64,000 bases of DNA, from NCBI GenBank assembly GCA_963840855.1, contig CAWJBB010000001.1, forward strand, positions 1 to 64,000, given 5' to 3'. Shown piece by piece: positions 1-64,000 of this stretch (positions within the stretch are counted from its first letter, which is position 1; each line of letters begins with the position of its first letter). A program made the position numbers and the translations under genes. A model generated the notes under the pieces. That model was not told where the DNA came from and made no database searches. It saw nothing but the letters and a program-made list of their open reading frames with translations. The stretch comes from an uncultured delta proteobacterium (lineage in GTDB: Bacteria > Desulfobacterota > Binatia > UBA9968).

Positions 1-656
1 TGTTGGGCATGCCATAATGCAGATATTGAACCCGTCCCGTGCTCGTCAAGTCGTTAACATAAGGCCCCACTCGGTTTCCTCTTGGGCAACGCTGGGGATC
101 TCCGCGGCCGGCGGAGAAAAAACTCGGACTCGCGGTGGGTAAACGGGATGTGAATCGGATCGTTCTCCAGGTTATTTACAAAGTTGCAAGGCCGAACGTA
201 GGTTTCCGCCCACAAGTTATCTTTCTCAAAATCAGGATAACGCGGCAACGGCGGCGGCTCGCCGTCGCCAAAGTAAACAAAGATCAACCCGAGATATTCT
301 TCCGTCGGGCAACTTCTAATACGCATCTTCTCGGCAAAGGATTCTTTCTCGGCGGGTTGTTCGACGCATTGTCCGGAGCTGTCGAATTTCCAGCCGTGGA
401 AGCGGCAGCGAATAGAATCTTCTTCGATCCAGCCGATGGAAAGCTGCGCCTGGCGGTGCGGGCAGCGAAAGCCGACGACATGGGGTTTGCCACCATCGCC
501 GCGATACAAGGTAAATTGTTCACTCATGATCCGAATCGGTTTGGCCCAGCCCGGTTTCAGATCCTCCGAGCGGTACACCGGATGCCAAAACTTCCTCATG
601 TACCGGCCCGCGAGAGCCTCCGGCCCCGTGTAATAAAAATCCATGAAATTGACCAT
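1..656 (-). CDS. Rieske non-heme iron oxygenase alpha subunit (phthalate 4,5-dioxygenase-like); apparent frameshifts near nt ~105 and ~45; runs off the window start
   Basis: Rieske motif CPHR..CRFHGW, N-terminal GRYMRKFWHPV, ENDPIHIPFTH iron ligands. Family-like sequence continues in other frames (EIPSVAQEETEWGL; RVQYLHYGMPN). Confidence 0.85.
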
Positions 657-694
657 AGACACTATTCTCCCTGATAATTATGACTTTGCCCTTT

Positions 695-826
695 GACACT
701 GTGTCGCAATTCACTCGGAGCCCTTCGACAGGCTATGGGCGAGCGGATAAGTAGTTGAATTCACGATCGAGCAATACCGTTCGTGGTGAGGTTCTCGAAC
801 CATGAACGATATTGCGACACAGTCTC
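695..826. mobile_element. ~132-bp MITE-like element with terminal inverted repeats enclosing an inverted REP-like doublet
   Basis: TIR GACACTGTGTCGCAAT (695-710) / ATTGCGACACAGTCTC (811-826), 15/16 match, flanked by TTT on both sides. Internal CCCTTCGAC..GGGCGAGCGG and CCGTTCGTGGTGAG..TCGAACCATGAACG units. Confidence 0.75.
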
Positions 827-840
827 TTTGCCAAGGTATT

Positions 841-2256
841 TCACTTGAAACCATATTCGCGCCATTTTTTCTGAACGCCAAGTATGTATTCGTTGGGGAC
901 CCGCGCCGCGGGTGGGTAGGCATGCTTGCGGGTTGCATCGATAAGGATCTTGCTGCCGGTCCTGCGTCGCGGATCATGTTGTGGGACATCCGCCGGCGCC
1001 GTTGACGGATCAACTCCCGAAGGAACCACGCCGCCGACCATGAAGCTGTCGCGAACCGGTTGGCTATGGAAGCTCATCGCCCACTCCACCTGAAAGGGAT
1101 TGCGCACGTCGATGTCTTCGTCCACAACGATGGTAAACTTGCCCTCTTTGTTCATCAGCGACCAGGCGCCCCAGGCGACCTCTTTGACTTGCTCCGGGTA
1201 TTCCTTTTTCATCGACACCACCAAAATGGCGCTGGCGCCGCCGCTTTCCGTGAAGTGAACGTCGCGCACCGGCAGGCCGAGGACGTGGCGCAGGTGATGA
1301 AACAACGCCGCGGCACGGCTGAGGCTGCGGATACAGCTCGATTCGCTCGGCGGCATTTGGCTCAAGAAAGCGTGATACACCGGCGTCCGTCGCCTGGTCA
1401 TGCAAGTGAGATCAATAATCGGCTGCTGGCCGCCCGGGCTCATGTAGCCCGAGAACTCGCCGAAGGGTCCCTCCGGCTCGCGCTGCCCGGCGCGGAGAAA
1501 TCCTTCGAGGACAATCTCGGCGTTAGCAGGGACTTCGAGGTCCACCGTCTGGCATCGAACCAAGGGCACTGGCTCGCCGCGCAGCCCGCCGGCAACCGCA
1601 AGCTCATCGGTGCCATAGGGAAACTTGCTGATGGACGCGAGCACGATCGTCGGGTCGACGCCGATGGCGACGGCGATCGGCATGTCTTGCTTATTCGCTT
1701 CGTGCTGACGAATATGTTTTGCCGCATGCTGCGCCGCGCCGACATACAGGCCGAGGCGTTGCGCCGTTTTCATTTGCAGTCGATAAGTTCCAACGTTGCG
1801 TTTGCCGGTTTCGGGGTCTTTGGTGATCACGACCGGCGCTGTAATATATGGTCCGGGATCGTGGGTCGGCGTCCAGACCACCTGCGGCAAGCTACCGATG
1901 TCCACCTCGGTGCCGCGAGCAATGACTTCCTGGCAAAACCCAGATTGAACTAACGTCGGATCGATGGGCTGGCGCTGCGCTTTCTCCCAAACTTGGGGAA
2001 TTTTGTCTACCGTCGTCGAAAGGGCCAATGCGTAGATCGCCGGCGAGCCGCCGATCACGCCAATCACCAGTGGAAATGGACTGTCGCCTACATGACGAAA
2101 TCCCAACGCTGGCCGGTCGTCCCAGCCGTAGCGGTCAAATACCTGCCTGGTGATGGCGGTTACTTCCCAGGATGGATCTACCGGATTTTCGATCCAGTGC
2201 AACTTTTTCGCGGATTCAAGGCATTTGAGATATTGTTGCAGGTCTAGGTAGGCCAT
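841..2256 (-). CDS. UbiD family (prFMN-dependent) decarboxylase
   Basis: RNVGTYRLQ, VPANAEIVLEG, EGPFGEFSGY, VVDEDIDVRN and IDAT motifs. Confidence 0.93.
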   Translation of the reverse strand: MAYLDLQQYLKCLESAKKLHWIENPVDPSWEVTAITRQVFDRYGWDDRPALGFRHVGDSPFPLVIGVIGGSPAIYALALSTTVDKIPQVWEKAQRQPIDPTLVQSGFCQEVIARGTEVDIGSLPQVVWTPTHDPGPYITAPVVITKDPETGKRNVGTYRLQMKTAQRLGLYVGAAQHAAKHIRQHEANKQDMPIAVAIGVDPTIVLASISKFPYGTDELAVAGGLRGEPVPLVRCQTVDLEVPANAEIVLEGFLRAGQREPEGPFGEFSGYMSPGGQQPIIDLTCMTRRRTPVYHAFLSQMPPSESSCIRSLSRAAALFHHLRHVLGLPVRDVHFTESGGASAILVVSMKKEYPEQVKEVAWGAWSLMNKEGKFTIVVDEDIDVRNPFQVEWAMSFHSQPVRDSFMVGGVVPSGVDPSTAPADVPQHDPRRRTGSKILIDATRKHAYPPAARVPNEYILGVQKKWREYGFK

Positions 2257-2305
2257 TCGGAAATTCCTCGGTTTTTTAGAGCAGAAGAGATTTAATCACA
2301 AAGAA

Positions 2306-2620
2306 CCTAGCGCGGCAAAGCCGCAACCAAGAGAATCGGAATATCTCGCGCAAAGGCGCAAAGACGCGAAGGGAAAACGTTGTCATTTCGAACAAAGAGA
2401 GAAATCTTTCTTAGATCCCTCGCATTCGCCAGACTGTGTGAAAACCCTTAGGAGCCCTTCGACGACGCTCAGGGCGAACGGCTAAATGTTTGATTTGTAA
2501 TGTCTGACATCCGTTCGTGGTGAGCCCAGTCGAACCATGAACGGACTCTTCACACAGTCTATCGCTCGGGATGACAGGCCTCTGGCCTGTTACTTGGCGC
2601 CTTGGCGTCTTGGCGTGAGA
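2306..2620 (+). repeat. Composite palindromic intergenic repeat (CGCAAAG/CTTGGCG arms around a GTCAT...ATGAC hairpin), interrupted by a MITE
   Basis: Reverse-complement homologue without the insertion at 17921-18090; partial homologue at 16170-16317. Confidence 0.75.
2430..2561. mobile_element. 132-bp MITE-like element nested in another repeat, with a 4-bp target duplication TCGC
   Basis: TIR AGACTGTGTGAA / TTCACACAGTCT; TCGC at 2426-2429 and 2562-2565. The empty-site copy near 17965 has a single TCGC. Confidence 0.8.
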
Positions 2621-2775
2621 ATAATCCTAAGCATCTGTAACTGAAGGGCCATACAATACTGATCGACGGCTTGTCAACGACGGAGGAGGAGACAATGCGC
2701 TTGTCGCGAAGGGCGCGTGCGGATCGAGATCCGGTTGAGTTTGCGGGTGGAAATTGGTATGAGCCGCGTTGAGTC

Positions 2776-2918
2776 CTAGGGCCTGTAACAGTTGATTGAC
2801 GTCTAATTTCGAAGAACCCTTCGACAAGCTCAGGGTGAACGGTCAAGGCACAAGCCGTTCGTGGTGAGGCTCTCGAACCATGAACGGCAGACGCTATGTA
2901 GCTGTTACAGTTTACTAG
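2776..2918. mobile_element. MITE-like element with CTGTAACAG inverted ends and CTAG flanks, carrying the same REP doublet
   Basis: CTAG 2776-2779, CTGTAACAG 2783-2791, CTGTTACAG 2902-2910, CTAG 2915-2918. Internal CCCTTCGACAAGCTCAGGGTGAACGG and CCGTTCGTGGTGAG..TCGAACCATGAACGG. Confidence 0.6.
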
Positions 2919-2976
2919 AGTTGTTTTCCGAACTCGTGAGACAGCATTTTGGCGCTAAAATGTTTAGAGGGAGGTT

Positions 2977-3354
2977 ATGTCTATGGCGCGCATTCGTCAC
3001 TTGGCGATCATCTCCGATGACCGCGAACGGCTCGTCGAGTTTTACACCAAGGCGTTCGGCATGAAACGGATCGAAGGGACGGGGCCGGCGATCTACTTGT
3101 CGGACGGCTATATCAACCTCGCGCTGATCCAGAAGCGGCCCCACAACAAAGCAGGGATGTATCATTTCGGCTTCGTCGTCGATGAGATCGAGTCGTTGAA
3201 ACCGCTTTGCCAGGAGCTCGGGGCTGCCTCCGGGGTTGAGGAGCGGCCTTATCAGTCGGAATACCGGGTGCACGATCCCGACGGCAACCCCATCGATGTT
3301 TCGCTCAGGGGTTGGCCCGTGGAGGCGCAGGCTCAGAAAAAAGGCGATGCGTGA
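2977..3354 (+). CDS. VOC (glyoxalase/bleomycin resistance/extradiol dioxygenase) family protein
   Basis: IRHLAI, YLSDGYINLAL, HFGFVVD, DPDGNPIDVS; GGGAGG RBS. Confidence 0.9.
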   Translation: MSMARIRHLAIISDDRERLVEFYTKAFGMKRIEGTGPAIYLSDGYINLALIQKRPHNKAGMYHFGFVVDEIESLKPLCQELGAASGVEERPYQSEYRVHDPDGNPIDVSLRGWPVEAQAQKKGDA

Positions 3355-4310
3355 TGAGACTAACGACGACTGTCGCCGTCGCCGCGATATTCCTTTCATT
3401 GACAGAATGCCAGAGCGCCGACAAGGTGAGAATCTCGGTCGCCAATTATAATATTTCTAACCTCACTGCTGGCGTCGCGCAGACCAAGGATTTCTTCAAA
3501 CAAGAGGGCATCGAAGCCGAAATCATCAGAATGAATCCCAACGTGGCGACCATGGCGCTTGTGAGCAACGATGTCGGTTACTCGACGCTGGTTGGTTCGG
3601 TGGTTGGCGCGGCCCTTAAAGGGGCGAAGGTCAGAATGATCGCGTGCTCGCAGGATCGCACGCCGCTGGCATTGGTCGCCAAACCGGAAATCAAATCCGT
3701 CAGAGACCTCAAGGGGCGCATCATCGCCGTCGGATCTTATGGCTCTACGCCCGATATAGTCGCGCGCATGGTCGTAAAACATGCCGGGCTCGATCCCGAG
3801 TCGGACATCAAAGTGCTTGCCCTGGGCACCGACGGCGCCAGGCTCGCAGCCCTCAAGGAAGGTGTCGTCGACGTCATCATCGTCGCCCCGCCGGTGGATT
3901 TCGAGGCCAAGAAAATGGGGTTTAACATCATTAGCCGCGCGGGAGATATCTTTCGCTTCCCTTACAATGGTCTCACGACCAGCGTGCAAAAGCTCAACGA
4001 GAAACCGGATGAAGTGAAGCGGGTCATTCGCGCCATGCTAAAAGCCAATGCCTTCATCCGCAAGAATAAAGAAGGAACCGTTCAGGTTTTAGTAAACTGG
4101 GCGAAGACCAAGCCGGAGTTCGCCGAAGCCGGCTACGATTCCACGGTGAATGTGTTCAGCGCGGACGGGAGCATACCTGAAGATGGCCTTCGCGTGGTCG
4201 TCGACAACTTCCGAAAATCGATGAACATCACGCGGGCGGTCGCGCTTACGGAGGTATCCGACGCCGCGCCGTTGCTGGAGGCGCAACGGGAACTCGGATT
4301 AAGGAAGTAA
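3354..4310 (+). CDS. ABC transporter substrate-binding protein (SsuA/TauA/NMT1-like)
   Basis: Signal peptide; FFKQEGIEAE, IKSVRDLKGR, GLDPESDI, ARLAALKEG; start overlaps the upstream stop (TGATG). Confidence 0.88.
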   Translation: MRLTTTVAVAAIFLSLTECQSADKVRISVANYNISNLTAGVAQTKDFFKQEGIEAEIIRMNPNVATMALVSNDVGYSTLVGSVVGAALKGAKVRMIACSQDRTPLALVAKPEIKSVRDLKGRIIAVGSYGSTPDIVARMVVKHAGLDPESDIKVLALGTDGARLAALKEGVVDVIIVAPPVDFEAKKMGFNIISRAGDIFRFPYNGLTTSVQKLNEKPDEVKRVIRAMLKANAFIRKNKEGTVQVLVNWAKTKPEFAEAGYDSTVNVFSADGSIPEDGLRVVVDNFRKSMNITRAVALTEVSDAAPLLEAQRELGLRK

Positions 4311-4585
4311 ATAGAGCCCACTGCGCGAGGTGTATCTTTTTTGCACCGCCACGTATCCATTTGCCTACAGCCTTGAAGTCTCCAGTTCGATCTGCGCTTG
4401 TCTTGCCGAGTTGATTTGTTTGACAAAGGAATTCTCCTCTTGTTTTCAAGTCGCGCGGGGCTGAAACTTTCTTTCGATCCATGGGCAACAAAAAAGTTGG
4501 ACGGACCCCATAGCCAAAATTGACATATCTGTTAGGATTTATTTCGGATCTGGTAGCGAGACGTCCGTGGCGATAAGGACCGACC

Positions 4586-7388
4586 ATGAGCGAAACGGAA
4601 CGTTTGCCGAATACCATCAATCTCGCCTTCGTCGAAGGACTCTACCTGGATTATCTCAAGGACCCATCTTCTGTTCCTACCGCATGGCGCGCCTACTTCG
4701 AGCAGCTTTCGAACTCTGACCGAGACGGCACAAAGGCCCGCCCCAGCCCAACCTTCCGTCCGCCGGGTATCTTTAATCGTTCCGTTACAGACAGCGACGG
4801 CACTGGCGCTCGCGAGAGCGCAATCGCGGCGCTGCAGAACCGCGTTGATCAGCTCATTCGCAACTATCGTGTGCGCGGCCATATGATCGCCGCCCTCGAT
4901 CCGTTGGCGATGCCGCGACCGCGCATTCCTGAGCTCGACCCCGAATACTACGCCTTCGCCGAAGCGGACATGGACCGAATCTTTTCCTGCGACACTCTGT
5001 GTGATAGCTCGCTCCCGCTGCGGGAAATCCTCGAGCGCCTCCGTAACACTTATTGCCGGTCCATCGGCGTCCAGTTCATGCACATTGACGAACTCGCTGT
5101 GCGGCAGTGGCTTCAGGAACGCATGGAGCGGACACAAAACCGTCTTGAACTCCGCCACGAGGAGAAGATCCGCATCCTCACCCGGCTCACTGACGCGGTC
5201 ATCTTCGAGGAATTTCTCCGCAAGAAATACCTCGGGGCCAAGACATTCTCGTTGGAGGGAGGCGAAAGTCTAATCCCGCTTCTGGACCTCGCCATCGATA
5301 AAGCGGCCGAGCAAGGAGTCCAAGAGATTGTCATCGCCATGGCCCATCGCGGACGATTGAATGTGCTGGCCAACATCATCGGCAAGAGCCCGCAAGAAAT
5401 TTTCTGGGAATTCGAGGATCGCTCTCCGGAGCTTTTCTCGGGGCGTGGCGACGTCAAGTATCACCTGGGCTACAGCAACGATTGGCTGACGGCGGCGGGC
5501 CACAAGGTGCACCTTTCGCTTTGTTTCAATCCCAGCCACCTCGAGTTTGTGGTTCCCGTGGCGCTCGGCCGCATGCGCGCCAAGCAGGACCGTGTCGGAG
5601 ATAGCGAGAGAAGGCGCGGCTTGGTTCTGCTAATACACGGTGAGGCAGCCTTGGCCGGAGAGGGGATCGCCCAGGAAACGCTCAACATGAGTCAGCTAGA
5701 CGGCTATACGGTGGGAGGAGCCCTCCGCGTCGTCGTGAACAACCAGATCGGTTTTACCACGTCTCCAAGCGAAGGGAGATCCAGCACCTACGCCACGGAT
5801 GTGGCCAAGATGCTCCAGATTCCGATTTTTCACGTTAACGGCGAAGACCCCGAAGCGGTGGCTCAAGTGGTTCGGCTTGCGCTCGATTTTCGCTACCATT
5901 TCAGGCGCGATGTATTTATTGACATGTACTGTTACCGGCGCTTCGGGCACAACGAAGGCGATGAGCCTTCCTTCACGCAGCCCGTGCTCTATCGCGCCAT
6001 CGAAAAGCGCAAACCCGTGCGTGATAGCTATTTAGACCATCTGCTTGAGTTGGGCGGGTTAACGAAAGTCGAAGCTGATAAAATCGCTGTTGACCGCTAC
6101 AAACTCTTGGAAGAGGAACTCGCTGAAGCGCGCCGCCCGGGTTACGCTCCGGCGACGGATGCATTACGGGGTATCTGGAGCGGGTATCTGGGAGGCCCGG
6201 AGCAGGCCACCGGGGACACCGATACCGGGGTTTCCAAAGAGAGACTTGCCGTTTTCCTCGATGCCCAAACCCGTCTTCCCGAGGATTTTCACCCTCATCC
6301 AAAAATCCTGCGCGGCATCCGCATAAGGCGCGAGATGGCCGAGGGCAAACGGCCTCTGGACTGGGCGGCGGCCGAGTCTCTGGCCTGCGCCAGCCTTGCT
6401 TGCGAGGGTTATCGCGTGCGTCTCTCCGGACAGGATAGCGCCCGTGGCACCTTCAGCCAGAGACACGCTGTCCTCTATGACTATGAGGATGGGCACTCTT
6501 ACGTTCCCCTTCAACACCTGTCCTCTGAACAAGCGCCGGTAGAAATTTATAACAGCCCACTTTCAGAAGTGGGCGCTTTGGGTTTTGAGTACGGTTACAG
6601 CCTCGATTGTCCGGACGGCCTGGTTATCTGGGAGGCCCAATTTGGTGACTTCGTCAACGTAGCCCAAGTGATCATCGACCAGTTCATCGCCAGCGCAGAG
6701 GACAAATGGCACCGGTTGAGTTCCATCGTGCTGCTGCTGCCCCACGGATTCGAGGGAATGGGGCCCGAGCATTCCAGCGCCCGCTTGGAGCGCTTTCTCC
6801 AGCTCGCCGCGGAGGACAACATCCAGGTCGTCTATCCTTCGACTCCGGCCCAGTATTTTCATTGTCTCAGGCGCCAGATGTTGCGCCGGTGGAGAAAGCC
6901 TCTGGTTATGCTCACTCCCAAAAGCCTTCTGCGCCACCCGAAAGCCGTATCGACTCTGGAAGAGTGCGCCCAGGGCCGATTCCGGCGCGTGATCCCGGAT
7001 CCGTTCATGCAACGCCGATCAACGGGTGGATCAAATTCTTCTCTGCAGCGGCAAGATCTACTACGAACTTGCGGAGGAGCGCGCGCGGCTCAGTCGAAAT
7101 GATATCGCCATCCTTAAACTTGAACAGCTCTATCCCTTTCCCGAGACGGAGTTCAAGGATGTCATGGATTCGTATCCTGACGCCAAAAATGTTTTCTGGG
7201 TTCAGGAGGAGCCCGAAAATATGGGCGCCTGGCGCTACCTTTGCGCCAGGTTCCGCGATAAGGCGCTGGGCCGCCGTTTTTCAGGAATTTTCCGGCCTGC
7301 CTCGGGAAGCCCGGCCACCGGCTCTCATGCGAGTCACAAGCGCGAGCAGCAGGAGCTTCTCCATAGGGCCATAAACGGTGGCGTTTGA
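4586..7388 (+). CDS. sucA: 2-oxoglutarate dehydrogenase E1 component, frameshifted near 7000-7020
   Basis: [54 protein letters not shown]. The C-terminus ([30 protein letters not shown]) is in the 7026-7388 frame. Confidence 0.95.
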
Positions 7389-7402
7389 GGAATCAGATTC
7401 TT

Positions 7403-8677
7403 ATGCCGGTAGAACTCAAAGTACCCAGCGTGGGTGAATCGGTCACCGAGGTCGAAATTTCCGAGTGGCGCAAGGCGGAGGGGGACCCGGTGAAGCGGGA
7501 CGAGGTCCTGGCGATCATCGAGACCGAGAAGGTGACCGTTGAGCTTCCCGCGCCCGGCTCCGGCATAATCACGAAGATTGTAAAGAAAAAGGGAGAGACG
7601 GCTAAAGTCGGCGATGTAGTTGGCTATATGGAGGTCGATGAGAAGCGCAGGGAGCAGCCTGAGAAGGAATCGCCTGAGACGGAATCCCAGCGAGAGACAG
7701 GGGAGAAGCTAGAGAGGGAGGCAAGCAAGGAAGCCGAGAAATCACAAGATACCAAAGATAAGGACCGCGCAGAAGCGAGCGAGGCAGCGCGGGTGATGCC
7801 GGCAGCGCGGCGAATATTGGCCGAGCGGGGCGTTAAGCCGCAAGAGGTAGCGGCTACAGGTCCGGGAGGACGGCTCCTGAAGGAGGATGCTTTACGGCAT
7901 GCCGAAAGAGTAGAGGAATCAAAAGTCGAGCAGACAGTTGCCCGGGAGAAATCTCCAACACGTCCAATCTTCGGGCCCCGCGAAGAAGAAATTGTCCCCA
8001 TGAGTCCGCTGCGCCGCCGTATCGCCGCCAGGCTCGTCGAGGCCCAACGAACGGCGGCGCTACTGACGACATTCAACGAAATCGATATGTCGGCAGTGGT
8101 GGCGCTGCGCCGGCAGTATCGTGAGCCCTTTGAGAAAAAATATTCCATCAAGCTTGGCTTCATGTCGTTCTTTGTCAAGGCTTCGATCGAGGCACTCAAG
8201 CTCATTCCTCAGGTTAACGCCGAAGTGCGCGGTACCGATATCGTCTATCGTAACTACTATGATATCGGCATCGCCATAGGCGGCGGCAGAGGCCTCGTGG
8301 TTCCGGTTCTCCGTAACGCCGAGCGCATGAGCTTCGCCGACGTCGAACGCGCCATCGATGATTTCGCGCGCCGGGCCGAGGCAAACAAGCTCAACCTCGA
8401 CGAGCTGCAGGGCGGCACCTTTACGATTACCAATGGGGGAATCTACGGCTCGCTGCTGTCAACGCCGATCATAAATCCGCCCCAGAGCGGTATCCTGGGG
8501 ATGCACGCGATTCAAGATAGACCCGTGGTACGAGAAGGAGAGATCGTCATTCGGCCGATGATGTACGTGGCGCTCACTTACGATCACCGGATCGTCGACG
8601 GCCGCGAGGCGGTAACTTTTCTTGGGCACATCAAAGGGCTGCTTGAGAATCCGGCGCGCATCTTGCTTGAAGTTTGA
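7403..8677 (+). CDS. sucB: Dihydrolipoyllysine-residue succinyltransferase (E2)
   Basis: Lipoyl domain IETEKV, E3-binding [20 protein letters not shown], catalytic YDHRIVDG. Confidence 0.96.
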
Positions 8678-8678
8678 C

Positions 8679-10070
8679 ATGGAACAAAAACAACATGATC
8701 TCGTTGTCATCGGTGCCGGTCCTGGAGGCTACGTGGCGGCGATTCGCGCGGCACAGCTGGGCTTAAACGTCGCCTGTATCGAGAAAGAAAAGGATCTCGG
8801 TGGAACTTGTCTACGCATCGGTTGTATTCCCAGCAAGGTTCTCTTGGAATCGAGCGAGCTGCTCTGGAGAGCGCAAGAGGACTTCGCCCAGCATGGGATT
8901 CGATTTAAAGAACTCCATTTCGATCTTGCGACCATCATGCGCCGCAAGGAAGGGACGGTAACAGGACTGGCCAAAGGAATCGAGTCGCTTTTTCGAAAGA
9001 ATAAGATTTCGCGCTACGCGGGATATGGCCGGATCGTCGAGCCCGGACGGGTCCTCGTCGATACTGCCAATGGCGCCATCGAGCTCAAGAGCCGTTTCAT
9101 CCTTATTGCCACGGGAAGCAAGGCGGCCACCCTTCCGCGCGTCGCTTTGGATGGCGATCGGGTTGCTACCAGTACCGAGGCGTTGAGCTACAAAGAAGTT
9201 CCGGGCCATCTCGTTGTCATCGGCGCCGGCGCCGTCGGCCTTGAGCTCGGCTCCGTGTGGAAGAGACTCGGAGCCAGGGTCACCGTCTTTGAGCTGATGG
9301 ATCGCATTCTCCCGGAGATGGACCTCGAGGTGGCGCGAGACGCAATGAAGCTTCTCGAAAAGCAAGGGCTGGAGTTCCAGCTTCAAAGCCGCGTCATGGA
9401 AGTTCGCGTCGAAGGAAACCGCTGTGTGGTCGAGTGTGAAGGGCGAGAGCCCGCGCTTTGCGACCGCGTCCTGGTTGCCGTAGGCCGCCTGCCGTATACG
9501 GACGGGCTGGATCTTGAATCTTTAGGCATCGCAGCCGACAAGAAAGGATACATCTCCGTGGATAAAAACTTCGCGACGTCGGCCGCAGATATTTACGCGA
9601 TCGGCGATGTCATCGTCGGACCCATGCTCGCCCATAAAGCTCAGGAAGAAGGGATTGCTTGCGTCGAACGCCTCGTCACAGGCTACGGCCATGTCGATTA
9701 TGGTACGATTCCGAATGTGGTGTACACCCATCCGGAGATTGCCTCCGTAGGGAAAACTGAGGAGGATCTGAAGCAACAAGGGATCGCCTATCAGAGCGGA
9801 ATTTTTCTCTTCCGCGGCAATGGCCGCGCCCATACGCTCGGCCAAACCGAAGGCAAACTGAAAGTGCTGGCCGATGCCAAGAGCGATCGAATTCTCGGCG
9901 TCCACATCCTGGGGGCGCGGGCGGGAGATCTCATTGCCGAGGCCGCCACGGCCATGGCCTTTTCCGCCAGCAGCGAAGACATTGCGCGTTCGTGTCATGC
10001 CCACCCTACTCTTGCCGAAGCTCTTCGAGAAGCAGCCCTGGCCGCAGGAGGACGTGCGCTCCATTCTTGA
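8679..10070 (+). CDS. lpdA: Dihydrolipoamide dehydrogenase (E3)
   Basis: GAGPGGY, GGTCLRIGCIPSK, MLAHKA, HAHPTLAEA. Confidence 0.96.
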   Translation: MEQKQHDLVVIGAGPGGYVAAIRAAQLGLNVACIEKEKDLGGTCLRIGCIPSKVLLESSELLWRAQEDFAQHGIRFKELHFDLATIMRRKEGTVTGLAKGIESLFRKNKISRYAGYGRIVEPGRVLVDTANGAIELKSRFILIATGSKAATLPRVALDGDRVATSTEALSYKEVPGHLVVIGAGAVGLELGSVWKRLGARVTVFELMDRILPEMDLEVARDAMKLLEKQGLEFQLQSRVMEVRVEGNRCVVECEGREPALCDRVLVAVGRLPYTDGLDLESLGIAADKKGYISVDKNFATSAADIYAIGDVIVGPMLAHKAQEEGIACVERLVTGYGHVDYGTIPNVVYTHPEIASVGKTEEDLKQQGIAYQSGIFLFRGNGRAHTLGQTEGKLKVLADAKSDRILGVHILGARAGDLIAEAATAMAFSASSEDIARSCHAHPTLAEALREAALAAGGRALHS

Positions 10071-10081
10071 TGTCTTTGGTT

Positions 10082-10378
10082 ATGACAAACCAAAGATCAC
10101 ATCGGTCTTGGCCGCCGCCCCAAAGACCCTGGGTTGTGTTCATGCGCTGGCACGATCTACTATTCCTTCATTGGCCAATTCGTCCGCAGTTGATCCGGCC
10201 ATTGATTCCCCGAGACCTCGAGCTCGACACATTCGATGGATGCGCCGAAGTCGATCTGCCCGTAAACACGATGACGCAGCCGAGCGGGATTCAGCTGCCG
10301 AATACGCAACCACTTAGCCACTTTGCTCGTTATCAGGAGGTGGTTGCCTGCGCGCTCGCGCCTATCGACAGAGGATAA
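10082..10378 (+). pseudogene. YqjF/DUF2071-family gene with a large in-frame internal deletion
   Basis: Family N-terminus (HRSWPPPQRPW..MRWHDLLFLHWP..LELDTFDG) joined directly to a C-terminal-type segment (AEVDLPVNTM..GIQLP..HF). Only 98 aa. Confidence 0.7.
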
Positions 10379-10443
10379 TTAGAGTCCGACGCACTGATTG
10401 ATCTTGCAGCAAACGTTCCAATCGTTGGTTTTCGTCGCGCACG

Positions 10444-11226
10444 ATGAGCTCGATGAGCATGAATTTGCACTTCACAGCTGCGGGAGAGGGTCCTCCCCTT
10501 ATCATCTTGCACGGTCTTCTTGGTTCCGCCGACAACTGGCGCTCGATGAGTCGCCGCCTCGGCGCTCATTACAAAGTTTTCGCCGTAGATCTGCGTAACC
10601 ACGGCCGATCCCCGCACAGCGACGTTTTTGACTACGATGTGATGGCCGCGGATCTGCGGCAATTCCTGGAGCAACAGGCGCTAAGCAGTATTATGCTTCT
10701 GGGCCACTCGATGGGTGGAAAAGTCGCTATGCAGTTCGCTCTCGACAATGCCGAACGAGTCGACAAGCTGGTTATAGTAGATGTAGCTCCGAAGCTCCAC
10801 GAACCCTCCCAGCGCTATCTATTGGAGGCCCTGCGTTCGTTGGATTTGCGACGCCATCAATCTTTCGCCGACGTCGACGGCGCTCTGGCGGCAAAGGTTT
10901 CAGATCAGTCTTTGCGCCAATTTCTACTCAAGAATTTGGCCCGAGATGAGAATGGCCGCCTGCGCTGGAAAATCCATTTGGAAGGGATTTACCGGAACTA
11001 CGATAAACTCGCGCGCGGGCTTGCACCTGAGCGACCCTTCGATAAACCCACTCTTTTCATCCGCGGCGGCCGGTCGACTTACATTGAAGATTATGACGCG
11101 CCGTTGATCCGACAGATTTTTCCGCAAGCCGAGATCGCGACCCTACCTAAGGCCGGTCACTGGGTTCATGTCGACGCGCCGAACGAGTTTTTCCAAACGG
11201 TGATGCACTTTCTGAGCAGAGCCTGA
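10444..11226 (+). CDS. Alpha/beta hydrolase, YbfF/ABHD11-like esterase
   Basis: LHGLLGSADNW, DLRNHGRS, GHSMGGK nucleophile elbow, LRQFLLKNL, GHWVH. Confidence 0.88.
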   Translation: MSSMSMNLHFTAAGEGPPLIILHGLLGSADNWRSMSRRLGAHYKVFAVDLRNHGRSPHSDVFDYDVMAADLRQFLEQQALSSIMLLGHSMGGKVAMQFALDNAERVDKLVIVDVAPKLHEPSQRYLLEALRSLDLRRHQSFADVDGALAAKVSDQSLRQFLLKNLARDENGRLRWKIHLEGIYRNYDKLARGLAPERPFDKPTLFIRGGRSTYIEDYDAPLIRQIFPQAEIATLPKAGHWVHVDAPNEFFQTVMHFLSRA

Positions 11227-11253
11227 CGCTTTGTGTCCGTGGCATGGTGATCC

Positions 11254-11574
11254 TTATCCTTCCCGTGTCATTCGTTCAACGTCGGCGATGGTCAGTTTGT
11301 CCATGCGAAAAGCGCGGTGCGGGTTCCATTCGAGGACTTCCATGGTGCGAATGCCGCGGGCGTGATGCGAATCCGTCGCCGCGATGGCTTTTGCTTCTTC
11401 GAGACTCGCCGCGAGCATGATGTAGATGCCGTAGGCGCCGTCGGTGGTCGGGCCGGAAAACAGCAAGCGCCCGGCTTTGTGTTGTTCCTCCAGCCACCGG
11501 CGATGTTCATCGTAATGGGTTTGTTTGCTTTCTTCTTTCTCCGGCAATGAACGCGAAAGGACGATGTACCACAC
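11254..11574 (-). CDS. YciI-family protein
   Basis: EHRRWLEE..GRLLFSGP..EEAKAIAATD; AAGGAG RBS upstream of a GTG start. Confidence 0.85.
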   Translation of the reverse strand: MWYIVLSRSLPEKEESKQTHYDEHRRWLEEQHKAGRLLFSGPTTDGAYGIYIMLAASLEEAKAIAATDSHHARGIRTMEVLEWNPHRAFRMDKLTIADVERMTREG

Positions 11575-11589
11575 GAGGATGTTCTCCTT

Positions 11590-12432
11590 CTACTTCGAAT
11601 TGAGTGAGTAATTGATGTCGAGTCGCTCGGCTCGATAGTACTCCCGCAGAAATTCTTTTTGGTTTGAGTAGCGACGCTTTGGGATTAGCCGTCCCTGAAA
11701 CGACACGACCAGCGGGTCCACATCGAACGGATAAGGAGTCACGGTCGCCTGGGTTTCGTCCTTGATGGTGAAAGTAAGTATCGCATCCGGCTCGCCCGGG
11801 CGAACCGGCGCCGGCACGTTGCTCATCGTGTTGCTGGGGCCGTTCTTGCGCTGGGTGCTGTTGAAAGGATAGCGATTACAGACGAACTGGCCCATCTGGT
11901 CGTAGATTTCCATCAGCTTAAAATTCGTCCAAATCCGCTCATCCGCCAAGTAGTCGTAATACTCGTCGGAATTTTTTAATTGCTGCATGAGCTGATCACG
12001 GTAGCTTTCCTGCTCGCTCAAGAATTCTTTGACATCCGGATTGGCCGTATAGTCCGGCATGTAAGGAAGCAGCCCGCGTCCTTGAGTCAACAGTCCGTCG
12101 GAATGCAAAGAGACGATATACCCGGCATATGGATCTTGTTCAGCCACGCGCTCGATACCGTGGCGGTAGAAGTCGAGCCACACCCGCCCGCCCAGATGCT
12201 TGATGCTGCCGATATAATCCGGCGGCAGACCTTCGTCGTTAAGGTGGGGTTTGATCTCCCAATCCCACCAGCCGCAGTCATGCTCCTGGGCGGCCAGCAC
12301 CATGGCATGGTAGGGCGACGGCGGAGCGAAGGTATCGTTGCCCCAATGGGCGGCCAACCAACCGGTCACTTTAGAATGGTCGACCTGCAAGATCAGTAAC
12401 AAACGCTCGTCATCGTAAGGACAAACCATCAT
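11590..12432 (-). CDS. DUF3891-family protein (HD-like metal-binding motifs), paralogue 1
   Basis: QVDHS..LAAHWGN, EHDCGWWDWE, DPYAGYIVSLH, PYPF. Confidence 0.8.
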   Translation of the reverse strand: MMVCPYDDERLLLILQVDHSKVTGWLAAHWGNDTFAPPSPYHAMVLAAQEHDCGWWDWEIKPHLNDEGLPPDYIGSIKHLGGRVWLDFYRHGIERVAEQDPYAGYIVSLHSDGLLTQGRGLLPYMPDYTANPDVKEFLSEQESYRDQLMQQLKNSDEYYDYLADERIWTNFKLMEIYDQMGQFVCNRYPFNSTQRKNGPSNTMSNVPAPVRPGEPDAILTFTIKDETQATVTPYPFDVDPLVVSFQGRLIPKRRYSNQKEFLREYYRAERLDINYSLNSK

Positions 12433-12445
12433 GGGACGATCTCCT

Positions 12446-12538
12446 TTCGTTCGTTGCTCGTGTTCGTGGTTCGTGCTCGTCCGCGGACATTTTCCGGTCC
12501 GATTAAACTTTGAACCTTGAACATTGAACTTTGAACCC
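12446..12538. repeat. Short-period intergenic repeats (hexamer TCGTG-like, then heptamer TTGAACN x4)
   Basis: ttcgttcgttgctcgtgttcgtggttcgtgctcgt and tttgaac/cttgaac/attgaac/tttgaac. Confidence 0.7.
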
Positions 12539-12543
12539 CCCTG

Positions 12544-13511
12544 TTACGCCAGAAGTTCTTTAATCGTCGCGCCAAAAATATTATCCAGCTCTGCTTCCGG
12601 CCAAGCGCGGGCTTTCAATGCGGCCACCGTTTCTTTCTCTGTATTCGGTACATGCGGCACGTCGGTGCCAAACACCAGCGTGTTAGCGCCCCAGGTCGCG
12701 CGGGCGCACTCCAGCGCGGGGCCATGGGTGCATGCCGTGTCGAAGTAGCACCGGCGCAAGTAATAACTCGGCGGGTGAGGGCAACTCGAAAAGCGCTGGT
12801 AGCCGCGGTCGATGCGATCCAGGATCATCGGCAAGCCGCCGCCCAGGTGCGACCAGACGATCTTTACGTCGGGGCACTCTTCGAGCACTCCCGACAACGC
12901 TAGTCGGGTCGCGGCCATCGCGGTCTCGCCCGGGATAGCCCACGGACAGGAAAGTTCCTGGAATCGTTCTGTGGCCCGTCGCAAGGATAGGTCGGGTGCA
13001 CGAGCACCAGCAATTTTCTGCGGCTCATCTCGCGCCAGAAATCCCGCAACTCTAACGCATGCAATTGACGGTCGCCGATGTTAGTCGCGATGCCTACTCC
13101 GGCGGCGCCCATGCCGAGCGCGCGCTCGAGCTCCTCGATCATCGCAGAATGATTGGCGCACGGCAGCACGGCGACAAAGCGAAAACGATCCGAATGGCGC
13201 CGGCAGACCGCTGCGAGCCCGTCGTTCACGAAGCGAGCCGCGGCGGCGTCGCGCGATCCGGCCCAGCCGATATTGAGAGCGCCCACGGACAGCACGGCCA
13301 TGCCGATGGCCGCTGCGTCCATCGACGCAAGCCGTGATTTTAAGTCCGCTTGGTCCTGCGGCAATGACATCACGTGGCTGCCGCGATAGAGCAGCGATTG
13401 CCCGCGAGGATTGTCAACCAGCTTGAACTCGGGGCGGTCCTTTATGACTTCGGTGAAGCAGCCCTCGGGATAAATATGGGCATGGACGTCGATGATTTGA
13501 GTCGATGGCAT
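12544..13511 (-). CDS. Amidohydrolase_2 family (ACMSD-like decarboxylase/hydrolase), frameshifted around 12930-12965
   Basis: IIDVHAH, VLVHP, SHLGGGLP, YFDT, LVFGTDVPH. The bridging peptide PGTFLSVGYPGET needs two indels. Confidence 0.85.
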
Positions 13512-13594
13512 AATGTTCAGTCTCAAATCTGAATATTACCTGCGCAGACTCTCTCTAACGCTCTCAGCGAGTAAAAAATCCCCCTATATTCCCC

Positions 13595-13725
13595 GAAGCT
13601 GTGAAAAAATCCGCTCATGGTTCGACGGGCTCACCACGAGCGGTTTGGCACAGACGGAAATTTAAGCACTTAGCCGTTCGTCCTGAGCCTGGTCGAAGGG
13701 CGGACGGCGATTTTTTCACAGCTTC
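13595..13725. mobile_element. 131-bp MITE-like element with perfect 17-bp TIRs and a REP doublet, inserted in a CCCCTTT..AAAGGG hairpin repeat
   Basis: GAAGCTGTGAAAAAATC / GATTTTTTCACAGCTTC with CCC flanks. Internal TGGTTCGAC..CTCACCACGAGCGG and CCGTTCGTCCTGAGCC..TCGAAGGG. Confidence 0.8.
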
Positions 13726-13800
13726 CCCTTTCAAAAAGGGAGATTCATTACCACCGGATACCCCTCTTTCAAAAAGAGGGGACAGGGGAGATTTACGCGA

Positions 13801-16107
13801 CTATTTTTGCGCGACGCTTTTCTTAATCAGTTCCAACAAATAATCCGGCTTCAACGGCAGCTTTGTCACTTCCACACCTAACGCATTGGAAACCGCGTTC
13901 GCAAGGGCGGCGCCAGCCGCCGTTATGCCTCCTTCGCCGGCGCCTTTGACGCCGAGGGGATTGTGCGGCGATGGAAAATCTTCGGTGGAGATAAATTGCG
14001 CCTTGGGCATCTCCATCGCCGTCGGCATCAAGTAATCCATGAAGCTGGTCGCCAACGGCTGGCCGTCTTCGTCGTAAGCAAAGTCCTCCAGCAGCGCGCC
14101 GCCGATGCCCTGGGCCAGGCCGCCAGCCATCTGACCCTCGATGATCATCGGATTGATTTTCCGTCCGACATCTTCGGTGACCAGATAGTCGAGAATTTTG
14201 AGCGCGCCGGTTTCGCGGTCTACTTCGACGGCCGCCAGATGCACACCGTAGGGAAATGGCCGCTTGTCCGTTGCGAAGAAATCTTCCTCGGTGATGCCTG
14301 GAGTAAGACCGCTTCTTAAGGCCGGACCAGGCAGGGCCAACGCGGCGAGGTCGGTGAAGCTCAATGAACGTTCGGGCGCGCCGCGGGCGACGACCCTACC
14401 GTCGCGAAGAAATAAATCGCCGGCGTCGATTTCCAACGCGGCCGACGCGAGCTGCAGGAGCTTGTCTTTGACCTTGCGCGACGCGCCCACGGCGGCGCTG
14501 CCGGCCATCACCGTCGAACGGCTGGCGTTGCTGCCGTTGCCGTAGGGAACCTGCGCCGTGTCGCCATGCACGACGCGCACATCGTCGATGGAAATCTGCA
14601 GCTCATCGGCGACGATCTGGCTCAGCGCGGTGGCGATACCTTGGCCGACGGAATTGCAGCCGGAATAGAGGACGGCCTTGCCGCAATTGTCGATCTCCAC
14701 GCGGGCGTACTCCCACGGGCCGATGCCGCTGGTTTCGACGAAGCAGCCGATACCGACGCCGATGGCGCGGCCTTCGTTCTTTGCGGCGGCGCAAGTGGCC
14801 TTGAGCTTTTCATAACCGAAGCGCTCCAATGCCTGTTCGAGCTGCATGGGAAAATCACCGGTATCGTAAACCATATAATGAAACGGATGCTTGCCGAGGT
14901 CATAGGGCATTTCTTGGTGCCGAATCAAATTGCGTCTTCTGACGTCGGCCGGATCAAGATTCAGACGGTGCGCGACGATATCCAACAGCCGCTCTCGGAC
15001 AAAGTTCGCTTCATAACGGCCCGGGCTGCGGTAGGTGCCGACGGGGGTCTTGTTGGTCAGCACGCAGAAAACGTTACAGCGATAGTTTTTCACCCGAAAC
15101 GGGCCGCGCAGCATGGCGGAAGCGGCGATGGCCGGCACGCCGCCGTGGGTGCGCGTGTAGCCACCCATATCGAAAAGAATCTCGGCGTCCATCGCGACGA
15201 CCGTGCCGTCGTTTTTGACGCCGATCTTGACGCGGTGATTTTGCTGGCGCGATTGATTCATAGCCTTGAGATTTTCCGAACGGTCCTCGATCCAACAAAT
15301 GGGCCTGCGGAAATGCATCGCGGCGAAGGGAATCAAGAAATCCTCCGGATAAAATTCGCCGCGGGCGCCGAAGCCGCCGCCGACTTCGGGCTCGATGAAA
15401 TGGATGCTGCTTTGGGGCATGCCGGTGAGTTCGGAGAGAATGCGCCAATTCGTATGGGTCATCTTGGTCGGCCCCCACAGGGTAAGGAGGCCTTTGCCTT
15501 CGTCCCACTCGGCAACGAGGCCGCGGGTTTCCAGCGGCACGGCGGCATGGCGTTGGGTGGAGAATTCCTCTTCCAAGATCAAGTCGCAGCCGGCGAAGGC
15601 GCTATCCACGTCGCCTACATTTACTTGAAAGTTGGCCGCGATGTTGTTGGGCACGGCGTCGTGCAGTTGCGGCGCTCCCGGTTGCATGCCCGCATGCGCG
15701 TCGGTGACGGCGCCCAGCGCTGCGTATTCGACATCGATCAATTCTAAGGCGTCTTCAGCGATGTAGCGGTTTTCCGCCACGACCACGGCGAGGGGATCGC
15801 CGACATAGCGCACTTTGGCACTTGCGATGGGAGTTTGTTGCGAGCGCTCCAGCCCGGGTATCACGCCGGTGCGCATCGGAATGGTTTTCAATCCCGGCAT
15901 GTCCGCGGCCGTGAGCACGCCGATGACGCCGGGCAGCCTCAGCGCCGCAGCCGTGTCTATTTTGACGATGCGGGCGTGCGCGTGGGTGCTGCGCACAATG
16001 GCGGCGTGCACCATGCCAACGCGGTGAATATCGCCGACGTATTTGCCGATACCGCGCAGTAGTCTAACATCTTCTTTGCGTTTAATTCTTGCGCCGATGT
16101 ACGGCAT
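13801..16107 (-). CDS. Xanthine dehydrogenase family molybdopterin-binding subunit (CoxL/CutL-like)
   Basis: KRKEDVRLLRG, VGGGFG, active-site loop TYRSPGR, GQG, QGIGGAL, GVKGAGEGG. Confidence 0.92.
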   Translation of the reverse strand: MPYIGARIKRKEDVRLLRGIGKYVGDIHRVGMVHAAIVRSTHAHARIVKIDTAAALRLPGVIGVLTAADMPGLKTIPMRTGVIPGLERSQQTPIASAKVRYVGDPLAVVVAENRYIAEDALELIDVEYAALGAVTDAHAGMQPGAPQLHDAVPNNIAANFQVNVGDVDSAFAGCDLILEEEFSTQRHAAVPLETRGLVAEWDEGKGLLTLWGPTKMTHTNWRILSELTGMPQSSIHFIEPEVGGGFGARGEFYPEDFLIPFAAMHFRRPICWIEDRSENLKAMNQSRQQNHRVKIGVKNDGTVVAMDAEILFDMGGYTRTHGGVPAIAASAMLRGPFRVKNYRCNVFCVLTNKTPVGTYRSPGRYEANFVRERLLDIVAHRLNLDPADVRRRNLIRHQEMPYDLGKHPFHYMVYDTGDFPMQLEQALERFGYEKLKATCAAAKNEGRAIGVGIGCFVETSGIGPWEYARVEIDNCGKAVLYSGCNSVGQGIATALSQIVADELQISIDDVRVVHGDTAQVPYGNGSNASRSTVMAGSAAVGASRKVKDKLLQLASAALEIDAGDLFLRDGRVVARGAPERSLSFTDLAALALPGPALRSGLTPGITEEDFFATDKRPFPYGVHLAAVEVDRETGALKILDYLVTEDVGRKINPMIIEGQMAGGLAQGIGGALLEDFAYDEDGQPLATSFMDYLMPTAMEMPKAQFISTEDFPSPHNPLGVKGAGEGGITAAGAALANAVSNALGVEVTKLPLKPDYLLELIKKSVAQK

Positions 16108-16169
16108 GGAGTGTTAAACCTCGCCTCTCCGTCGTGAACCAAACTGCAAGATTCATTTCACCACAGAGG

Positions 16170-16317
16170 CCTAGAGCGGCAAAGCCGCAACCAAAGCTAG
16201 GATATCTCGCGCAAAGACGCCAAGGCCGCAAAGGTCGGAGAAAAATGGTGAAGATCGATTGTAAGATTATCAATCTTTCCCTTCCGAACTTGGCGTGCTC
16301 TGCGCCTTGGCGCGAGT
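16170..16317 (+). repeat. Palindromic repeat of the CGCAAAG/CTTGGCG family
   Basis: Shares GCGGCAAAGCCGCAACCAA..ATATCTCGCGCAAAG with 2306-2360 and has an inverted CTTGGCG arm. Confidence 0.7.
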
Positions 16318-16348
16318 GAATCCCCGCATTCGAGTGATTTCAGTACGG

Positions 16349-16843
16349 TCAGGTCCCGTGCGTTGACCCGTTGAGTATCTTCGCCGCTTCTTGAATCGCG
16401 GTTACGATGTTCTGATACCCTGTGCAGCGGCATAAATTGCCGCTGATCCATTCGCGGATTTCATCCTCGCTGGGGCTCGGAATTTCTCTCAAGAGCGCCT
16501 CCGCGGTGAGCAAAATTCCCGGCGTGCAGAAACCGCACTGCAAGCCGTGCAGCTCCCAAAACTTTTCTTGAATGGGGTGCAGTTCGGCGGCGCTCGGCGC
16601 CAATCCTTCTACGGTTTTCAATTCCACGCCATTAGCTTGGACGGCGAACATGAGGCACGAGCGCACCGGCTCGCCGTTTAGCAGAATCGTGCAGGCGCCA
16701 CACACGCCATGCTCGCACCCGACATGGGTTCCGGTGAGGCCCAAATCGTCCCGCAGAAAATCAGTCAAAAGTTTGCGCGGCTCCACTGCGCCGCGATAAT
16801 TTTTCCCGTTGATTGTTACGTTGATCTCTCGCTTGTTTATCAT
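16349..16843 (-). CDS. (2Fe-2S)-binding small subunit (CoxS/CutS-like)
   Basis: [28 protein letters not shown]. Confidence 0.95.
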
Positions 16844-16894
16844 GGTTCTCTCTGCGCTCGTATCGCTTAGCTATCCTGCGCCGATACGTTGCAG

Positions 16895-16970
16895 ATGTGG
16901 AGGTCCAGGGTCGGTTTAGAGTCCCGGGTCCCGCGTCAACTCAAGACTCTAGACGCGAGACTATTAGACT
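16895..16970. repeat. Inverted heptamer-like array (GAGTC/GGTC units then GACT units) overlapping the coxM-like stop codon
   Basis: gaggtcc/agggtc/agagtcc/cgggtcc/cgcgtc followed by aactc/aagactc/tagacgc/gagact/tagactc. Confidence 0.55.
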
Positions 16971-17826
16971 CCTTGGCCCGCGCCGACGCTTCTTCCAACA
17001 CGCGCCGCGCCAGCACCTTTGAAACTTCCTTTCGGTATTCCGCGCTGGCGTGAATATCGGCTTCAGTATCGAGCTCGGCTGCCGCGGCGTTGGCTACATC
17101 GTTGAAAATGGCCGCATCGGGTTTCATGCCGCTGAGCATTTCCGTCTTGAACGACAGATGGGGCCTGGAGCCGGTAAAGACCAGATTGGCCTTATCAATG
17201 GTTCCATCGGGCCGGAGCGAAATGGTTGCAGCGACTGCCGCGAGCGCAAAGTCGCCATGGCGCCGGCTCACTTCTTGAAAAGCGCTGCCGGTTCGCGGTG
17301 CTGTCTCTGGGACACGAATCTCGATCAAGAGCTCTCCTGGCTCCAATAGAGTGGACATCGCGTCGACGAAAAATTCCCGCGCTTGAACGAGTCGCTCGCT
17401 CTGATGACCGCGCAATACGAACGACGCCTCCAAGGCGACCATGACCACCGGAAGTTCGGCGGACGGATAAGCATGGGCGAGGCTGCCGCCCACGGTGCCG
17501 CGGTTGCGGATCTGCACGTGGCCGATATGCGGAGTTGCCTCATGCAACAATGGCCAGCCCTCGGCTACTGCCGCGGACCGTTCGAGGGCACGCTGGCGCG
17601 TCATGGCACCGATGCGCAGCTCGCCATTTTCGACCGTGAGATAATTTAATTCACTCAGGCCATTGAGATCCACCAAGTACGCGGGCCGGGCCAAGCGGAA
17701 ATTCATCAACGGCACCAGGCTTTGCCCACCGGCGAGCGGCCTCGCCGCGTCTTTGTGCAGAGCGAGCAGTTGCAGCGCTTCCGGCAGGGAAGTCGGGGAG
17801 AAGTACTCAAACGACGCAGGCTTCAT
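16936..17826 (-). CDS. FAD-binding medium subunit (CoxM/CutM-like)
   Basis: MKPASFEY, LAGGQSLVP, QIRNRGTVGGS, RRHGDFA, DIHASAEYR. Confidence 0.93.
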   Translation of the reverse strand: MKPASFEYFSPTSLPEALQLLALHKDAARPLAGGQSLVPLMNFRLARPAYLVDLNGLSELNYLTVENGELRIGAMTRQRALERSAAVAEGWPLLHEATPHIGHVQIRNRGTVGGSLAHAYPSAELPVVMVALEASFVLRGHQSERLVQAREFFVDAMSTLLEPGELLIEIRVPETAPRTGSAFQEVSRRHGDFALAAVAATISLRPDGTIDKANLVFTGSRPHLSFKTEMLSGMKPDAAIFNDVANAAAAELDTEADIHASAEYRKEVSKVLARRVLEEASARAKESNSLASRVLS

Positions 17827-17920
17827 CGTTGTATTATCCCACTGAATTATTATCGTTGAATGTTTTCGCGCCTAGCGAAAATTTTCCGGCTGCCCGTAGT
17901 CCTTAAAGACGGGGATTTGC

Positions 17921-18090
17921 TCCCGCCAAGACGCCAAGTGACAGGCCAAAGGCCTGTCATCCCCCGAGCGAATGCGAAAGATCTAAGAAAGATTTCTCTC
18001 TTCGTTCGAAATGACAATGCTCTTCCTTTGCGGCCTTTGCGCCTTTGCGCGAGTTATTCCGACTTTTAGTCGCGGCTCTGCCGCGTTAGG
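17921..18090 (-). repeat. Uninterrupted copy of the composite repeat at 2306-2620
   Basis: The reverse complement matches 2306-2429 plus 2566-2620 in order. Confidence 0.75.
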
Positions 18091-18099
18091 TCTCGCCGG

Positions 18100-18945
18100 T
18101 TATGCCGAGGCCAAACTATGGGTCACCGTGATCCGTTCGGCGCGGTAGAATTCACCGAGAAAGTCATCGCCGTCTTGATATTTTCTCGTCGGCACCAATC
18201 GAGCCGTGAAAGAAACCGGCAACGGATCTATATCGAACGGATAGGGGAATAGAACGGCCTTGTTTTCGCCGACCGTATCAATACTGATCTTGGCCGGCTT
18301 TCGACCATGTTGGGTGGGGATATCGACGTCGTTCAACGTGTTCGACGGACCAAGCTTGCGTGCTTTGCTATTCAATGGATAACGATTACAGACAAATTGC
18401 GCGAGCTGGTCGAAGACCTCCATGTATTCGTAATTGGTCCACACATGTTCATCGGAAGTATATTTCATGAATCGTTCCGATTCGCGCAGTTGTCCCAAAA
18501 GTTTTAGGCGCAACGCTTCTTGATGGTCGACATAGGCCTTCACGCGCGGGTCCGAGGTGCGGTCCGGCGGATAATCGTACTTCCCGTAACCGGCGTTCAT
18601 GAGCGCCACGCCATGCATCGCCATCAACATGGCCGCGTAGGGGTCTCGTTGCGTCACCCGGTCAACCGCGTTCTTGTAAAAGTCGAGCCGAAGCTGGCCG
18701 AGATATTTCAGGCTCCCGTCGTGATAGTCCAGCGGGTAACCTTTATCATTGATAGTGGACGGGCACATCTCCCACTCCCACCAGCCGATGTCATGCTCGC
18801 CGGCGGCCAAGACCACGGAAGAATAAGGTTGGGGCCGGTCAAAGTCTTTGTTGCCCCAATGCGCGGCAAAATAACCCGCAACCCGCGAATGGTCGATTTG
18901 CAGGGCCAAGATCGTACGGGTATCGTCATAAGGATAGGCCATCAT
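18100..18945 (-). CDS. DUF3891-family protein, paralogue 2
   Basis: QIDHS..FAAHWGN, EHDIGWWEWE, DPYAAMLMAMH; collinear with 11590-12432 (shared QFVCNRYP). Confidence 0.8.
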   Translation of the reverse strand: MMAYPYDDTRTILALQIDHSRVAGYFAAHWGNKDFDRPQPYSSVVLAAGEHDIGWWEWEMCPSTINDKGYPLDYHDGSLKYLGQLRLDFYKNAVDRVTQRDPYAAMLMAMHGVALMNAGYGKYDYPPDRTSDPRVKAYVDHQEALRLKLLGQLRESERFMKYTSDEHVWTNYEYMEVFDQLAQFVCNRYPLNSKARKLGPSNTLNDVDIPTQHGRKPAKISIDTVGENKAVLFPYPFDIDPLPVSFTARLVPTRKYQDGDDFLGEFYRAERITVTHSLASA

Positions 18946-19183
18946 AGCGGCAACTCCTCTCTCGGCAACTAGTTTAGAATCCGCCTTTTCCCTATCAATC
19001 GCGCCTGTCCACTGTCAAGCGAGGCGATTACTTTCTCGCCGACAATTCGTTGCGCGCTTCTTTCCCGCCCGCTTCGAATCAGAATTTCTGCGGGAACAAC
19101 GAATTTGCGTTGGATATAGACTCATCGAGTTGAATGTTCGAAGCATAAAAGAAAGAGTTGACGGGCGATGGCGCAGCGATAAC

Positions 19184-19684
19184 TCAAAACAGAATCTCTC
19201 CGGCAAACAATATGGCGACGGGCGCTTGCATAGAATTCATCGACTTCACCGCGCCGGCGATGGCCCCAGGAACCTCTGCGGTTTTCTCCACCGTTCGATG
19301 GGTAATTCTCATGCTGTCGAGCAGGGGTTTGGTGCCCCAGCCAAACGGCACCGAGAACCAGCGTTCATCGCCGAGACCGCCCCGATGGCTGATCAACAAC
19401 AACATAGGTACTCCAAAAGCCATGGGGCCGCGCAAGAGAGCGTAAGTGCCGAAAGTGAAGCCGGTGTTTTCCACTAGCAGGGCCGGCTTCATCCCACCCA
19501 ACCATGCCCCCATGCAGAGCCCGACACCGTCATTTTCGCTGGCCACCTGAACGTAGGTGATCTTTGGATCCGCCGAAAGCGGCAGGTATAGCTCCAGGAA
19601 TGCCGAGTCGGGCAGGCAGGCAACGAAATTAACGCCGCAATTGACTAAGGCATCATGCGCTAGGTTGGCAGCATCCGACTTCAT
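19184..19684 (-). CDS. ThDP-dependent decarboxylase alpha subunit (sulfopyruvate/phosphonopyruvate decarboxylase ComD-like)
   Basis: VACLPDS, ENDGVGLCMGAWLGG, ENTG, LLISHRG. Confidence 0.82.
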   Translation of the reverse strand: MKSDAANLAHDALVNCGVNFVACLPDSAFLELYLPLSADPKITYVQVASENDGVGLCMGAWLGGMKPALLVENTGFTFGTYALLRGPMAFGVPMLLLISHRGGLGDERWFSVPFGWGTKPLLDSMRITHRTVEKTAEVPGAIAGAVKSMNSMQAPVAILFAGEILF

Positions 19685-19781
19685 CTGAGGTCCTCCTTCG
19701 AGCAAGGCCCGGTCTCAGTAAATATGATCAGCCAACGGGTCGTTGTTAATTCGGGAACGTCTCGTGCGATGCACGTCGCTG

Positions 19782-20399
19782 TTATGGTCTGGGGCCACCG
19801 AGAATTTCAATTTTTGCAATACGCTCAACATGTCGGACGAATTTGTATTTGTTCTCTTGTCCATCCATTTTCGGTCCCGCGCCTCTGCCAATAGCTTGAA
19901 TCTTGGCGACGAGCATCGACGGTCCTTCGCCGGACAAGAAAGACGCAACTGAGGAGCGAAGGGAATTTTTGTCGCGCAGGGTCCGAACGTTTTCTAGACC
20001 GGACGCTTTAGCAATCCCGGCAATGTCGGTTCCCGTGGCGGTCTGGCTCGCCGGACCGCCGCGGCTGCCGAAAAGCTGCTCGTTGTCAAAGACGAGTATG
20101 TAGAGGTTCTTCGGTTGGCGCGTGCCGATAACCGGCAGGATGCTGGGCGCGAGCAACATGCTGCCGTCGGTATCCAGCGCGAAAATTCGACAATTTGGCA
20201 ATGCCGTTGCCAAACCCAGCGCGATCTGACTGACCATTCCCATGCCGACTAGGTATAGGTTCCCGGGCCGGTCGATGACCTGGTAACTGTCGGCCGTAGT
20301 GCCCGCGAGGGCGGCGACGACGAGATCAGTTTCCTTGAGGGCTGGTTTCAGTTCGTCAAGGATCTCTCGTCTCTCAGGTTTCATACTATCATTGCTCAT
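19782..20399 (-). CDS. ThDP-dependent decarboxylase beta subunit (ComE-like)
   Basis: GMGMVSQIALG, variant ThDP motif DTDGSMLL..FDN, TDIAGIAKASG. Confidence 0.8.
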   Translation of the reverse strand: MSNDSMKPERREILDELKPALKETDLVVAALAGTTADSYQVIDRPGNLYLVGMGMVSQIALGLATALPNCRIFALDTDGSMLLAPSILPVIGTRQPKNLYILVFDNEQLFGSRGGPASQTATGTDIAGIAKASGLENVRTLRDKNSLRSSVASFLSGEGPSMLVAKIQAIGRGAGPKMDGQENKYKFVRHVERIAKIEILGGPRP

Positions 20400-20521
20400 A
20401 ATCGCATCTCCGGTCCTTTCATCGAACAAGCTGCAGATCTCTAAAGGATTTACTTTTTCCGATCAGCTATTTTTCTTGAGCCACGACCTGTAACAGCGTA
20501 GCCGCGGCGAATTCAAGCTGG

Positions 20522-22945
20522 TTAAGGTATCTTGATGCGCAGTAGTCGTCCGAGAGCGCTGAAAGTTTCTACCCACGCCTTCGCCGGTTCGTCGCCGCGC
20601 GCCTGCAATTCCTGCATCTTGGGGTAGACAGTCTGCAACAATGCATAATAGATGTTTTGGGTTTTCCAGATACCGACGCCAAAGGGTAGGGACTCGATCA
20701 CGGTCGCGGCATTATGCAATTGCTTTAGGCGCGGCTCGGTGGGGTCGGCGGCCAGCTGCTCGGCCATTGTTTCAAGATTATGCCGGAATGCGAATTCCAA
20801 GGTAGGCGAGTCGAGGGTTACGCCTTCAAGTGTTGCGGTTTCTAGCAATGAGCGAATTAGGGCTGGGTCAATTTCCTCTTGTTGCAGCGCCGCGCGCAGA
20901 AATCCATTCAATACGAACTCGGCGGATGCGTAGAAAGCCTTGGGCAGTGGAATATGGAGGTTTGTGAGAAAACGCATCATGGGCGCGCGGCGTTCGTAGA
21001 TTTGCCGATAGAGCGTCTCGGCTTCGCCGAGAGCCGATGCGAGGATCACATCCAGGACTTTGCGCTGCTCATCGCGGAACAGCGAACTCACGGAATAATT
21101 CGACTCACCGAACCGGTGGTCCATGAGCCGGATCACCTCGGCGAAATCGGCGCGCATGAAAGGTTCCATGGCTTCTTGCTTCAAGGCTCCATAAGCCTCG
21201 TCGCCCAAGAATTTGCGCACGCCGCCGTTTACGTTGTGATCACCCATGTGGAGGGCGCCAAAATCTAACACCTCAGATTCTCGAGTTACTTCCGACGTGA
21301 GCCCTACCCGGCCCACCGCCATTTTCGCTAAGCCGGCGCTCATAACCTGGTAGTCTTCTCGCTCGGCTTCGAAACAATAGATTTTCGTTTGATCCGAATA
21401 GTCCTCGAAGAGCAAGCTGACCGCGTAGTGCGCGCCGACTCGCTCCCAATCGACTCTGGCGGGTCTAACGAATTTTTCATAGATGCGCCGGCCGTCGCCA
21501 TGCTCCGGAACGTTGCTCCTGGCTGCCGCCAAGCGCTCGACGAACTGTTGTTCTAACGAATCGCCGAACAGCTCCTGGGCCAACTGTACGGCGCGCGCGG
21601 CGTATTGGATGACCTGGACCGTTTCGATCCCAGAGAGGTCGTCGAAAAACCAGCCACAGCTGGTGTACATGAGCATGGCGTGGCGCTGCATTTCGAGCAG
21701 CTTGAGCGCCTGAGTTGTTTCTTCGCCGGTTAGCGCGCGAGCGGCGTGGCGGGCCAAAAAGGCGTCTACGTTTGCCACCGAGCGGGCGAGCACTAAGCTT
21801 ATATAATCATCGCGCGCCGCCCACGGATCTTGGAAGAATTGCCGTGCCAATTTTTCGAATGGCGCAGCCACCGAGTCGCGCAACCAATCTAAGGTATTAC
21901 GCAGCGGCCGGCGCCATTCTTGGCGCCACCCCGGATGGTTGCCGGAGTTGCAGCCGCAGTCGCTCCACCAGCGGTCGATGCCGTGAGCGCAACTCCAGGA
22001 GGTTTTTTCGATGATATCAACCTGGTGGGTGGGCGGGTTTTTTTCCAGGAACTCACCGTAATTGGTGAGCTTTGCCGGTTGATTCGACTCGATGTGGTTC
22101 AACGCGTAAGCCAACGCCATGTCGCCGAAGCGGTGATGATGGCCGTAGCTTTCGCCGTCGGTGGCGATGTGAACGAGTTGCGGCCAATCCCGCTTGTCCG
22201 AGAAAACCCCGAGCAGCCTGTTCACCAGATCTTCGCCCCGGGAAAGCAACCCCTCGAAGGCGACAGCGCGGGAGACCGGGCCATCATAAAAGAACAGCGC
22301 GATCTTTCGTCCCGAAGGCAAGCGCTGCTCGTAGGCGCGCGTCGGGTCGATGCGACCGCCGCTGACGTCATGCCACCTGCTGACGCCGATGCGGCGAACG
22401 CGACTCGCCTGGTGCGGCGCAAGGATAGTAAAACGAATTCCCTGCTCGGCAAGGATTTCTAATGTCTCGATATCAACCGCGGTTTCCGGCAACCACATCC
22501 CAGCGGGCTTGCGCTTGAAGCGATGTTCGAAGTCGGCGATGCCCCAAAAGATTTGTGTGCGGCGGTCCCGCGTATTGGCCAGCGGCATAATCATGTGGTT
22601 GTAGGCTTGCGCCAATGCGGAACCATGCCCCGAGAAGTTTTTCTGACTCTCGCGGTCTGCCTCCAGAATGGTCAGGTAGACATCCGGCGCTTTGGCTTCG
22701 AGCCAGGAGAGGAGGGTCGGCCCGAAGTTGAAACTGATCTTGGCGTAGTTGTTGACCAGCCGTTCAATTCGATCCTCGGCGTCGAGAATCCGCGACACCG
22801 AGTTCGGCGCGTAGCACTCCGCCGCGATGCGCTCGTTCCAGTCATGGTAGGGATAGGCGGAATCTTGCAGCTCGATGGCTTCGAGCCAGGGATTTTCCCG
22901 CGGCGGCTGATAAAAATGACCGTGAATGCAGATGTAGCGTTCCAT
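20522..22945 (-). CDS. Glycoside hydrolase family 57 protein with DUF3536 domain
   Basis: HGHFYQPPRENPW, WLPETA, ATDGESYGHH, WSCAHG, MYTSCGWFFD. Confidence 0.92.
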   Translation of the reverse strand: MERYICIHGHFYQPPRENPWLEAIELQDSAYPYHDWNERIAAECYAPNSVSRILDAEDRIERLVNNYAKISFNFGPTLLSWLEAKAPDVYLTILEADRESQKNFSGHGSALAQAYNHMIMPLANTRDRRTQIFWGIADFEHRFKRKPAGMWLPETAVDIETLEILAEQGIRFTILAPHQASRVRRIGVSRWHDVSGGRIDPTRAYEQRLPSGRKIALFFYDGPVSRAVAFEGLLSRGEDLVNRLLGVFSDKRDWPQLVHIATDGESYGHHHRFGDMALAYALNHIESNQPAKLTNYGEFLEKNPPTHQVDIIEKTSWSCAHGIDRWWSDCGCNSGNHPGWRQEWRRPLRNTLDWLRDSVAAPFEKLARQFFQDPWAARDDYISLVLARSVANVDAFLARHAARALTGEETTQALKLLEMQRHAMLMYTSCGWFFDDLSGIETVQVIQYAARAVQLAQELFGDSLEQQFVERLAAARSNVPEHGDGRRIYEKFVRPARVDWERVGAHYAVSLLFEDYSDQTKIYCFEAEREDYQVMSAGLAKMAVGRVGLTSEVTRESEVLDFGALHMGDHNVNGGVRKFLGDEAYGALKQEAMEPFMRADFAEVIRLMDHRFGESNYSVSSLFRDEQRKVLDVILASALGEAETLYRQIYERRAPMMRFLTNLHIPLPKAFYASAEFVLNGFLRAALQQEEIDPALIRSLLETATLEGVTLDSPTLEFAFRHNLETMAEQLAADPTEPRLKQLHNAATVIESLPFGVGIWKTQNIYYALLQTVYPKMQELQARGDEPAKAWVETFSALGRLLRIKIP

Positions 22946-22956
22946 GGTCTACGTGA

Positions 22957-23047
22957 AGGTTCAAAGTTCAAAATGTTCAAACCGTTCAAGGTTGGGACGA
23001 TCCCGGGTGCGACGGCTTGAACGTTTTGAACGGCTTGAACGCTTAAA
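22957..23047. repeat. Inverted short-period array (GTTCAA x4 ... TTGAAC x3-4) between glgC and GH57
   Basis: ggttcaaagttcaaaatgttcaaaccgttcaag ... ttgaacgttttgaacggcttgaacgcttaaac. Confidence 0.75.
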
Positions 23048-23068
23048 CGCCGCGCACGCAGTGCGCGT

Positions 23069-24319
23069 TTACTGTCCGCCCGCCGTGACCCAATTGGTCC
23101 GGCGCTCGCCGCGGCAAAGCACCACGATGCCGCCCTCGGAAATAAAGTATCGCTTACGGTCTTGTTCCATATCATAGCCGATCTCGGACCCCGGCGGGAT
23201 CACGTTGGACTTGTCGATGATGGCGCGGCGGATCTTGCAGCCGCGGCCGATCTCCGTCCAGTCCATGATCACAGAATCTTCGATCTGGCTGTAACTATGA
23301 ATGCGCACGTTGCGGCCGACGACGCAGTTATGCACGGAGCTCCCGCTGATAATGGATCCTTCGGCGACGATGGAATTCACCGCCATGCCTTGGCGGTCCT
23401 GCCAGTCAAAGACGAATTTCGCCGGTGGATCGCCGTAGCCGACGGTTCGCACCGGCCAGCCGCGGTTGTAGAGGTTGAAAGACGGGTCCACCGAGCAAAG
23501 ATCCATGTTGGCTTCAAAGTAAGCTTCCAGGTTGCCGACATCACGCCAGTAGCTCGGTTCCTCGCCCTTTTGCGTCGATGGCACGCGGTTTTTGCGAAAG
23601 TCGTAGGCAAACACGGCGCCTTGCTCGAATAGGGATGGTAGAATATTGCGGCCGAAGTCGTGGGCGCTCGACGGATCGTCGTTGTCCGCCGTGAGCATCT
23701 GCACCAGCAGGTCGGTATTGAACAAATAATTACCCATGGAGGCCAGCGCGTACTCGGGCTCGCCGGGAATGGATTTGGGCTTGCGTGGTTTTTCCTCGAA
23801 ACCGATGATGCGCCAGTCGTCGTCAACTTCCATGATGCCGAATTGCGATGCCTCTTCAATTTTTACCGGCAGCGCCGCCACCGTGGCCTCAGCGCTTTTT
23901 TTCTGGTGATCATCGATCATTTGGCGGATGTTCATGCGGTAGATATGGTCCGCGCCGAAGACCGCGACCAATTTGGGGTTATGCCGTTCGATCAAGAACA
24001 AGTTCTGATAAACGGCGTCGGCGGTGCCTTGATACCAGTCCGTGCCCAAGCGCATCTGCGCCGGCACGGGCGTGATGAAGTGATCGCCGAGAAAGTCCGT
24101 GGTGCGCCAACCCCGGTCGAGGTGCTCGAGCAAAGACTGCGCTCTGAACTGGGTGAGAACATACAGTGATAGAATGCCGGAGTTGACGAAATTTGACAGC
24201 ACGAAATCGATGATTCTATATCTGCCGCCGAAAGGAACCGCGGGCTTGGCCCGGTGTTCCGTTAATGGGAAAAGCCGTTCGCCTTTACCACCAGCCATGA
24301 TGATGCCAAGAACGTACAT
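23069..24319 (-). CDS. glgC: Glucose-1-phosphate adenylyltransferase
   Basis: MAGGKGERLFPLT, RAKPAVPFGG, WYQGTADAV, FEEKP, YWRDVG. Confidence 0.96.
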   Translation of the reverse strand: MYVLGIIMAGGKGERLFPLTEHRAKPAVPFGGRYRIIDFVLSNFVNSGILSLYVLTQFRAQSLLEHLDRGWRTTDFLGDHFITPVPAQMRLGTDWYQGTADAVYQNLFLIERHNPKLVAVFGADHIYRMNIRQMIDDHQKKSAEATVAALPVKIEEASQFGIMEVDDDWRIIGFEEKPRKPKSIPGEPEYALASMGNYLFNTDLLVQMLTADNDDPSSAHDFGRNILPSLFEQGAVFAYDFRKNRVPSTQKGEEPSYWRDVGNLEAYFEANMDLCSVDPSFNLYNRGWPVRTVGYGDPPAKFVFDWQDRQGMAVNSIVAEGSIISGSSVHNCVVGRNVRIHSYSQIEDSVIMDWTEIGRGCKIRRAIIDKSNVIPPGSEIGYDMEQDRKRYFISEGGIVVLCRGERRTNWVTAGGQ

Positions 24320-24342
24320 TAGGAACCTCGGTTCATTTCGGC

Positions 24343-25788
24343 CTATCCGTTTAGCAATTCCCGGTATAACTCATCATACATCTGCGTTGAACGGTCCCAG
24401 GAAAAATCTTTGTTCATAGCCCGGCGCTGCAGCGCCGTCCACGAGCGCTTCTCCCGGAACGCCTGTAACGCCCGATGGATCGCGTCCAACAACGCTTGGG
24501 GATCGTAAGGCGCAAAAACAAACCCCGTGCCGGTCCCACGTTCGGCATCATAGTCTTCCACTGTGTCTTTCAATCCACCAATGGCACGCACGATCGGAAT
24601 TGTCCCATACTTCAAACTGAACATTTGGTTGAGCCCGCAGGGCTCGTACTGTGAAGGCATTAAAAACAAATCCGCGCCGGCTTCGATTTGATGCGCCAGG
24701 GCTTCGTCGAAGCCGATGCGGGCGGCAAATTTCTTTGGATGGCGCGCCGCCGCGGCGGTAACCAATTCTTCAAAACGCGGCTCGCCGGTTCCCAGTATCG
24801 TCATTTGCAGATCGGATTGCATGAGAGAATCGAGGATCTTTTCGATGAGATCGAGGCCCTTTTGCGATGTCAGGCGCGAGACCATGCCGATGAGCGGCAG
24901 GTCAGATTGCTCCGACAGCCCGAAGGTCCGCTGCAAGGCTTTCTTGCAGTTCCGTTTCGCCCTCAAGTTGGCGGCGCCGTACGGTTTGGCGATATGGGGA
25001 TCGTTTTGCGGGTCCCAGTGGCTGTAGTCCACGCCGTTCAAAATCCCCACGATGTCCCGCCGCCGCCCGCGCAGCACGCCTTCGAGGCCGAAACCCTGTT
25101 CGCTCTCCATGATCTCTTGGGCATAGCTCGGGCTCACAGTGGTGATCTTATCGGCGTAGACCACGCCTCCTTTAAGAAAGTTGATACTACCGTAGAATTC
25201 CAGAAACTGCGGGGTGAATAGGCTCCAATCCAAATTCAACAGGGGCCATTGCGCGGATGGAAAGATACCCTGAAAGCCCAGGTTGTGGACGGTGAGCACC
25301 GTTTTGGCGGCGCGGCACTCCCGATAGCGCTCCGGTTGGGCTTTGAGAAAGACGATGGCGAGCGCGCTCTGCCAGTCGTGGCAGTGAAGCATGTCTACGG
25401 GTTCATGTCTTATGACTTCCAGCGCGGCCCGCGAAAAGAAAACAAAGCGTTCCGCGTTATCCGGATAATCACCTTCCGGCGCGCCGTAAAGAAACTCGCG
25501 GTCAAAATAGCGGTCGGCGCGGATGCAATAGACGTTAATATTACTTCCCGCGCGCGCTCGGAACACCGAGGCCTCTACTTGCCGGTCAGACACCGGAAGC
25601 GAAAATCTCATGCCGCTGTCGTCGATCGCGAACCCTCCCTGTAGTACCGCGCGGTACGCCGGCATGATCAAAGTCATTTGATGGCCAATCCGCTCCAGGG
25701 CGGCGGAAAGAGATCCCACCACGTCCGCCAGCCCGCCGGTCTTGGCGAACGGGACGATCTCCGGCGATATCATTGCGATCTTCATCAC
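24343..25788 (-). CDS. glgA: Glycogen synthase
   Basis: KTGGLADV, HCHDWQ, GILNG, EPCGLNQ. Confidence 0.95.
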   Translation of the reverse strand: MMKIAMISPEIVPFAKTGGLADVVGSLSAALERIGHQMTLIMPAYRAVLQGGFAIDDSGMRFSLPVSDRQVEASVFRARAGSNINVYCIRADRYFDREFLYGAPEGDYPDNAERFVFFSRAALEVIRHEPVDMLHCHDWQSALAIVFLKAQPERYRECRAAKTVLTVHNLGFQGIFPSAQWPLLNLDWSLFTPQFLEFYGSINFLKGGVVYADKITTVSPSYAQEIMESEQGFGLEGVLRGRRRDIVGILNGVDYSHWDPQNDPHIAKPYGAANLRAKRNCKKALQRTFGLSEQSDLPLIGMVSRLTSQKGLDLIEKILDSLMQSDLQMTILGTGEPRFEELVTAAAARHPKKFAARIGFDEALAHQIEAGADLFLMPSQYEPCGLNQMFSLKYGTIPIVRAIGGLKDTVEDYDAERGTGTGFVFAPYDPQALLDAIHRALQAFREKRSWTALQRRAMNKDFSWDRSTQMYDELYRELLNG

Positions 25789-25833
25789 GCTCTTATGCGG
25801 GTCCGAATCCTCGTTATCGAGTACCGGGTTAAA

Positions 25834-27748
25834 CTACCCCTCGTTCTTGAAGAACGAAACCGACAGCGGCGGCAAGGTGATGGTCAAAGAGTACGGCCGG
25901 CCGTGAAGCGCAACGGGGGCCGCTTCGACGCCGCCCATGTTGCCCATGTTGCTGCCGCCGTAATCGGCGGCGTCGCTGTTCAGTGCCTCGATCCAGAAGC
26001 CGCCGCGCGGCGCGCCGAGCCGGTAGCTGTAGCGCGGCACCGGGGTAAAATTGCAGACCGCCAGGACGATAGTGGGAGTGGTTTTGCCCTTGCGGATCAA
26101 GCTAACCACGCTGCTCTCGGCGTCGCCGCAGTCGATCCATTCGAAACCTGCCGGATCACAATCCCACTCGTGCATGGCCGGTTCGCTCTTGTAAAAATGA
26201 TTGAGCTCGCGCACCCATCGGCGCAAACCGGCATGGGGCGGGTGGTCCAGCAGCTCCCATTCCAAGCTTCCATCGTGCGCCCACTCGCGCCACTGGCCGA
26301 ACTCGCCGCCCATAAAAAGCATTTTCTTCGACGGCTGAGCGTACATGTAGCCGTAAAGAGCGCGCAGATTGGCGAACTTCTGCCAGTCGTCGCCGGGCAT
26401 CTTGCCGATCAGCGAACCTTTGCCGTAAACCACCTCGTCATGGGACAACGGCAGGACGAAGTTTTCGTGAAACGCGTAAAGCATGCGAAACGTCAGCTTG
26501 TCGTGGTGATAACGGCGGTGAATCGGATCTTGCCGCATGTACTCCAATGTGTCGTGCATCCAACCCATGTCCCACTTGAAGCCAAAGCCTAGGCCGCCGA
26601 CGTAGTTAGGCCGCGACACCATCGGCCACGATGTGGACTCTTCGGCGATGGTTTCCACGCCCGGGTGATGTTCGTAAACCGCCGCGTTCATGCGCCGGAG
26701 AAATTCGATCGCCTCGATGTTCTCTTTGCCACCGTATTTATTGGGGATCCATTCGCCTTCTTTGCGCGCGTAGCTGAGATAGAGCATCGATGCCACCGCG
26801 TCCACGCGCAAGCCGTCGGCGTGATACTGGTCGAGCCAGAACAGCGCGTTGCTGATTAGAAAACTCTGCACCTCTTTGCGGCCGTAATTGAAAATATAGC
26901 TGTTCCATTCCGGGTGATAGCCCTGGCGCGGGTCGGCGTGTTCGTACAAATGCGTGCCGTCGAAAAACGCCAGGCCATGTTCGTCGCTGGGAAAGTGCGA
27001 CGGCACCCAGTCGAGAATCACGCCGATACCGCGCTGATGCAGCGTATCGATGAGAAACATCAAATCCTGCGGCGTGCCGTAGTTGCCCGACGGCGCAAAG
27101 TAGCCGGTGATTTGGTAGCCCCAGGAGCCGAAGAAGGGATGGTCCATGACCGGCAGAAATTCCACGTGGGTATAGCCCAGATCGCGCAAGTAATCCGCCA
27201 GCTCCCCCGCCAGCTCGCGGTATGAGAGCGAACGGTTGTTTTGTTCGACCACGCGCCGCCAGGAGCCGACATGCATCTCGTAGATCGCCATGGGCTTATC
27301 GGAACCCTGGTGCTGGCGGCGCTCGGCCATCCACTGCCGGTCGTTCCATTGATAGTCGAGATCCCAGACGATGGAGGCGAATTTGGGCGGAATCTCGTTG
27401 AAGATGGAAAAGGGATCGGCCTTGTCGGCGCGATAACCGTCGAAAGCGCGAGCCGATGTGATACTTGTAGAGCGTGCCTTTGCCGATGCCTGGGAAAAAT
27501 CCTTCCCAGATACCCGACTCCCCTTTGGGGTGGAGACGGTGGCTGCCTTTGTCCCATCCATTAAACTCGCCGATGACGGCTACGTAATTGGCGTTCGGCG
27601 CCCAGACCGCAAAGTATGTACCCGTGTTTTCGTCCGGTTTCACGATGTGGGCGCCGAGTTTGTCATACAGGCGAAAGTGGCTGCCTTCGTTGAATAGATA
27701 GAGGTCGTTTTCCGTAAGCAGGCTTATGGAGTCCTGGACGTTGGCCAA
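25834..27748 (-). CDS. glgB: 1,4-alpha-glucan branching enzyme, frameshifted near 27445
   Basis: N-terminal [16 protein letters not shown] and VWAPNA in the 27296-27748 frame; [33 protein letters not shown] in the 25834 frame. Confidence 0.94.
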
Positions 27749-29865
27749 TTTTCCTTACCCCCCTTCTTTCGTATCTCGCCGATCGTTTGCAAAGTTTCGC
27801 GCACCGCCCGCATCTCGCGGATTTGCTCCAAGGAAAAGCGCGCCTTGCGCTTCCAATTCGGCCGTTCCTCCCAGGTGCCCGGCACGTTTTGCGGCGCCGG
27901 CTCGAGCCAGAGATCCTCGAGATTTATGAGCAAAAAATCGGCCTCGCTCTCCGCCAGAACGCAAAGCCAGGCGCGAAGCACCGCTGCCGGCGTGGGTTCG
28001 CTGTTGTCTAACCACTTGCCAGCGCGAAGATAGCTCACCAGCGCGTCGCGCTGCGCCGCGCGGTAGCCATGTTCGGTGGGGCTGTCCGATTCGTTTATGA
28101 GCCCGAGCGCCACGCGCTCGTCAATGTCTGCGCCGCTCCAAAAGCCGGCAAAGGTCGGCGTGTCATGGGTGTTGAGACTGGCGACGGTTCGGCGCAGCGG
28201 TTTGTCCAGCGCATCATGCGGGTCGGGGCGCACGCCAAATTGGCCCACATGCATGCCGCGTACGCCGTGCCGCTCCATGGCGGCGTTGACCGCAGACGGC
28301 ACGGTGCCGAGATTCTCTCCGACGATCTGCGCTTTGTGGCGGTGCGATTCCAAATTCAACACGGCGTAGAATTCTTCGGCGGGATAACGCACATAGACGC
28401 CTTCAGTAGGCGCGAAGCCGGCCGGCACCCAGTACGAGCGGTGCAGCCCCATGACGTGATCGATGCGCAGCATCTTGGCGTATTGTAAGTGATGGCGCAC
28501 GCAGTGAATGTAATAACGGTAACCCTGGCGCCGAAGCCCTTCGGGGTGGAGCGGCGGAAAGCCCCAGTCTTGTCCCTTGGTGAAAAAACCGTCCGGCGGC
28601 GCCCCACCGCTGGCATCGAGGGCAAATGCATCGCGTTCGCGCCAGACATCGTAACCGTCGCGGTTTACTCCCAGGGGAAAATCCAGGTAGAGCGCCGGGC
28701 CGCCGGCTTTGGTTTTCTCGCCGAGAACGCGCATCTGTTCATGAGCCTGCCACTGTACGTAGAGATGATACTGCTTGATATGTTCAACATAGTCGCCGGG
28801 ACGAAGCGTGCCATCCCGGCTGGCGCCCTCCCACCGCTGCCAGGGCTTGCGTTCGCCATCGGTTTTAGCGCGAAAGGCAGCGTAATCCTGGGCCACCGGA
28901 TGAGTGGCGACGAAGCGCTCAAACTGGGCGCGCCTTTCGGACGGTTGCCGCAGAAGACACCTCAAGAGCTCGTTGAGTACTTTGCGCTTGAGGGCCATGG
29001 CGCGGCGGTAGTCGACCAGGGGCGCGGCGCGCAACCTGTCCATCTCGGTTTGAAAACCGGCAGAACGAATGATTGATCTCGCGGCGACGCATCGCTTAAG
29101 TTCCGCGATGCGATCGACGTCGAGAAAGAATTCGTTCCAAAAGAGCCGGCTCACGGGAGCATAGGGGCTCGGATTGAATGGCTCGTCCAAAAATGCCGAG
29201 AGTAAAGGCAAGGTGGCAATCGCATGGCCGCCGAGCTCGCCCGCGAAGTTGACTAAGGCGCCGAGATCGGAAAAATCGCCGGCGCCCCAGCTTTTCTCAG
29301 AAGCGAGAGCGTAGAGGGGACAAAAGAGACCCCAGGATTTGTTCTCCTGATCCGCGCCGCCATAGGCTTTGGACGGGGCCGCAAACAAATGAGTCACAAG
29401 ATCAAGGTCGCCGATCCGTACCTGCATGAGGTGGTAACCGAGAGGAAGTTGCTCGGCGAGATAAAGCCGCCGGGTCACATAGCGCTTGCCCTCGATCTCG
29501 CGTTCGACCGGCTTCGATTTGGGATCATCGCATAGCGCGCCTTCGACCCTCGCGCCACTTTCAAGTGCCACCGCATAGCTCACCGCGGCTTGCGCCAACT
29601 GGCTCGGTACCCGCAGTTTGAGACACGTCGGGCCGCCGTTCCAGGCAACGATAACGGGGTCAATCGCTTGCTGCCAGAGAAACTGCCGCCGCTCTCTCAG
29701 CGCGCCGGCAAGATCGGACATCTTATCGACGTGCGCGCCGACCATGCCGAGCACCCTCAAGATCGATTCTGGTGGCGGTTCGACCCTTCGGCCCAACCCG
29801 TCATAGTGAACGGCCTGCACGTTGAATAGCCACGCAGCGCGGCGCAGTAGTTTTTCCGCCACCAT
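27724..29865 (-). CDS. malQ: 4-alpha-glucanotransferase (amylomaltase, GH77)
   Basis: [39 protein letters not shown]. Confidence 0.93.
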
Positions 29866-29875
29866 TTGTTTGCGT

Positions 29876-32800
29876 CTATTCGCGCTGATGGAGCAGAGTC
29901 AAAATCCCTTCGATGGGCACGCTCACCCAATCGGGCCGGTTGTTGAGTTCATAGCCCAACTCGTAGATCGCCTTTTCGAGCATATAGACGTCCAACATCA
30001 ACGCGATTTCCGCGCGGGCTTTAGGCATGAAAGCGGCTCCCCGGGTGGCCGCGAGATATCCTTTCAAATAATTGACCGAGACCCAGAGATTCCAGTAGCG
30101 GGCCCAGGGTTGCAGTTGGGCCAGATCCTCCGGCCGCATCCCGCCATTTTTCAGCTTGGTCACCGCCGCGTAGTTGAAAGAACGCAGCATGCCGGCGACG
30201 TCGCGCAGGGGTGAGCGCTTGATGCGCCGCTCCGTTACCGGGCGGGCCGGTTCGCCTTCGAAGTCGATAATGATGAAATCCTTGCCGGTAAAAAGCACCT
30301 GTCCGAGATGATAGTCGCCGTGGCAGCGGATGCACATGGCGCTGATCTTGGCTTCGATTATTTGGCGAAAGCGGTCGAAGATTGCATTTTCCAATTTTAG
30401 GACTTTCTCAGCATCGGCGCGAAGCTCTTCGGGCACTCCTTTGATGCGTTTGCCTAATAGCGTAAGGGATTGGTCGGCCAAAGTCCGCAGGCTTTGATAC
30501 AGCGAGCGGCGATAAAGCGCCGTAAACGGTTCCGCCGCGAAGGCCGGGTTCTTGGGGTCGGATGCCAGCGCCACATGCAGTTCGCCGGTGCGCTGTCCCA
30601 AGCGGTGGGCCGAAGGCAAATAGGAACCGATCAATTCCTGGGCGAAGGCAGGAGTTTCCTGTTCCGTCAAGTCCACCAGCGGCTGTTCCGGCAGCACCGC
30701 ATCTTCATAACGCGGTTGGCGCGTCAAGATTTCTTCAAAGTAACGGCCGAGACTGTCGAGGGTGTAACGCCAGGCGTCGCCCTCGTTTGCCACTAGCCCC
30801 TGGAGGATACCCACTGTAGAAGGTTCGCCGCGCCCTTTGCGCATTTCAAGAGAACCGGCGAGGGACGGGGTATGCGCGAAGCCGGCCTTCTCCGTGAGAA
30901 AGCGGCCGATCTCGAGATCCGGGTTGAGCCCTTCGGTAACGCGGCGGAAGACCTTTAGAATCATCCTGTCGCCGTAGACCACAGAAGTGTTGCTTTGCTC
31001 GCGTTTGAGAATAGAGGGCTCGAGCGGCGCGTTTGCGCCGCCGCGCAGATCGCGGAAGACCTTCGATGGCTGCGCCCTGACTTCGGTGGCGCGGCCTTTG
31101 TAATGCCGCCCGCGCGCTACCGCCGAAAGGAGCGCTTTGCAAAAGCCCGTGTCGTAAAGCGCGTCATACAGCACCCCTTCGGTCTCGCGATCTTTCTCCC
31201 TGACTTTTAACTGCGTGATCACGGCCTGGGGGTTGGCCTGGCGCAGTTCGAAGGCGCGATCGCCGGCGGCAAAGGCAAGCGGCAGCAAATAGCTCTCCGT
31301 CGCGGCGCCGAGAAACTGTACTTCCCAGGTGGTGAAATAAGCGCTCACGGAATCGGCGGCGAAGGGAATGATGTCGATATTTTTTAGCGACCTGATTTGC
31401 TGCGCTTTGCCGCCGAACCAACGGGAACTCAGGAAATACGCCGGCAGCGCGCGTTCCAACTGCGCCAGTGCTTTACCGTGAAGAATCTCTTCCCAGACGC
31501 CCGCAACTTCCAATTTTTCCGGCTCGAATGCTTGGACCGCCGCGCCGGCTGTGGAAACTTGCGGCGCTTCGACCTTGAACCAGTAAAAGGCATGGGGCCC
31601 GAGGGTGAGAAAGTACGGCAACTCGCCGATAGGCGGAAAACGCGTGTAGCCGAACAGTTCCACCGGCACCATCCCTTTGTAGGCTGAAAGGTCGAGCTCG
31701 GCGTAATTCACGAAGCGAGAAAGATTCGCCGCAACCAGAATGATTTCGTCCTGGTAGCGGCGGATGAAGACCAGCACCTTGCGGTTTTCCGGCAAGAGAA
31801 ACTCGATACTGCCCTCGCCGAAGGCCCGGTAGCTTTTGCGCAAGAGCACGAGCCGCTTCATCCACCAGAGAAGCGAGCTGGGATTTTGCTGCTGCGCCTC
31901 GACGTTGACGGTTTCATAGTGATACTCGGGGTCGATGATCACGGGCAAAAAAAGTTTCTGCGGATTGGCGCGGGAAAAGCCGGCATTGCGATCAGCGCTC
32001 CATTGCATGGGCGTGCGCACGCCGTTGCGGTCGCCGAGATAGATATTATCCCCCATGCCGATCTCGTCGCCGTAGTAAATCACCGGCGTGCCGGTGAGGG
32101 AAAAGAGCAAACTATTCAGTAATTCTATGCGTCTTCGATTGCTCGTGAGCAGCGGCGCGAGGCGGCGGCGGATGCCGAGATTGATGCGCGCCCGCGAATC
32201 GGTGGCGTAGACTTTGTACATGTAGTCGCGGTCTTCGTCCGTGACCATTTCCAGCGTCAGCTCATCATGATTGCGCAGGAACATCGCCCACTGGCTCGAT
32301 TCCGGAATCGCCGGCGTTTGCTTGAGGATATCGATGATCGGAAAGCGGTCCTCCATATGGAGGGCCATGAAAAGTCTCGGCATCACCGGAAAATGAAACG
32401 CCATCTGGCACTCGTCGCCGGCGCCGAAGTAGGCAACGGCGTCTTCCGGCCACTGATTCGCTTCGGCGAGCAGCATGCGGTTCTTGTAATTCTTGTCCAC
32501 ATGCTGCCTGAGCTCCTTTAAAAAGGAGTGGGTCTCCGGGAGATTTTCGCAGTTGGTGCCCTCACGCTCGTAGAGATAGGGCACGGCGTCCAAACGCAGG
32601 CCGTCGACGCCCATGTCGAGCCAGAAATCCAACACGCTGAAAAGCGCTTTTTGCACTTCCGGATGATCGAAGTTCAGATCGGGTTGGTGGGAATAAAAGC
32701 GGTGCCAGTAGTAAGCCTTGGCGACAGGGTCCCAGGACCAGTTGGAGGGCTCGAAGTCTTTGAAAATGATGCGCGCCTCTTGATAGCGATCCGGGCTGTC

Positions 32801-33232
32801 GCTCCAAACGTAGAATTTCCGCGCGCTGCTGCCGGGCTTGGATTCCCGCGCGCGCTGAAACCAGGGGTGCTGATCGGAAGTATGATTGATAACCAGCTCG
32901 GTGATCACGCGGATGGAGCGGCGGTGCGCTTCGCGCAAAAAGACTCTGAAGTCTTGAAGCGTGCCGTAGTCGGGATGGATGGCGGTGTAATCGGCGATAT
33001 CGTAACCGTCGTCGCGCAGCGGTGAGGGATAAAACGGCAGCAGCCAGAGCGCCGTGACGCCGAGGTCGTGGAGGTAATCGAGTTTTTCCGTAAGCCCGAT
33101 AATGTCGCCGATGCCGTCGCCGTTGCCATCGCAGTAGGCGCGCACGTGGACTTCGTAGATCACCGCGTCTTTATACCAGCGCGGGTTATCGTCCAGGATC
33201 ACGGTTTCCGCGTTTCGTGCTTTGCGCTTCAT
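29876..33232 (-). CDS. treS: Trehalose synthase fused to maltokinase (TreS-Mak/Pep2)
   Basis: [40 protein letters not shown]; kinase part [20 protein letters not shown]. Confidence 0.95.
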
Positions 33233-33248
33233 GTTCGGCGATTTCCAG

Positions 33249-35274
33249 TTACAAAAAATAATCGAAATCCTGCTCGCGCCGCAGGCGGTGGCGCACGCGG
33301 AAAATCTGCGCGGGCACGCTGGCGGGATCCAATTGCACATAATTTTTGGCTCCGTGCCAAAGATACCGCGCGTTCGTTAAGAGCTCATGCATTTGGAAGG
33401 GCTGCTGGGGATCAAGGCCGAGCTCCTTCATGGACAGTTCCACCCAGCCCGATTGGCTATGGTGCGGGTCGAGATTCACCACCGTCACGATGACATTGCT
33501 CAGATCTTCGGTTTGTTTACTGAAGCAAATTAGCGCGTCGTTATCGACGGGGTGAAAACGCAAATACCGGTCGCTTTGCAGAGCCCGGTTTTCGCGCCGA
33601 ATGCGGTTGACCCGCGCGATGAAATCTTTCAGGCTGTCGGGCCGATCTAGGTCCCAATGCTTGATCTCGTACTTCTCCGAATTGAGATACTCCTCGCTGC
33701 CTGGCTCTCGCGCGACATTTTCACAAAGCTCGAAGGCCGGGCCATAGATGCCGTAATTGGCGCCCAGAGTCGCCGCCAAAACCAGGCGCGCCATGAAGGC
33801 CGGTCGGCCGCCGAATTGGAGATACTCGGTCAGGATATCCGGCGTGTTGGGCCAAAGGTTGGGCCGGAAGAATTCCCGCACCTCTGACTGCGTGAGCTCC
33901 GTGAAGTACTGGGTCAACTCCCACTTGGTGTTGCGCCAGGCAAAGTATGTGTAAGACTGGCTGAAGCCGATTTTGGCGAGGCGGTACATGACTCTCGGGC
34001 GCGTGAATGCTTCCGCCAGGAAAAGCGCGTCGGGATAATGCCTCTTGATTTCGGCGATGACCCATTCCCAGAAGGGAAATGCTTTGGTGTGCGGATTATC
34101 GACGCGAAAAATACGCACGCCCTGTTCGCACCAGAATTCGATGACACTCTTGAGTTCGTTCCAGAGGGCTTCCCAGTCGTCACTCTCGAAATCGATGGGG
34201 TAGATGTCTTGGTATTTCTTCGGAGGATTCTCCGCGTACTGGATCGTGCCGTCCGGGCGCTTGCGGAACCACTCCGGGTGTTCCTTCACGTAGGGATGAT
34301 CCGGTGTGCATTGAAAGGCGATATCCAATGCGATTTCAATCCCGTGTGTCTGCGCTTTTGTGACCAGCTGTTTGAAATCTTTCAGCGTGCCGAGCTGCGG
34401 GTGAATCGCCTTGTGGCCGCCTTCCTTGGCGCCGATGGCCCAGGGGCTGCCGACGTCGTCAGTGCTCGCCGCCAGCGCGTTGTTCTTTCCCTTGCGAAAC
34501 GAGTAACCGATGGGATGAACCGGCGCCAGATAAAGCACGTCGAAGCCCATGGACGCGACATAGGGGAGGCGCGCGATACAGTCCTTGAGCGTGCCGTGCT
34601 CGCCGGCCTTCGGCGCGCAGGAGCGGGGAAACATTTCATACCATGTGCTGAACTGCGCCTTTTGCCGGTCGACGCTGACGCAAAGTTCTTTGCCATAAGT
34701 CGCGGCCCAGCGGCGCTCGGGATATTTATCCATCAATGCCGCCAGACCGTCGTCAAGAGCCCGCAGCACCTGTTCGGACGCCCGGCGCGTTTTTTGAGCG
34801 CATGGCTTTGGCGAAACCCTCCAGAGCCCTTCGGTCATCACCCGCGGCGCGCCTGGCGCCGAGATCGACCAGATCCGCGCCGCTTAGCAAGTCCAAGGAC
34901 ACCTCTTGGTTCGCTTCGACCTTTTTGGCAAAGCCGTGGCGCCATGACTTGAATCGATCCACCCAGCCTTGAACAGTATAATAGTAGTCGCCCAACTCGG
35001 TGACCTGAAATTCTCCGCGCCAGCGGTCGTTGACTAAAAAGGTCATCGGTGTTTCCGCCCATTGCTTTTCGCTTTCCTTCCGATAGAGCAGCACGGCCGA
35101 CAACGAGTCGTGGCCGTCGGCGAAAATATCGGCCTCGACCGTTACTCTGTCTCCGACAACGCGCTTGGCGGGGAATGCGCCGCCGTCGACTTGCGGCTCT
35201 ATGCCTTCAATGATGACGCGGCTGCGGCCTTCCTTAATACTAATATTGCGCGTCAGGATCCTCTTACCGGACAT
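33249..35274 (-). CDS. glgE: Alpha-1,4-glucan:maltose-1-phosphate maltosyltransferase, frameshifted near 34790
   Basis: DUF3416-type N-terminus ([16 protein letters not shown]); [39 protein letters not shown]. Confidence 0.93.
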
Positions 35275-35372
35275 GCGACCACCTCGCCATGTTCACGTCC
35301 TCAAGCATAGTATTAAGTTAGTATCCGCGATGACGAATTAATTTTCGAGCGAGCGCTATAAGCCCAGATGAG

Positions 35373-35978
35373 TCACGGTTGACTGATTTTGTCGCGCATC
35401 GCGCGCAGCAGTTCCTCAAAGGAAGACCGGCCGAGGAAGCGGCGAAATTGCGAGCGGAAATTATTCACGATGCTGATATTTTCGATCACGACATCGAAAA
35501 CCCTCCAATTTCCGTCCACGAGATGCATGCGGTAGCTGATCGCGAACTGCTCGCCCTCCCGCGCGAAAACGGCGGTATCAACTCCGGCGAATTGGCCGTC
35601 CTGGGACTCGCGGCCATAGACGACTTTGTCGCCGTGGTAGCTTTCAATGGAAGTGACGTAAGAGTTCTTGAGCAGATCGGTAAGCAGGCGAATGAACTCT
35701 TTTTGTTCGGCCGCGGTCCGCTGCCGCCATTCCGCGCCCAGTGAGCGCTTCGCCATTTCCTCGAAGTCAAACCTCGGCAATATCGCTTCGCCTAATCTGG
35801 TGCGGCGGTCTTTCTTGGCCGCGTCGGATTTCAGGCTCGGGTCTTTGAGAATGGCGAGAACTTGATCGACGGTGGCGCGAACTTGATCCGTCGGAGCGCC
35901 TGCCAGGGCAGCATCCGAGCCAGCAAAAGTAAGCATCAACAGTAGAACGCAAGTGCTGAGGGTAAATTTAAAATTCAT
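35373..35978 (-). CDS. MlaC/Ttg2D family phospholipid-binding protein
   Basis: Signal peptide; FDFEEMAKRSLG, WRVFDVVIENISIVNNFRSQF. Confidence 0.9.
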   Translation of the reverse strand: MNFKFTLSTCVLLLMLTFAGSDAALAGAPTDQVRATVDQVLAILKDPSLKSDAAKKDRRTRLGEAILPRFDFEEMAKRSLGAEWRQRTAAEQKEFIRLLTDLLKNSYVTSIESYHGDKVVYGRESQDGQFAGVDTAVFAREGEQFAISYRMHLVDGNWRVFDVVIENISIVNNFRSQFRRFLGRSSFEELLRAMRDKISQP

Positions 35979-36134
35979 CGTTTAAAACCGCGCAAAAAAG
36001 TATACACAAAGCGCACGCCAAATTTGTCACCAAATATCAGTCCCGACGAATCTGTATAGGGTTTGACCTTCTCCGGCGCGCACGAACGATAGGTAAACAA
36101 TCGGAGAAGCGTGGCGGCGCAGAAAGCAAGCGAA

Positions 36135-37340
36135 TTAACCCCGTTCGGGGGTCTCCTGTCGGGGCGCTTTTTTGACCAGAACCCTTATCGTAGACGGACT
36201 CAATTCTTCCAGTGTCAATTCTTTCGGATAGCGCAGATTCTGCTCCGAAATGTTAAACGTCCGCCGGCCCATCTCAGCCATGGTGACGTCCACGGTGACC
36301 TTGGTTTTTCTCAAATCGAAAAGATAGAAGGCGCGCCGCGGCCCGTTGAACTTGGCGTTGACTTCCGCCGGTTGGATCTCTTCGATTGCCAAGTGCGCCG
36401 GTAAATTTTGCACGCTCACCGGAATCTTGTAATTGACCTGTATGGTTCTCGCCCCGGGCACGAAGACATACCAGAAACCGAGAGCGAGAGAGAGCGAAGC
36501 CGCCTTGGCAATCCAATTTTTCCGGAACAAATCGAGGGAGTTTCCTTTATTTTCTTGGGTGGGAAACTTCTCCTGTAAAAAATCGTCGATGGCGGCGGCG
36601 ATTTCCCGGAGATTATCTACCAAACGCAATCTGCTGTTGCGCGCCACGGATACTTGTCCGCGTTCTTCCGAAACCACGAGGCAGAGCGCGTCGCACAGCT
36701 CGGCCAGACCCAACGCGGCGCTGTGACGCGTGCCCGCATTGGCGGTTTGGCTCAGATCCTTGGACAGCGGCAGGTGCGCCGCGAAGCGGGTGATTTGACG
36801 GTCCTCCACCAGCACCGCGCCGTCATGTCCCGGCGAGTGGGTATCGAATATGCTTCTCAGCAACGGCCCGCTCAACTTGCCGTCGAGCGGAATCCCGCCG
36901 GTAATATGCCGTTCCAATGGGTCCTTGCCGCGGATCACGATAAGCGCGCCGGTTTTTGATTTCGCGAGATCGGCCAAAGTGCGCGCGATAACGTCGCTGG
37001 ACTCGCTGCGCAACGACCGCGGTTTCTTGAAGTTAAGACTCCACACCGCGGTCTGCTCGAACAGGTGTCTGAGCTCTTCCTGAAAAATGACCACGATCAT
37101 GATCAAAAAAATCGCGAAAAAGCCCTGAAATATCCATGCCACCATTTGCAACTCGAGATAGCGGGCGATGATGTAGATGCCGCCAAAAACCAAGATGCCC
37201 CGGACGACGAGCGCCGCGCGCGTGCGCTGCGCCCAGACCACGGCAGTGTAAAGCAGTGTCGCTACCAGGAAGATGTCGATGATCTCCGCGATAGTGATCG
37301 ACGGCAGGGGATTGATGAAAGGGCTTTCGCTCATGGCCAT
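36135..37340 (-). CDS. Membrane diadenylate cyclase (CdaA/DacA-type) with fused TM and YbbR-like C-terminal domain
   Basis: Three N-terminal TM helices, IFQEELR, GALIV, HDGAV, GTRHSAALG, VVSEERG, then NWIAKAASLSLALGFW and a YbbR-like beta domain. Confidence 0.88.
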   Translation of the reverse strand: MAMSESPFINPLPSITIAEIIDIFLVATLLYTAVVWAQRTRAALVVRGILVFGGIYIIARYLELQMVAWIFQGFFAIFLIMIVVIFQEELRHLFEQTAVWSLNFKKPRSLRSESSDVIARTLADLAKSKTGALIVIRGKDPLERHITGGIPLDGKLSGPLLRSIFDTHSPGHDGAVLVEDRQITRFAAHLPLSKDLSQTANAGTRHSAALGLAELCDALCLVVSEERGQVSVARNSRLRLVDNLREIAAAIDDFLQEKFPTQENKGNSLDLFRKNWIAKAASLSLALGFWYVFVPGARTIQVNYKIPVSVQNLPAHLAIEEIQPAEVNAKFNGPRRAFYLFDLRKTKVTVDVTMAEMGRRTFNISEQNLRYPKELTLEELSPSTIRVLVKKAPRQETPERG

Positions 37341-37489
37341 CTCGAAGTCGGCGTTTCTACCTATAGGATGCCATGCCGGGTTGTTTGAGTAAATGCCTGT
37401 CCGACTGAAAAGTAAAAAAAGAGAACACGAGAGCCGGGAGTCAGCCCTAAAGGCTCGAATCTGAGCTGCCGAGCAGAGCTTGGCCGGGG

Positions 37490-38545
37490 TTAGATCAGCC
37501 GCACCCAGGGCTTTTGCAGTGAAGTCGCGTAGCCCACCGCTACAGCCTCTTTGACACCGGCGGCGTGAAGTTCGTCGATGAGTTTGGCGGCGTGGCGTTT
37601 GGCAACCGCGATCAATAGCCCGCCGGAGGTTTGCGGATCGATGGCAACTTCCGCCAGTCCTTCGCGCACCGTCGGCTCGATGACCATCTTGTCGTTTAGA
37701 TAGTCGCGGTTTCGCTTGCAGCCGCCGGTGAGATAGCCCTTCTCCGCCAAGCGCGGCGCGCGGGGGAGAAGCGGCATTTTGGCTGCTTCGATGACAAGCG
37801 TCACGCTGCTGCCACTGGCCATTTCCAGCGCATGGCCGAGCAGGCCAAAACCCGTGACGTCCGAGCAGGCGTGCACCGGGAATCTGCGCATCACGGTGGA
37901 AGCGGCGGCATTGAGCGTGCTCATGGAGCGCACCGCTTCGTCGACGCTTTCCTTGGCGGCTTTGCCCTTTTTCAGCGCGGTGGAAATGATTCCCGTTCCC
38001 AGCGCTTTGGTCAAGATCAGCGCGTCGCCTTCCTGGACGCCAACGTTGCGAAAAATCTTGTCCGGATGAATGGTGCCGGTGACCGCCATGCCGAATTTGA
38101 TCTCTTCGTCGATGATGCTATGGCCGCCGATCACCACGGCGCCGCTTTCTTTGACTTTTTCGGCGCCGCCTTTGAGAATCTCGCCGAGAATTTCCATGTC
38201 CATCTTGCCCTTGGGGAAGCAAACGATATTGAGGCAGGTTTTGGGCTCTCCGCCCATGGCGTAAATATCGCTCAACGAATTGGCCGCGGAAATTTGGCCG
38301 AAGGTGTAGGGGTCGTCGACAATGGGCGTGAAGAAGTCCACGGTGTTGACGATGGCCAGGTCGGGACGCAGGCGAAACACCCCAGCGTCGTCGGCGGTCT
38401 CGGTGCCGACCAGCATGTCCGGGTTATTAAACTTTGGCAGGCCGTGCAAAACTTGCACGAGGTCGGCGGGGCCGAGCTTGGCAGCTCAACCCGCGGCCTT
38501 GACCGTCTGCGTCAGTCTTATGGCTTTTTTCTTGCCGAGCATCAT
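37490..38545 (-). CDS. selD: Selenide, water dikinase (selenophosphate synthetase) containing selenocysteine at codon 20
   Basis: MMLGKKKAIRLTQTVKAAG-TGA(38488-38486)-AAKLGPADL, in frame with DDAGV, VDFFTP, NSLSDIYAMGG, DVTGFGLLGH, DPQTSGGLL. Confidence 0.95.
38443..38459 (-). promoter_or_regulatory. Bacterial SECIS hairpin of selD
   Basis: mRNA CGUGCAA-GUU-UUGCACG: perfect 7-bp stem, with the apical loop starting with G 33 nt after the UGA. Confidence 0.75.
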
Positions 38546-38579
38546 AGAAAACTCAGTCTAATTCCACCGACGGTTTATT

Positions 38580-40509
<1,930 letters not shown>

Positions 40510-40510
40510 C

Positions 40511-40684
40511 TTGAATTCAGTTTAAGGTTCAAGGTTCAAGGTTCAAGGTGACGCCTTCGACGCGGTTCAAGGGCTTCGTCTGTTCAAGGTTCAAGGTTCA
40601 ATGTTCAACGTGGCGCCTCGGTTCAAGGTTCCGGGTTCAGCGACCCAGTCCCACCTTGAACATTGAACGTTGAACATTGAACCA
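40511..40684. repeat. Inverted heptamer array (GTTCAAG xN ... TTGAAC x4) in the selA-selB spacer
   Basis: About ten GGTTCAA-type units followed by cttgaac/attgaac/gttgaac/attgaac. Confidence 0.8.
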
Positions 40685-40719
40685 ATAACTTTGGTCATGG
40701 CCAGGTAATGCTGGAATCA

Positions 40720-42114
40720 CTACACTTTCTCTGTCGCGCTGAAATTTGGTACCAATTCGTTGGCGTCGAAGATCGTGCGCAGGTCGAGTAGAAAACGGTC
40801 GTCTTTGATTCTGCCGATGACCGGCGGGACGGCGCCGCGAAATTTGGCGGCGATGGCGTTGGCGCTTTGTTTGTCATGTTCAAGCGCGATCACGAACGTG
40901 GGCAGTTCTTCGGTGGGCAGCGCGCCGCTGCCGATTTGTGAAGTGGATTCTTCGACGTAGACCCGAAACTCCTGGCCCAGGGCCGTGCGTAGTTGGGCGG
41001 CGGCTTTTTCGCCCGTAGCACGAATGTCGGCGGGCGAACGGGTGAACGCTCTGAGCGTCGGAATCGCCTGCGCGATGTCCGGCGACTGGCGGTACAGACG
41101 CAGTGTCGCTTCCAGCGCCGCCAAGGTCAGTTTGCCGCAGCGCAATGCCCGCTGCAGAGGATTCTTGTTGATCCGGCCGATGAGTGCTTGCTTGCCGACC
41201 ATCAAACCCGCTTGGGGCCCCCCAAGAATTTTGTCGCCGCTAAACGTGATCACGTCGGCGCCGGCAGCGATGCGCTCGGCGACGATGGGTTCCTTGGGCA
41301 AGCCGTAACGGCTGAGATCTATGAGCGCGCCGCTGCCCAGGTCTTCCATGACCGGAAGCTTGTGCCGCTGGCCGATGGCCACCAGCTCTTCGAGGGTGAC
41401 TTCCGAGGTGAAGCCGACGACCTTGTAATTGCTGGTGTGGACTTTCAAAAGCAGCGCGGTTTTTTCATCGATGGCGTTCTCGTAGTCGGCCGTATGGGTG
41501 CGGTTGGTGCTGCCGACTTCCTTTAATAGCGCGCCGCTCTTGGCCATGATCTCGGGGATGCGAAAGGCGCCGCCGATCTCGATCAGCTCGCCGCGCGAGA
41601 CGATGACCTCTTTGCCTTGGGCAAGGGTGTTGAGACCCAGCAGAACGGCGGCGGCATTATTATTGACTACCGTGGCGGCTTCCGCGCCGGTGAGCTCGAC
41701 CAGCAGATTTTGCAGCGTCTCTTCACGCCGCCCGCGCTTGCCGGCGGCGAGATCGTATTCCAAGTTCACCGGGTAGCTGCCCACGGCGGTCATGGCATCG
41801 ATGGCCTCCGGCGCCAGCAGCGCCCGCCCCAGATTGGTGTGCAGGATCGTGCCGGTGGCATTGACGACGCGGATATGGCCGGGCCGGCTCTCCGCCGCGA
41901 TGCGCGCTTCGACCTGGCCGATTAATGCATCATCGTCGCTACTCGCGCCCTTCCCTTGCCTGATGGCGGCACGCAATTGATCGAGCGCTTCGCGGCACTT
42001 TTGCGTGACATAGTCGCGGTTGTAGCGGGTTAATAAAATCTCACAGCGCGGATGCTTGAGCAGCCGGTCCACCGAGGGAATTTCGCGCAGGAGATTTGCC
42101 GCTGGTTCGGTCAT
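40720..42114 (-). CDS. selA: L-seryl-tRNA(Sec) selenium transferase
   Basis: VVNATGTILHTNLGRA, VNNNAAA, SRGELIEIGG, FSGDKILGGPQAG. Confidence 0.96.
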   Translation of the reverse strand: MTEPAANLLREIPSVDRLLKHPRCEILLTRYNRDYVTQKCREALDQLRAAIRQGKGASSDDDALIGQVEARIAAESRPGHIRVVNATGTILHTNLGRALLAPEAIDAMTAVGSYPVNLEYDLAAGKRGRREETLQNLLVELTGAEAATVVNNNAAAVLLGLNTLAQGKEVIVSRGELIEIGGAFRIPEIMAKSGALLKEVGSTNRTHTADYENAIDEKTALLLKVHTSNYKVVGFTSEVTLEELVAIGQRHKLPVMEDLGSGALIDLSRYGLPKEPIVAERIAAGADVITFSGDKILGGPQAGLMVGKQALIGRINKNPLQRALRCGKLTLAALEATLRLYRQSPDIAQAIPTLRAFTRSPADIRATGEKAAAQLRTALGQEFRVYVEESTSQIGSGALPTEELPTFVIALEHDKQSANAIAAKFRGAVPPVIGRIKDDRFLLDLRTIFDANELVPNFSATEKV

Positions 42115-42147
42115 ACGAAAAATCAGGTTTGCACAAGGTGGGAGTAA

Positions 42148-42170
42148 ATTCAACATAAGAATATTGCCGC
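42148..42170 (-). other. Candidate attI site of the left integron remnant
   Basis: Minus strand CAATATTCTTAT-GTTGAAT, a GTTRRRY core about 80 bp upstream of and divergent from the intI remnant. Confidence 0.35.
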
Positions 42171-42234
42171 GACTCACGTAAGTAGATGGTCAACACGCGC
42201 CCTTGATAAATCTGATTGCCAGCTCGGTTGACTA

Positions 42235-42457
42235 CTGAATGGCACGCCCTGGTTGATGGCGATACTGTTGTACGGGGCAGGATTGCGGTTCTCCAGAAGG
42301 CCGTCAAAGATGCCTGGCTCAAGGCCAACATCGCGAAGCCAGCTGGCCCGCACACCTTGCGTCATTCCTTTGCGACCCACGTGCGGGCAGATGGCTACGA
42401 CATCCGGACCGTGCAGGAACTCCTGGGACACAGCGACGTGAGCACCACGATGGTGTA
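42235..42457 (+). pseudogene. intI: Integron integrase remnant (two internal deletions, truncated by the RIT element)
   Basis: [18 protein letters not shown] fused out of frame to [44 protein letters not shown]. Confidence 0.85.
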
Positions 42458-42600
42458 TTATGCGCAGTGGATGGTTATGTAGAGTCGCGTCGGTAAGTGC
42501 TTGCCTGTCAGGTCATTTCTCTTTTATCGCAGCACATAAGATTTCACGATGATCTCCTCGGTGGCCATAGGGGTCGCCGCCATTTCAAAGGAGGTCGATC

Positions 42601-43867
42601 ATGGATCAATCCAATCGTTTAGTTTCGGAGAACTCGCCGCTGGGCCGACTCGTTGAGAATGCCTTGGGCGAGCTCAAGCAGTTAGGGTACAGCAGGAGAT
42701 CGCTGAATCGGTATCGAGCAATATGGGAACACTTCATCGAGTTTTCCCGCCAGAAGAAACTGGGAGTTGAGTTTTCCGGGAATCTGGCAGCTCGCTTTGT
42801 GGAGGAGTATCCGGTTGGGAATGAAGTGGTGGATGAGCCGGGCGAGGAATGGCGGCGGCATATCGTGGTTGCTGTAAAGGTGCTTGCGGACTTTGCTCAA
42901 TACGGCCGCATCGGACGTGCCCGCACCGACATCGAAGAGATCCATCTTTGTCCGGCCACAAAGAAGGTGCTTCAGGACTACGAACAGTACTGTAAGGATC
43001 GACTTCAGTTTCGGCCGGCGACCCTTCAAAAGCGTAGCGGGGAACTCACGATCTTTTTGGATTTTCTGAGTTCGAGGAAAGCGAGGACCCTGGGCCAGAT
43101 TCAGGCGCTGGATCTGTCCGAATTCCTGTCTTTTCGGGGTCACTTGAAAGCCGAACACCGTCTCGCGACTGGTCTCGGATGTGCGTTCCTTTCTTCGGTT
43201 CCTGACCATGCGTGGGATTCTCCAAAAAGATCTCAGTGCGGAGTTGCCAACAATCCGTGTTCACAGAGATGCCAGTATCCCCTCGGTGTGGGATCACGAG
43301 CTCATCATCAAGCTGCTCGGGGCGATCGATCGCAGTTCGGCCAAAGGCAAACGGGATTACGCCATTCTCTTGCTGGCATGCCGGTTGGGATTGCGTACCG
43401 GGGATATTCGCACACTGAAACTGGATCATCTCCATTGGGAAGATTCCAGGATAGAGATTACGCAGTCGAAAACGACCACGCCCCTCAGCCTGCCTCTGAC
43501 CGAAGAGGTCGGCGAAGCATTGATCGACTACTTGAGATCGGGTCGTCCCAAAACCGCGCACCGAGAGATCTTCCTCAAATTGAACCCTCCTTTTGATCCT
43601 TTTGGTCGAAACAACAACCTATACGACGTTGTTACGTATTGGCGCCAACTGGCGGGGATCACATTTCGCACTCCACAAAAGCGAGGAATCCATTCCCTTC
43701 GCCACACTCTGGCAACTCGGCTTCTGGAGCAGGGTACTCCTTTTCCCACCATTGCGGACATCTTGGGGCATACCAGTTTGGAATCGACACGCATTTACGC
43801 CAAAGCCGATGTGGAAGCCTTGCGCAGCGTGGCGTTGGATACTGAGGAGGTGAATCATGCCGAATGA
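42601..43867 (+). CDS. RIT tyrosine recombinase A, frameshifted near 43148
   Basis: N-terminal SAM-like domains; GKRDYAILLL..GLR, HSLRHTLAT, LGH..STRIY; AAGGAGG RBS. Confidence 0.88.
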
Positions 43868-44840
43868 TCAATCCAGCGCTCAGTTCCAAAGCATCCTCGC
43901 TCCTCTCATGGACAGATTTGTCCAGGAAAAGAACGCCTGTGGATACCAGTATCATGAGCCAAGCCGAATCTTGCGGTGCCTCGACCATTTGCTGGTCCAG
44001 GAAGGGTTGACGACCTATGAGTTACCTCGACCCATCGCCCAAAAATGGTTAGCCAAGAGGACCCACGAAAGTCCCAGAACCCAACAGCAACGGGTCATGG
44101 TCGTTCGCCAGTTCTCCAGGTTCCTGTTCCGGCTTGGTTATTCTGCGTATGTGCCCGATTCAACACTGGCTCCACGAGGTCAATCGAGTTTTACACCAAG
44201 AATTTTGACTCATGAAGAGATTGGAAAGCTCCTTCAAGCCGTGGACGCGCTCGAACCCACCGCACGTTCGCCTCTGCGGCACCTGATTATGCCCGAAGTT
44301 TTCCGCCTCCTGTATGGCTGCGGTTTTCGTCTCGGGGAAGTGTTGAATCTACGTGTCCGAGACGCAGACCTCGATCAAGGTATCGTCACTGTACACCAAG
44401 GAAAGTTTAGAAAAGATCGCCTGGTTCCTCTCGCCCTGTCGCTGGTGAATCGCTTACGCAAGTACGCCGCCCGTTTCGAAAATTGCCCGCTCGATGCGAT
44501 ATTCTTCCCGGCGCCCGATGCAGGACCCTACAGCTTGCGGACCGTTTACGGCCTGTTTCGTAAACTGCTACTGCAGTGTGGGATTGCTCACGCCGGACGA
44601 GGCAAGGGACCCAGGGTCCACGATCTTCGCCACACCTTCGCAGTCCATACCTTACTGCGTTGGTATCGAGACGGCGAGGATCTCAACGCCAAACTTCCCC
44701 TTCTGGCCACCTACCTGGGCCATCAGCATCTTTTGGGAACGCAGCGCTATCTTCATCTCACCGCAGAACTTTTTCCCGAGATCACAGCGCGACTCGACGC
44801 GGTCTTCGGTGAGGTCATTCCGAGGAGGATTGAGCTATGA
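43857..44840 (+). CDS. RIT tyrosine recombinase B
   Basis: LLYGCGFR, GKFRKDRLVP, HDLRHTFAV, LATYLGH..TQRYL. Confidence 0.92.
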   Translation: MPNDQSSAQFQSILAPLMDRFVQEKNACGYQYHEPSRILRCLDHLLVQEGLTTYELPRPIAQKWLAKRTHESPRTQQQRVMVVRQFSRFLFRLGYSAYVPDSTLAPRGQSSFTPRILTHEEIGKLLQAVDALEPTARSPLRHLIMPEVFRLLYGCGFRLGEVLNLRVRDADLDQGIVTVHQGKFRKDRLVPLALSLVNRLRKYAARFENCPLDAIFFPAPDAGPYSLRTVYGLFRKLLLQCGIAHAGRGKGPRVHDLRHTFAVHTLLRWYRDGEDLNAKLPLLATYLGHQHLLGTQRYLHLTAELFPEITARLDAVFGEVIPRRIEL

Positions 44841-45847
44841 AACCGACCGATCTCTCAGTTCACGTGACGACCTTTTTGACCCATTACCTGGCCGCACAGC
44901 GGAATATGAGCCCCAATACCATCAAGGCATACCGCGACGTGTTTACTCTCCTTCTCAGATTCTGCCGCGATGTCCAGGGAATCGCGCCGGAAAGACTACG
45001 TCTCGAACAGATCGATGTTTCTTTGGTGGAAGCGTTCCTGGATTACTTGGAAAGAGAAAGGGGCTCTGCGCCCACTACACGAAACCATCGCCTTGCCGCC
45101 CTGCACGCATTTTTCCGATATGTTCAGTCCGAGGAGCCCGACCGCCTGCTTCAGTGCCAAAAAATCCTCGCCATTCCCCAGCGCCGACACGCCCGTCCGA
45201 CGGTTGGTTATCTTTCCAAAGAGGACTTGGGTGAAATTCTGGCGCAGCCGGACCTGACAAATCCAGGGGGCCGAAGAGACGCGGTTTTGCTAAGCATCCT
45301 CTACGATACCGGAGCGCGAGTTCAGGAGCTGATCGATCTTTCAGCGGGAGACGTGCGATTGGATCCACCCGCGCAGGTGCGCCTTATAGGAAAGGGACGC
45401 AAGATGCGTGCTGTACCTTTGATGCAGAAGACCGTCCAGCTCCTACGCGATCATATGCACGAAAACCATTTGGATCGTCCCGAACAGTTTGACCGGCCTC
45501 TTTTCCGCAACGGATGCGACCAACGATTATCCCGTTCTGGAATCCGCTACATCCTTCAAAAACATGTCAGGAAGGCACGAAGCAAGCGTGCGGGTCTGAA
45601 CCGAACGGTGACTCCGCACATGCTTCGCCACACCAAAGGAATGCACCTGTTACAGAGTGGAATCACCCCTGAGATGATCCGGGACTTCCTGGGCCATGTG
45701 GACGTCAAAACGACTCAGATCTATGCGAGGGCAAATCTTGAGATGAAGCGAAATGCTCTTGAGAGAATCAGCGACTCTTCGCCGGTCCAAGCGATTCCAT
45801 CCTGGCAACAGAACAAGAACCTTCTTGAGTGGCTCCGTTCTTTGTAA
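44837..45847 (+). CDS. RIT tyrosine recombinase C
   Basis: SPNTIKAYRD, TRNHRLAA, LYDTGARVQE, GKGRK, PHMLRH, LGH..TTQIYA. Confidence 0.92.
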   Translation: MKPTDLSVHVTTFLTHYLAAQRNMSPNTIKAYRDVFTLLLRFCRDVQGIAPERLRLEQIDVSLVEAFLDYLERERGSAPTTRNHRLAALHAFFRYVQSEEPDRLLQCQKILAIPQRRHARPTVGYLSKEDLGEILAQPDLTNPGGRRDAVLLSILYDTGARVQELIDLSAGDVRLDPPAQVRLIGKGRKMRAVPLMQKTVQLLRDHMHENHLDRPEQFDRPLFRNGCDQRLSRSGIRYILQKHVRKARSKRAGLNRTVTPHMLRHTKGMHLLQSGITPEMIRDFLGHVDVKTTQIYARANLEMKRNALERISDSSPVQAIPSWQQNKNLLEWLRSL

Positions 45848-45950
45848 AACATCGGGGGATACCCATGCCAGGTCTGAACCGAGCTCCGCCAACCGCAACC
45901 AGATTGTTATGTGGAGTGCCACCAACCAGATGGCCCTGCAATCAAAAGGG

Positions 45951-46979
45951 TTAGGGCACCTCACTGCGCATAACTACTGTCTGCGCATAATAAATCATGG
46001 TAGTCGTCACATCCGTGTGACCCAAAAGCTCTTGGACCGTTCGGATATCGTAGCCATCTTCGAGCAAGTGCGTGGCAAAAGAATGGCGAAACGTGTGCGG
46101 GCTTGCCGGCTTGAGAACCCCGGCTTTTTGCACGGCCTCTTTCACCGCCTTCTGCAAGACTGACTCGTGAAGATGGTGCCTGCGCCTCTCCCCCGTTACC
46201 CTGTCTGTGTAATGGTTGGTCGCCGGAAACACCCACTGCCATCCCCACTCTTTCCCGGCGTTTGGATATTTTCGCTCAAGGGCATTGGGCAGAGCGACTC
46301 GACCCAGGCCTCGCTCGAGATCGCACTGGTGTTGTCGTCTTATCACTTCTAGGTGCTTTGCGAGAGGTTCTTTGACTGCCGCGGGAAGCATTGTGTGCCG
46401 ATCCTTGTCTCCCTTACCGGCGCGAACTACGATCTGGTTGCTGGTGAAATCAAGATCCTTGACCCTCAGCCGCAAGCATTCCATCAATCGGACACCGGCT
46501 CCATAAAGCAACATGGCCATGATCCAATCGGAGCCGTCGAGGGAAGCGAGAATAGATCTGACTTCCTGCCGTGTCAACACTACCGGGAGCCTGTGCGGCC
46601 TTTTCGCCCGAACGACACCGTTCACATATCCGATGTCTTTCTTTAAAACCTCACGGTAGAGAAACAGGAGGGCATTGAGGGCTTGGTTCTGAGTGGACGC
46701 GCTGACGTGTAATTCGGTGGCCAGGCTCGAAAGAAATCCTCCGATTTCTTTTTCACCCATCTCCGCCGGATGGCGTTTGTTGTGAAAGAAAATAAATCGC
46801 TTGATCCAATGAACATACGCCTTCTCGGTCATATAACTGTAGTGGCGTGTTCGAATCGCCTGGCGCACTTGGTCGAGTAACTTTGGTTTCGCCGATGATG
46901 GTAGCACGCTGGCCGTTGGCGCCGGTTGATTCGCGGAAACTCGGTGTCGGCTCAGTTGGTATACTTTGGCGTTTTCCAT
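45951..46979 (-). CDS. intI: Integron integrase, C-terminal tail replaced by RIT sequence immediately after the catalytic Tyr
   Basis: [37 protein letters not shown], integron-specific insert [41 protein letters not shown] then YAQTVV instead of THVL; GGGAGG RBS. Confidence 0.93.
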
Positions 46980-47080
46980 GGTGTGTCCTCCCGTTGTGTG
47001 ACTCCATTCCAAGGGTTCCCGATCACGTGTAGCAAGAAGTCGTAGATCGCTTTTTGCCTGGCAGTCAGTGCGGGACGCAT
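46952..47080 (-). pseudogene. lexA N-terminal stub (42-aa ORF) directly upstream of intI
   Basis: [17 protein letters not shown] resembles LexA helix 1 (E. coli MKALTARQQEVFDLI); the similarity then stops. Confidence 0.65.
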
Positions 47081-47087
47081 GAAAGGC

Positions 47088-47116
47088 TATATACTGAAAT
47101 TAATTACAGTAGTCAA
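47088..47116 (-). promoter_or_regulatory. Sigma70 promoter with a LexA (SOS) box in the spacer, driving the lexA stub and intI
   Basis: TTGACT-17 bp-TATATA; palindromic TACTG-TAATTAATTT-CAGTA at 47092-47111 (CTG-N10-CAG). Confidence 0.8.
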
Positions 47117-47221
47117 CGGCAAGGCATAGTCATCGGTGTCGAGTCTAGAGTTAAGTAATTCTGCTTGAAGGATGTGACGGCAAACGATTGATGAGGAGAA
47201 GACAACCAGCGTTTTCCCCGT

Positions 47222-47243
47222 GAGTATAATTTACATGTTCGTC
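47222..47243 (+). other. Candidate attI site of the right integron
   Basis: GAGTATAATTTACAT-GTTCGTC upstream of and divergent from intI; unrelated gene debris starts right after the GTT. Confidence 0.4.
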
Positions 47244-47340
47244 AGATCCCCAAGTGCTGACACAGGAATTCCGGTTGGACGATCAATTCACTGCCCGTGC
47301 CCTCGAACGCGATGCGGCCTTTGACCAGAATGACGTTTCC
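47242..47340 (-). pseudogene. C-terminal fragment of a LivF-like ABC ATPase
   Basis: ILVKGRIAFEGTGSEL..LCQHLGI* with no Walker motifs upstream. Confidence 0.55.
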
Positions 47341-47585
47341 GTCGCCGGGCCCCCTGCCGATGAGAATATTGACGACTTCGCGCGCGGCTTGGGTTTGGCA
47401 GTCGACAAGGAGATCATCGCAAATCACTAATTCATTTTAAGCAACCTTTTAATGTTGCCTGACATGATCAAGCGAAGATCTTCGATTGGACTGACTACTT
47501 GTTGCGGTGGCACCAATTCCCAAACAACCTGGATGGCTCATACCAAAGTGGCGCAAAGGCGTGAACGCGCTTTGGGGATTGATCA

Positions 47586-48305
47586 CTATGCGGGTAAATC
47601 GGCAACAGGCACTCCCCTGTCAATCGCCGCGCATTTCACCGCTTCGGCGGCGGACTTGTGTCGCGCCATTTCCAACACTTCGGCGGCGCGCGCCCGCGGG
47701 ATGAAGCAGACCCCCGTGTCGTCGGCGAACACGATGTCTCCGGGGGCCACTCGAATACCGGCCACCACGATCTCGCTGTTGATCTCAATGGTTTCGATGC
47801 GCCATTTTCCGGTGACCGGCGTTATCTCGCTGGCCCAAATGGGATAGCCGACGCGGCGCGAATGAGCGAGATCGCGAACTCCACCGAAAACGATCGCTCC
47901 AACTTCGCCCTGGCGCTTTGCCGTCTGCGCTGAAATGCCGCCCATGTTCGATATTCCAACCACGCCGTCGATGACGACGATGTCTCCCGGCAGCGCTAAG
48001 TTGTGAGCTTCGAACTCAGCCATCCTGTTTACGTGCCGCCGAGCGGCTTCATAAACATGCTCGCGCTGGACGATATTACGCACCGTCAGCGCCGGCCCGA
48101 CGATCGAAGAGCCGGGAATCGTCGGCTTCAACACCGACGCGCCGATCACGCCGGTTATGCCAAGCTCGTCCATCACGTCCGATACAATACCGCTGGCATC
48201 TCCGAGCGCCCGAAACCCGTCGATAATACCCTCGGGCGGCCGCGGCGTTGCCATCAATCGGATTCGCTCACGCGCGATCTTGCCGGTCAGTCTTATTTCA
48301 GCCAT
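47586..48305 (-). CDS. RraA/HMG-aldolase family protein
   Basis: VSDVMD, IVGPALTV, GDIVVID..GG, GGVRD, PGDIVFADDTGV. Confidence 0.88.
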   Translation of the reverse strand: MAEIRLTGKIARERIRLMATPRPPEGIIDGFRALGDASGIVSDVMDELGITGVIGASVLKPTIPGSSIVGPALTVRNIVQREHVYEAARRHVNRMAEFEAHNLALPGDIVVIDGVVGISNMGGISAQTAKRQGEVGAIVFGGVRDLAHSRRVGYPIWASEITPVTGKWRIETIEINSEIVVAGIRVAPGDIVFADDTGVCFIPRARAAEVLEMARHKSAAEAVKCAAIDRGVPVADLPA

Positions 48306-48330
48306 CGTCCCACTCCGTTTTTTTACTTCA

Positions 48331-50751
48331 TCATCCGCCCAGTAGCCGCGAAAGGGCAGCCGTGATTGTCTGTGCGATGCGTTCAGAGGTCAAAGAAGAC
48401 GGCAGGGGAATATGGAGAGCTGGTTTATCATCCGCTGGATCTTTTTTGACGAGCGGTGCAATGGCCGCTTCGATATTGCGGGCGAGTTGTCCAATTCCAG
48501 CGCTTTGAGGGCGCGGCCCTTCGCGCGGCGCTCTCCCGGCGGCGGGTTGAGTAGAGCCTTCATTGGATGCGCCAGTTTCGCTTAGTGAGAGACTTTCGAG
48601 AAATTTCATCCCTGCCTCCAGCAACATCCCCAGCGCGTGACCGATACCGTCCGGCCTCTCGAACCCTGGTTGAGCAGCCGACTCCCGGTTAATCGTCTCG
48701 CCGCGTTTACCGGTCTTCATGTCGGTCGCTGGCTCGGCCGGCGCCGCCGCGTCCGGCACAATTTCTTTTAAGGTTTCCATCATCGATCTTCGGCCCAGCT
48801 TTTCGAAGCTAACTTCGGAACTGGCGCCGTCGAACAGACCTTCAAACAGCGCCTTCTTGAGCCGAATGGTTTCCCAAACGCGCTCCTCGATGCTGTTTTC
48901 GGTCAACAAGTGCACGGCAAGCACCGGCCGCGATTGTCCCATGCGGTGAACCCGAGCGATGCGCTGTTCAAGACGGGCGGGATTCCAGGGCTGCTCGATG
49001 TTGATCACCGCGGAGGCAGCCTGAAGATTGATGCCGACGCCGCCGGCATCCGTGGACAGGAATACTTTTATGTCGTTTTGCTCGCGAAATTTGGCGATCA
49101 GTTGGCCGCGCCGCCGCGTCGGGATGGCGCCGTGCAGCGAGACGTAACCGATTTTCATCTTCGCCAGCAACTCACCGACCAGGGAATTCATTTTTTCCCA
49201 CTCGCTGAAGACCACGACTTTGCGCTTCTCTTCGATGACGAGTTCTCGCAGGATTTCCTTTAGCTCCTCCATCTTCGGCGAGACCTTGGTTTCCTTGTCA
49301 AAGAGAAATGTCGAGTCACAGATCATGCGCATGTTTTGAATCGCGCACAGCAAGCGCTGCTGATCCACGGGCGACAGCCACCCCTGGCGCTCCATTTTGC
49401 GCACGAGCGCGGCGACGATAATTTGCTGATCGCCATAGTATGACGCCTGCTCCGGACTCATGGGAACGCGAAAGATTTTATCGGTGCGGGGCGGGAGATC
49501 TTTCAACACCTGGTCGCGGCGCCGGCGCAGCAAAATCGGCGCAAGCTTTTCCCGGACTTGATCCAAATTGCGGTAGCCGATGAGTTTTCCCTTCTCATTG
49601 ACTTGCTGGTGCTCGCTCAGAAAACGGAACGCCGGCCCGAGCCGTCTGCCGTCCACGAACTGAACCACGGAATAGAGCTCTTCCAGTTTGTTTTCCAAAG
49701 GCGTCCCAGTAAGGACCAGAGCGTAACGGCTGCGCAAGAGTTTTATGGTACGGGCGGTGGCGGTTTCCCAGTTGCGGATGCGCTGAGCCTCATCCAAAAT
49801 GATCAGATCGGGCAACAGCGCCGACACGCTATCGATATCGCGGCGCACCAGCTCATAGTTTACGATCTTGAAGAAAGCCTCTGAGTTGTATAACGCGCCG
49901 CGCCGCTCGGACGAACCGTCGATCACCACCGCGCTGCGGTCGCTGAAGCGATTGATCTCTGTCAGCCATTGATGCTTCACCGAAGCCGGACAAATCACCA
50001 GCGCGCGGCTGATGCCCCGGTGGCGCGCCAGCATTTCCGCGGCGCCGATCGCCTGGATGGTTTTGCCCAGTCCCATATCATCGGCGATAATGGTCCTTCC
50101 CCGACCAGCAGCAAAGAGCACACCGCGCATTTGAAAAGGATACAGAGGAACTTTCAGGAGTTTGTCCAGCGGCAGCTTGCCCTGCTCCAACAAGCGCAGC
50201 TCTTTGGCTTCAAATGCCAGCGATTCGGCCGCCGCTATTTCGCGGTCGACCCATTCCAGAACGTCCCCGTAAATCACGACCTTTTCATCGAGCGAGCGAA
50301 ATCGGCCCAACGCCTGAGCAAACTGATTCAGCCGGTCTGGTTTGAGCAAACCCTCGGCGTCGAAAAACTCATCTTTCAATTCGCGCAGATCCGATGAGAT
50401 CTGGCGCGGAGATTTGATGCGCACTTTCGGCGGGTCGCGGTAGTCTAGGTAGATAGTTGTGTGCTCGCGCTGGTAGCGCGCATGATCGAGCTTGCGGCCA
50501 AAGCGTGAGCGCGCGCGCAGCAAGACCGCCTCGATATGTTTGCAGGTGCCGAGCGTGTTTACGGCGTAGTCGGGGCAAGCGCAGTAATTTTCAAAAAGCC
50601 CCACGCCGCGCAGCGCCACGCGATACAACCGTTTGCTCGCCGGAGAAAAGACCTGGTAATCCCCAAATACGGCCAGGCTCTGCGACTCTATTTTAAAAGT
50701 TTCCTTGCGCGCCCGTAACCGCCGCTCCGCGATTTGTTCTTCAATCAGCAT
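48331..50751 (-). CDS. SWIM zinc finger / SNF2 family helicase
   Basis: CACPD..TCKH, ADDMGLGKT, DEAQ, LTGTPLEN, STDAGGVGINLQ, WNPARLEQRIARVHR. Confidence 0.92.
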   Translation of the reverse strand: MLIEEQIAERRLRARKETFKIESQSLAVFGDYQVFSPASKRLYRVALRGVGLFENYCACPDYAVNTLGTCKHIEAVLLRARSRFGRKLDHARYQREHTTIYLDYRDPPKVRIKSPRQISSDLRELKDEFFDAEGLLKPDRLNQFAQALGRFRSLDEKVVIYGDVLEWVDREIAAAESLAFEAKELRLLEQGKLPLDKLLKVPLYPFQMRGVLFAAGRGRTIIADDMGLGKTIQAIGAAEMLARHRGISRALVICPASVKHQWLTEINRFSDRSAVVIDGSSERRGALYNSEAFFKIVNYELVRRDIDSVSALLPDLIILDEAQRIRNWETATARTIKLLRSRYALVLTGTPLENKLEELYSVVQFVDGRRLGPAFRFLSEHQQVNEKGKLIGYRNLDQVREKLAPILLRRRRDQVLKDLPPRTDKIFRVPMSPEQASYYGDQQIIVAALVRKMERQGWLSPVDQQRLLCAIQNMRMICDSTFLFDKETKVSPKMEELKEILRELVIEEKRKVVVFSEWEKMNSLVGELLAKMKIGYVSLHGAIPTRRRGQLIAKFREQNDIKVFLSTDAGGVGINLQAASAVINIEQPWNPARLEQRIARVHRMGQSRPVLAVHLLTENSIEERVWETIRLKKALFEGLFDGASSEVSFEKLGRRSMMETLKEIVPDAAAPAEPATDMKTGKRGETINRESAAQPGFERPDGIGHALGMLLEAGMKFLESLSLSETGASNEGSTQPAAGRAPREGPRPQSAGIGQLARNIEAAIAPLVKKDPADDKPALHIPLPSSLTSERIAQTITAALSRLLGG

Positions 50752-50790
50752 GATTACTGGGAACTCTCCCGCTATTTTCCGCGCCCGCTT

Positions 50791-51840
50791 TTAAAAAGCC
50801 ACCGGATACATTCGCTTTGGATTCTCCGTCATGATCTTTTGCTTGGTGTCCATCGACACATCTTCTCGCGCCAGGAACTTTTCGACGTTCTCATGGAACT
50901 CGGTACGCGGTTCGTGGGGAAAATCGGTCGCACAAAATAGAATGTCGTCGCGCAATAGTTCGGCGATTTGCGCGATGCTCCGGTCCTCGAGCTCGCAATG
51001 AATAAAAATTCTGCCGCTCTTCAAATGCTCCGAAGGCACCACTTTACATTCGGGCGCCTGAGCACTCCGGTGCTCATACTCCATATCCAACCGCTCCATC
51101 AAATAAGGCACCCAACCGCAGCCGGCTTCCGCGTAGGCGATCCGTAACGACGGGAAACGGTCGAACACCCCGCTATAGATCATGCTCGTCATCTGGATCA
51201 TCTGCGCGAAGCCGTGGCTCAGGGCTCGCACCTCGATAAGTTTATCGAACGCATCCAAGCCAATCCCCTGCGTCGGCGCCGCGTGCACCGCCAGCAACGC
51301 TCCCAATTCCTGCGCCGTTTCGTAGACTGGCCTATACATGTCGTGACCCAAAGGCTGGCGCAAGCCAACGGCGGGAAGCACGGCACCGACAAAGCCGAGT
51401 TCCCCGACGGCGCGCCGCAACTCTTTCACGGCATCGGGAATCGACTGCAAAGGGATCAACGCCATCCCTTTGAGCCGCTTCTCCGGTTTGGTAAAGCACT
51501 CGTAGAGATAATTGTTATAGCCCGCGGCCAACGCGCAGGCCCATTCCTTGTCCCGCACCATGCCGAAAGTTAGGCCGGACGTCGGATATAAGACTGACCA
51601 GGCAATCTCGTCCTCATCGAGAAACTGTTGCCACTCTTTCAGACTGCCCTTGACGATGTAGCGCCCTTTGCCATCGACCACTCTGAGGGCCTGGCGGTGA
51701 AAACCGTCCAGTGTTGGGAAAAAAGAAAACGAGAGCAAATCCTCGCGCCCTCTATACGGCGGCGGCAAAAACTTCAGAAGCTCGGTATCGCTTTCAACAA
51801 CATGCCCGTCGGCATCGATAAAACCCTTGACATTCGTCAT
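50791..51840 (-). CDS. Amidohydrolase_2 family protein
   Basis: IDADGHVVE, VLYPT, GVFDRFPSL, EAGCGWVP, ATDFPH. Confidence 0.9.
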   Translation of the reverse strand: MTNVKGFIDADGHVVESDTELLKFLPPPYRGREDLLSFSFFPTLDGFHRQALRVVDGKGRYIVKGSLKEWQQFLDEDEIAWSVLYPTSGLTFGMVRDKEWACALAAGYNNYLYECFTKPEKRLKGMALIPLQSIPDAVKELRRAVGELGFVGAVLPAVGLRQPLGHDMYRPVYETAQELGALLAVHAAPTQGIGLDAFDKLIEVRALSHGFAQMIQMTSMIYSGVFDRFPSLRIAYAEAGCGWVPYLMERLDMEYEHRSAQAPECKVVPSEHLKSGRIFIHCELEDRSIAQIAELLRDDILFCATDFPHEPRTEFHENVEKFLAREDVSMDTKQKIMTENPKRMYPVAF

Positions 51841-51909
51841 AGCGAACCTCCATGGCCGCACTTAATGATATAGACACTTCCACGGTGTTCACAATCTCTT
51901 TTCCGGCGC

Positions 51910-51990
51910 CTATCTATAAACATTCTTTATAAACCCGCTGGTTTCAAGCTCGCGCACGAAACGATCGTCAATGACCGAGTCGACTTTGTC
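51910..51990 (-). pseudogene. C-terminal remnant of an SsuA-like substrate-binding protein
   Basis: DSVIDDRFVRELETSGFIKNVYR*. Confidence 0.55.
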
Positions 51991-52061
51991 AAGAACGGAC
52001 GTTTCTTATTCTCCTTCGCCGAATACCTCGCAGCTTGGTGCGAGGATGAAGGTGACGAGAA

Positions 52062-52180
52062 CCCTCCGTAGCCTTGGCGAAGGAGGGTGGAAGGGCTTCG
52101 GCCTTCGCCGACCGAAGTCAGCTACGGCCGACGAAGGTCGGAGAATTTCGCACAGATACCTCGGAGCTTTGCTCCGAGGA
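52062..52180. repeat. Cluster of hairpins (REP-like and IS200/IS605-end-like)
   Basis: CCCTCC-GTAGCCTTGGCGAA-GGAGGG; CCTTCG..CGAAGG; CCTCGGAGC-TTT-GCTCCGAGG perfect hairpin. Confidence 0.6.
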
Positions 52181-52259
52181 GCTTCATCCGCTTCGCGAAA
52201 GTACGCGCCATTTTTTGCTTTCTTTCGTTACGCGGGGTTGATATGGAGTCCAGTGGTTG

Positions 52260-52441
52260 CGGGAGTGTCGATTCAGCCCTTACCGTCGCTCGAAGGGCTC
52301 AAGAACATGCAAAGACTCCTGGCGATGCAGAACCCCAAACTCGCCGACGTCAACCCGGCTAATCTCATGGACACCACTTTCATACGCAGGCTGGAGGAAA
52401 GTGGTTTTTTTGCCCAGCTGCAGGCGCGTTATCGAGAATAA
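52260..52441 (+). pseudogene. C-terminal remnant of an SsuA-like substrate-binding protein
   Basis: PLPSLEGLKNMQRLL..NPKL..DTTFIRRLEESGFF. Confidence 0.6.
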
Positions 52442-52546
52442 CCGTAAAAATCATCAGAATCTCGCTTCGCGTTAGCAAACATACGACACCCAATATCCGG
52501 AAGATTGATCCGTGGAATGTGACGTGAGGGTTCGAGGGTTAAGATA

Positions 52547-53856
52547 ATGAGCAGGCGTTGGTCATCAGCTTTGGCTGAACACGCGAAGCTTTGGGGTTTA
52601 CTCGGATTGATCATTGTTCTGGGCTTCTGGCCGCCTATCAGTTTGTCGAGCCTCCCCCGCCCGAGGCCATACGGATTGCAACGGGAGCACAAGATGGAGC
52701 CTACTATGCCTTCGCCCAGAAATACGCCCGTTTGCTCACACGCGACGGTATTACTCTCGAGATCGTTTCCACCGCAGGATCCGCCGAAAATCTCGACCTC
52801 CTCAAAACCGGCGCGGTTTCGCTGGCGTTGGTGCAGGGAGGCAGCGCGGCGGATGCGGACACCGACCAGGTGGAATCCCTCGGGAGTTTGTTTCTCGAAC
52901 CGGTTTGGGTTTTTTATCGAGGACCAACGAGGATCAAACGTCTCTCCGACTTGAAAGGAAAACGCGTGGCGGTGGGCGTCGCCGGAAGCGGCACTCATCT
53001 TCTCGCCCTACGGCTCCTTTCGGCCGACGGAATCACGGAGTCAAATGCGACGCTGCTTCGTGAGAATCTGGCTCAGGCCGCCCCCTCGCTTTTAGAAGGT
53101 AAGATCGATGATGCTTTTTACGTTGCTTCGGCCGAGGCACCGCTAGTTCGCAAGCTCCTACAGGATCCTGCCATTAGACTGCTGAGTTTCGAGCGTACGC
53201 CAGCTTATACTCATGTGTTTCCGTTTTTGACTTCCGTAACTCTTACCGAAGGAGTGCTGGACTTGGAGCGCAATACTCCCTCCCACGACACAAGGCTCGT
53301 GGCAGTTGCAGCCAGCTTGGTAGCGCGAAAAGATTTAGATGACAATCTGATCCCAGCTCTCCTGAAGGCGGTTACCGAAGTCCATCAAGAGGGAGGCGTA
53401 TTGGAGCGAAGAGGACAGTTTCCGTCGATAGACCTCGTCGACCTCCCATTGAACGACGACGCCCGGCGCTATGTCACAGACGGCCCTTCGCTTTTGTATC
53501 GATGGTTTCCGTACAGAACCGCGGTGCTCCTGGACCGTTTGAAAATATTGATCCTGCCTTTCTTGGTTTTGATCCCGCTGTTTAAGATCGCCCCGCCGCT
53601 TTACAATTGGCGCATTCGGTCCCGGATTTACCGCTGGTATGCGGCGCTGCGCGAAATCAATGCAGTAATCGAGCAAGAGGGAAGTGCGGGAGAAGCGGAA
53701 GCGGCCTTGAAGCGGCTAAAGGAAATAGACAAAGAGGTCGCTTCGGTGTCGGTTCTCCTTTCTTACACGGGAGAATTGTACAACCTGCGGTTACATATCG
53801 GCTTCATTGAAGAGAAACTTGCAAAGCTGGCAAACCCGCCGGCGCGTGATTGTTGA
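52547..53856 (+). CDS. TAXI family TRAP solute receptor with C-terminal membrane extension, frameshifted near 52630
   Basis: N-terminal TM (LWGLLGLIIVLGF) in a different frame from IATGAQDGAY, TAGSAEN, VQGG, LKGKRVAVG..GSGT; YNWRIRSRIYRWY, ELYNLRLHI. Confidence 0.85.
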
Positions 53857-53959
53857 GAAAAAGTCGTGCAAGTCAACGAGGCGGCCAATAACCGGACCCA
53901 GTGCGGGGCCGTGGACAGCGGGCTTCAGGTCGGGTAATGCTGTGCCAGATGGAGTACAC

Positions 53960-54037
53960 ATGTCGTCGGCAAAACTGAACCCCGATGTTATCGATGCGGA
54001 CGCGCACGTGGTTGAGACCGGGCGAGTGTGGGAGTAG
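53960..54037 (+). pseudogene. Amidohydrolase N-terminal stub
   Basis: GGAG RBS then MSSAKLNPDVIDADAHVVETGRVWE*. Confidence 0.6.
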
Positions 54038-54209
54038 CGTCTCCGCGGTGAGCCACACGGAAGATTGAAGACCCAAAATAAATAAGATCAGAAGAGGAGT
54101 GGTCTTAACCCTGCCCGTCGAAAGCCAGAGCGGGGGAATAGAGTGATTCGGTAAAAAAACGCAAAGCGCATGGGCCAAAGAGCAAAAGGTAAGAAACGGG
54201 GGAAAACTC

Positions 54210-55199
54210 ATGAAGAAAAAAGTCATTGGCTTAGCGCCTGGCGCTTTTCTCTTTGCGCTTAGCGTTTCCGCCCCGGCGCAACAGACAGGGAAAATCTTCC
54301 GCATCGGATTCCTGGATAGTAGCACTGCTGCCGGTAGCGCGGTGCTCGTGGAGGCATTCCGGCAAGAGCTGAGCAAGCTTGGATGGATTGAAGGAAAGAA
54401 TATCGCTTTCGAGTACCGATTTGCCGAGCAAAAGCCTGAACGACTACCTGAGCTTGTGGCGGATATGGTTCGTCTCAAGGTTGATCTTATTGTGAGCACA
54501 TCGACGCCATCAGCGTTAGCGGCCAAGAGCGCCACCACTACCATCCCTATCGTGATGGCAAACGCTGGAGACCCTGTGGGTGCAGGTCTGATTGCCAGTT
54601 TGGCGCGGCCGGGGGGCAATGTCACTGGGCTCTCAGGTTTAAATTTCCAACTGAACACGAAAAGACTAGAGATACTCAAGGACGCAGTCCCCAAGCTCGC
54701 GCTAGTTGGACTTCTGCAGTCGGCGGGAAGGGGCGGACCAGGAAACCTCCAAATGAAAGAGATCAGGCCTGCGGCTCAGGCACTAAAGTTAAAATTGGTG
54801 GAGATCGCGACTCAACCCGATCCCAAAGGTTTAGAGAGTGCCTTTCAAATCGCAAAGCAGAAACAGGTCAAAGCGATTATGACAACCACTAGTCGGCCCT
54901 TTTTCGCTGAAAGAAAGCGGATCGTTGAGTTTGCAGTCAAGTACCGCTTGCCGGCTATTTACTTCCAGAAGGAGTTTGTCGATGACGGCGGTCTCATGTC
55001 CTACGGGGCGGACTTTGATGACTTGTACCGGCGCGCGGCCGTTTACGTGGACAAGATCTTGAAAGGCGCCAAACCGGCTGACCTGCCGGTGCAGCAGGCA
55101 ACGAAGTTTGAATTCGTCATTAACCTCAAGGCGGCTAAGCAGATCGACCTGACCGTTCCGCCGGAAGTGCTTGCACGGGCGGATAAAATCATCAAGTAA
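54210..55199 (+). CDS. ABC transporter substrate-binding protein (ABC_sub_bind family)
   Basis: RIGFL, GWIEGKNIAFEYR, DPVGAGLIASLARPGGNVTG, GGLMSYG, KILKGAKPADLPVQQ, VINLKAAK. Confidence 0.93.
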   Translation: MKKKVIGLAPGAFLFALSVSAPAQQTGKIFRIGFLDSSTAAGSAVLVEAFRQELSKLGWIEGKNIAFEYRFAEQKPERLPELVADMVRLKVDLIVSTSTPSALAAKSATTTIPIVMANAGDPVGAGLIASLARPGGNVTGLSGLNFQLNTKRLEILKDAVPKLALVGLLQSAGRGGPGNLQMKEIRPAAQALKLKLVEIATQPDPKGLESAFQIAKQKQVKAIMTTTSRPFFAERKRIVEFAVKYRLPAIYFQKEFVDDGGLMSYGADFDDLYRRAAVYVDKILKGAKPADLPVQQATKFEFVINLKAAKQIDLTVPPEVLARADKIIK

Positions 55200-55227
55200 A
55201 TCAATTTTTTTGGAAAGGACTAAATCC

Positions 55228-56271
55228 ATGAGCGATCTCACTGCCATCGATGCGGACGGACACGTCATCGAAAAGGAAAGCGACATTCGGAAATACTTGC
55301 AGGAGCCGTGGAATCGGCGTTCGACGGCGCTTCGACCGGGCGACCAGCCCTGGGACAATTACATGTTCGATCACTTTGTAACCGAGCGCACCTGGAGCAA
55401 GCTCTCGGCCCGGGAACAGGTTACCCGCTGGGACGAAATCTTGGACGAGCATCAGATGGAATATGCCGTCTGTTTTCCAACCGGTTCAGGAAGCGTCGTC
55501 CGGTTGCAGGAACTGCCGTTTCAAATCGCGGTGGCGCGCGCCTGCAACGATCAGTTCGCCGGTGAATACAATGCGCTTTCCGACCGCGTGAAGTGCGTCG
55601 GCGTCTTGCCGATGCGCTCGCCGCAGGCCGCCGCCGAAGAGTTGGAGCGCGCCGTGAAGGAACTGGGAATCATCGGCTTTGAGATTCTTCCGGTCGGTTT
55701 GCCGTTGGCGCTTGGCGATAGCTTCTATGATCCGGTTTACGCCGCGGCGGAGAAGTGCGGCGCAGTTCTCGGCATCCATGGCACCCGCAGCTGGTCGCGG
55801 GAGCTCGGCGCTGAGGGTTTGAACACTTTCGCCGAAGTCCACGCCTATGCCTTTACCGCAGGCATTTTGCTCCAGTTTACCAGCATGATCTGCCAGGGCG
55901 TGCCGGTGCGCTTTCCCAGGCTTCGCTTCGCGTTTCTAGAGATCGGTGCCACCTGGTTGCCCTACTACCTGGATCGTCTCGACGAGCACTGGGAAAAACG
56001 CGCCGAGTTCGAGATGCCGCTGCTCAAAGACAAGCCCAGCGAGATGGTAAGAAAATCGGAGGTTTACTTCAGCATCGAATCCGGCGAGTCACAATTGGCG
56101 CAAGCGGTCGAATACGTCGGCGCGGACCATTTTCTTTACGCCTCGGATATCCCGCATTGGGACTGTGAGTTTCCCGGAAACCTCCAGCATCTTCGCAACC
56201 ACGAGGGATTGTCCGCCGACGTTAAAGAAAAGATCCTGTACAAAAACGCCAAGCGACTTTTTAATTTGTAA
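55228..56271 (+). CDS. Amidohydrolase_2 family protein
   Basis: IDADGHVIE, ACND, RFPRLRFAFLE, YASDIPHWD, NAKRLFNL. Confidence 0.9.
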   Translation: MSDLTAIDADGHVIEKESDIRKYLQEPWNRRSTALRPGDQPWDNYMFDHFVTERTWSKLSAREQVTRWDEILDEHQMEYAVCFPTGSGSVVRLQELPFQIAVARACNDQFAGEYNALSDRVKCVGVLPMRSPQAAAEELERAVKELGIIGFEILPVGLPLALGDSFYDPVYAAAEKCGAVLGIHGTRSWSRELGAEGLNTFAEVHAYAFTAGILLQFTSMICQGVPVRFPRLRFAFLEIGATWLPYYLDRLDEHWEKRAEFEMPLLKDKPSEMVRKSEVYFSIESGESQLAQAVEYVGADHFLYASDIPHWDCEFPGNLQHLRNHEGLSADVKEKILYKNAKRLFNL

Positions 56272-56279
56272 ATTCTTGC

Positions 56280-56366
56280 GTCATTACGGGCAAGCTGGCG
56301 ATAGCTAGCTTGACCCGGAATCCAGGAAAATCAAAGGGTTCTGGATTCCGCTTCCGCGGGAATGAC
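56280..56366. repeat. REP-like palindrome (GTCAT..GGAATCCAG / CTGGATTCC..ATGAC)
   Basis: Inverted arms enclosing a short AT-rich loop. Confidence 0.7.
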
Positions 56367-56429
56367 GGACTCGGACTCCAGACTTTGTAAACGAACTTCA
56401 AAGGACATGAGTGCGCTTTAGGAGTCGAC

Positions 56430-57713
56430 ATGGAACAGCAAAATCTCATCCATGAAGACGGCGAGAGAGGTATCTTTCGAGTGCACCGCTCGGCCTTCAC
56501 CTCACTGGAGATCGCGGCAATCGAGCGCGATAACATCTTCGACAGATGCTGGCTGTACCTCGGCCACGAATCCGAAGTTGAAAAGCCCGGGGACTTCCGG
56601 CGGCGGACCGTCGCCGGGCGCCCGCTTTTTTGGGTCCGAGGAAACGACGACAAGGTACGAGCGTTTCACAATACGTGTACGCATTGGGGCGCCAACGTCT
56701 GTCGCGTTGACCAGGGCAACGCAGATACGTTCCAGTGCTTTTACCACGCCTGGACGTTCGACAATAAAGGGGAGCTGATAAGCGTGCCGGATGAAGCGGG
56801 CTATGCTCGAGGATTCAACAAAGCGGAGTTGGGTCTCGTTTCGCCGCCTCGGCTAGAGCAGTATCGCGGGCTTTACTTTGTCAGCTTCAATCCGGATGTC
56901 ACCGACCTCGTCAACTATCTCGGCGGGGCCAAGGAATACTTGGACCTGATCCTCGATCAGTCGGAAGCGGGGTGGCGCGTGATTCCCGGCACGCAGAACT
57001 ACGGCGCCAGAGCTAACTGGAAAATGTTTTCTCTTAACAGCCTGGACAGCTACCATGTGAAACCGTTGCACGCGACTTTCTTTAAATACACCCAGAGCCT
57101 GGGGCCGGGCGACTCGCCGCCGCCGCTGCCGGATTTTCCCGGAGCTGAAGGACGATCTCTTGCGTTGGGCAACGGCCACGGCGTCGATATCTTTGCCGCC
57201 GGCGAGCGGGCGCGGCCGATTGCCAACTGGCATCCCATCCTCGGCGACGAAACCAAAAATGAGATCCGCGATATCCGGGCACGCCTCGTCGAGCGCTTTG
57301 GCGAAGAGCGGGCTTATCTCATGTGCAACACCAATCGCCTTATGCTGATCTATCCTAACTTCGCGCTGCACGACATCGCCGGCATCAGTCTACGCTACTT
57401 CGAACCGGCTGGGCCTGACTCTATGGAGGTAACGGTGCAGACGCTCGCGCCGAGGAATGAATCGGCGGAGTTACTCAGCCGGCGGCTGGAAAATTTTGTC
57501 AGTTTCCTGGGTCCAGGCGGCTTCGCTCATCCCGATGACATCGAAGCCATGGAGTCCGCTCAGACCGGATTTAGAGCGGGCGGCCCGCTTTGGATCGATG
57601 CCTCCAGGGGTATGCACCGGAAAGCAACAGCTATTGACGAATGCCATGTTCGATCATTCTGGCGCCAGTGGCAGACCAACCTTAAACAACCACCAACCGC
57701 CGGCGCACTTTAA
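56430..57713 (+). CDS. Aromatic ring-hydroxylating dioxygenase alpha subunit
   Basis: Rieske CTH..CFYHAW, ANWK..DSYH..LH, DDIEAME. Confidence 0.92.
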   Translation: MEQQNLIHEDGERGIFRVHRSAFTSLEIAAIERDNIFDRCWLYLGHESEVEKPGDFRRRTVAGRPLFWVRGNDDKVRAFHNTCTHWGANVCRVDQGNADTFQCFYHAWTFDNKGELISVPDEAGYARGFNKAELGLVSPPRLEQYRGLYFVSFNPDVTDLVNYLGGAKEYLDLILDQSEAGWRVIPGTQNYGARANWKMFSLNSLDSYHVKPLHATFFKYTQSLGPGDSPPPLPDFPGAEGRSLALGNGHGVDIFAAGERARPIANWHPILGDETKNEIRDIRARLVERFGEERAYLMCNTNRLMLIYPNFALHDIAGISLRYFEPAGPDSMEVTVQTLAPRNESAELLSRRLENFVSFLGPGGFAHPDDIEAMESAQTGFRAGGPLWIDASRGMHRKATAIDECHVRSFWRQWQTNLKQPPTAGAL

Positions 57714-58276
57714 TGATCCTCGTGAAGAGATCGGCCGTTAATGACAAGCCCGATGAGAGCACGAATTTGACGACCTATTCCGACAACGAAATCGCCAGGC
57801 TCATACTGCATCGCGAGGTGGAAGCCTTTATCTTCGAGGAAGCGGCTTTGCTCGACCAGTGGCGTCTGGACGACTGGCTCGCGCTTTTTACCGACGATGC
57901 GCGATACCTCGTACCGGCTACGGACACGCCCGAGGCGGATCCCCGCAAAGCCCTATCGATCATTGACGACGATACGTCGCGACTACGAGGGCGGGTCGAG
58001 CGCTTGCAAAGCCGCCATGCCCATCGCGAGTTTCCCTGGTCCCGCACCCGGCGCTTGGTGACTAACGTGCGGGTCACGGAGGTCGTGGGGACGGATATTC
58101 ATGTCACCGCCTCGTTCCTCGTCTATCGCATCCGCGGCGGTCATGTGGACCCTCTCATCGGCCGATACGAGTACACGTTGCGGCGCATCGGAAAAGCGCT
58201 CAAGATCGCCTACCGAAAGGCCGTGCTGGATCTGGAAGCGCTCCGGCCGCACGGCACGGTGAGTATTATTTTGTAA
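57713..58276 (+). CDS. Aromatic ring-hydroxylating dioxygenase beta subunit
   Basis: EAALLD..WLALFTDDARY, EFPWSRTRRLVTNV; the start codon is uncertain. Confidence 0.9.
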   Translation: MILVKRSAVNDKPDESTNLTTYSDNEIARLILHREVEAFIFEEAALLDQWRLDDWLALFTDDARYLVPATDTPEADPRKALSIIDDDTSRLRGRVERLQSRHAHREFPWSRTRRLVTNVRVTEVVGTDIHVTASFLVYRIRGGHVDPLIGRYEYTLRRIGKALKIAYRKAVLDLEALRPHGTVSIIL

Positions 58277-58427
58277 CGTCGTGGGGTCAGACTTGGGTCA
58301 GACTTCTACCACTTGACTATCTTTGCCGTTCGTAGATTGCCGATAAGATATATCCCTGCGCCGGGCCGCTCAAGGTTAGCGCTCGCAGGCTCACTTCCGA
58401 GTAATTTCCTTGAGCAGCTTGTGCCAT

Positions 58428-58895
58428 TCAGCCATGGTTACGCGAAACGGCTTTTTCGTCTGATTCGCGGATGTCCTGTGGATCTTTCGGCGGCGGTTGC
58501 GCTCCCACCCAACCATGTTCAGTGATATCGATCATGACGGCGTCCGGCCCCTTGTACTTTTCTTCGAAGAAGCCGGTTGTCGCCCCCTCAGGGCGACCGA
58601 AGCGATACTCCGCGCCCGACTCTGCCAGACGACGCCGGGTTTCTTCGGCGTCGTCGATCCAAAATCCGAAGTGATGCAAGCCGAACACGGGTCCTAGCCC
58701 GTCTTGCCGGTCCGCGGCCTCTACCGTTTTGAACCGCAGTACCGCCATGTTGATGGTACCATCGCTCAGATAGATCCCCTTGGCGATCGGTGAATCGGTG
58801 CGCCCGACTTCGACCATGTCAAATACGCGCTTATAAAACTCCGCCGTCTTCTCCGGATCAGGAGTGTGCAGTGCTATATGTCTCAGCTTCGCCAT
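58428..58895 (-). CDS. VOC family protein (paralogue of 2977-3354)
   Basis: LRHIAL, YLSDGTINMA, HHFGF, GPDAVMIDIT..GW. Confidence 0.88.
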   Translation of the reverse strand: MAKLRHIALHTPDPEKTAEFYKRVFDMVEVGRTDSPIAKGIYLSDGTINMAVLRFKTVEAADRQDGLGPVFGLHHFGFWIDDAEETRRRLAESGAEYRFGRPEGATTGFFEEKYKGPDAVMIDITEHGWVGAQPPPKDPQDIRESDEKAVSRNHG

Positions 58896-59369
58896 AGAGC
58901 CCCCTTTCGAGTTGATAAACGTTTCGTTTCAATTGGTGCATGACAGCCGTGTACCGGCATAGTAATTTATTCCAGTTCGCCGTTATGCCTCTGCCATAAG
59001 CATAGGTTAGGTTCACGACGAGCGTCAAGGGATGGAAAATTACTCTAGAGTCGGAAATCACTTAGTAGGGATAGCCGTAGGTCGATCCGCCAATGATCTT
59101 TAAATCGCCCACGCGTGCCTTGTAGCTCTTCGCGTCGTCATTTTTAGTCCTCCCACTGATGCTCTAGAAGTCAACCGGTAGAAGATTAAGCAAACCGCGC
59201 GCGAGGATCAAGCATTCACTTGACTGATGACCTGGGCTTCGAATATTGAATTCATGTTGCCGAAAGATTCCAACGTCAAAACTCCAAGCGAAAAATCCGA
59301 GATCAACGGACAATGCCCGCCCCTCCGCCCACTGCGCGCTATCGGCGGCAAGGAAAGGATAAACTGCAC

Positions 59370-60491
59370 ATGAGGTTTCTACCTAGCGCAGCCGCGAGCT
59401 GCGCATTACTCTTTTATTTCTGGCTGGCTTCCGTCCATGGCGGCCAATCCAAACCGGCATGGGAAACGGAGTGGGAGCAGACCGTCGAGGCCGCCAGGAG
59501 AGAAGGGCAGGTTTCGGTCTACCACACTCGCGGGCCGTTCGATCAGGTTTTCGCCGATTTCAATAAGCGCTATCCCGGCATAAAGCTCGTGTCGGTTACG
59601 GGCCGCGGCGGTGATTTGAGCTCACGGATCATGGTGGAACGGAGAGCTGAAAAGTATTTGGCGGACATATACATGGGCTCGACAGGCACGCCCCTCGACG
59701 TGTTCTACCCGGCGAAAATTCTCGAGCCGTTTCAGGCTCTCATGATCTTGCCGGAGGTTAGGGAGCAGTCAAACTGGTTTCGCAAGCAGCACCACTACGG
59801 CGACCCCGAGGGTAAGTTTATATTTGTTTTTGAAGGCGTGGTGCGCTCGGATATGGCTTACAACAGCAACCTGGTAGACCCAAAAGAGTTTCGTTCTTAT
59901 TGGGATCTGCTCAAGCCCAAGTGGAAAGGTAAGATCGTCGCGATGGACCCCAAGCTTGCCGGCTTTCCCACCGGCCTGCTTCAGTTCGCCTATTACACCC
60001 CGGACTTGGGCACGAGATTTTTGAGACAGCTCTTTGGCGATATGGATATCACGCTGTCGCGCGACGGCCGCCAGATCGTCGACTGGCTCGCCGTGGGAAA
60101 ATTCGCCGTCGGTTTGGCCGCGCCAGCCAACGAGGTTTTTTCGGCAATGAAGCAGGGGCTGCCGCTGGCGCGCTTCGAGCCTCGGACCTTCAAGGAGGGA
60201 ATCTACATGCGCGCCACCCAGGGCTCGCTTAGCGTTCTCTCCCGCAACCCCCATCCCAACGCGACGAAGCTGTTTATCAATTGGCTTCTTTCCATTGAAG
60301 GCCAGACTCGTTATCAGATGCATTACCTCAGAGTCGATCCGGTATTCAGTTTGCGGGAAGATGTACCTCCGGATCCATCGGTCGAGTCATACCGGCCCAA
60401 ACCGGGCGACAAGTTTATCTCCGTCTATCGTCCAGAATTCAGGGATCTCCAAGGGGCGTACAAGGTGATCGATGAAGCGCTAAAGAGATAG
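59370..60491 (+). CDS. Extracellular solute-binding protein (Fe3+/polyamine-like SBP family)
   Basis: Signal peptide; EAARREGQV, SYWDLLKPKWKGKI, PHPNATKLFINWLLS. Confidence 0.88.
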   Translation: MRFLPSAAASCALLFYFWLASVHGGQSKPAWETEWEQTVEAARREGQVSVYHTRGPFDQVFADFNKRYPGIKLVSVTGRGGDLSSRIMVERRAEKYLADIYMGSTGTPLDVFYPAKILEPFQALMILPEVREQSNWFRKQHHYGDPEGKFIFVFEGVVRSDMAYNSNLVDPKEFRSYWDLLKPKWKGKIVAMDPKLAGFPTGLLQFAYYTPDLGTRFLRQLFGDMDITLSRDGRQIVDWLAVGKFAVGLAAPANEVFSAMKQGLPLARFEPRTFKEGIYMRATQGSLSVLSRNPHPNATKLFINWLLSIEGQTRYQMHYLRVDPVFSLREDVPPDPSVESYRPKPGDKFISVYRPEFRDLQGAYKVIDEALKR

Positions 60492-60695
60492 AAGAAGACG
60501 CAATGGCCTGTCGGTCAACCCTGATACTGATCATGATCGTACCCTAAAATCAGGTCGTGAACCGCAAACACACGGTTCTTTCGAGTCGGGCCTTGCAAAT
60601 TAATTCTCGTTCGGTTCTTCGCTCCGAAAACTTCGATTCTTCGCCTGCGTTTCAGAATGACATTAAGGCACAGTCTCTTAGATTAGAGAGGTGCG

Positions 60696-61970
60696 TCATG
60701 TTTGAGAGCGTCGACCAACGGATTGCGGCAACAACGTTGCGCACATCGTCGCGATCGCGCCACCGACGCCGAGTAGCATGTACGCCCAGCCCCAAACCTG
60801 AGGCAATTCGCCGGCGGCATTGGTTGCGTCGAGAATCCACCCGAACGCCAGGGGAGATACGGCGCCGGCTCCGAACCCCAGGATCGAGCGCAGGGCGAGC
60901 AAAGTCCCGAGGTAGCGTGGCTGGATCGCTTCGGTCATGGCCGTGGACAAAACGCCCGAGTCTCCCAGGACGGCAAATCCGTAGACGAAGGCGATCGGGA
61001 GCAGCGTAACGAGCGGCATGTCGATGAGCCAACCGAAGCTGAGCGACAACAGCGCGCCGCTCAGTGCCGTCAAAATGAGTACGTTGCGACGTCCCCAACG
61101 ATCGGACGCTTCTCCCAGCGCCAAGGTCGCGCAGATGCCTGACAAGTGAATCGTCATGGCGATCCATAGTCCCATGGCGGCCGAATCTACGCCGGCATTG
61201 CGAAAGGCGGCCGCGAGAAACGTCGGCGTCCACGCCCACATGCCGAGTAATTCCCATGCGTGCGCCGTGTAACCGACCGTCAGCAAGACGGAACGGCGCG
61301 TCAGCAACGCTCGCACAACGCTGTCGTCCATTTGAGCGCCAGCGGATCGGCTGTGCACAACGTTGGCGGTATCGCGCAAAGCAAGCCAGCCCGCGATGGC
61401 ACCGATGATCGGTCCGGCAGCACCGGCATAAAAACCCCACTCATACGACCATCGACTCGATGCGCTGACCGACAGCAAGATGGAAACAAGATAGCCCAGC
61501 GAGGCTCCCGCCTGGATCGCGCCGATCGCGAAGCCGCGGCGCTCGGGCCGGAACTCATCGGCTACCAGCATGATCGACGGCGTATAGGTCCCGCCTTGCG
61601 TGACGGCGACGATGATGTTGAGTAGCAATGCCGATTCGTAAGAGCGGGCGCCGACGGCGAATCCGACGAAAGCCGCGGCCGAGCTCCAAACCGAAATCAA
61701 AAAAACGATTTTTGCGCCGATTCGGCCAGCCAGCCATGAAGCGATGAGCAGCGAAAACGCGTACGCGATAGTGTACACGGACTGAACGCTTCCCGCTTGC
61801 GCCGCCGTCATCGTCCACGCACTCAGCAAAATGGGCAGACTCCCGGCATACACCATCGTTGCGACTGATGTGCCGAAACGGCTGACACAGAGGAGCAGAA
61901 GCTTGCGCGGCGCTGTCACGGACGCATTGGACACGGCGAAATCACAACCCTTCCCTATCGTTGGAGACAC
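60696..61970 (-). CDS. MFS transporter
   Basis: About 12 hydrophobic segments; GRIGAK, ERRGFAIG, WELLGMWAW, SDRWGRR. Confidence 0.9.
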   Translation of the reverse strand: MSPTIGKGCDFAVSNASVTAPRKLLLLCVSRFGTSVATMVYAGSLPILLSAWTMTAAQAGSVQSVYTIAYAFSLLIASWLAGRIGAKIVFLISVWSSAAAFVGFAVGARSYESALLLNIIVAVTQGGTYTPSIMLVADEFRPERRGFAIGAIQAGASLGYLVSILLSVSASSRWSYEWGFYAGAAGPIIGAIAGWLALRDTANVVHSRSAGAQMDDSVVRALLTRRSVLLTVGYTAHAWELLGMWAWTPTFLAAAFRNAGVDSAAMGLWIAMTIHLSGICATLALGEASDRWGRRNVLILTALSGALLSLSFGWLIDMPLVTLLPIAFVYGFAVLGDSGVLSTAMTEAIQPRYLGTLLALRSILGFGAGAVSPLAFGWILDATNAAGELPQVWGWAYMLLGVGGAIATMCATLLPQSVGRRSQT

Positions 61971-62150
61971 CCAAACCTCGTTCCATCGACACCGCGTCGG
62001 CCCAGCGGCCGAACTTCTGCCTAGAAACTATTAGGATCAATTCCCGACTCATGTGTTTAGTCTACGTTTGACCTAATGAATCTCCTGTTTTCCGATCGTT
62101 GACAACCGTTACGGCTTTCGACTATTTCGAGCACAGCGGAGGATACGCTC

Positions 62151-63056
62151 ATGATGACCGACCCAAAGTTTATTGAAGTCGATGGAATCCGAACCCGCTA
62201 TTTTCGATAGGGGCAGCGGCGAAGTGTTGTTACTGGTGCATGGCAGCCACATGGGTACACCCGACGCGTGCGAGAGTGCCATCGACTGGGAGTTCAACTT
62301 CGATGTTCTCGCCCAATGCTTTCGCGTCATTGCCATGGATAAGCTCGGGCAAGGCTACACCGGCAATCCGAAATCCGACACCGACTACACCATGGCGGCC
62401 ACCGTAAAGCACGCGGCGGGCTTGTTACAGGCGCTCGGGCTCAAAAATGTTCACGTCATCGGCCACTCGCGCGGCGGCTACGTCGTCGCCCGGCTCACCT
62501 TGGATTATCCAGAACTGGTTCGCTCTTGCGTCATTGTCGACAGCGGCACCCTTGCACCCGGACCATCGAAGACGGAATACATCATGGCCGCTGCGCCCAA
62601 GCCGCGCCTGAGCCGCGAAAGCCAGCGCTGGTGCATCGAGCACTACTCCTTCAAATCGAATCACATCAGCCAAACCTGGCTCGACACTTGTGAAGATATC
62701 GCCAAGTCGGAAAAGTACCAGGAAACCGTCAGAAAGATGGAGGACGAGGGGCTAAAGAGAAATCAATTCTTCACGCGGTTGGCGGTGCACAAGGAAGAAA
62801 CGCTCAATTGGATCATTCAAGGGAAGCTCACGCAGCCGACGATGTTAGTCTGGGCTACAACGATCCCACGGCACTGCTCAAACGCGGCCACGCGCTGTTC
62901 GAAATCATCGCCGACAGTAATCCCAAGTCGGAAATGCACATCATCAACGAGGCCGGCCACTTCTGCTACCGCGAACAACCGGAGACGTTCAATCGGGTAA
63001 TCAAGGCCTTCGTCGAAAAGTGCGCGGAGGACCACACGGGTCACGTATCGCGTTGA
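62151..63056 (+). CDS. Alpha/beta hydrolase (meta-cleavage-product hydrolase-like), frameshifted near 62203 and 62853
   Basis: MMTDPKFIEVDGIRTRYF | LLLVHG, DKLGQG, GHSRGG | GYNDP, AGHF..EQPETFN; GGAGG RBS. Confidence 0.85.
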
Positions 63057-63159
63057 ATACTAGTGTGGCGTCTCTGAAATTCGTTACATAATTCAGTAGT
63101 CATTCCTGGCAACCCTCTCGAAAGCGTGCTCGTGGCAGCTGGCATTCACGCGCGAGGCG

Positions 63160-63612
63160 CTAAACTTTCGTTGAGCGGTTTGGTTCGGACGGTTCAGAAA
63201 TCGTTTTCAGCGCTTCGTCTGCCAGCTCGCGATCTTCGCTAGCGTGGGTGCGCACGGCGAGATCGCCAAGGGAGAGCATGCCGACTAGACGCTTACTCCG
63301 ATCCAATATCGGTAGACGGCGAATCTGCTGAGCTTCCATCACGCTTGCGGCTTCGTCCAGTGATTGATCATCGAAGCAATAAGTCGCGCCCGGCGTCATG
63401 ATCTCGTTCACTTTGGTCATCGACGCATCGAGGCCTTCCGCTACAAGCCGCACAGCAATATCGCGATCCGTTATCAAGCCCTCGAGTCTCTCACCATCAC
63501 AAACCGGCAACGAGCCGACGTCTAACTCTCTCATCTTTTCGGCAGCTTCTATGGCCGGCGCATGCGAGTTGATAACTTCCGCTCCTGCAGTCATGACCTC
63601 TCTAATTTGCAT
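63160..63612 (-). CDS. CBS domain pair protein
   Basis: VGSLPVCD, GLITDRDI, QIRRLPI, GMLSLGDL; GGAGG RBS. Confidence 0.92.
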   Translation of the reverse strand: MQIREVMTAGAEVINSHAPAIEAAEKMRELDVGSLPVCDGERLEGLITDRDIAVRLVAEGLDASMTKVNEIMTPGATYCFDDQSLDEAASVMEAQQIRRLPILDRSKRLVGMLSLGDLAVRTHASEDRELADEALKTISEPSEPNRSTKV

Positions 63613-63643
63613 ACGTCACCTCCGAAATTACTCAAAAGGAAAG

Positions 63644-63658
63644 GCAAGCTTCATGCCA
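63644..63658 (-). promoter_or_regulatory. Sigma54 (-24/-12) promoter upstream of the CBS gene
   Basis: TGGCATG-AAGC-TTGC, with exact GG-N10-GC spacing, about 30 nt upstream of the start. Confidence 0.6.
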
Positions 63659-64000
63659 GAGCACACGAACCTCAAACGGACAGATAATCGCGTAAAATAT
63701 GTGCGTTTGGCAATTCTGGCTGCCGAGACAAGCTGGAATCAGCCAAGCCCAGACGGTCTCCAATGGTGATCGGGCGCGCTGCTGTTTCAATTTTGCGAAT
63801 CTTGCTCAAACAAATGTCCTGATATCGGGGCATGTTATCAACGACAACCCTTTCATTGTCCCCAACACTGCCCGCTCAATCAATAACAATGGTGGCTTTT
63901 CTCTTGCGCTATTGCATCAGCTAATTCCGAAACTCCCCATTCGCTGAGCGGCTTGCGGTTTGCTAGGTTCTCCTTTTGCTCCCTATCGTAGCGACTGTAA

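Follow-up and report, generated by a model that had tools for sequence, protein, structure and literature searches.

RIT (recombinase in trio) elements of the clade analyzed here target the TA of the catalytic-Tyr codon in tyrosine-recombinase (YR) genes, and this is a site-specific property of the family. The pattern far exceeds what chance would produce, and junctions of this kind were seen again in dozens of related loci. In the window, which denotes the whole 64,000-nucleotide stretch of DNA analyzed, a RIT of 3533 bp (positions 42458-45990) is joined in this manner to two genes at once, one at each end, both of which resemble integron-integrase genes (intI). Two different 5′-side junctions require a secondary exchange.

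The RIT element in the window

The element is a RIT, a known kind of element. Sequence inspection showed that it is bounded by terminal inverted repeats, located at 42458 and 45990 as claimed in the first-pass annotation of this DNA, with three YR ORFs inside. The repeats are 27 nt long and bipartite, and their 10-nt outer arms are identical between both ends. The left repeat (42458-42484, plus strand) consists of the outer arm TTATGCGCAG (42458-42467), a 7-nt spacer, and the inner arm TTATGTAGAG (42475-42484), and the right repeat (45964-45990, minus strand) consists of an outer arm (45981-45990) and an inner arm (45964-45973), which both read TTATGCGCAG on the minus strand and are separated by N7. 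A footnote in a review (PMC10214605) gives 34 bp for the terminal inverted repeats of RITs, and the 27 nt of the window were counted as agreeing with it. The right subterminal spacer carries a 1-nt insertion at 45944 that is private to the window.

The three ORFs matched PF00589 in the order ritA-ritB-ritC, and the trio was collinear with 52 homologous trios, with a RitB identity of 53-87%; the subfamily names were given from gene order and homology, not from a curated model. The HxLRH and LGH...Y motifs are legible in all three recombinases. Both ritB (43857-44840, plus strand) and ritC (44837-45847, plus strand), the latter with an N-terminal SAM-like domain, encode intact tyrosine recombinases. 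The overlap of ritC with ritB is 4 nt and that of ritB with ritA is 11 nt, slightly longer than the 4-8 bp reported for RIT ORFs (PMC3414803). The long N-terminal part of RitA is without a Pfam match, which fits the two CB domains described in PMC8138268. ritA (42601-43867, plus strand) is interrupted by one inserted nucleotide at about 43147 and, as a result, reads as two ORFs (42601-43596 and 43181-43867), the second of which contains the catalytic domain. Owing to this +1 frameshift, the trio does not consist of three intact R-H-R-Y recombinases. The insertion is private to the window, being absent from the closest relatives (L012-L014) and from the contigs of all four metagenome runs compared; its position is in a homopolymer-like run, and an assembly error may account for it.

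The intI-like flanks and their junctions

Both flanks point inward, and the integron-integrase model TIGR02249 is the best match of each. The second gene, intI-B (45991-46979, minus strand), is complete over TIGR02249 positions 1-297, from the start through the catalytic Tyr, and counts as IntI with 440.7 bits, above the cut-off of 265. The first, the intI-A remnant (42235-42457, plus strand), has profile homology only at 42288-42457 (TIGR02249 positions 241-297) and ends with ...STTMV-TA; because its score of 90.2 bits is below the cut-off, its identity as IntI is likely, not proven. intI-A lacks its 3′ tail as well as the first three quarters of the gene. The remnant comprises about 57 codons by the profile and at most about 74, is 72% identical to intI-B in DNA over 159 nt, and adjoins unrelated DNA about 100 nt from the start of selA. 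The earlier description of inward-facing 5′ parts of intI on both sides therefore holds for the direction, for the intI-like character of both pieces, and for the extent of the right one, but the left piece is an internal remnant.

Both pieces end at position 297 of the 315 in TIGR02249, their last two nucleotides being the TA of the catalytic-Tyr codon, with the junction sequences ...ACGATGGTGTA/TTATG and ...ACCATGATTTA/TTATG. With its initial T, the repeat restores the codon to TAT, so that both frames read ...Y-YAQ... and stop a few codons on. The cut had thus been placed at the right codon, but the codon itself survives. The C-terminus past the catalytic Tyr (THVLN...) is absent from both copies, and no 3′ tail adjoins either RIT end, in agreement with the first-pass annotation. 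The hexamer at the left junction (GGTGTA, 42452-42457, plus strand) is composed of a Val codon and the TA of Tyr, and that at the right junction (GATTTA, 45991-45996, minus strand; TAAATC on the plus strand) of an Ile codon and the TA of Tyr. An uninterrupted intI-B allele, continuing ...IYTHVLNRGGKG, was found in metagenome run X16 (849 nt compared, 5 differences).

In the 17 kb beyond intI-B (47000-64000), a limited test for repeat families gave no sign of an attC-like repeat array. The neighboring genes are of ordinary size and orientation. Among same-genus genomes, no conserved synteny was found beside selA or the RraA-like gene; synteny is broken on both sides, and a deletion is not demonstrable. 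With no cassette array seen and with synteny interrupted in this way, the proposed rearrangement of the chromosome between integron loci was not borne out.

Target rule in related loci

The comparison drew on 52 homologous RIT loci, and both ends were readable in 31 homologs. In 24 of these 31, one end is preceded by a YR 5′ part that runs up to the Tyr TA, and the opposite end continues into a hexamer, a palindrome (PP′), and the 3′ tail. PP′ is a conserved 20-bp sequence with two back-to-back 10-nt arms resembling the RIT repeat tips; 33 matches were found, in 33 of the 52 loci, every one 6 nt from a repeat tip. The displaced 3′ tails shown all restart at the Tyr codon (YTHVLN or YLH, for example). 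The YR 5′ part is found at the ritA end in 11 loci and at the ritC end in 13, indicating that RITs are present in either orientation, and a single genome contains two RITs that are 99.8% identical (L020 and L062), whose flanks share 95.6-97.1% identity yet face the opposite way with respect to the RIT. ORFs ending at the RIT boundary matched PF00589 (22/30) or PF12835 (6/30), and in a further set of flanks, 7 of 8 matched PF00589 and ended at position 163-165 of the 172 in this profile. A variety of YR genes serve as targets, among them Xer-like genes, members of the Integrase_1 family, and the ritA of another RIT, and the gene-side and tail-side hexamers are unlike in many canonical loci. Exceptions to the rule are L029, L031, L032, and L033, which have non-TA hexamers or other types of flank. 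Clear intI targets besides the window are limited to L012, L014, L034, and the left side of L051. The flanks of homologous RITs are thus not always intI Tyr codons: the Tyr-codon TA of YR genes recurs, but mostly outside intI, and the element is not integron-specific.

Judged by these 24 canonical loci, with their 5′ part at one end and PP′ and 3′ tail at the other, a single insertion is insufficient for the window and a second event is needed, as had been argued. The window RIT has no end with the hexamer, PP′, and 3′ tail; it has two junctions of the attL type, without PP′ or either tail. This double-5′ form is also found in L030 and L051, in whose genomes a search detected no PP′, and partly in L040, the right flank of which, over just about 20 nt, repeats the YR motif present in the left flank. 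By analogy with L040, the left intI piece of the window might have arrived attached to the RIT after aberrant excision from, or one-ended transfer out of, an earlier intI host, with intI-B as the sole resident target. The piece is only about 170 bp long and abuts unrelated DNA close to selA, and hexamers demonstrably move with RIT ends. However, the flanks of L012-L014 differ from those of the window, being PP′ or a different intI, and PP′, not the intI-A piece, precedes the left repeat in sister copies of four metagenome runs. Furthermore, no junction signal was detected at the outer edge of the intI-A fragment, and a strain with 95% flank identity, represented by a contig in X1, seems to share the order selA-remnant-RIT, as for an old resident locus. 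Such a carried piece is, hence, very improbable.

Hexamer relay and a putative circular form

The hexamers next to the RIT ends follow a relay among L049, L018, and L015, three RITs of a single genome that are 99-100% identical. L049 has GCGATA at its left tip and GAAATA at its right tip. L018 retains GAAATA at its right tip and has GCGATA between P′ and the tail, with a new hexamer, ACGTTA, between the gene and the left tip. L015, in turn, retains ACGTTA at its left tip and has GAAATA between P′ and the tail, with a new hexamer, ACGCTA, between the gene and the right tip. This relay is compatible with a circular form that would carry two back-to-back att sites.

The window's own hexamers are found in near-identical RITs of other metagenomes, where PP′ adjoins either end: GGTGTA adjoins the left repeat and is preceded there by the palindrome, and GATTTA separates the right repeat from the palindrome. 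On one contig in X17, the right end, TAAATC, PP′, a hexamer, and the left end are joined in this order. Instead of a circle, this joint may reflect two RITs in tandem, or a de Bruijn-graph path that passes through copies lying in both orientations. A search of JGI metagenome contigs for the junction pattern gave a single match, L067, which consists of two diverged RITs arranged head to head with one PP′ in common.

Origin of the double-5′ form

The order left by normal insertion, gene 5′ part-hexamer, RIT, hexamer-PP′-hexamer-gene 3′ tail, would contain three core-type sites, each composed of arm-6 bp-arm: attL (gene-hexamer-repeat tip), M (repeat tip-hexamer-P), and attR (P′-hexamer-tail). 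Recombination between attL and attR would yield an excised circle, the junction of which has two mirror-image att sites, and such a junction would explain insertion in either orientation. The unused hexamer would travel on as a footprint of the earlier target. For the window, the RIT most likely would have inserted into intI-A in the first step, and site M (right repeat tip-TAAATC-P) would then have recombined with the Tyr-codon site of the convergent intI-B, which has the same hexamer, GATTTA. As a result, PP′, both tails, and the intervening DNA would have been deleted, or inverted and then lost. This course of events, to which we give slightly less than an even chance, would leave an element that is no longer able to excise because attR is missing. 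Such a stranded status is in keeping with the private frameshift in ritA and with the erosion that intI-A has undergone. We infer the circle, the reaction of site M with a target, and the order of events from the sequences; what is observed directly is the anatomy, together with the target rule and the pattern of hexamers.

The same end product is predicted for homologous (RecA-type) recombination between two RIT copies lying in two intI paralogues and oriented oppositely with respect to these targets, in which a deletion or inversion would leave a hybrid RIT with two 5′ junctions. Several 99-100% identical RITs per genome are common, as in the genomes with L015/L018/L049 and L020/L062, both orientations of insertion exist, and the hexamers of the 5′ part and the tail differ at L028, L044, and L018, as expected from flank shuffling. 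The first-pass annotation had proposed two RIT hits on two paralogues followed by recombination, as one option next to a RIT-catalyzed exchange. The window genome is a metagenome-assembled genome (MAG; 94% complete, 93 contigs, 8.3% contamination), and it contains only this one RIT copy: no second copy flanked by two intI 3′ tails, other RIT end, reciprocal junction, orphan tail junction, or PP′ was found in it, which goes against that proposal and leaves only the deletion version of RecA-type recombination as fitting. In addition, the right hexamer of the window is the site M hexamer of the sister copies, which is expected under site-specific exchange but would be coincidental under RecA-type recombination. 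We, therefore, consider the latter rather unlikely.

The composition of this MAG also bears on whether the flanks of two canonical insertions, in the same genome or in co-occurring strains, were joined in assembly through a collapsed 3.5-kb repeat. The window-type RIT is near-identical in metagenomes of at least 11 studies, at a depth several-fold above that of its flanks. No independent contig spans the right junction, a search of metagenome_contigs for an exact 22-mer from it gave no match, and in four runs the pieces shown stop at the right RIT end or run into PP′ or an intact intI tail. The left junction is covered by one low-depth X1 contig, which extends at most about 24 nt into the repeat with 157 nt skipped and gives weak evidence that sequence upstream of selA is linked to the repeat through the end of the intI-A remnant. 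On the other hand, the assembly lacks any PP′, orphan tail junction, or second RIT end. The flanks are about equally diverged from the same-genus genome G006 (88-89% identity on the left and 89-90% on the right), making an inter-species chimera unlikely. Double-5′ forms arise independently in L030 and L051, and a contig through a repeat usually reflects a single copy or spanning reads. Taken together, a chimeric assembly appears improbable.

Returning to the site-specific exchange at site M, we hold somewhat more tentatively a general scheme in which RITs would home to the catalytic-Tyr codon of YR genes through a circle with a 52-bp palindromic junction (tip-6 bp-P, P′-6 bp-tip). This scheme would account for insertion in either orientation, 6-bp footprints, and truncation of recombinases belonging to integrons, phages, islands, and other RITs, and the spare att site could fuse, delete, or invert DNA between any two recombinase genes, the window being a fossil intI-intI fusion. 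The window copy itself is probably stranded and dead. RITs are widespread, and the window and about 50 relatives offer a concrete picture of their target, att structure, and footprint rule. The double-5′ joints, as a proposed by-product, would connect recombinase genes or remove the DNA that lies between them. If this is true, integrases of integrons, prophages, and islands are cut short by RITs, and replicons carrying such integrases could become fused, which would be relevant to how integrons decay and to rearrangements that involve mobile elements.

Comparison with known systems

RITs were reportedly first described in Cupriavidus metallidurans CH34 (Van Houdt 2009/2012; Ricker 2013). Known RITs share overlapping A-B-C YR genes, terminal repeats of about 30 bp, multiple identical copies per genome, and a distribution over many phyla; unlike them, the window copy has no palindrome-bearing side, a frameshifted ritA, and two YR 5′ parts as flanks. 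A table in a 2023 review of tyrosine-recombinase transposons (PMC10214605) lists the target specificity and movement of RITs as not tested, and for RIT ends, only palindromic repeats of 47 and 51 bp are mentioned in the accessible literature. The Tyr-codon target, the PP′ site, the hexamer relay, and the mechanism were not found in the accessible RIT literature, nor was support found there for the statement in the first-pass annotation that insertion of RITs into recombinase genes has been reported.

The Tn554/SE transposons are site-specific elements with multiple tyrosine recombinases, and each new site receives from them a footprint of 6 bp that stems from the donor flank (PMC10214605). They differ from RITs in their proteins, which include a non-recombinase TnpC/Srap, and in their targets, and neither a back-to-back palindromic double att site nor insertion in either orientation is reported for them. 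Their 6-bp footprint parallels the hexamer relay.

In Tn916-type elements, coupling sequences act as non-homologous overlap regions of 6-7 bp, producing heteroduplex joints that segregate at replication, and in Xer/IMEX or integron single-strand recombination, the exchange of one strand is resolved by replication. Either chemistry would, by analogy, yield the RIT pattern of a target hexamer at attL and an element hexamer at attR, although these systems rely on one or two recombinases, compared with the RIT trio, and have different targets. IS1111-attC elements and group IIC-attC introns are mobile elements that prefer a component of integrons, namely, the attC sites in cassette arrays, whereas the RIT clade targets the coding sequence of the integrase and does so only as one of many YR genes.

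Structure and flanks of the window RIT

The element at 42458–45990 carries three tyrosine recombinase (YR) genes, which overlap one another on the + strand, as determined by ORF listing and Pfam/NCBIfam scans: ritA (42601–43867, split into ORFs 42601–43596 and 43181–43867), ritB (43857–44840) and ritC (44837–45847). Its boundaries are set by bipartite inverted repeats, consisting on the left (+ strand) of TTATGCGCAG (42458–42467), a 7-nt spacer and TTATGTAGAG (42475–42484), and on the right (other strand) of TTATGCGCAG (45981–45990), 7 nt and TTATGCGCAG (45964–45973), which bears out the size of 3533 bp reported in the first-pass annotation. The element is a recombinase-in-trio (RIT) element, an already-known type, and fits the definition used here, namely a YR trio with short overlaps and terminal repeats, as worded in PMC3414803, PMC8138268 and PMC10214605, with the exception of its broken ritA. 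A 1-nt insertion at about 43147 in ritA is missing from the related loci L012–L014 and from the contigs of all four metagenome runs compared, and a second insertion of 1 nt, at 45944, is also private to the window when compared with the Logan contigs of four runs.

The RIT lies between selB and selA on the left and genes for an RraA-like protein and an SNF2-type helicase on the right. The interval between selB and selA also holds a palindromic repeat (40574–40690, about 115 nt), which looks like a REP/MITE-type sequence and has copies of 72–97% identity on six or more further contigs of this genome (C10, C22, C40, C65, C87 and others), as well as copies in related genomes. A plant miRNA at this repeat was dismissed, as an Rfam scan of 39500–48000 gave only two symmetric sub-threshold matches.

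The right flank (intI-B; 45991–46979, minus strand) is an integron integrase gene, which matched TIGR02249 with 440.7 bits (cut-off, 265) over profile positions 1–297 of 315. The left flank (intI-A) also had TIGR02249 as its best match, with 90.2 bits over positions 241–297, and its DNA homology to the right gene was confined to 42294–42452 (72% over 159 nt). What remains of the gene on the left thus amounts to about 57 codons, with an upper limit of 74. The catalytic Tyr codon is cut after its TA in both flanks (left, ...ACGATGGTGTA; right, ...ACCATGATTTA), and TAT is completed by the first T of the RIT repeat at both junctions. Thus, the first-pass observation of two inward-pointing integrase genes cut at the same codon was real, except that the left one is a short remnant rather than a 5' part. 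A repeat search of 47000–64000 detected no attC-like array. A low-depth contig of metagenome run X1 connects 42231 to 42389, skipping 42232–42388; in a related strain, the part of intI-A left between selA and the RIT may be even smaller.

Common anatomy of homologous RITs

A RitB search based on one genome per species gave 52 loci with 53–87% identity, in Acidobacteriota, Burkholderiales, other Proteobacteria, Planctomycetota and 'Entotheonella'. Both ends were readable, with the outer repeat boundaries located and the flanks read, in 31 loci, the window not being counted. A common anatomy was found in 24 of the 31, with one side (G side) being an inward YR gene that ends in ...LGH-x-TT-x-x-TA at the RIT boundary, and the other (P side) consisting of 6 nt, a 20-bp palindrome (PP'), a further 6 nt and a displaced YR-gene 3' tail from the Tyr codon onward, beginning with YTHVLN..., YLH..., YVQV... 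and others. Of the 24, 11 have the G side next to the ritA end and 13 have it next to the ritC end. For the palindrome, AAATGTGCTG/CAGCACATTT is the prevailing sequence, with TTATGTGCAG/CTGCACATAA in the closest relative of the window element; all matches to the palindrome among the 52 loci (n = 33) were located 6 nt from the tip of a RIT repeat. The flanks vary among the closest relatives, which rules out that one of them is a constant part of the element.

The seven exceptions among the 31 were L030 and L051, with G sides at both ends (double-5' form); L040, with a G side and a right flank of about 20 nt copying the YR motif of its own left flank; L029 and L031, with a different flank type; and the degenerate L032 and L033. 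Hexamers not ending in TA were found in L032, L033 and L055, and the left repeat is absent in L033. A solitary palindrome of the PP' type was also observed at L064 (1501–1520; G004:C2:216521–216540), with no RIT within 1.5 kb and with a YR-gene tail on one side and a hairpin element of about 110 bp on the other (...GCTAAAAATGCTCTGCA); in L029 and L031, the sequence of this element, rather than a YR gene, adjoins the left RIT end.

Target genes

Among the 30 ORFs of G-type flanks, including the two of the window, 22 matched PF00589 and six matched PF12835 (Integrase_1) at E ≤ 1e-5. In a separate scan, seven of eight matched PF00589, with the alignment always ending at profile position 163–165 of 172. 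Matches to the integron-integrase model at E ≤ 1e-20 were limited to six of the 30, and those to the equivalog to four, the window flanks being included in both counts. Reading of flanks and tails indicated L012, L014, L034 and the left side of L051 as clear intI targets besides the window. The nearest relatives of the window element are often in intI (L012 and L014), with L013 being in another YR gene. The RIT of L019 sits within ritA of another RIT. Because the targets are spread over YR families, the target of the RIT family is the catalytic-Tyr codon in YR genes generally, and the earlier description of the element as integron-targeting was too narrow. As a separate observation, the ...IYAKVD codon region of ritA is itself a RIT target, and nesting or adjacency among RITs is frequent, a partial or second RIT being present beside those of L040 and L055.

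Proposed mechanism of movement

The arms and 6-nt spacers suggest that an integrated copy would hold three core-type sites: attL (gene arm, hexamer, repeat tip), M (repeat tip, hexamer, P) and attR (P', hexamer, tail arm). Recombination between attL and attR as direct repeats would leave the target gene whole again and free the RIT as a circle, in which the junction (right tip, 6 nt, P.P', 6 nt, left tip; a predicted 52 bp) would present two mirror-image att sites. With either site being usable, the RIT could be inserted in either orientation, PP' always being on the tail side. In the loci observed, both orientations occur with PP' always tail-side, as a double-att circle would give. This is supported by L020 and L062, two loci of one genome with RITs of 99.8% identity, of which the flanks are homologous over 2.7 and 1.3 kb (95.6–97.1%) but arranged the other way round with respect to the RIT, indicating that one target site has been used in both orientations.

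Three loci in one Acidoferrales MAG, L049, L018 and L015, have RITs of 99–100% identity in different YR genes. L049 has GCGATA at the left tip and GAAATA both at the right tip and at the tail; L018 retains GAAATA at the right tip, with GCGATA at the P'-tail site and a new ACGTTA between the gene and the left tip; and L015 retains ACGTTA at the left tip, with GAAATA at the P'-tail site and a new ACGCTA between the gene and the right tip. These hexamers form a donor-to-recipient chain, so that the target hexamer remains at attL, the element hexamer passes to attR and the unused site retains the older one. The element of these loci looks recently active and is a good candidate for experiments.

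Logan contigs of four runs contained RITs 93–99% identical to that of the window. The right RIT end is followed by TAAATC and then PP' in X1 and X16, and X16 and X2 have PP' ahead of the left end, with the GGTGTA of the window between them (at 42452); a second X2 contig has GATTTA (at 42456). Furthermore, in one X17 contig, 45996 and 42452 are separated by the 20-nt palindrome and nothing else, which is the junction predicted for the circle; the same contig would arise from a tandem pair or from an artefact of the assembly graph. In JGI metagenome contigs, no circle junction was found, the sole match to the degenerate junction pattern being L067 (4997 nt; 1913–1960), in which two diverged RITs are placed head to head, with the ritA ends facing across one shared PP' and the hexamers differing on its two sides. 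L067 was rejected as a circle junction, as it is a head-to-head pair and not a ritC-end-to-ritA-end joint; it suggests that a RIT can be inserted at the P'-hexamer-tail site of another. Movement via a circle from attL and attR is what we infer from the L020/L062 pair, the hexamer chain and the sister copies in the four runs.

At least 11 studies had metagenomes (runs X1–X20; from soil, bog, sediment and other sources) containing RITs 93–99% identical to that of the window, with contig depth several-fold above that of the window flanks, the lineage being widespread and multi-copy. In addition, the region encoding the catalytic Tyr of ritC (CAGATCTATGCGAGG, 45730–45745) resembles a hexamer plus tip, GATTTA followed by TTATGCGCAG (compared with 42452–42470), and it may be speculated that the att arms evolved from, or mimic, the Tyr region of a YR gene.

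Origin of the double-5' window copy

Both junctions of the window copy are of the attL type (GGTGTA/left tip and right tip/TAAATC), with neither PP' nor tails. The most economical path to this form, judged from sequence comparison, would be that the RIT was inserted into intI-A and a second recombination then joined its internal site M to the convergent intI-B at the Tyr-codon site, an event that would remove PP', both tails and any DNA between. Site M in sister copies reads right tip-TAAATC-P, and an uninterrupted intI-B allele in X16 (849 nt, five differences) reads ...ATGATTTAT ACG CAC GTG..., i.e. IYTHVLNRGGKG; the 6-bp spacer is thus identical at both sites. If the sites were inverted, a reciprocal tail-PP'-tail joint would be left somewhere in the genome. 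The source genome is a MAG of 7.1 Mb in 93 contigs (94% completeness, 8.3% contamination), in which the window opens contig C1, and no such joint was detected there, as a motif scan for PP' and repeat tips gave no PP' copy and no further RIT end.

The first-pass annotation had proposed site-specific hits on two intI paralogues followed by recombination between RIT copies, or a RIT-catalysed exchange, and had called for a search for a second copy at the reciprocal junction. Its core idea of a hit at the Tyr codon and a second exchange is supported in outline, and the two-copy history is unproven. The window RIT was the sole copy in a whole-RIT search of the assembly, and neither the second copy nor the reciprocal junction was present in the assembly by whole-RIT, intI-model and PP'/tip-motif searches. 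Homologous recombination between two RIT copies would lead to the same end product, indistinguishable by sequence, and we regard it as unlikely. One other clear intI remnant was found (G000:C21:55442–55882; L003, 1489–2054, minus strand); it has no RIT and has lost most of its N-terminal half by an internal deletion, with its C-terminus intact (...TTMIYTHVLNRGGRG..., with a TTMIYTHVLN... tail). Several decayed intI genes are present in this organism.

A chimeric contig would also bring two 5'-side junctions together. No independent contig crossed the right junction in the Logan contigs of four runs, and its exact 22-mer had no matches in metagenome contigs; a search of sequencing runs with words from the window found no run containing half of them. 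Both flanks are, however, 88–90% identical to one same-genus genome (G006), which argues against an inter-species chimera, and the motif scan found no orphan PP' or tail junction in the bin. Moreover, a low-depth X1 contig that skips 42232–42388 links the DNA upstream of selA with the last part of the intI-A remnant and the outermost bases of the repeat. We regard a chimera as quite improbable. Synteny in G006 and in G005, another genome of the genus, breaks immediately next to selA on one side and the RraA-like gene on the other, and the neighbouring DNA of these genomes is scattered or missing in the window genome.

Returning to exchange between M and intI-B, an element left with two attL sites would be unable to excise, a loss that would account for the private ritA frameshift and for the eroded intI-A. 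The window copy is probably a stranded by-product. The double-5' form also occurs in L030 (Planctomycetota MAG) and L051 (Steroidobacteraceae MAG), both with RIT genes in frame, which argues for a recurrent outcome, not a one-off; as a reciprocal product, no PP' without a RIT was found in these two genomes, which are possibly incomplete.

Relation to known systems

Of wider value are the target rule and att architecture exposed by comparison of homologous RITs. For RITs, target specificity, empty-site formation and movement are listed as 'NT' in Table 1 of PMC10214605, and no RIT transposition has been reproduced according to that paper. Imperfect palindromic repeats of 47 and 51 bp at RIT ends, with hairpin intermediates being suggested, are described in PMC5737581. 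A full-text search of the accessible literature found no description of the Tyr-codon target, PP' or hexamer footprints for RITs, and an earlier statement elsewhere is possible. Among known systems, the relay of hexamers by RITs resembles the 6-bp footprint of Tn554 and SEs, as outlined in PMC10214605.
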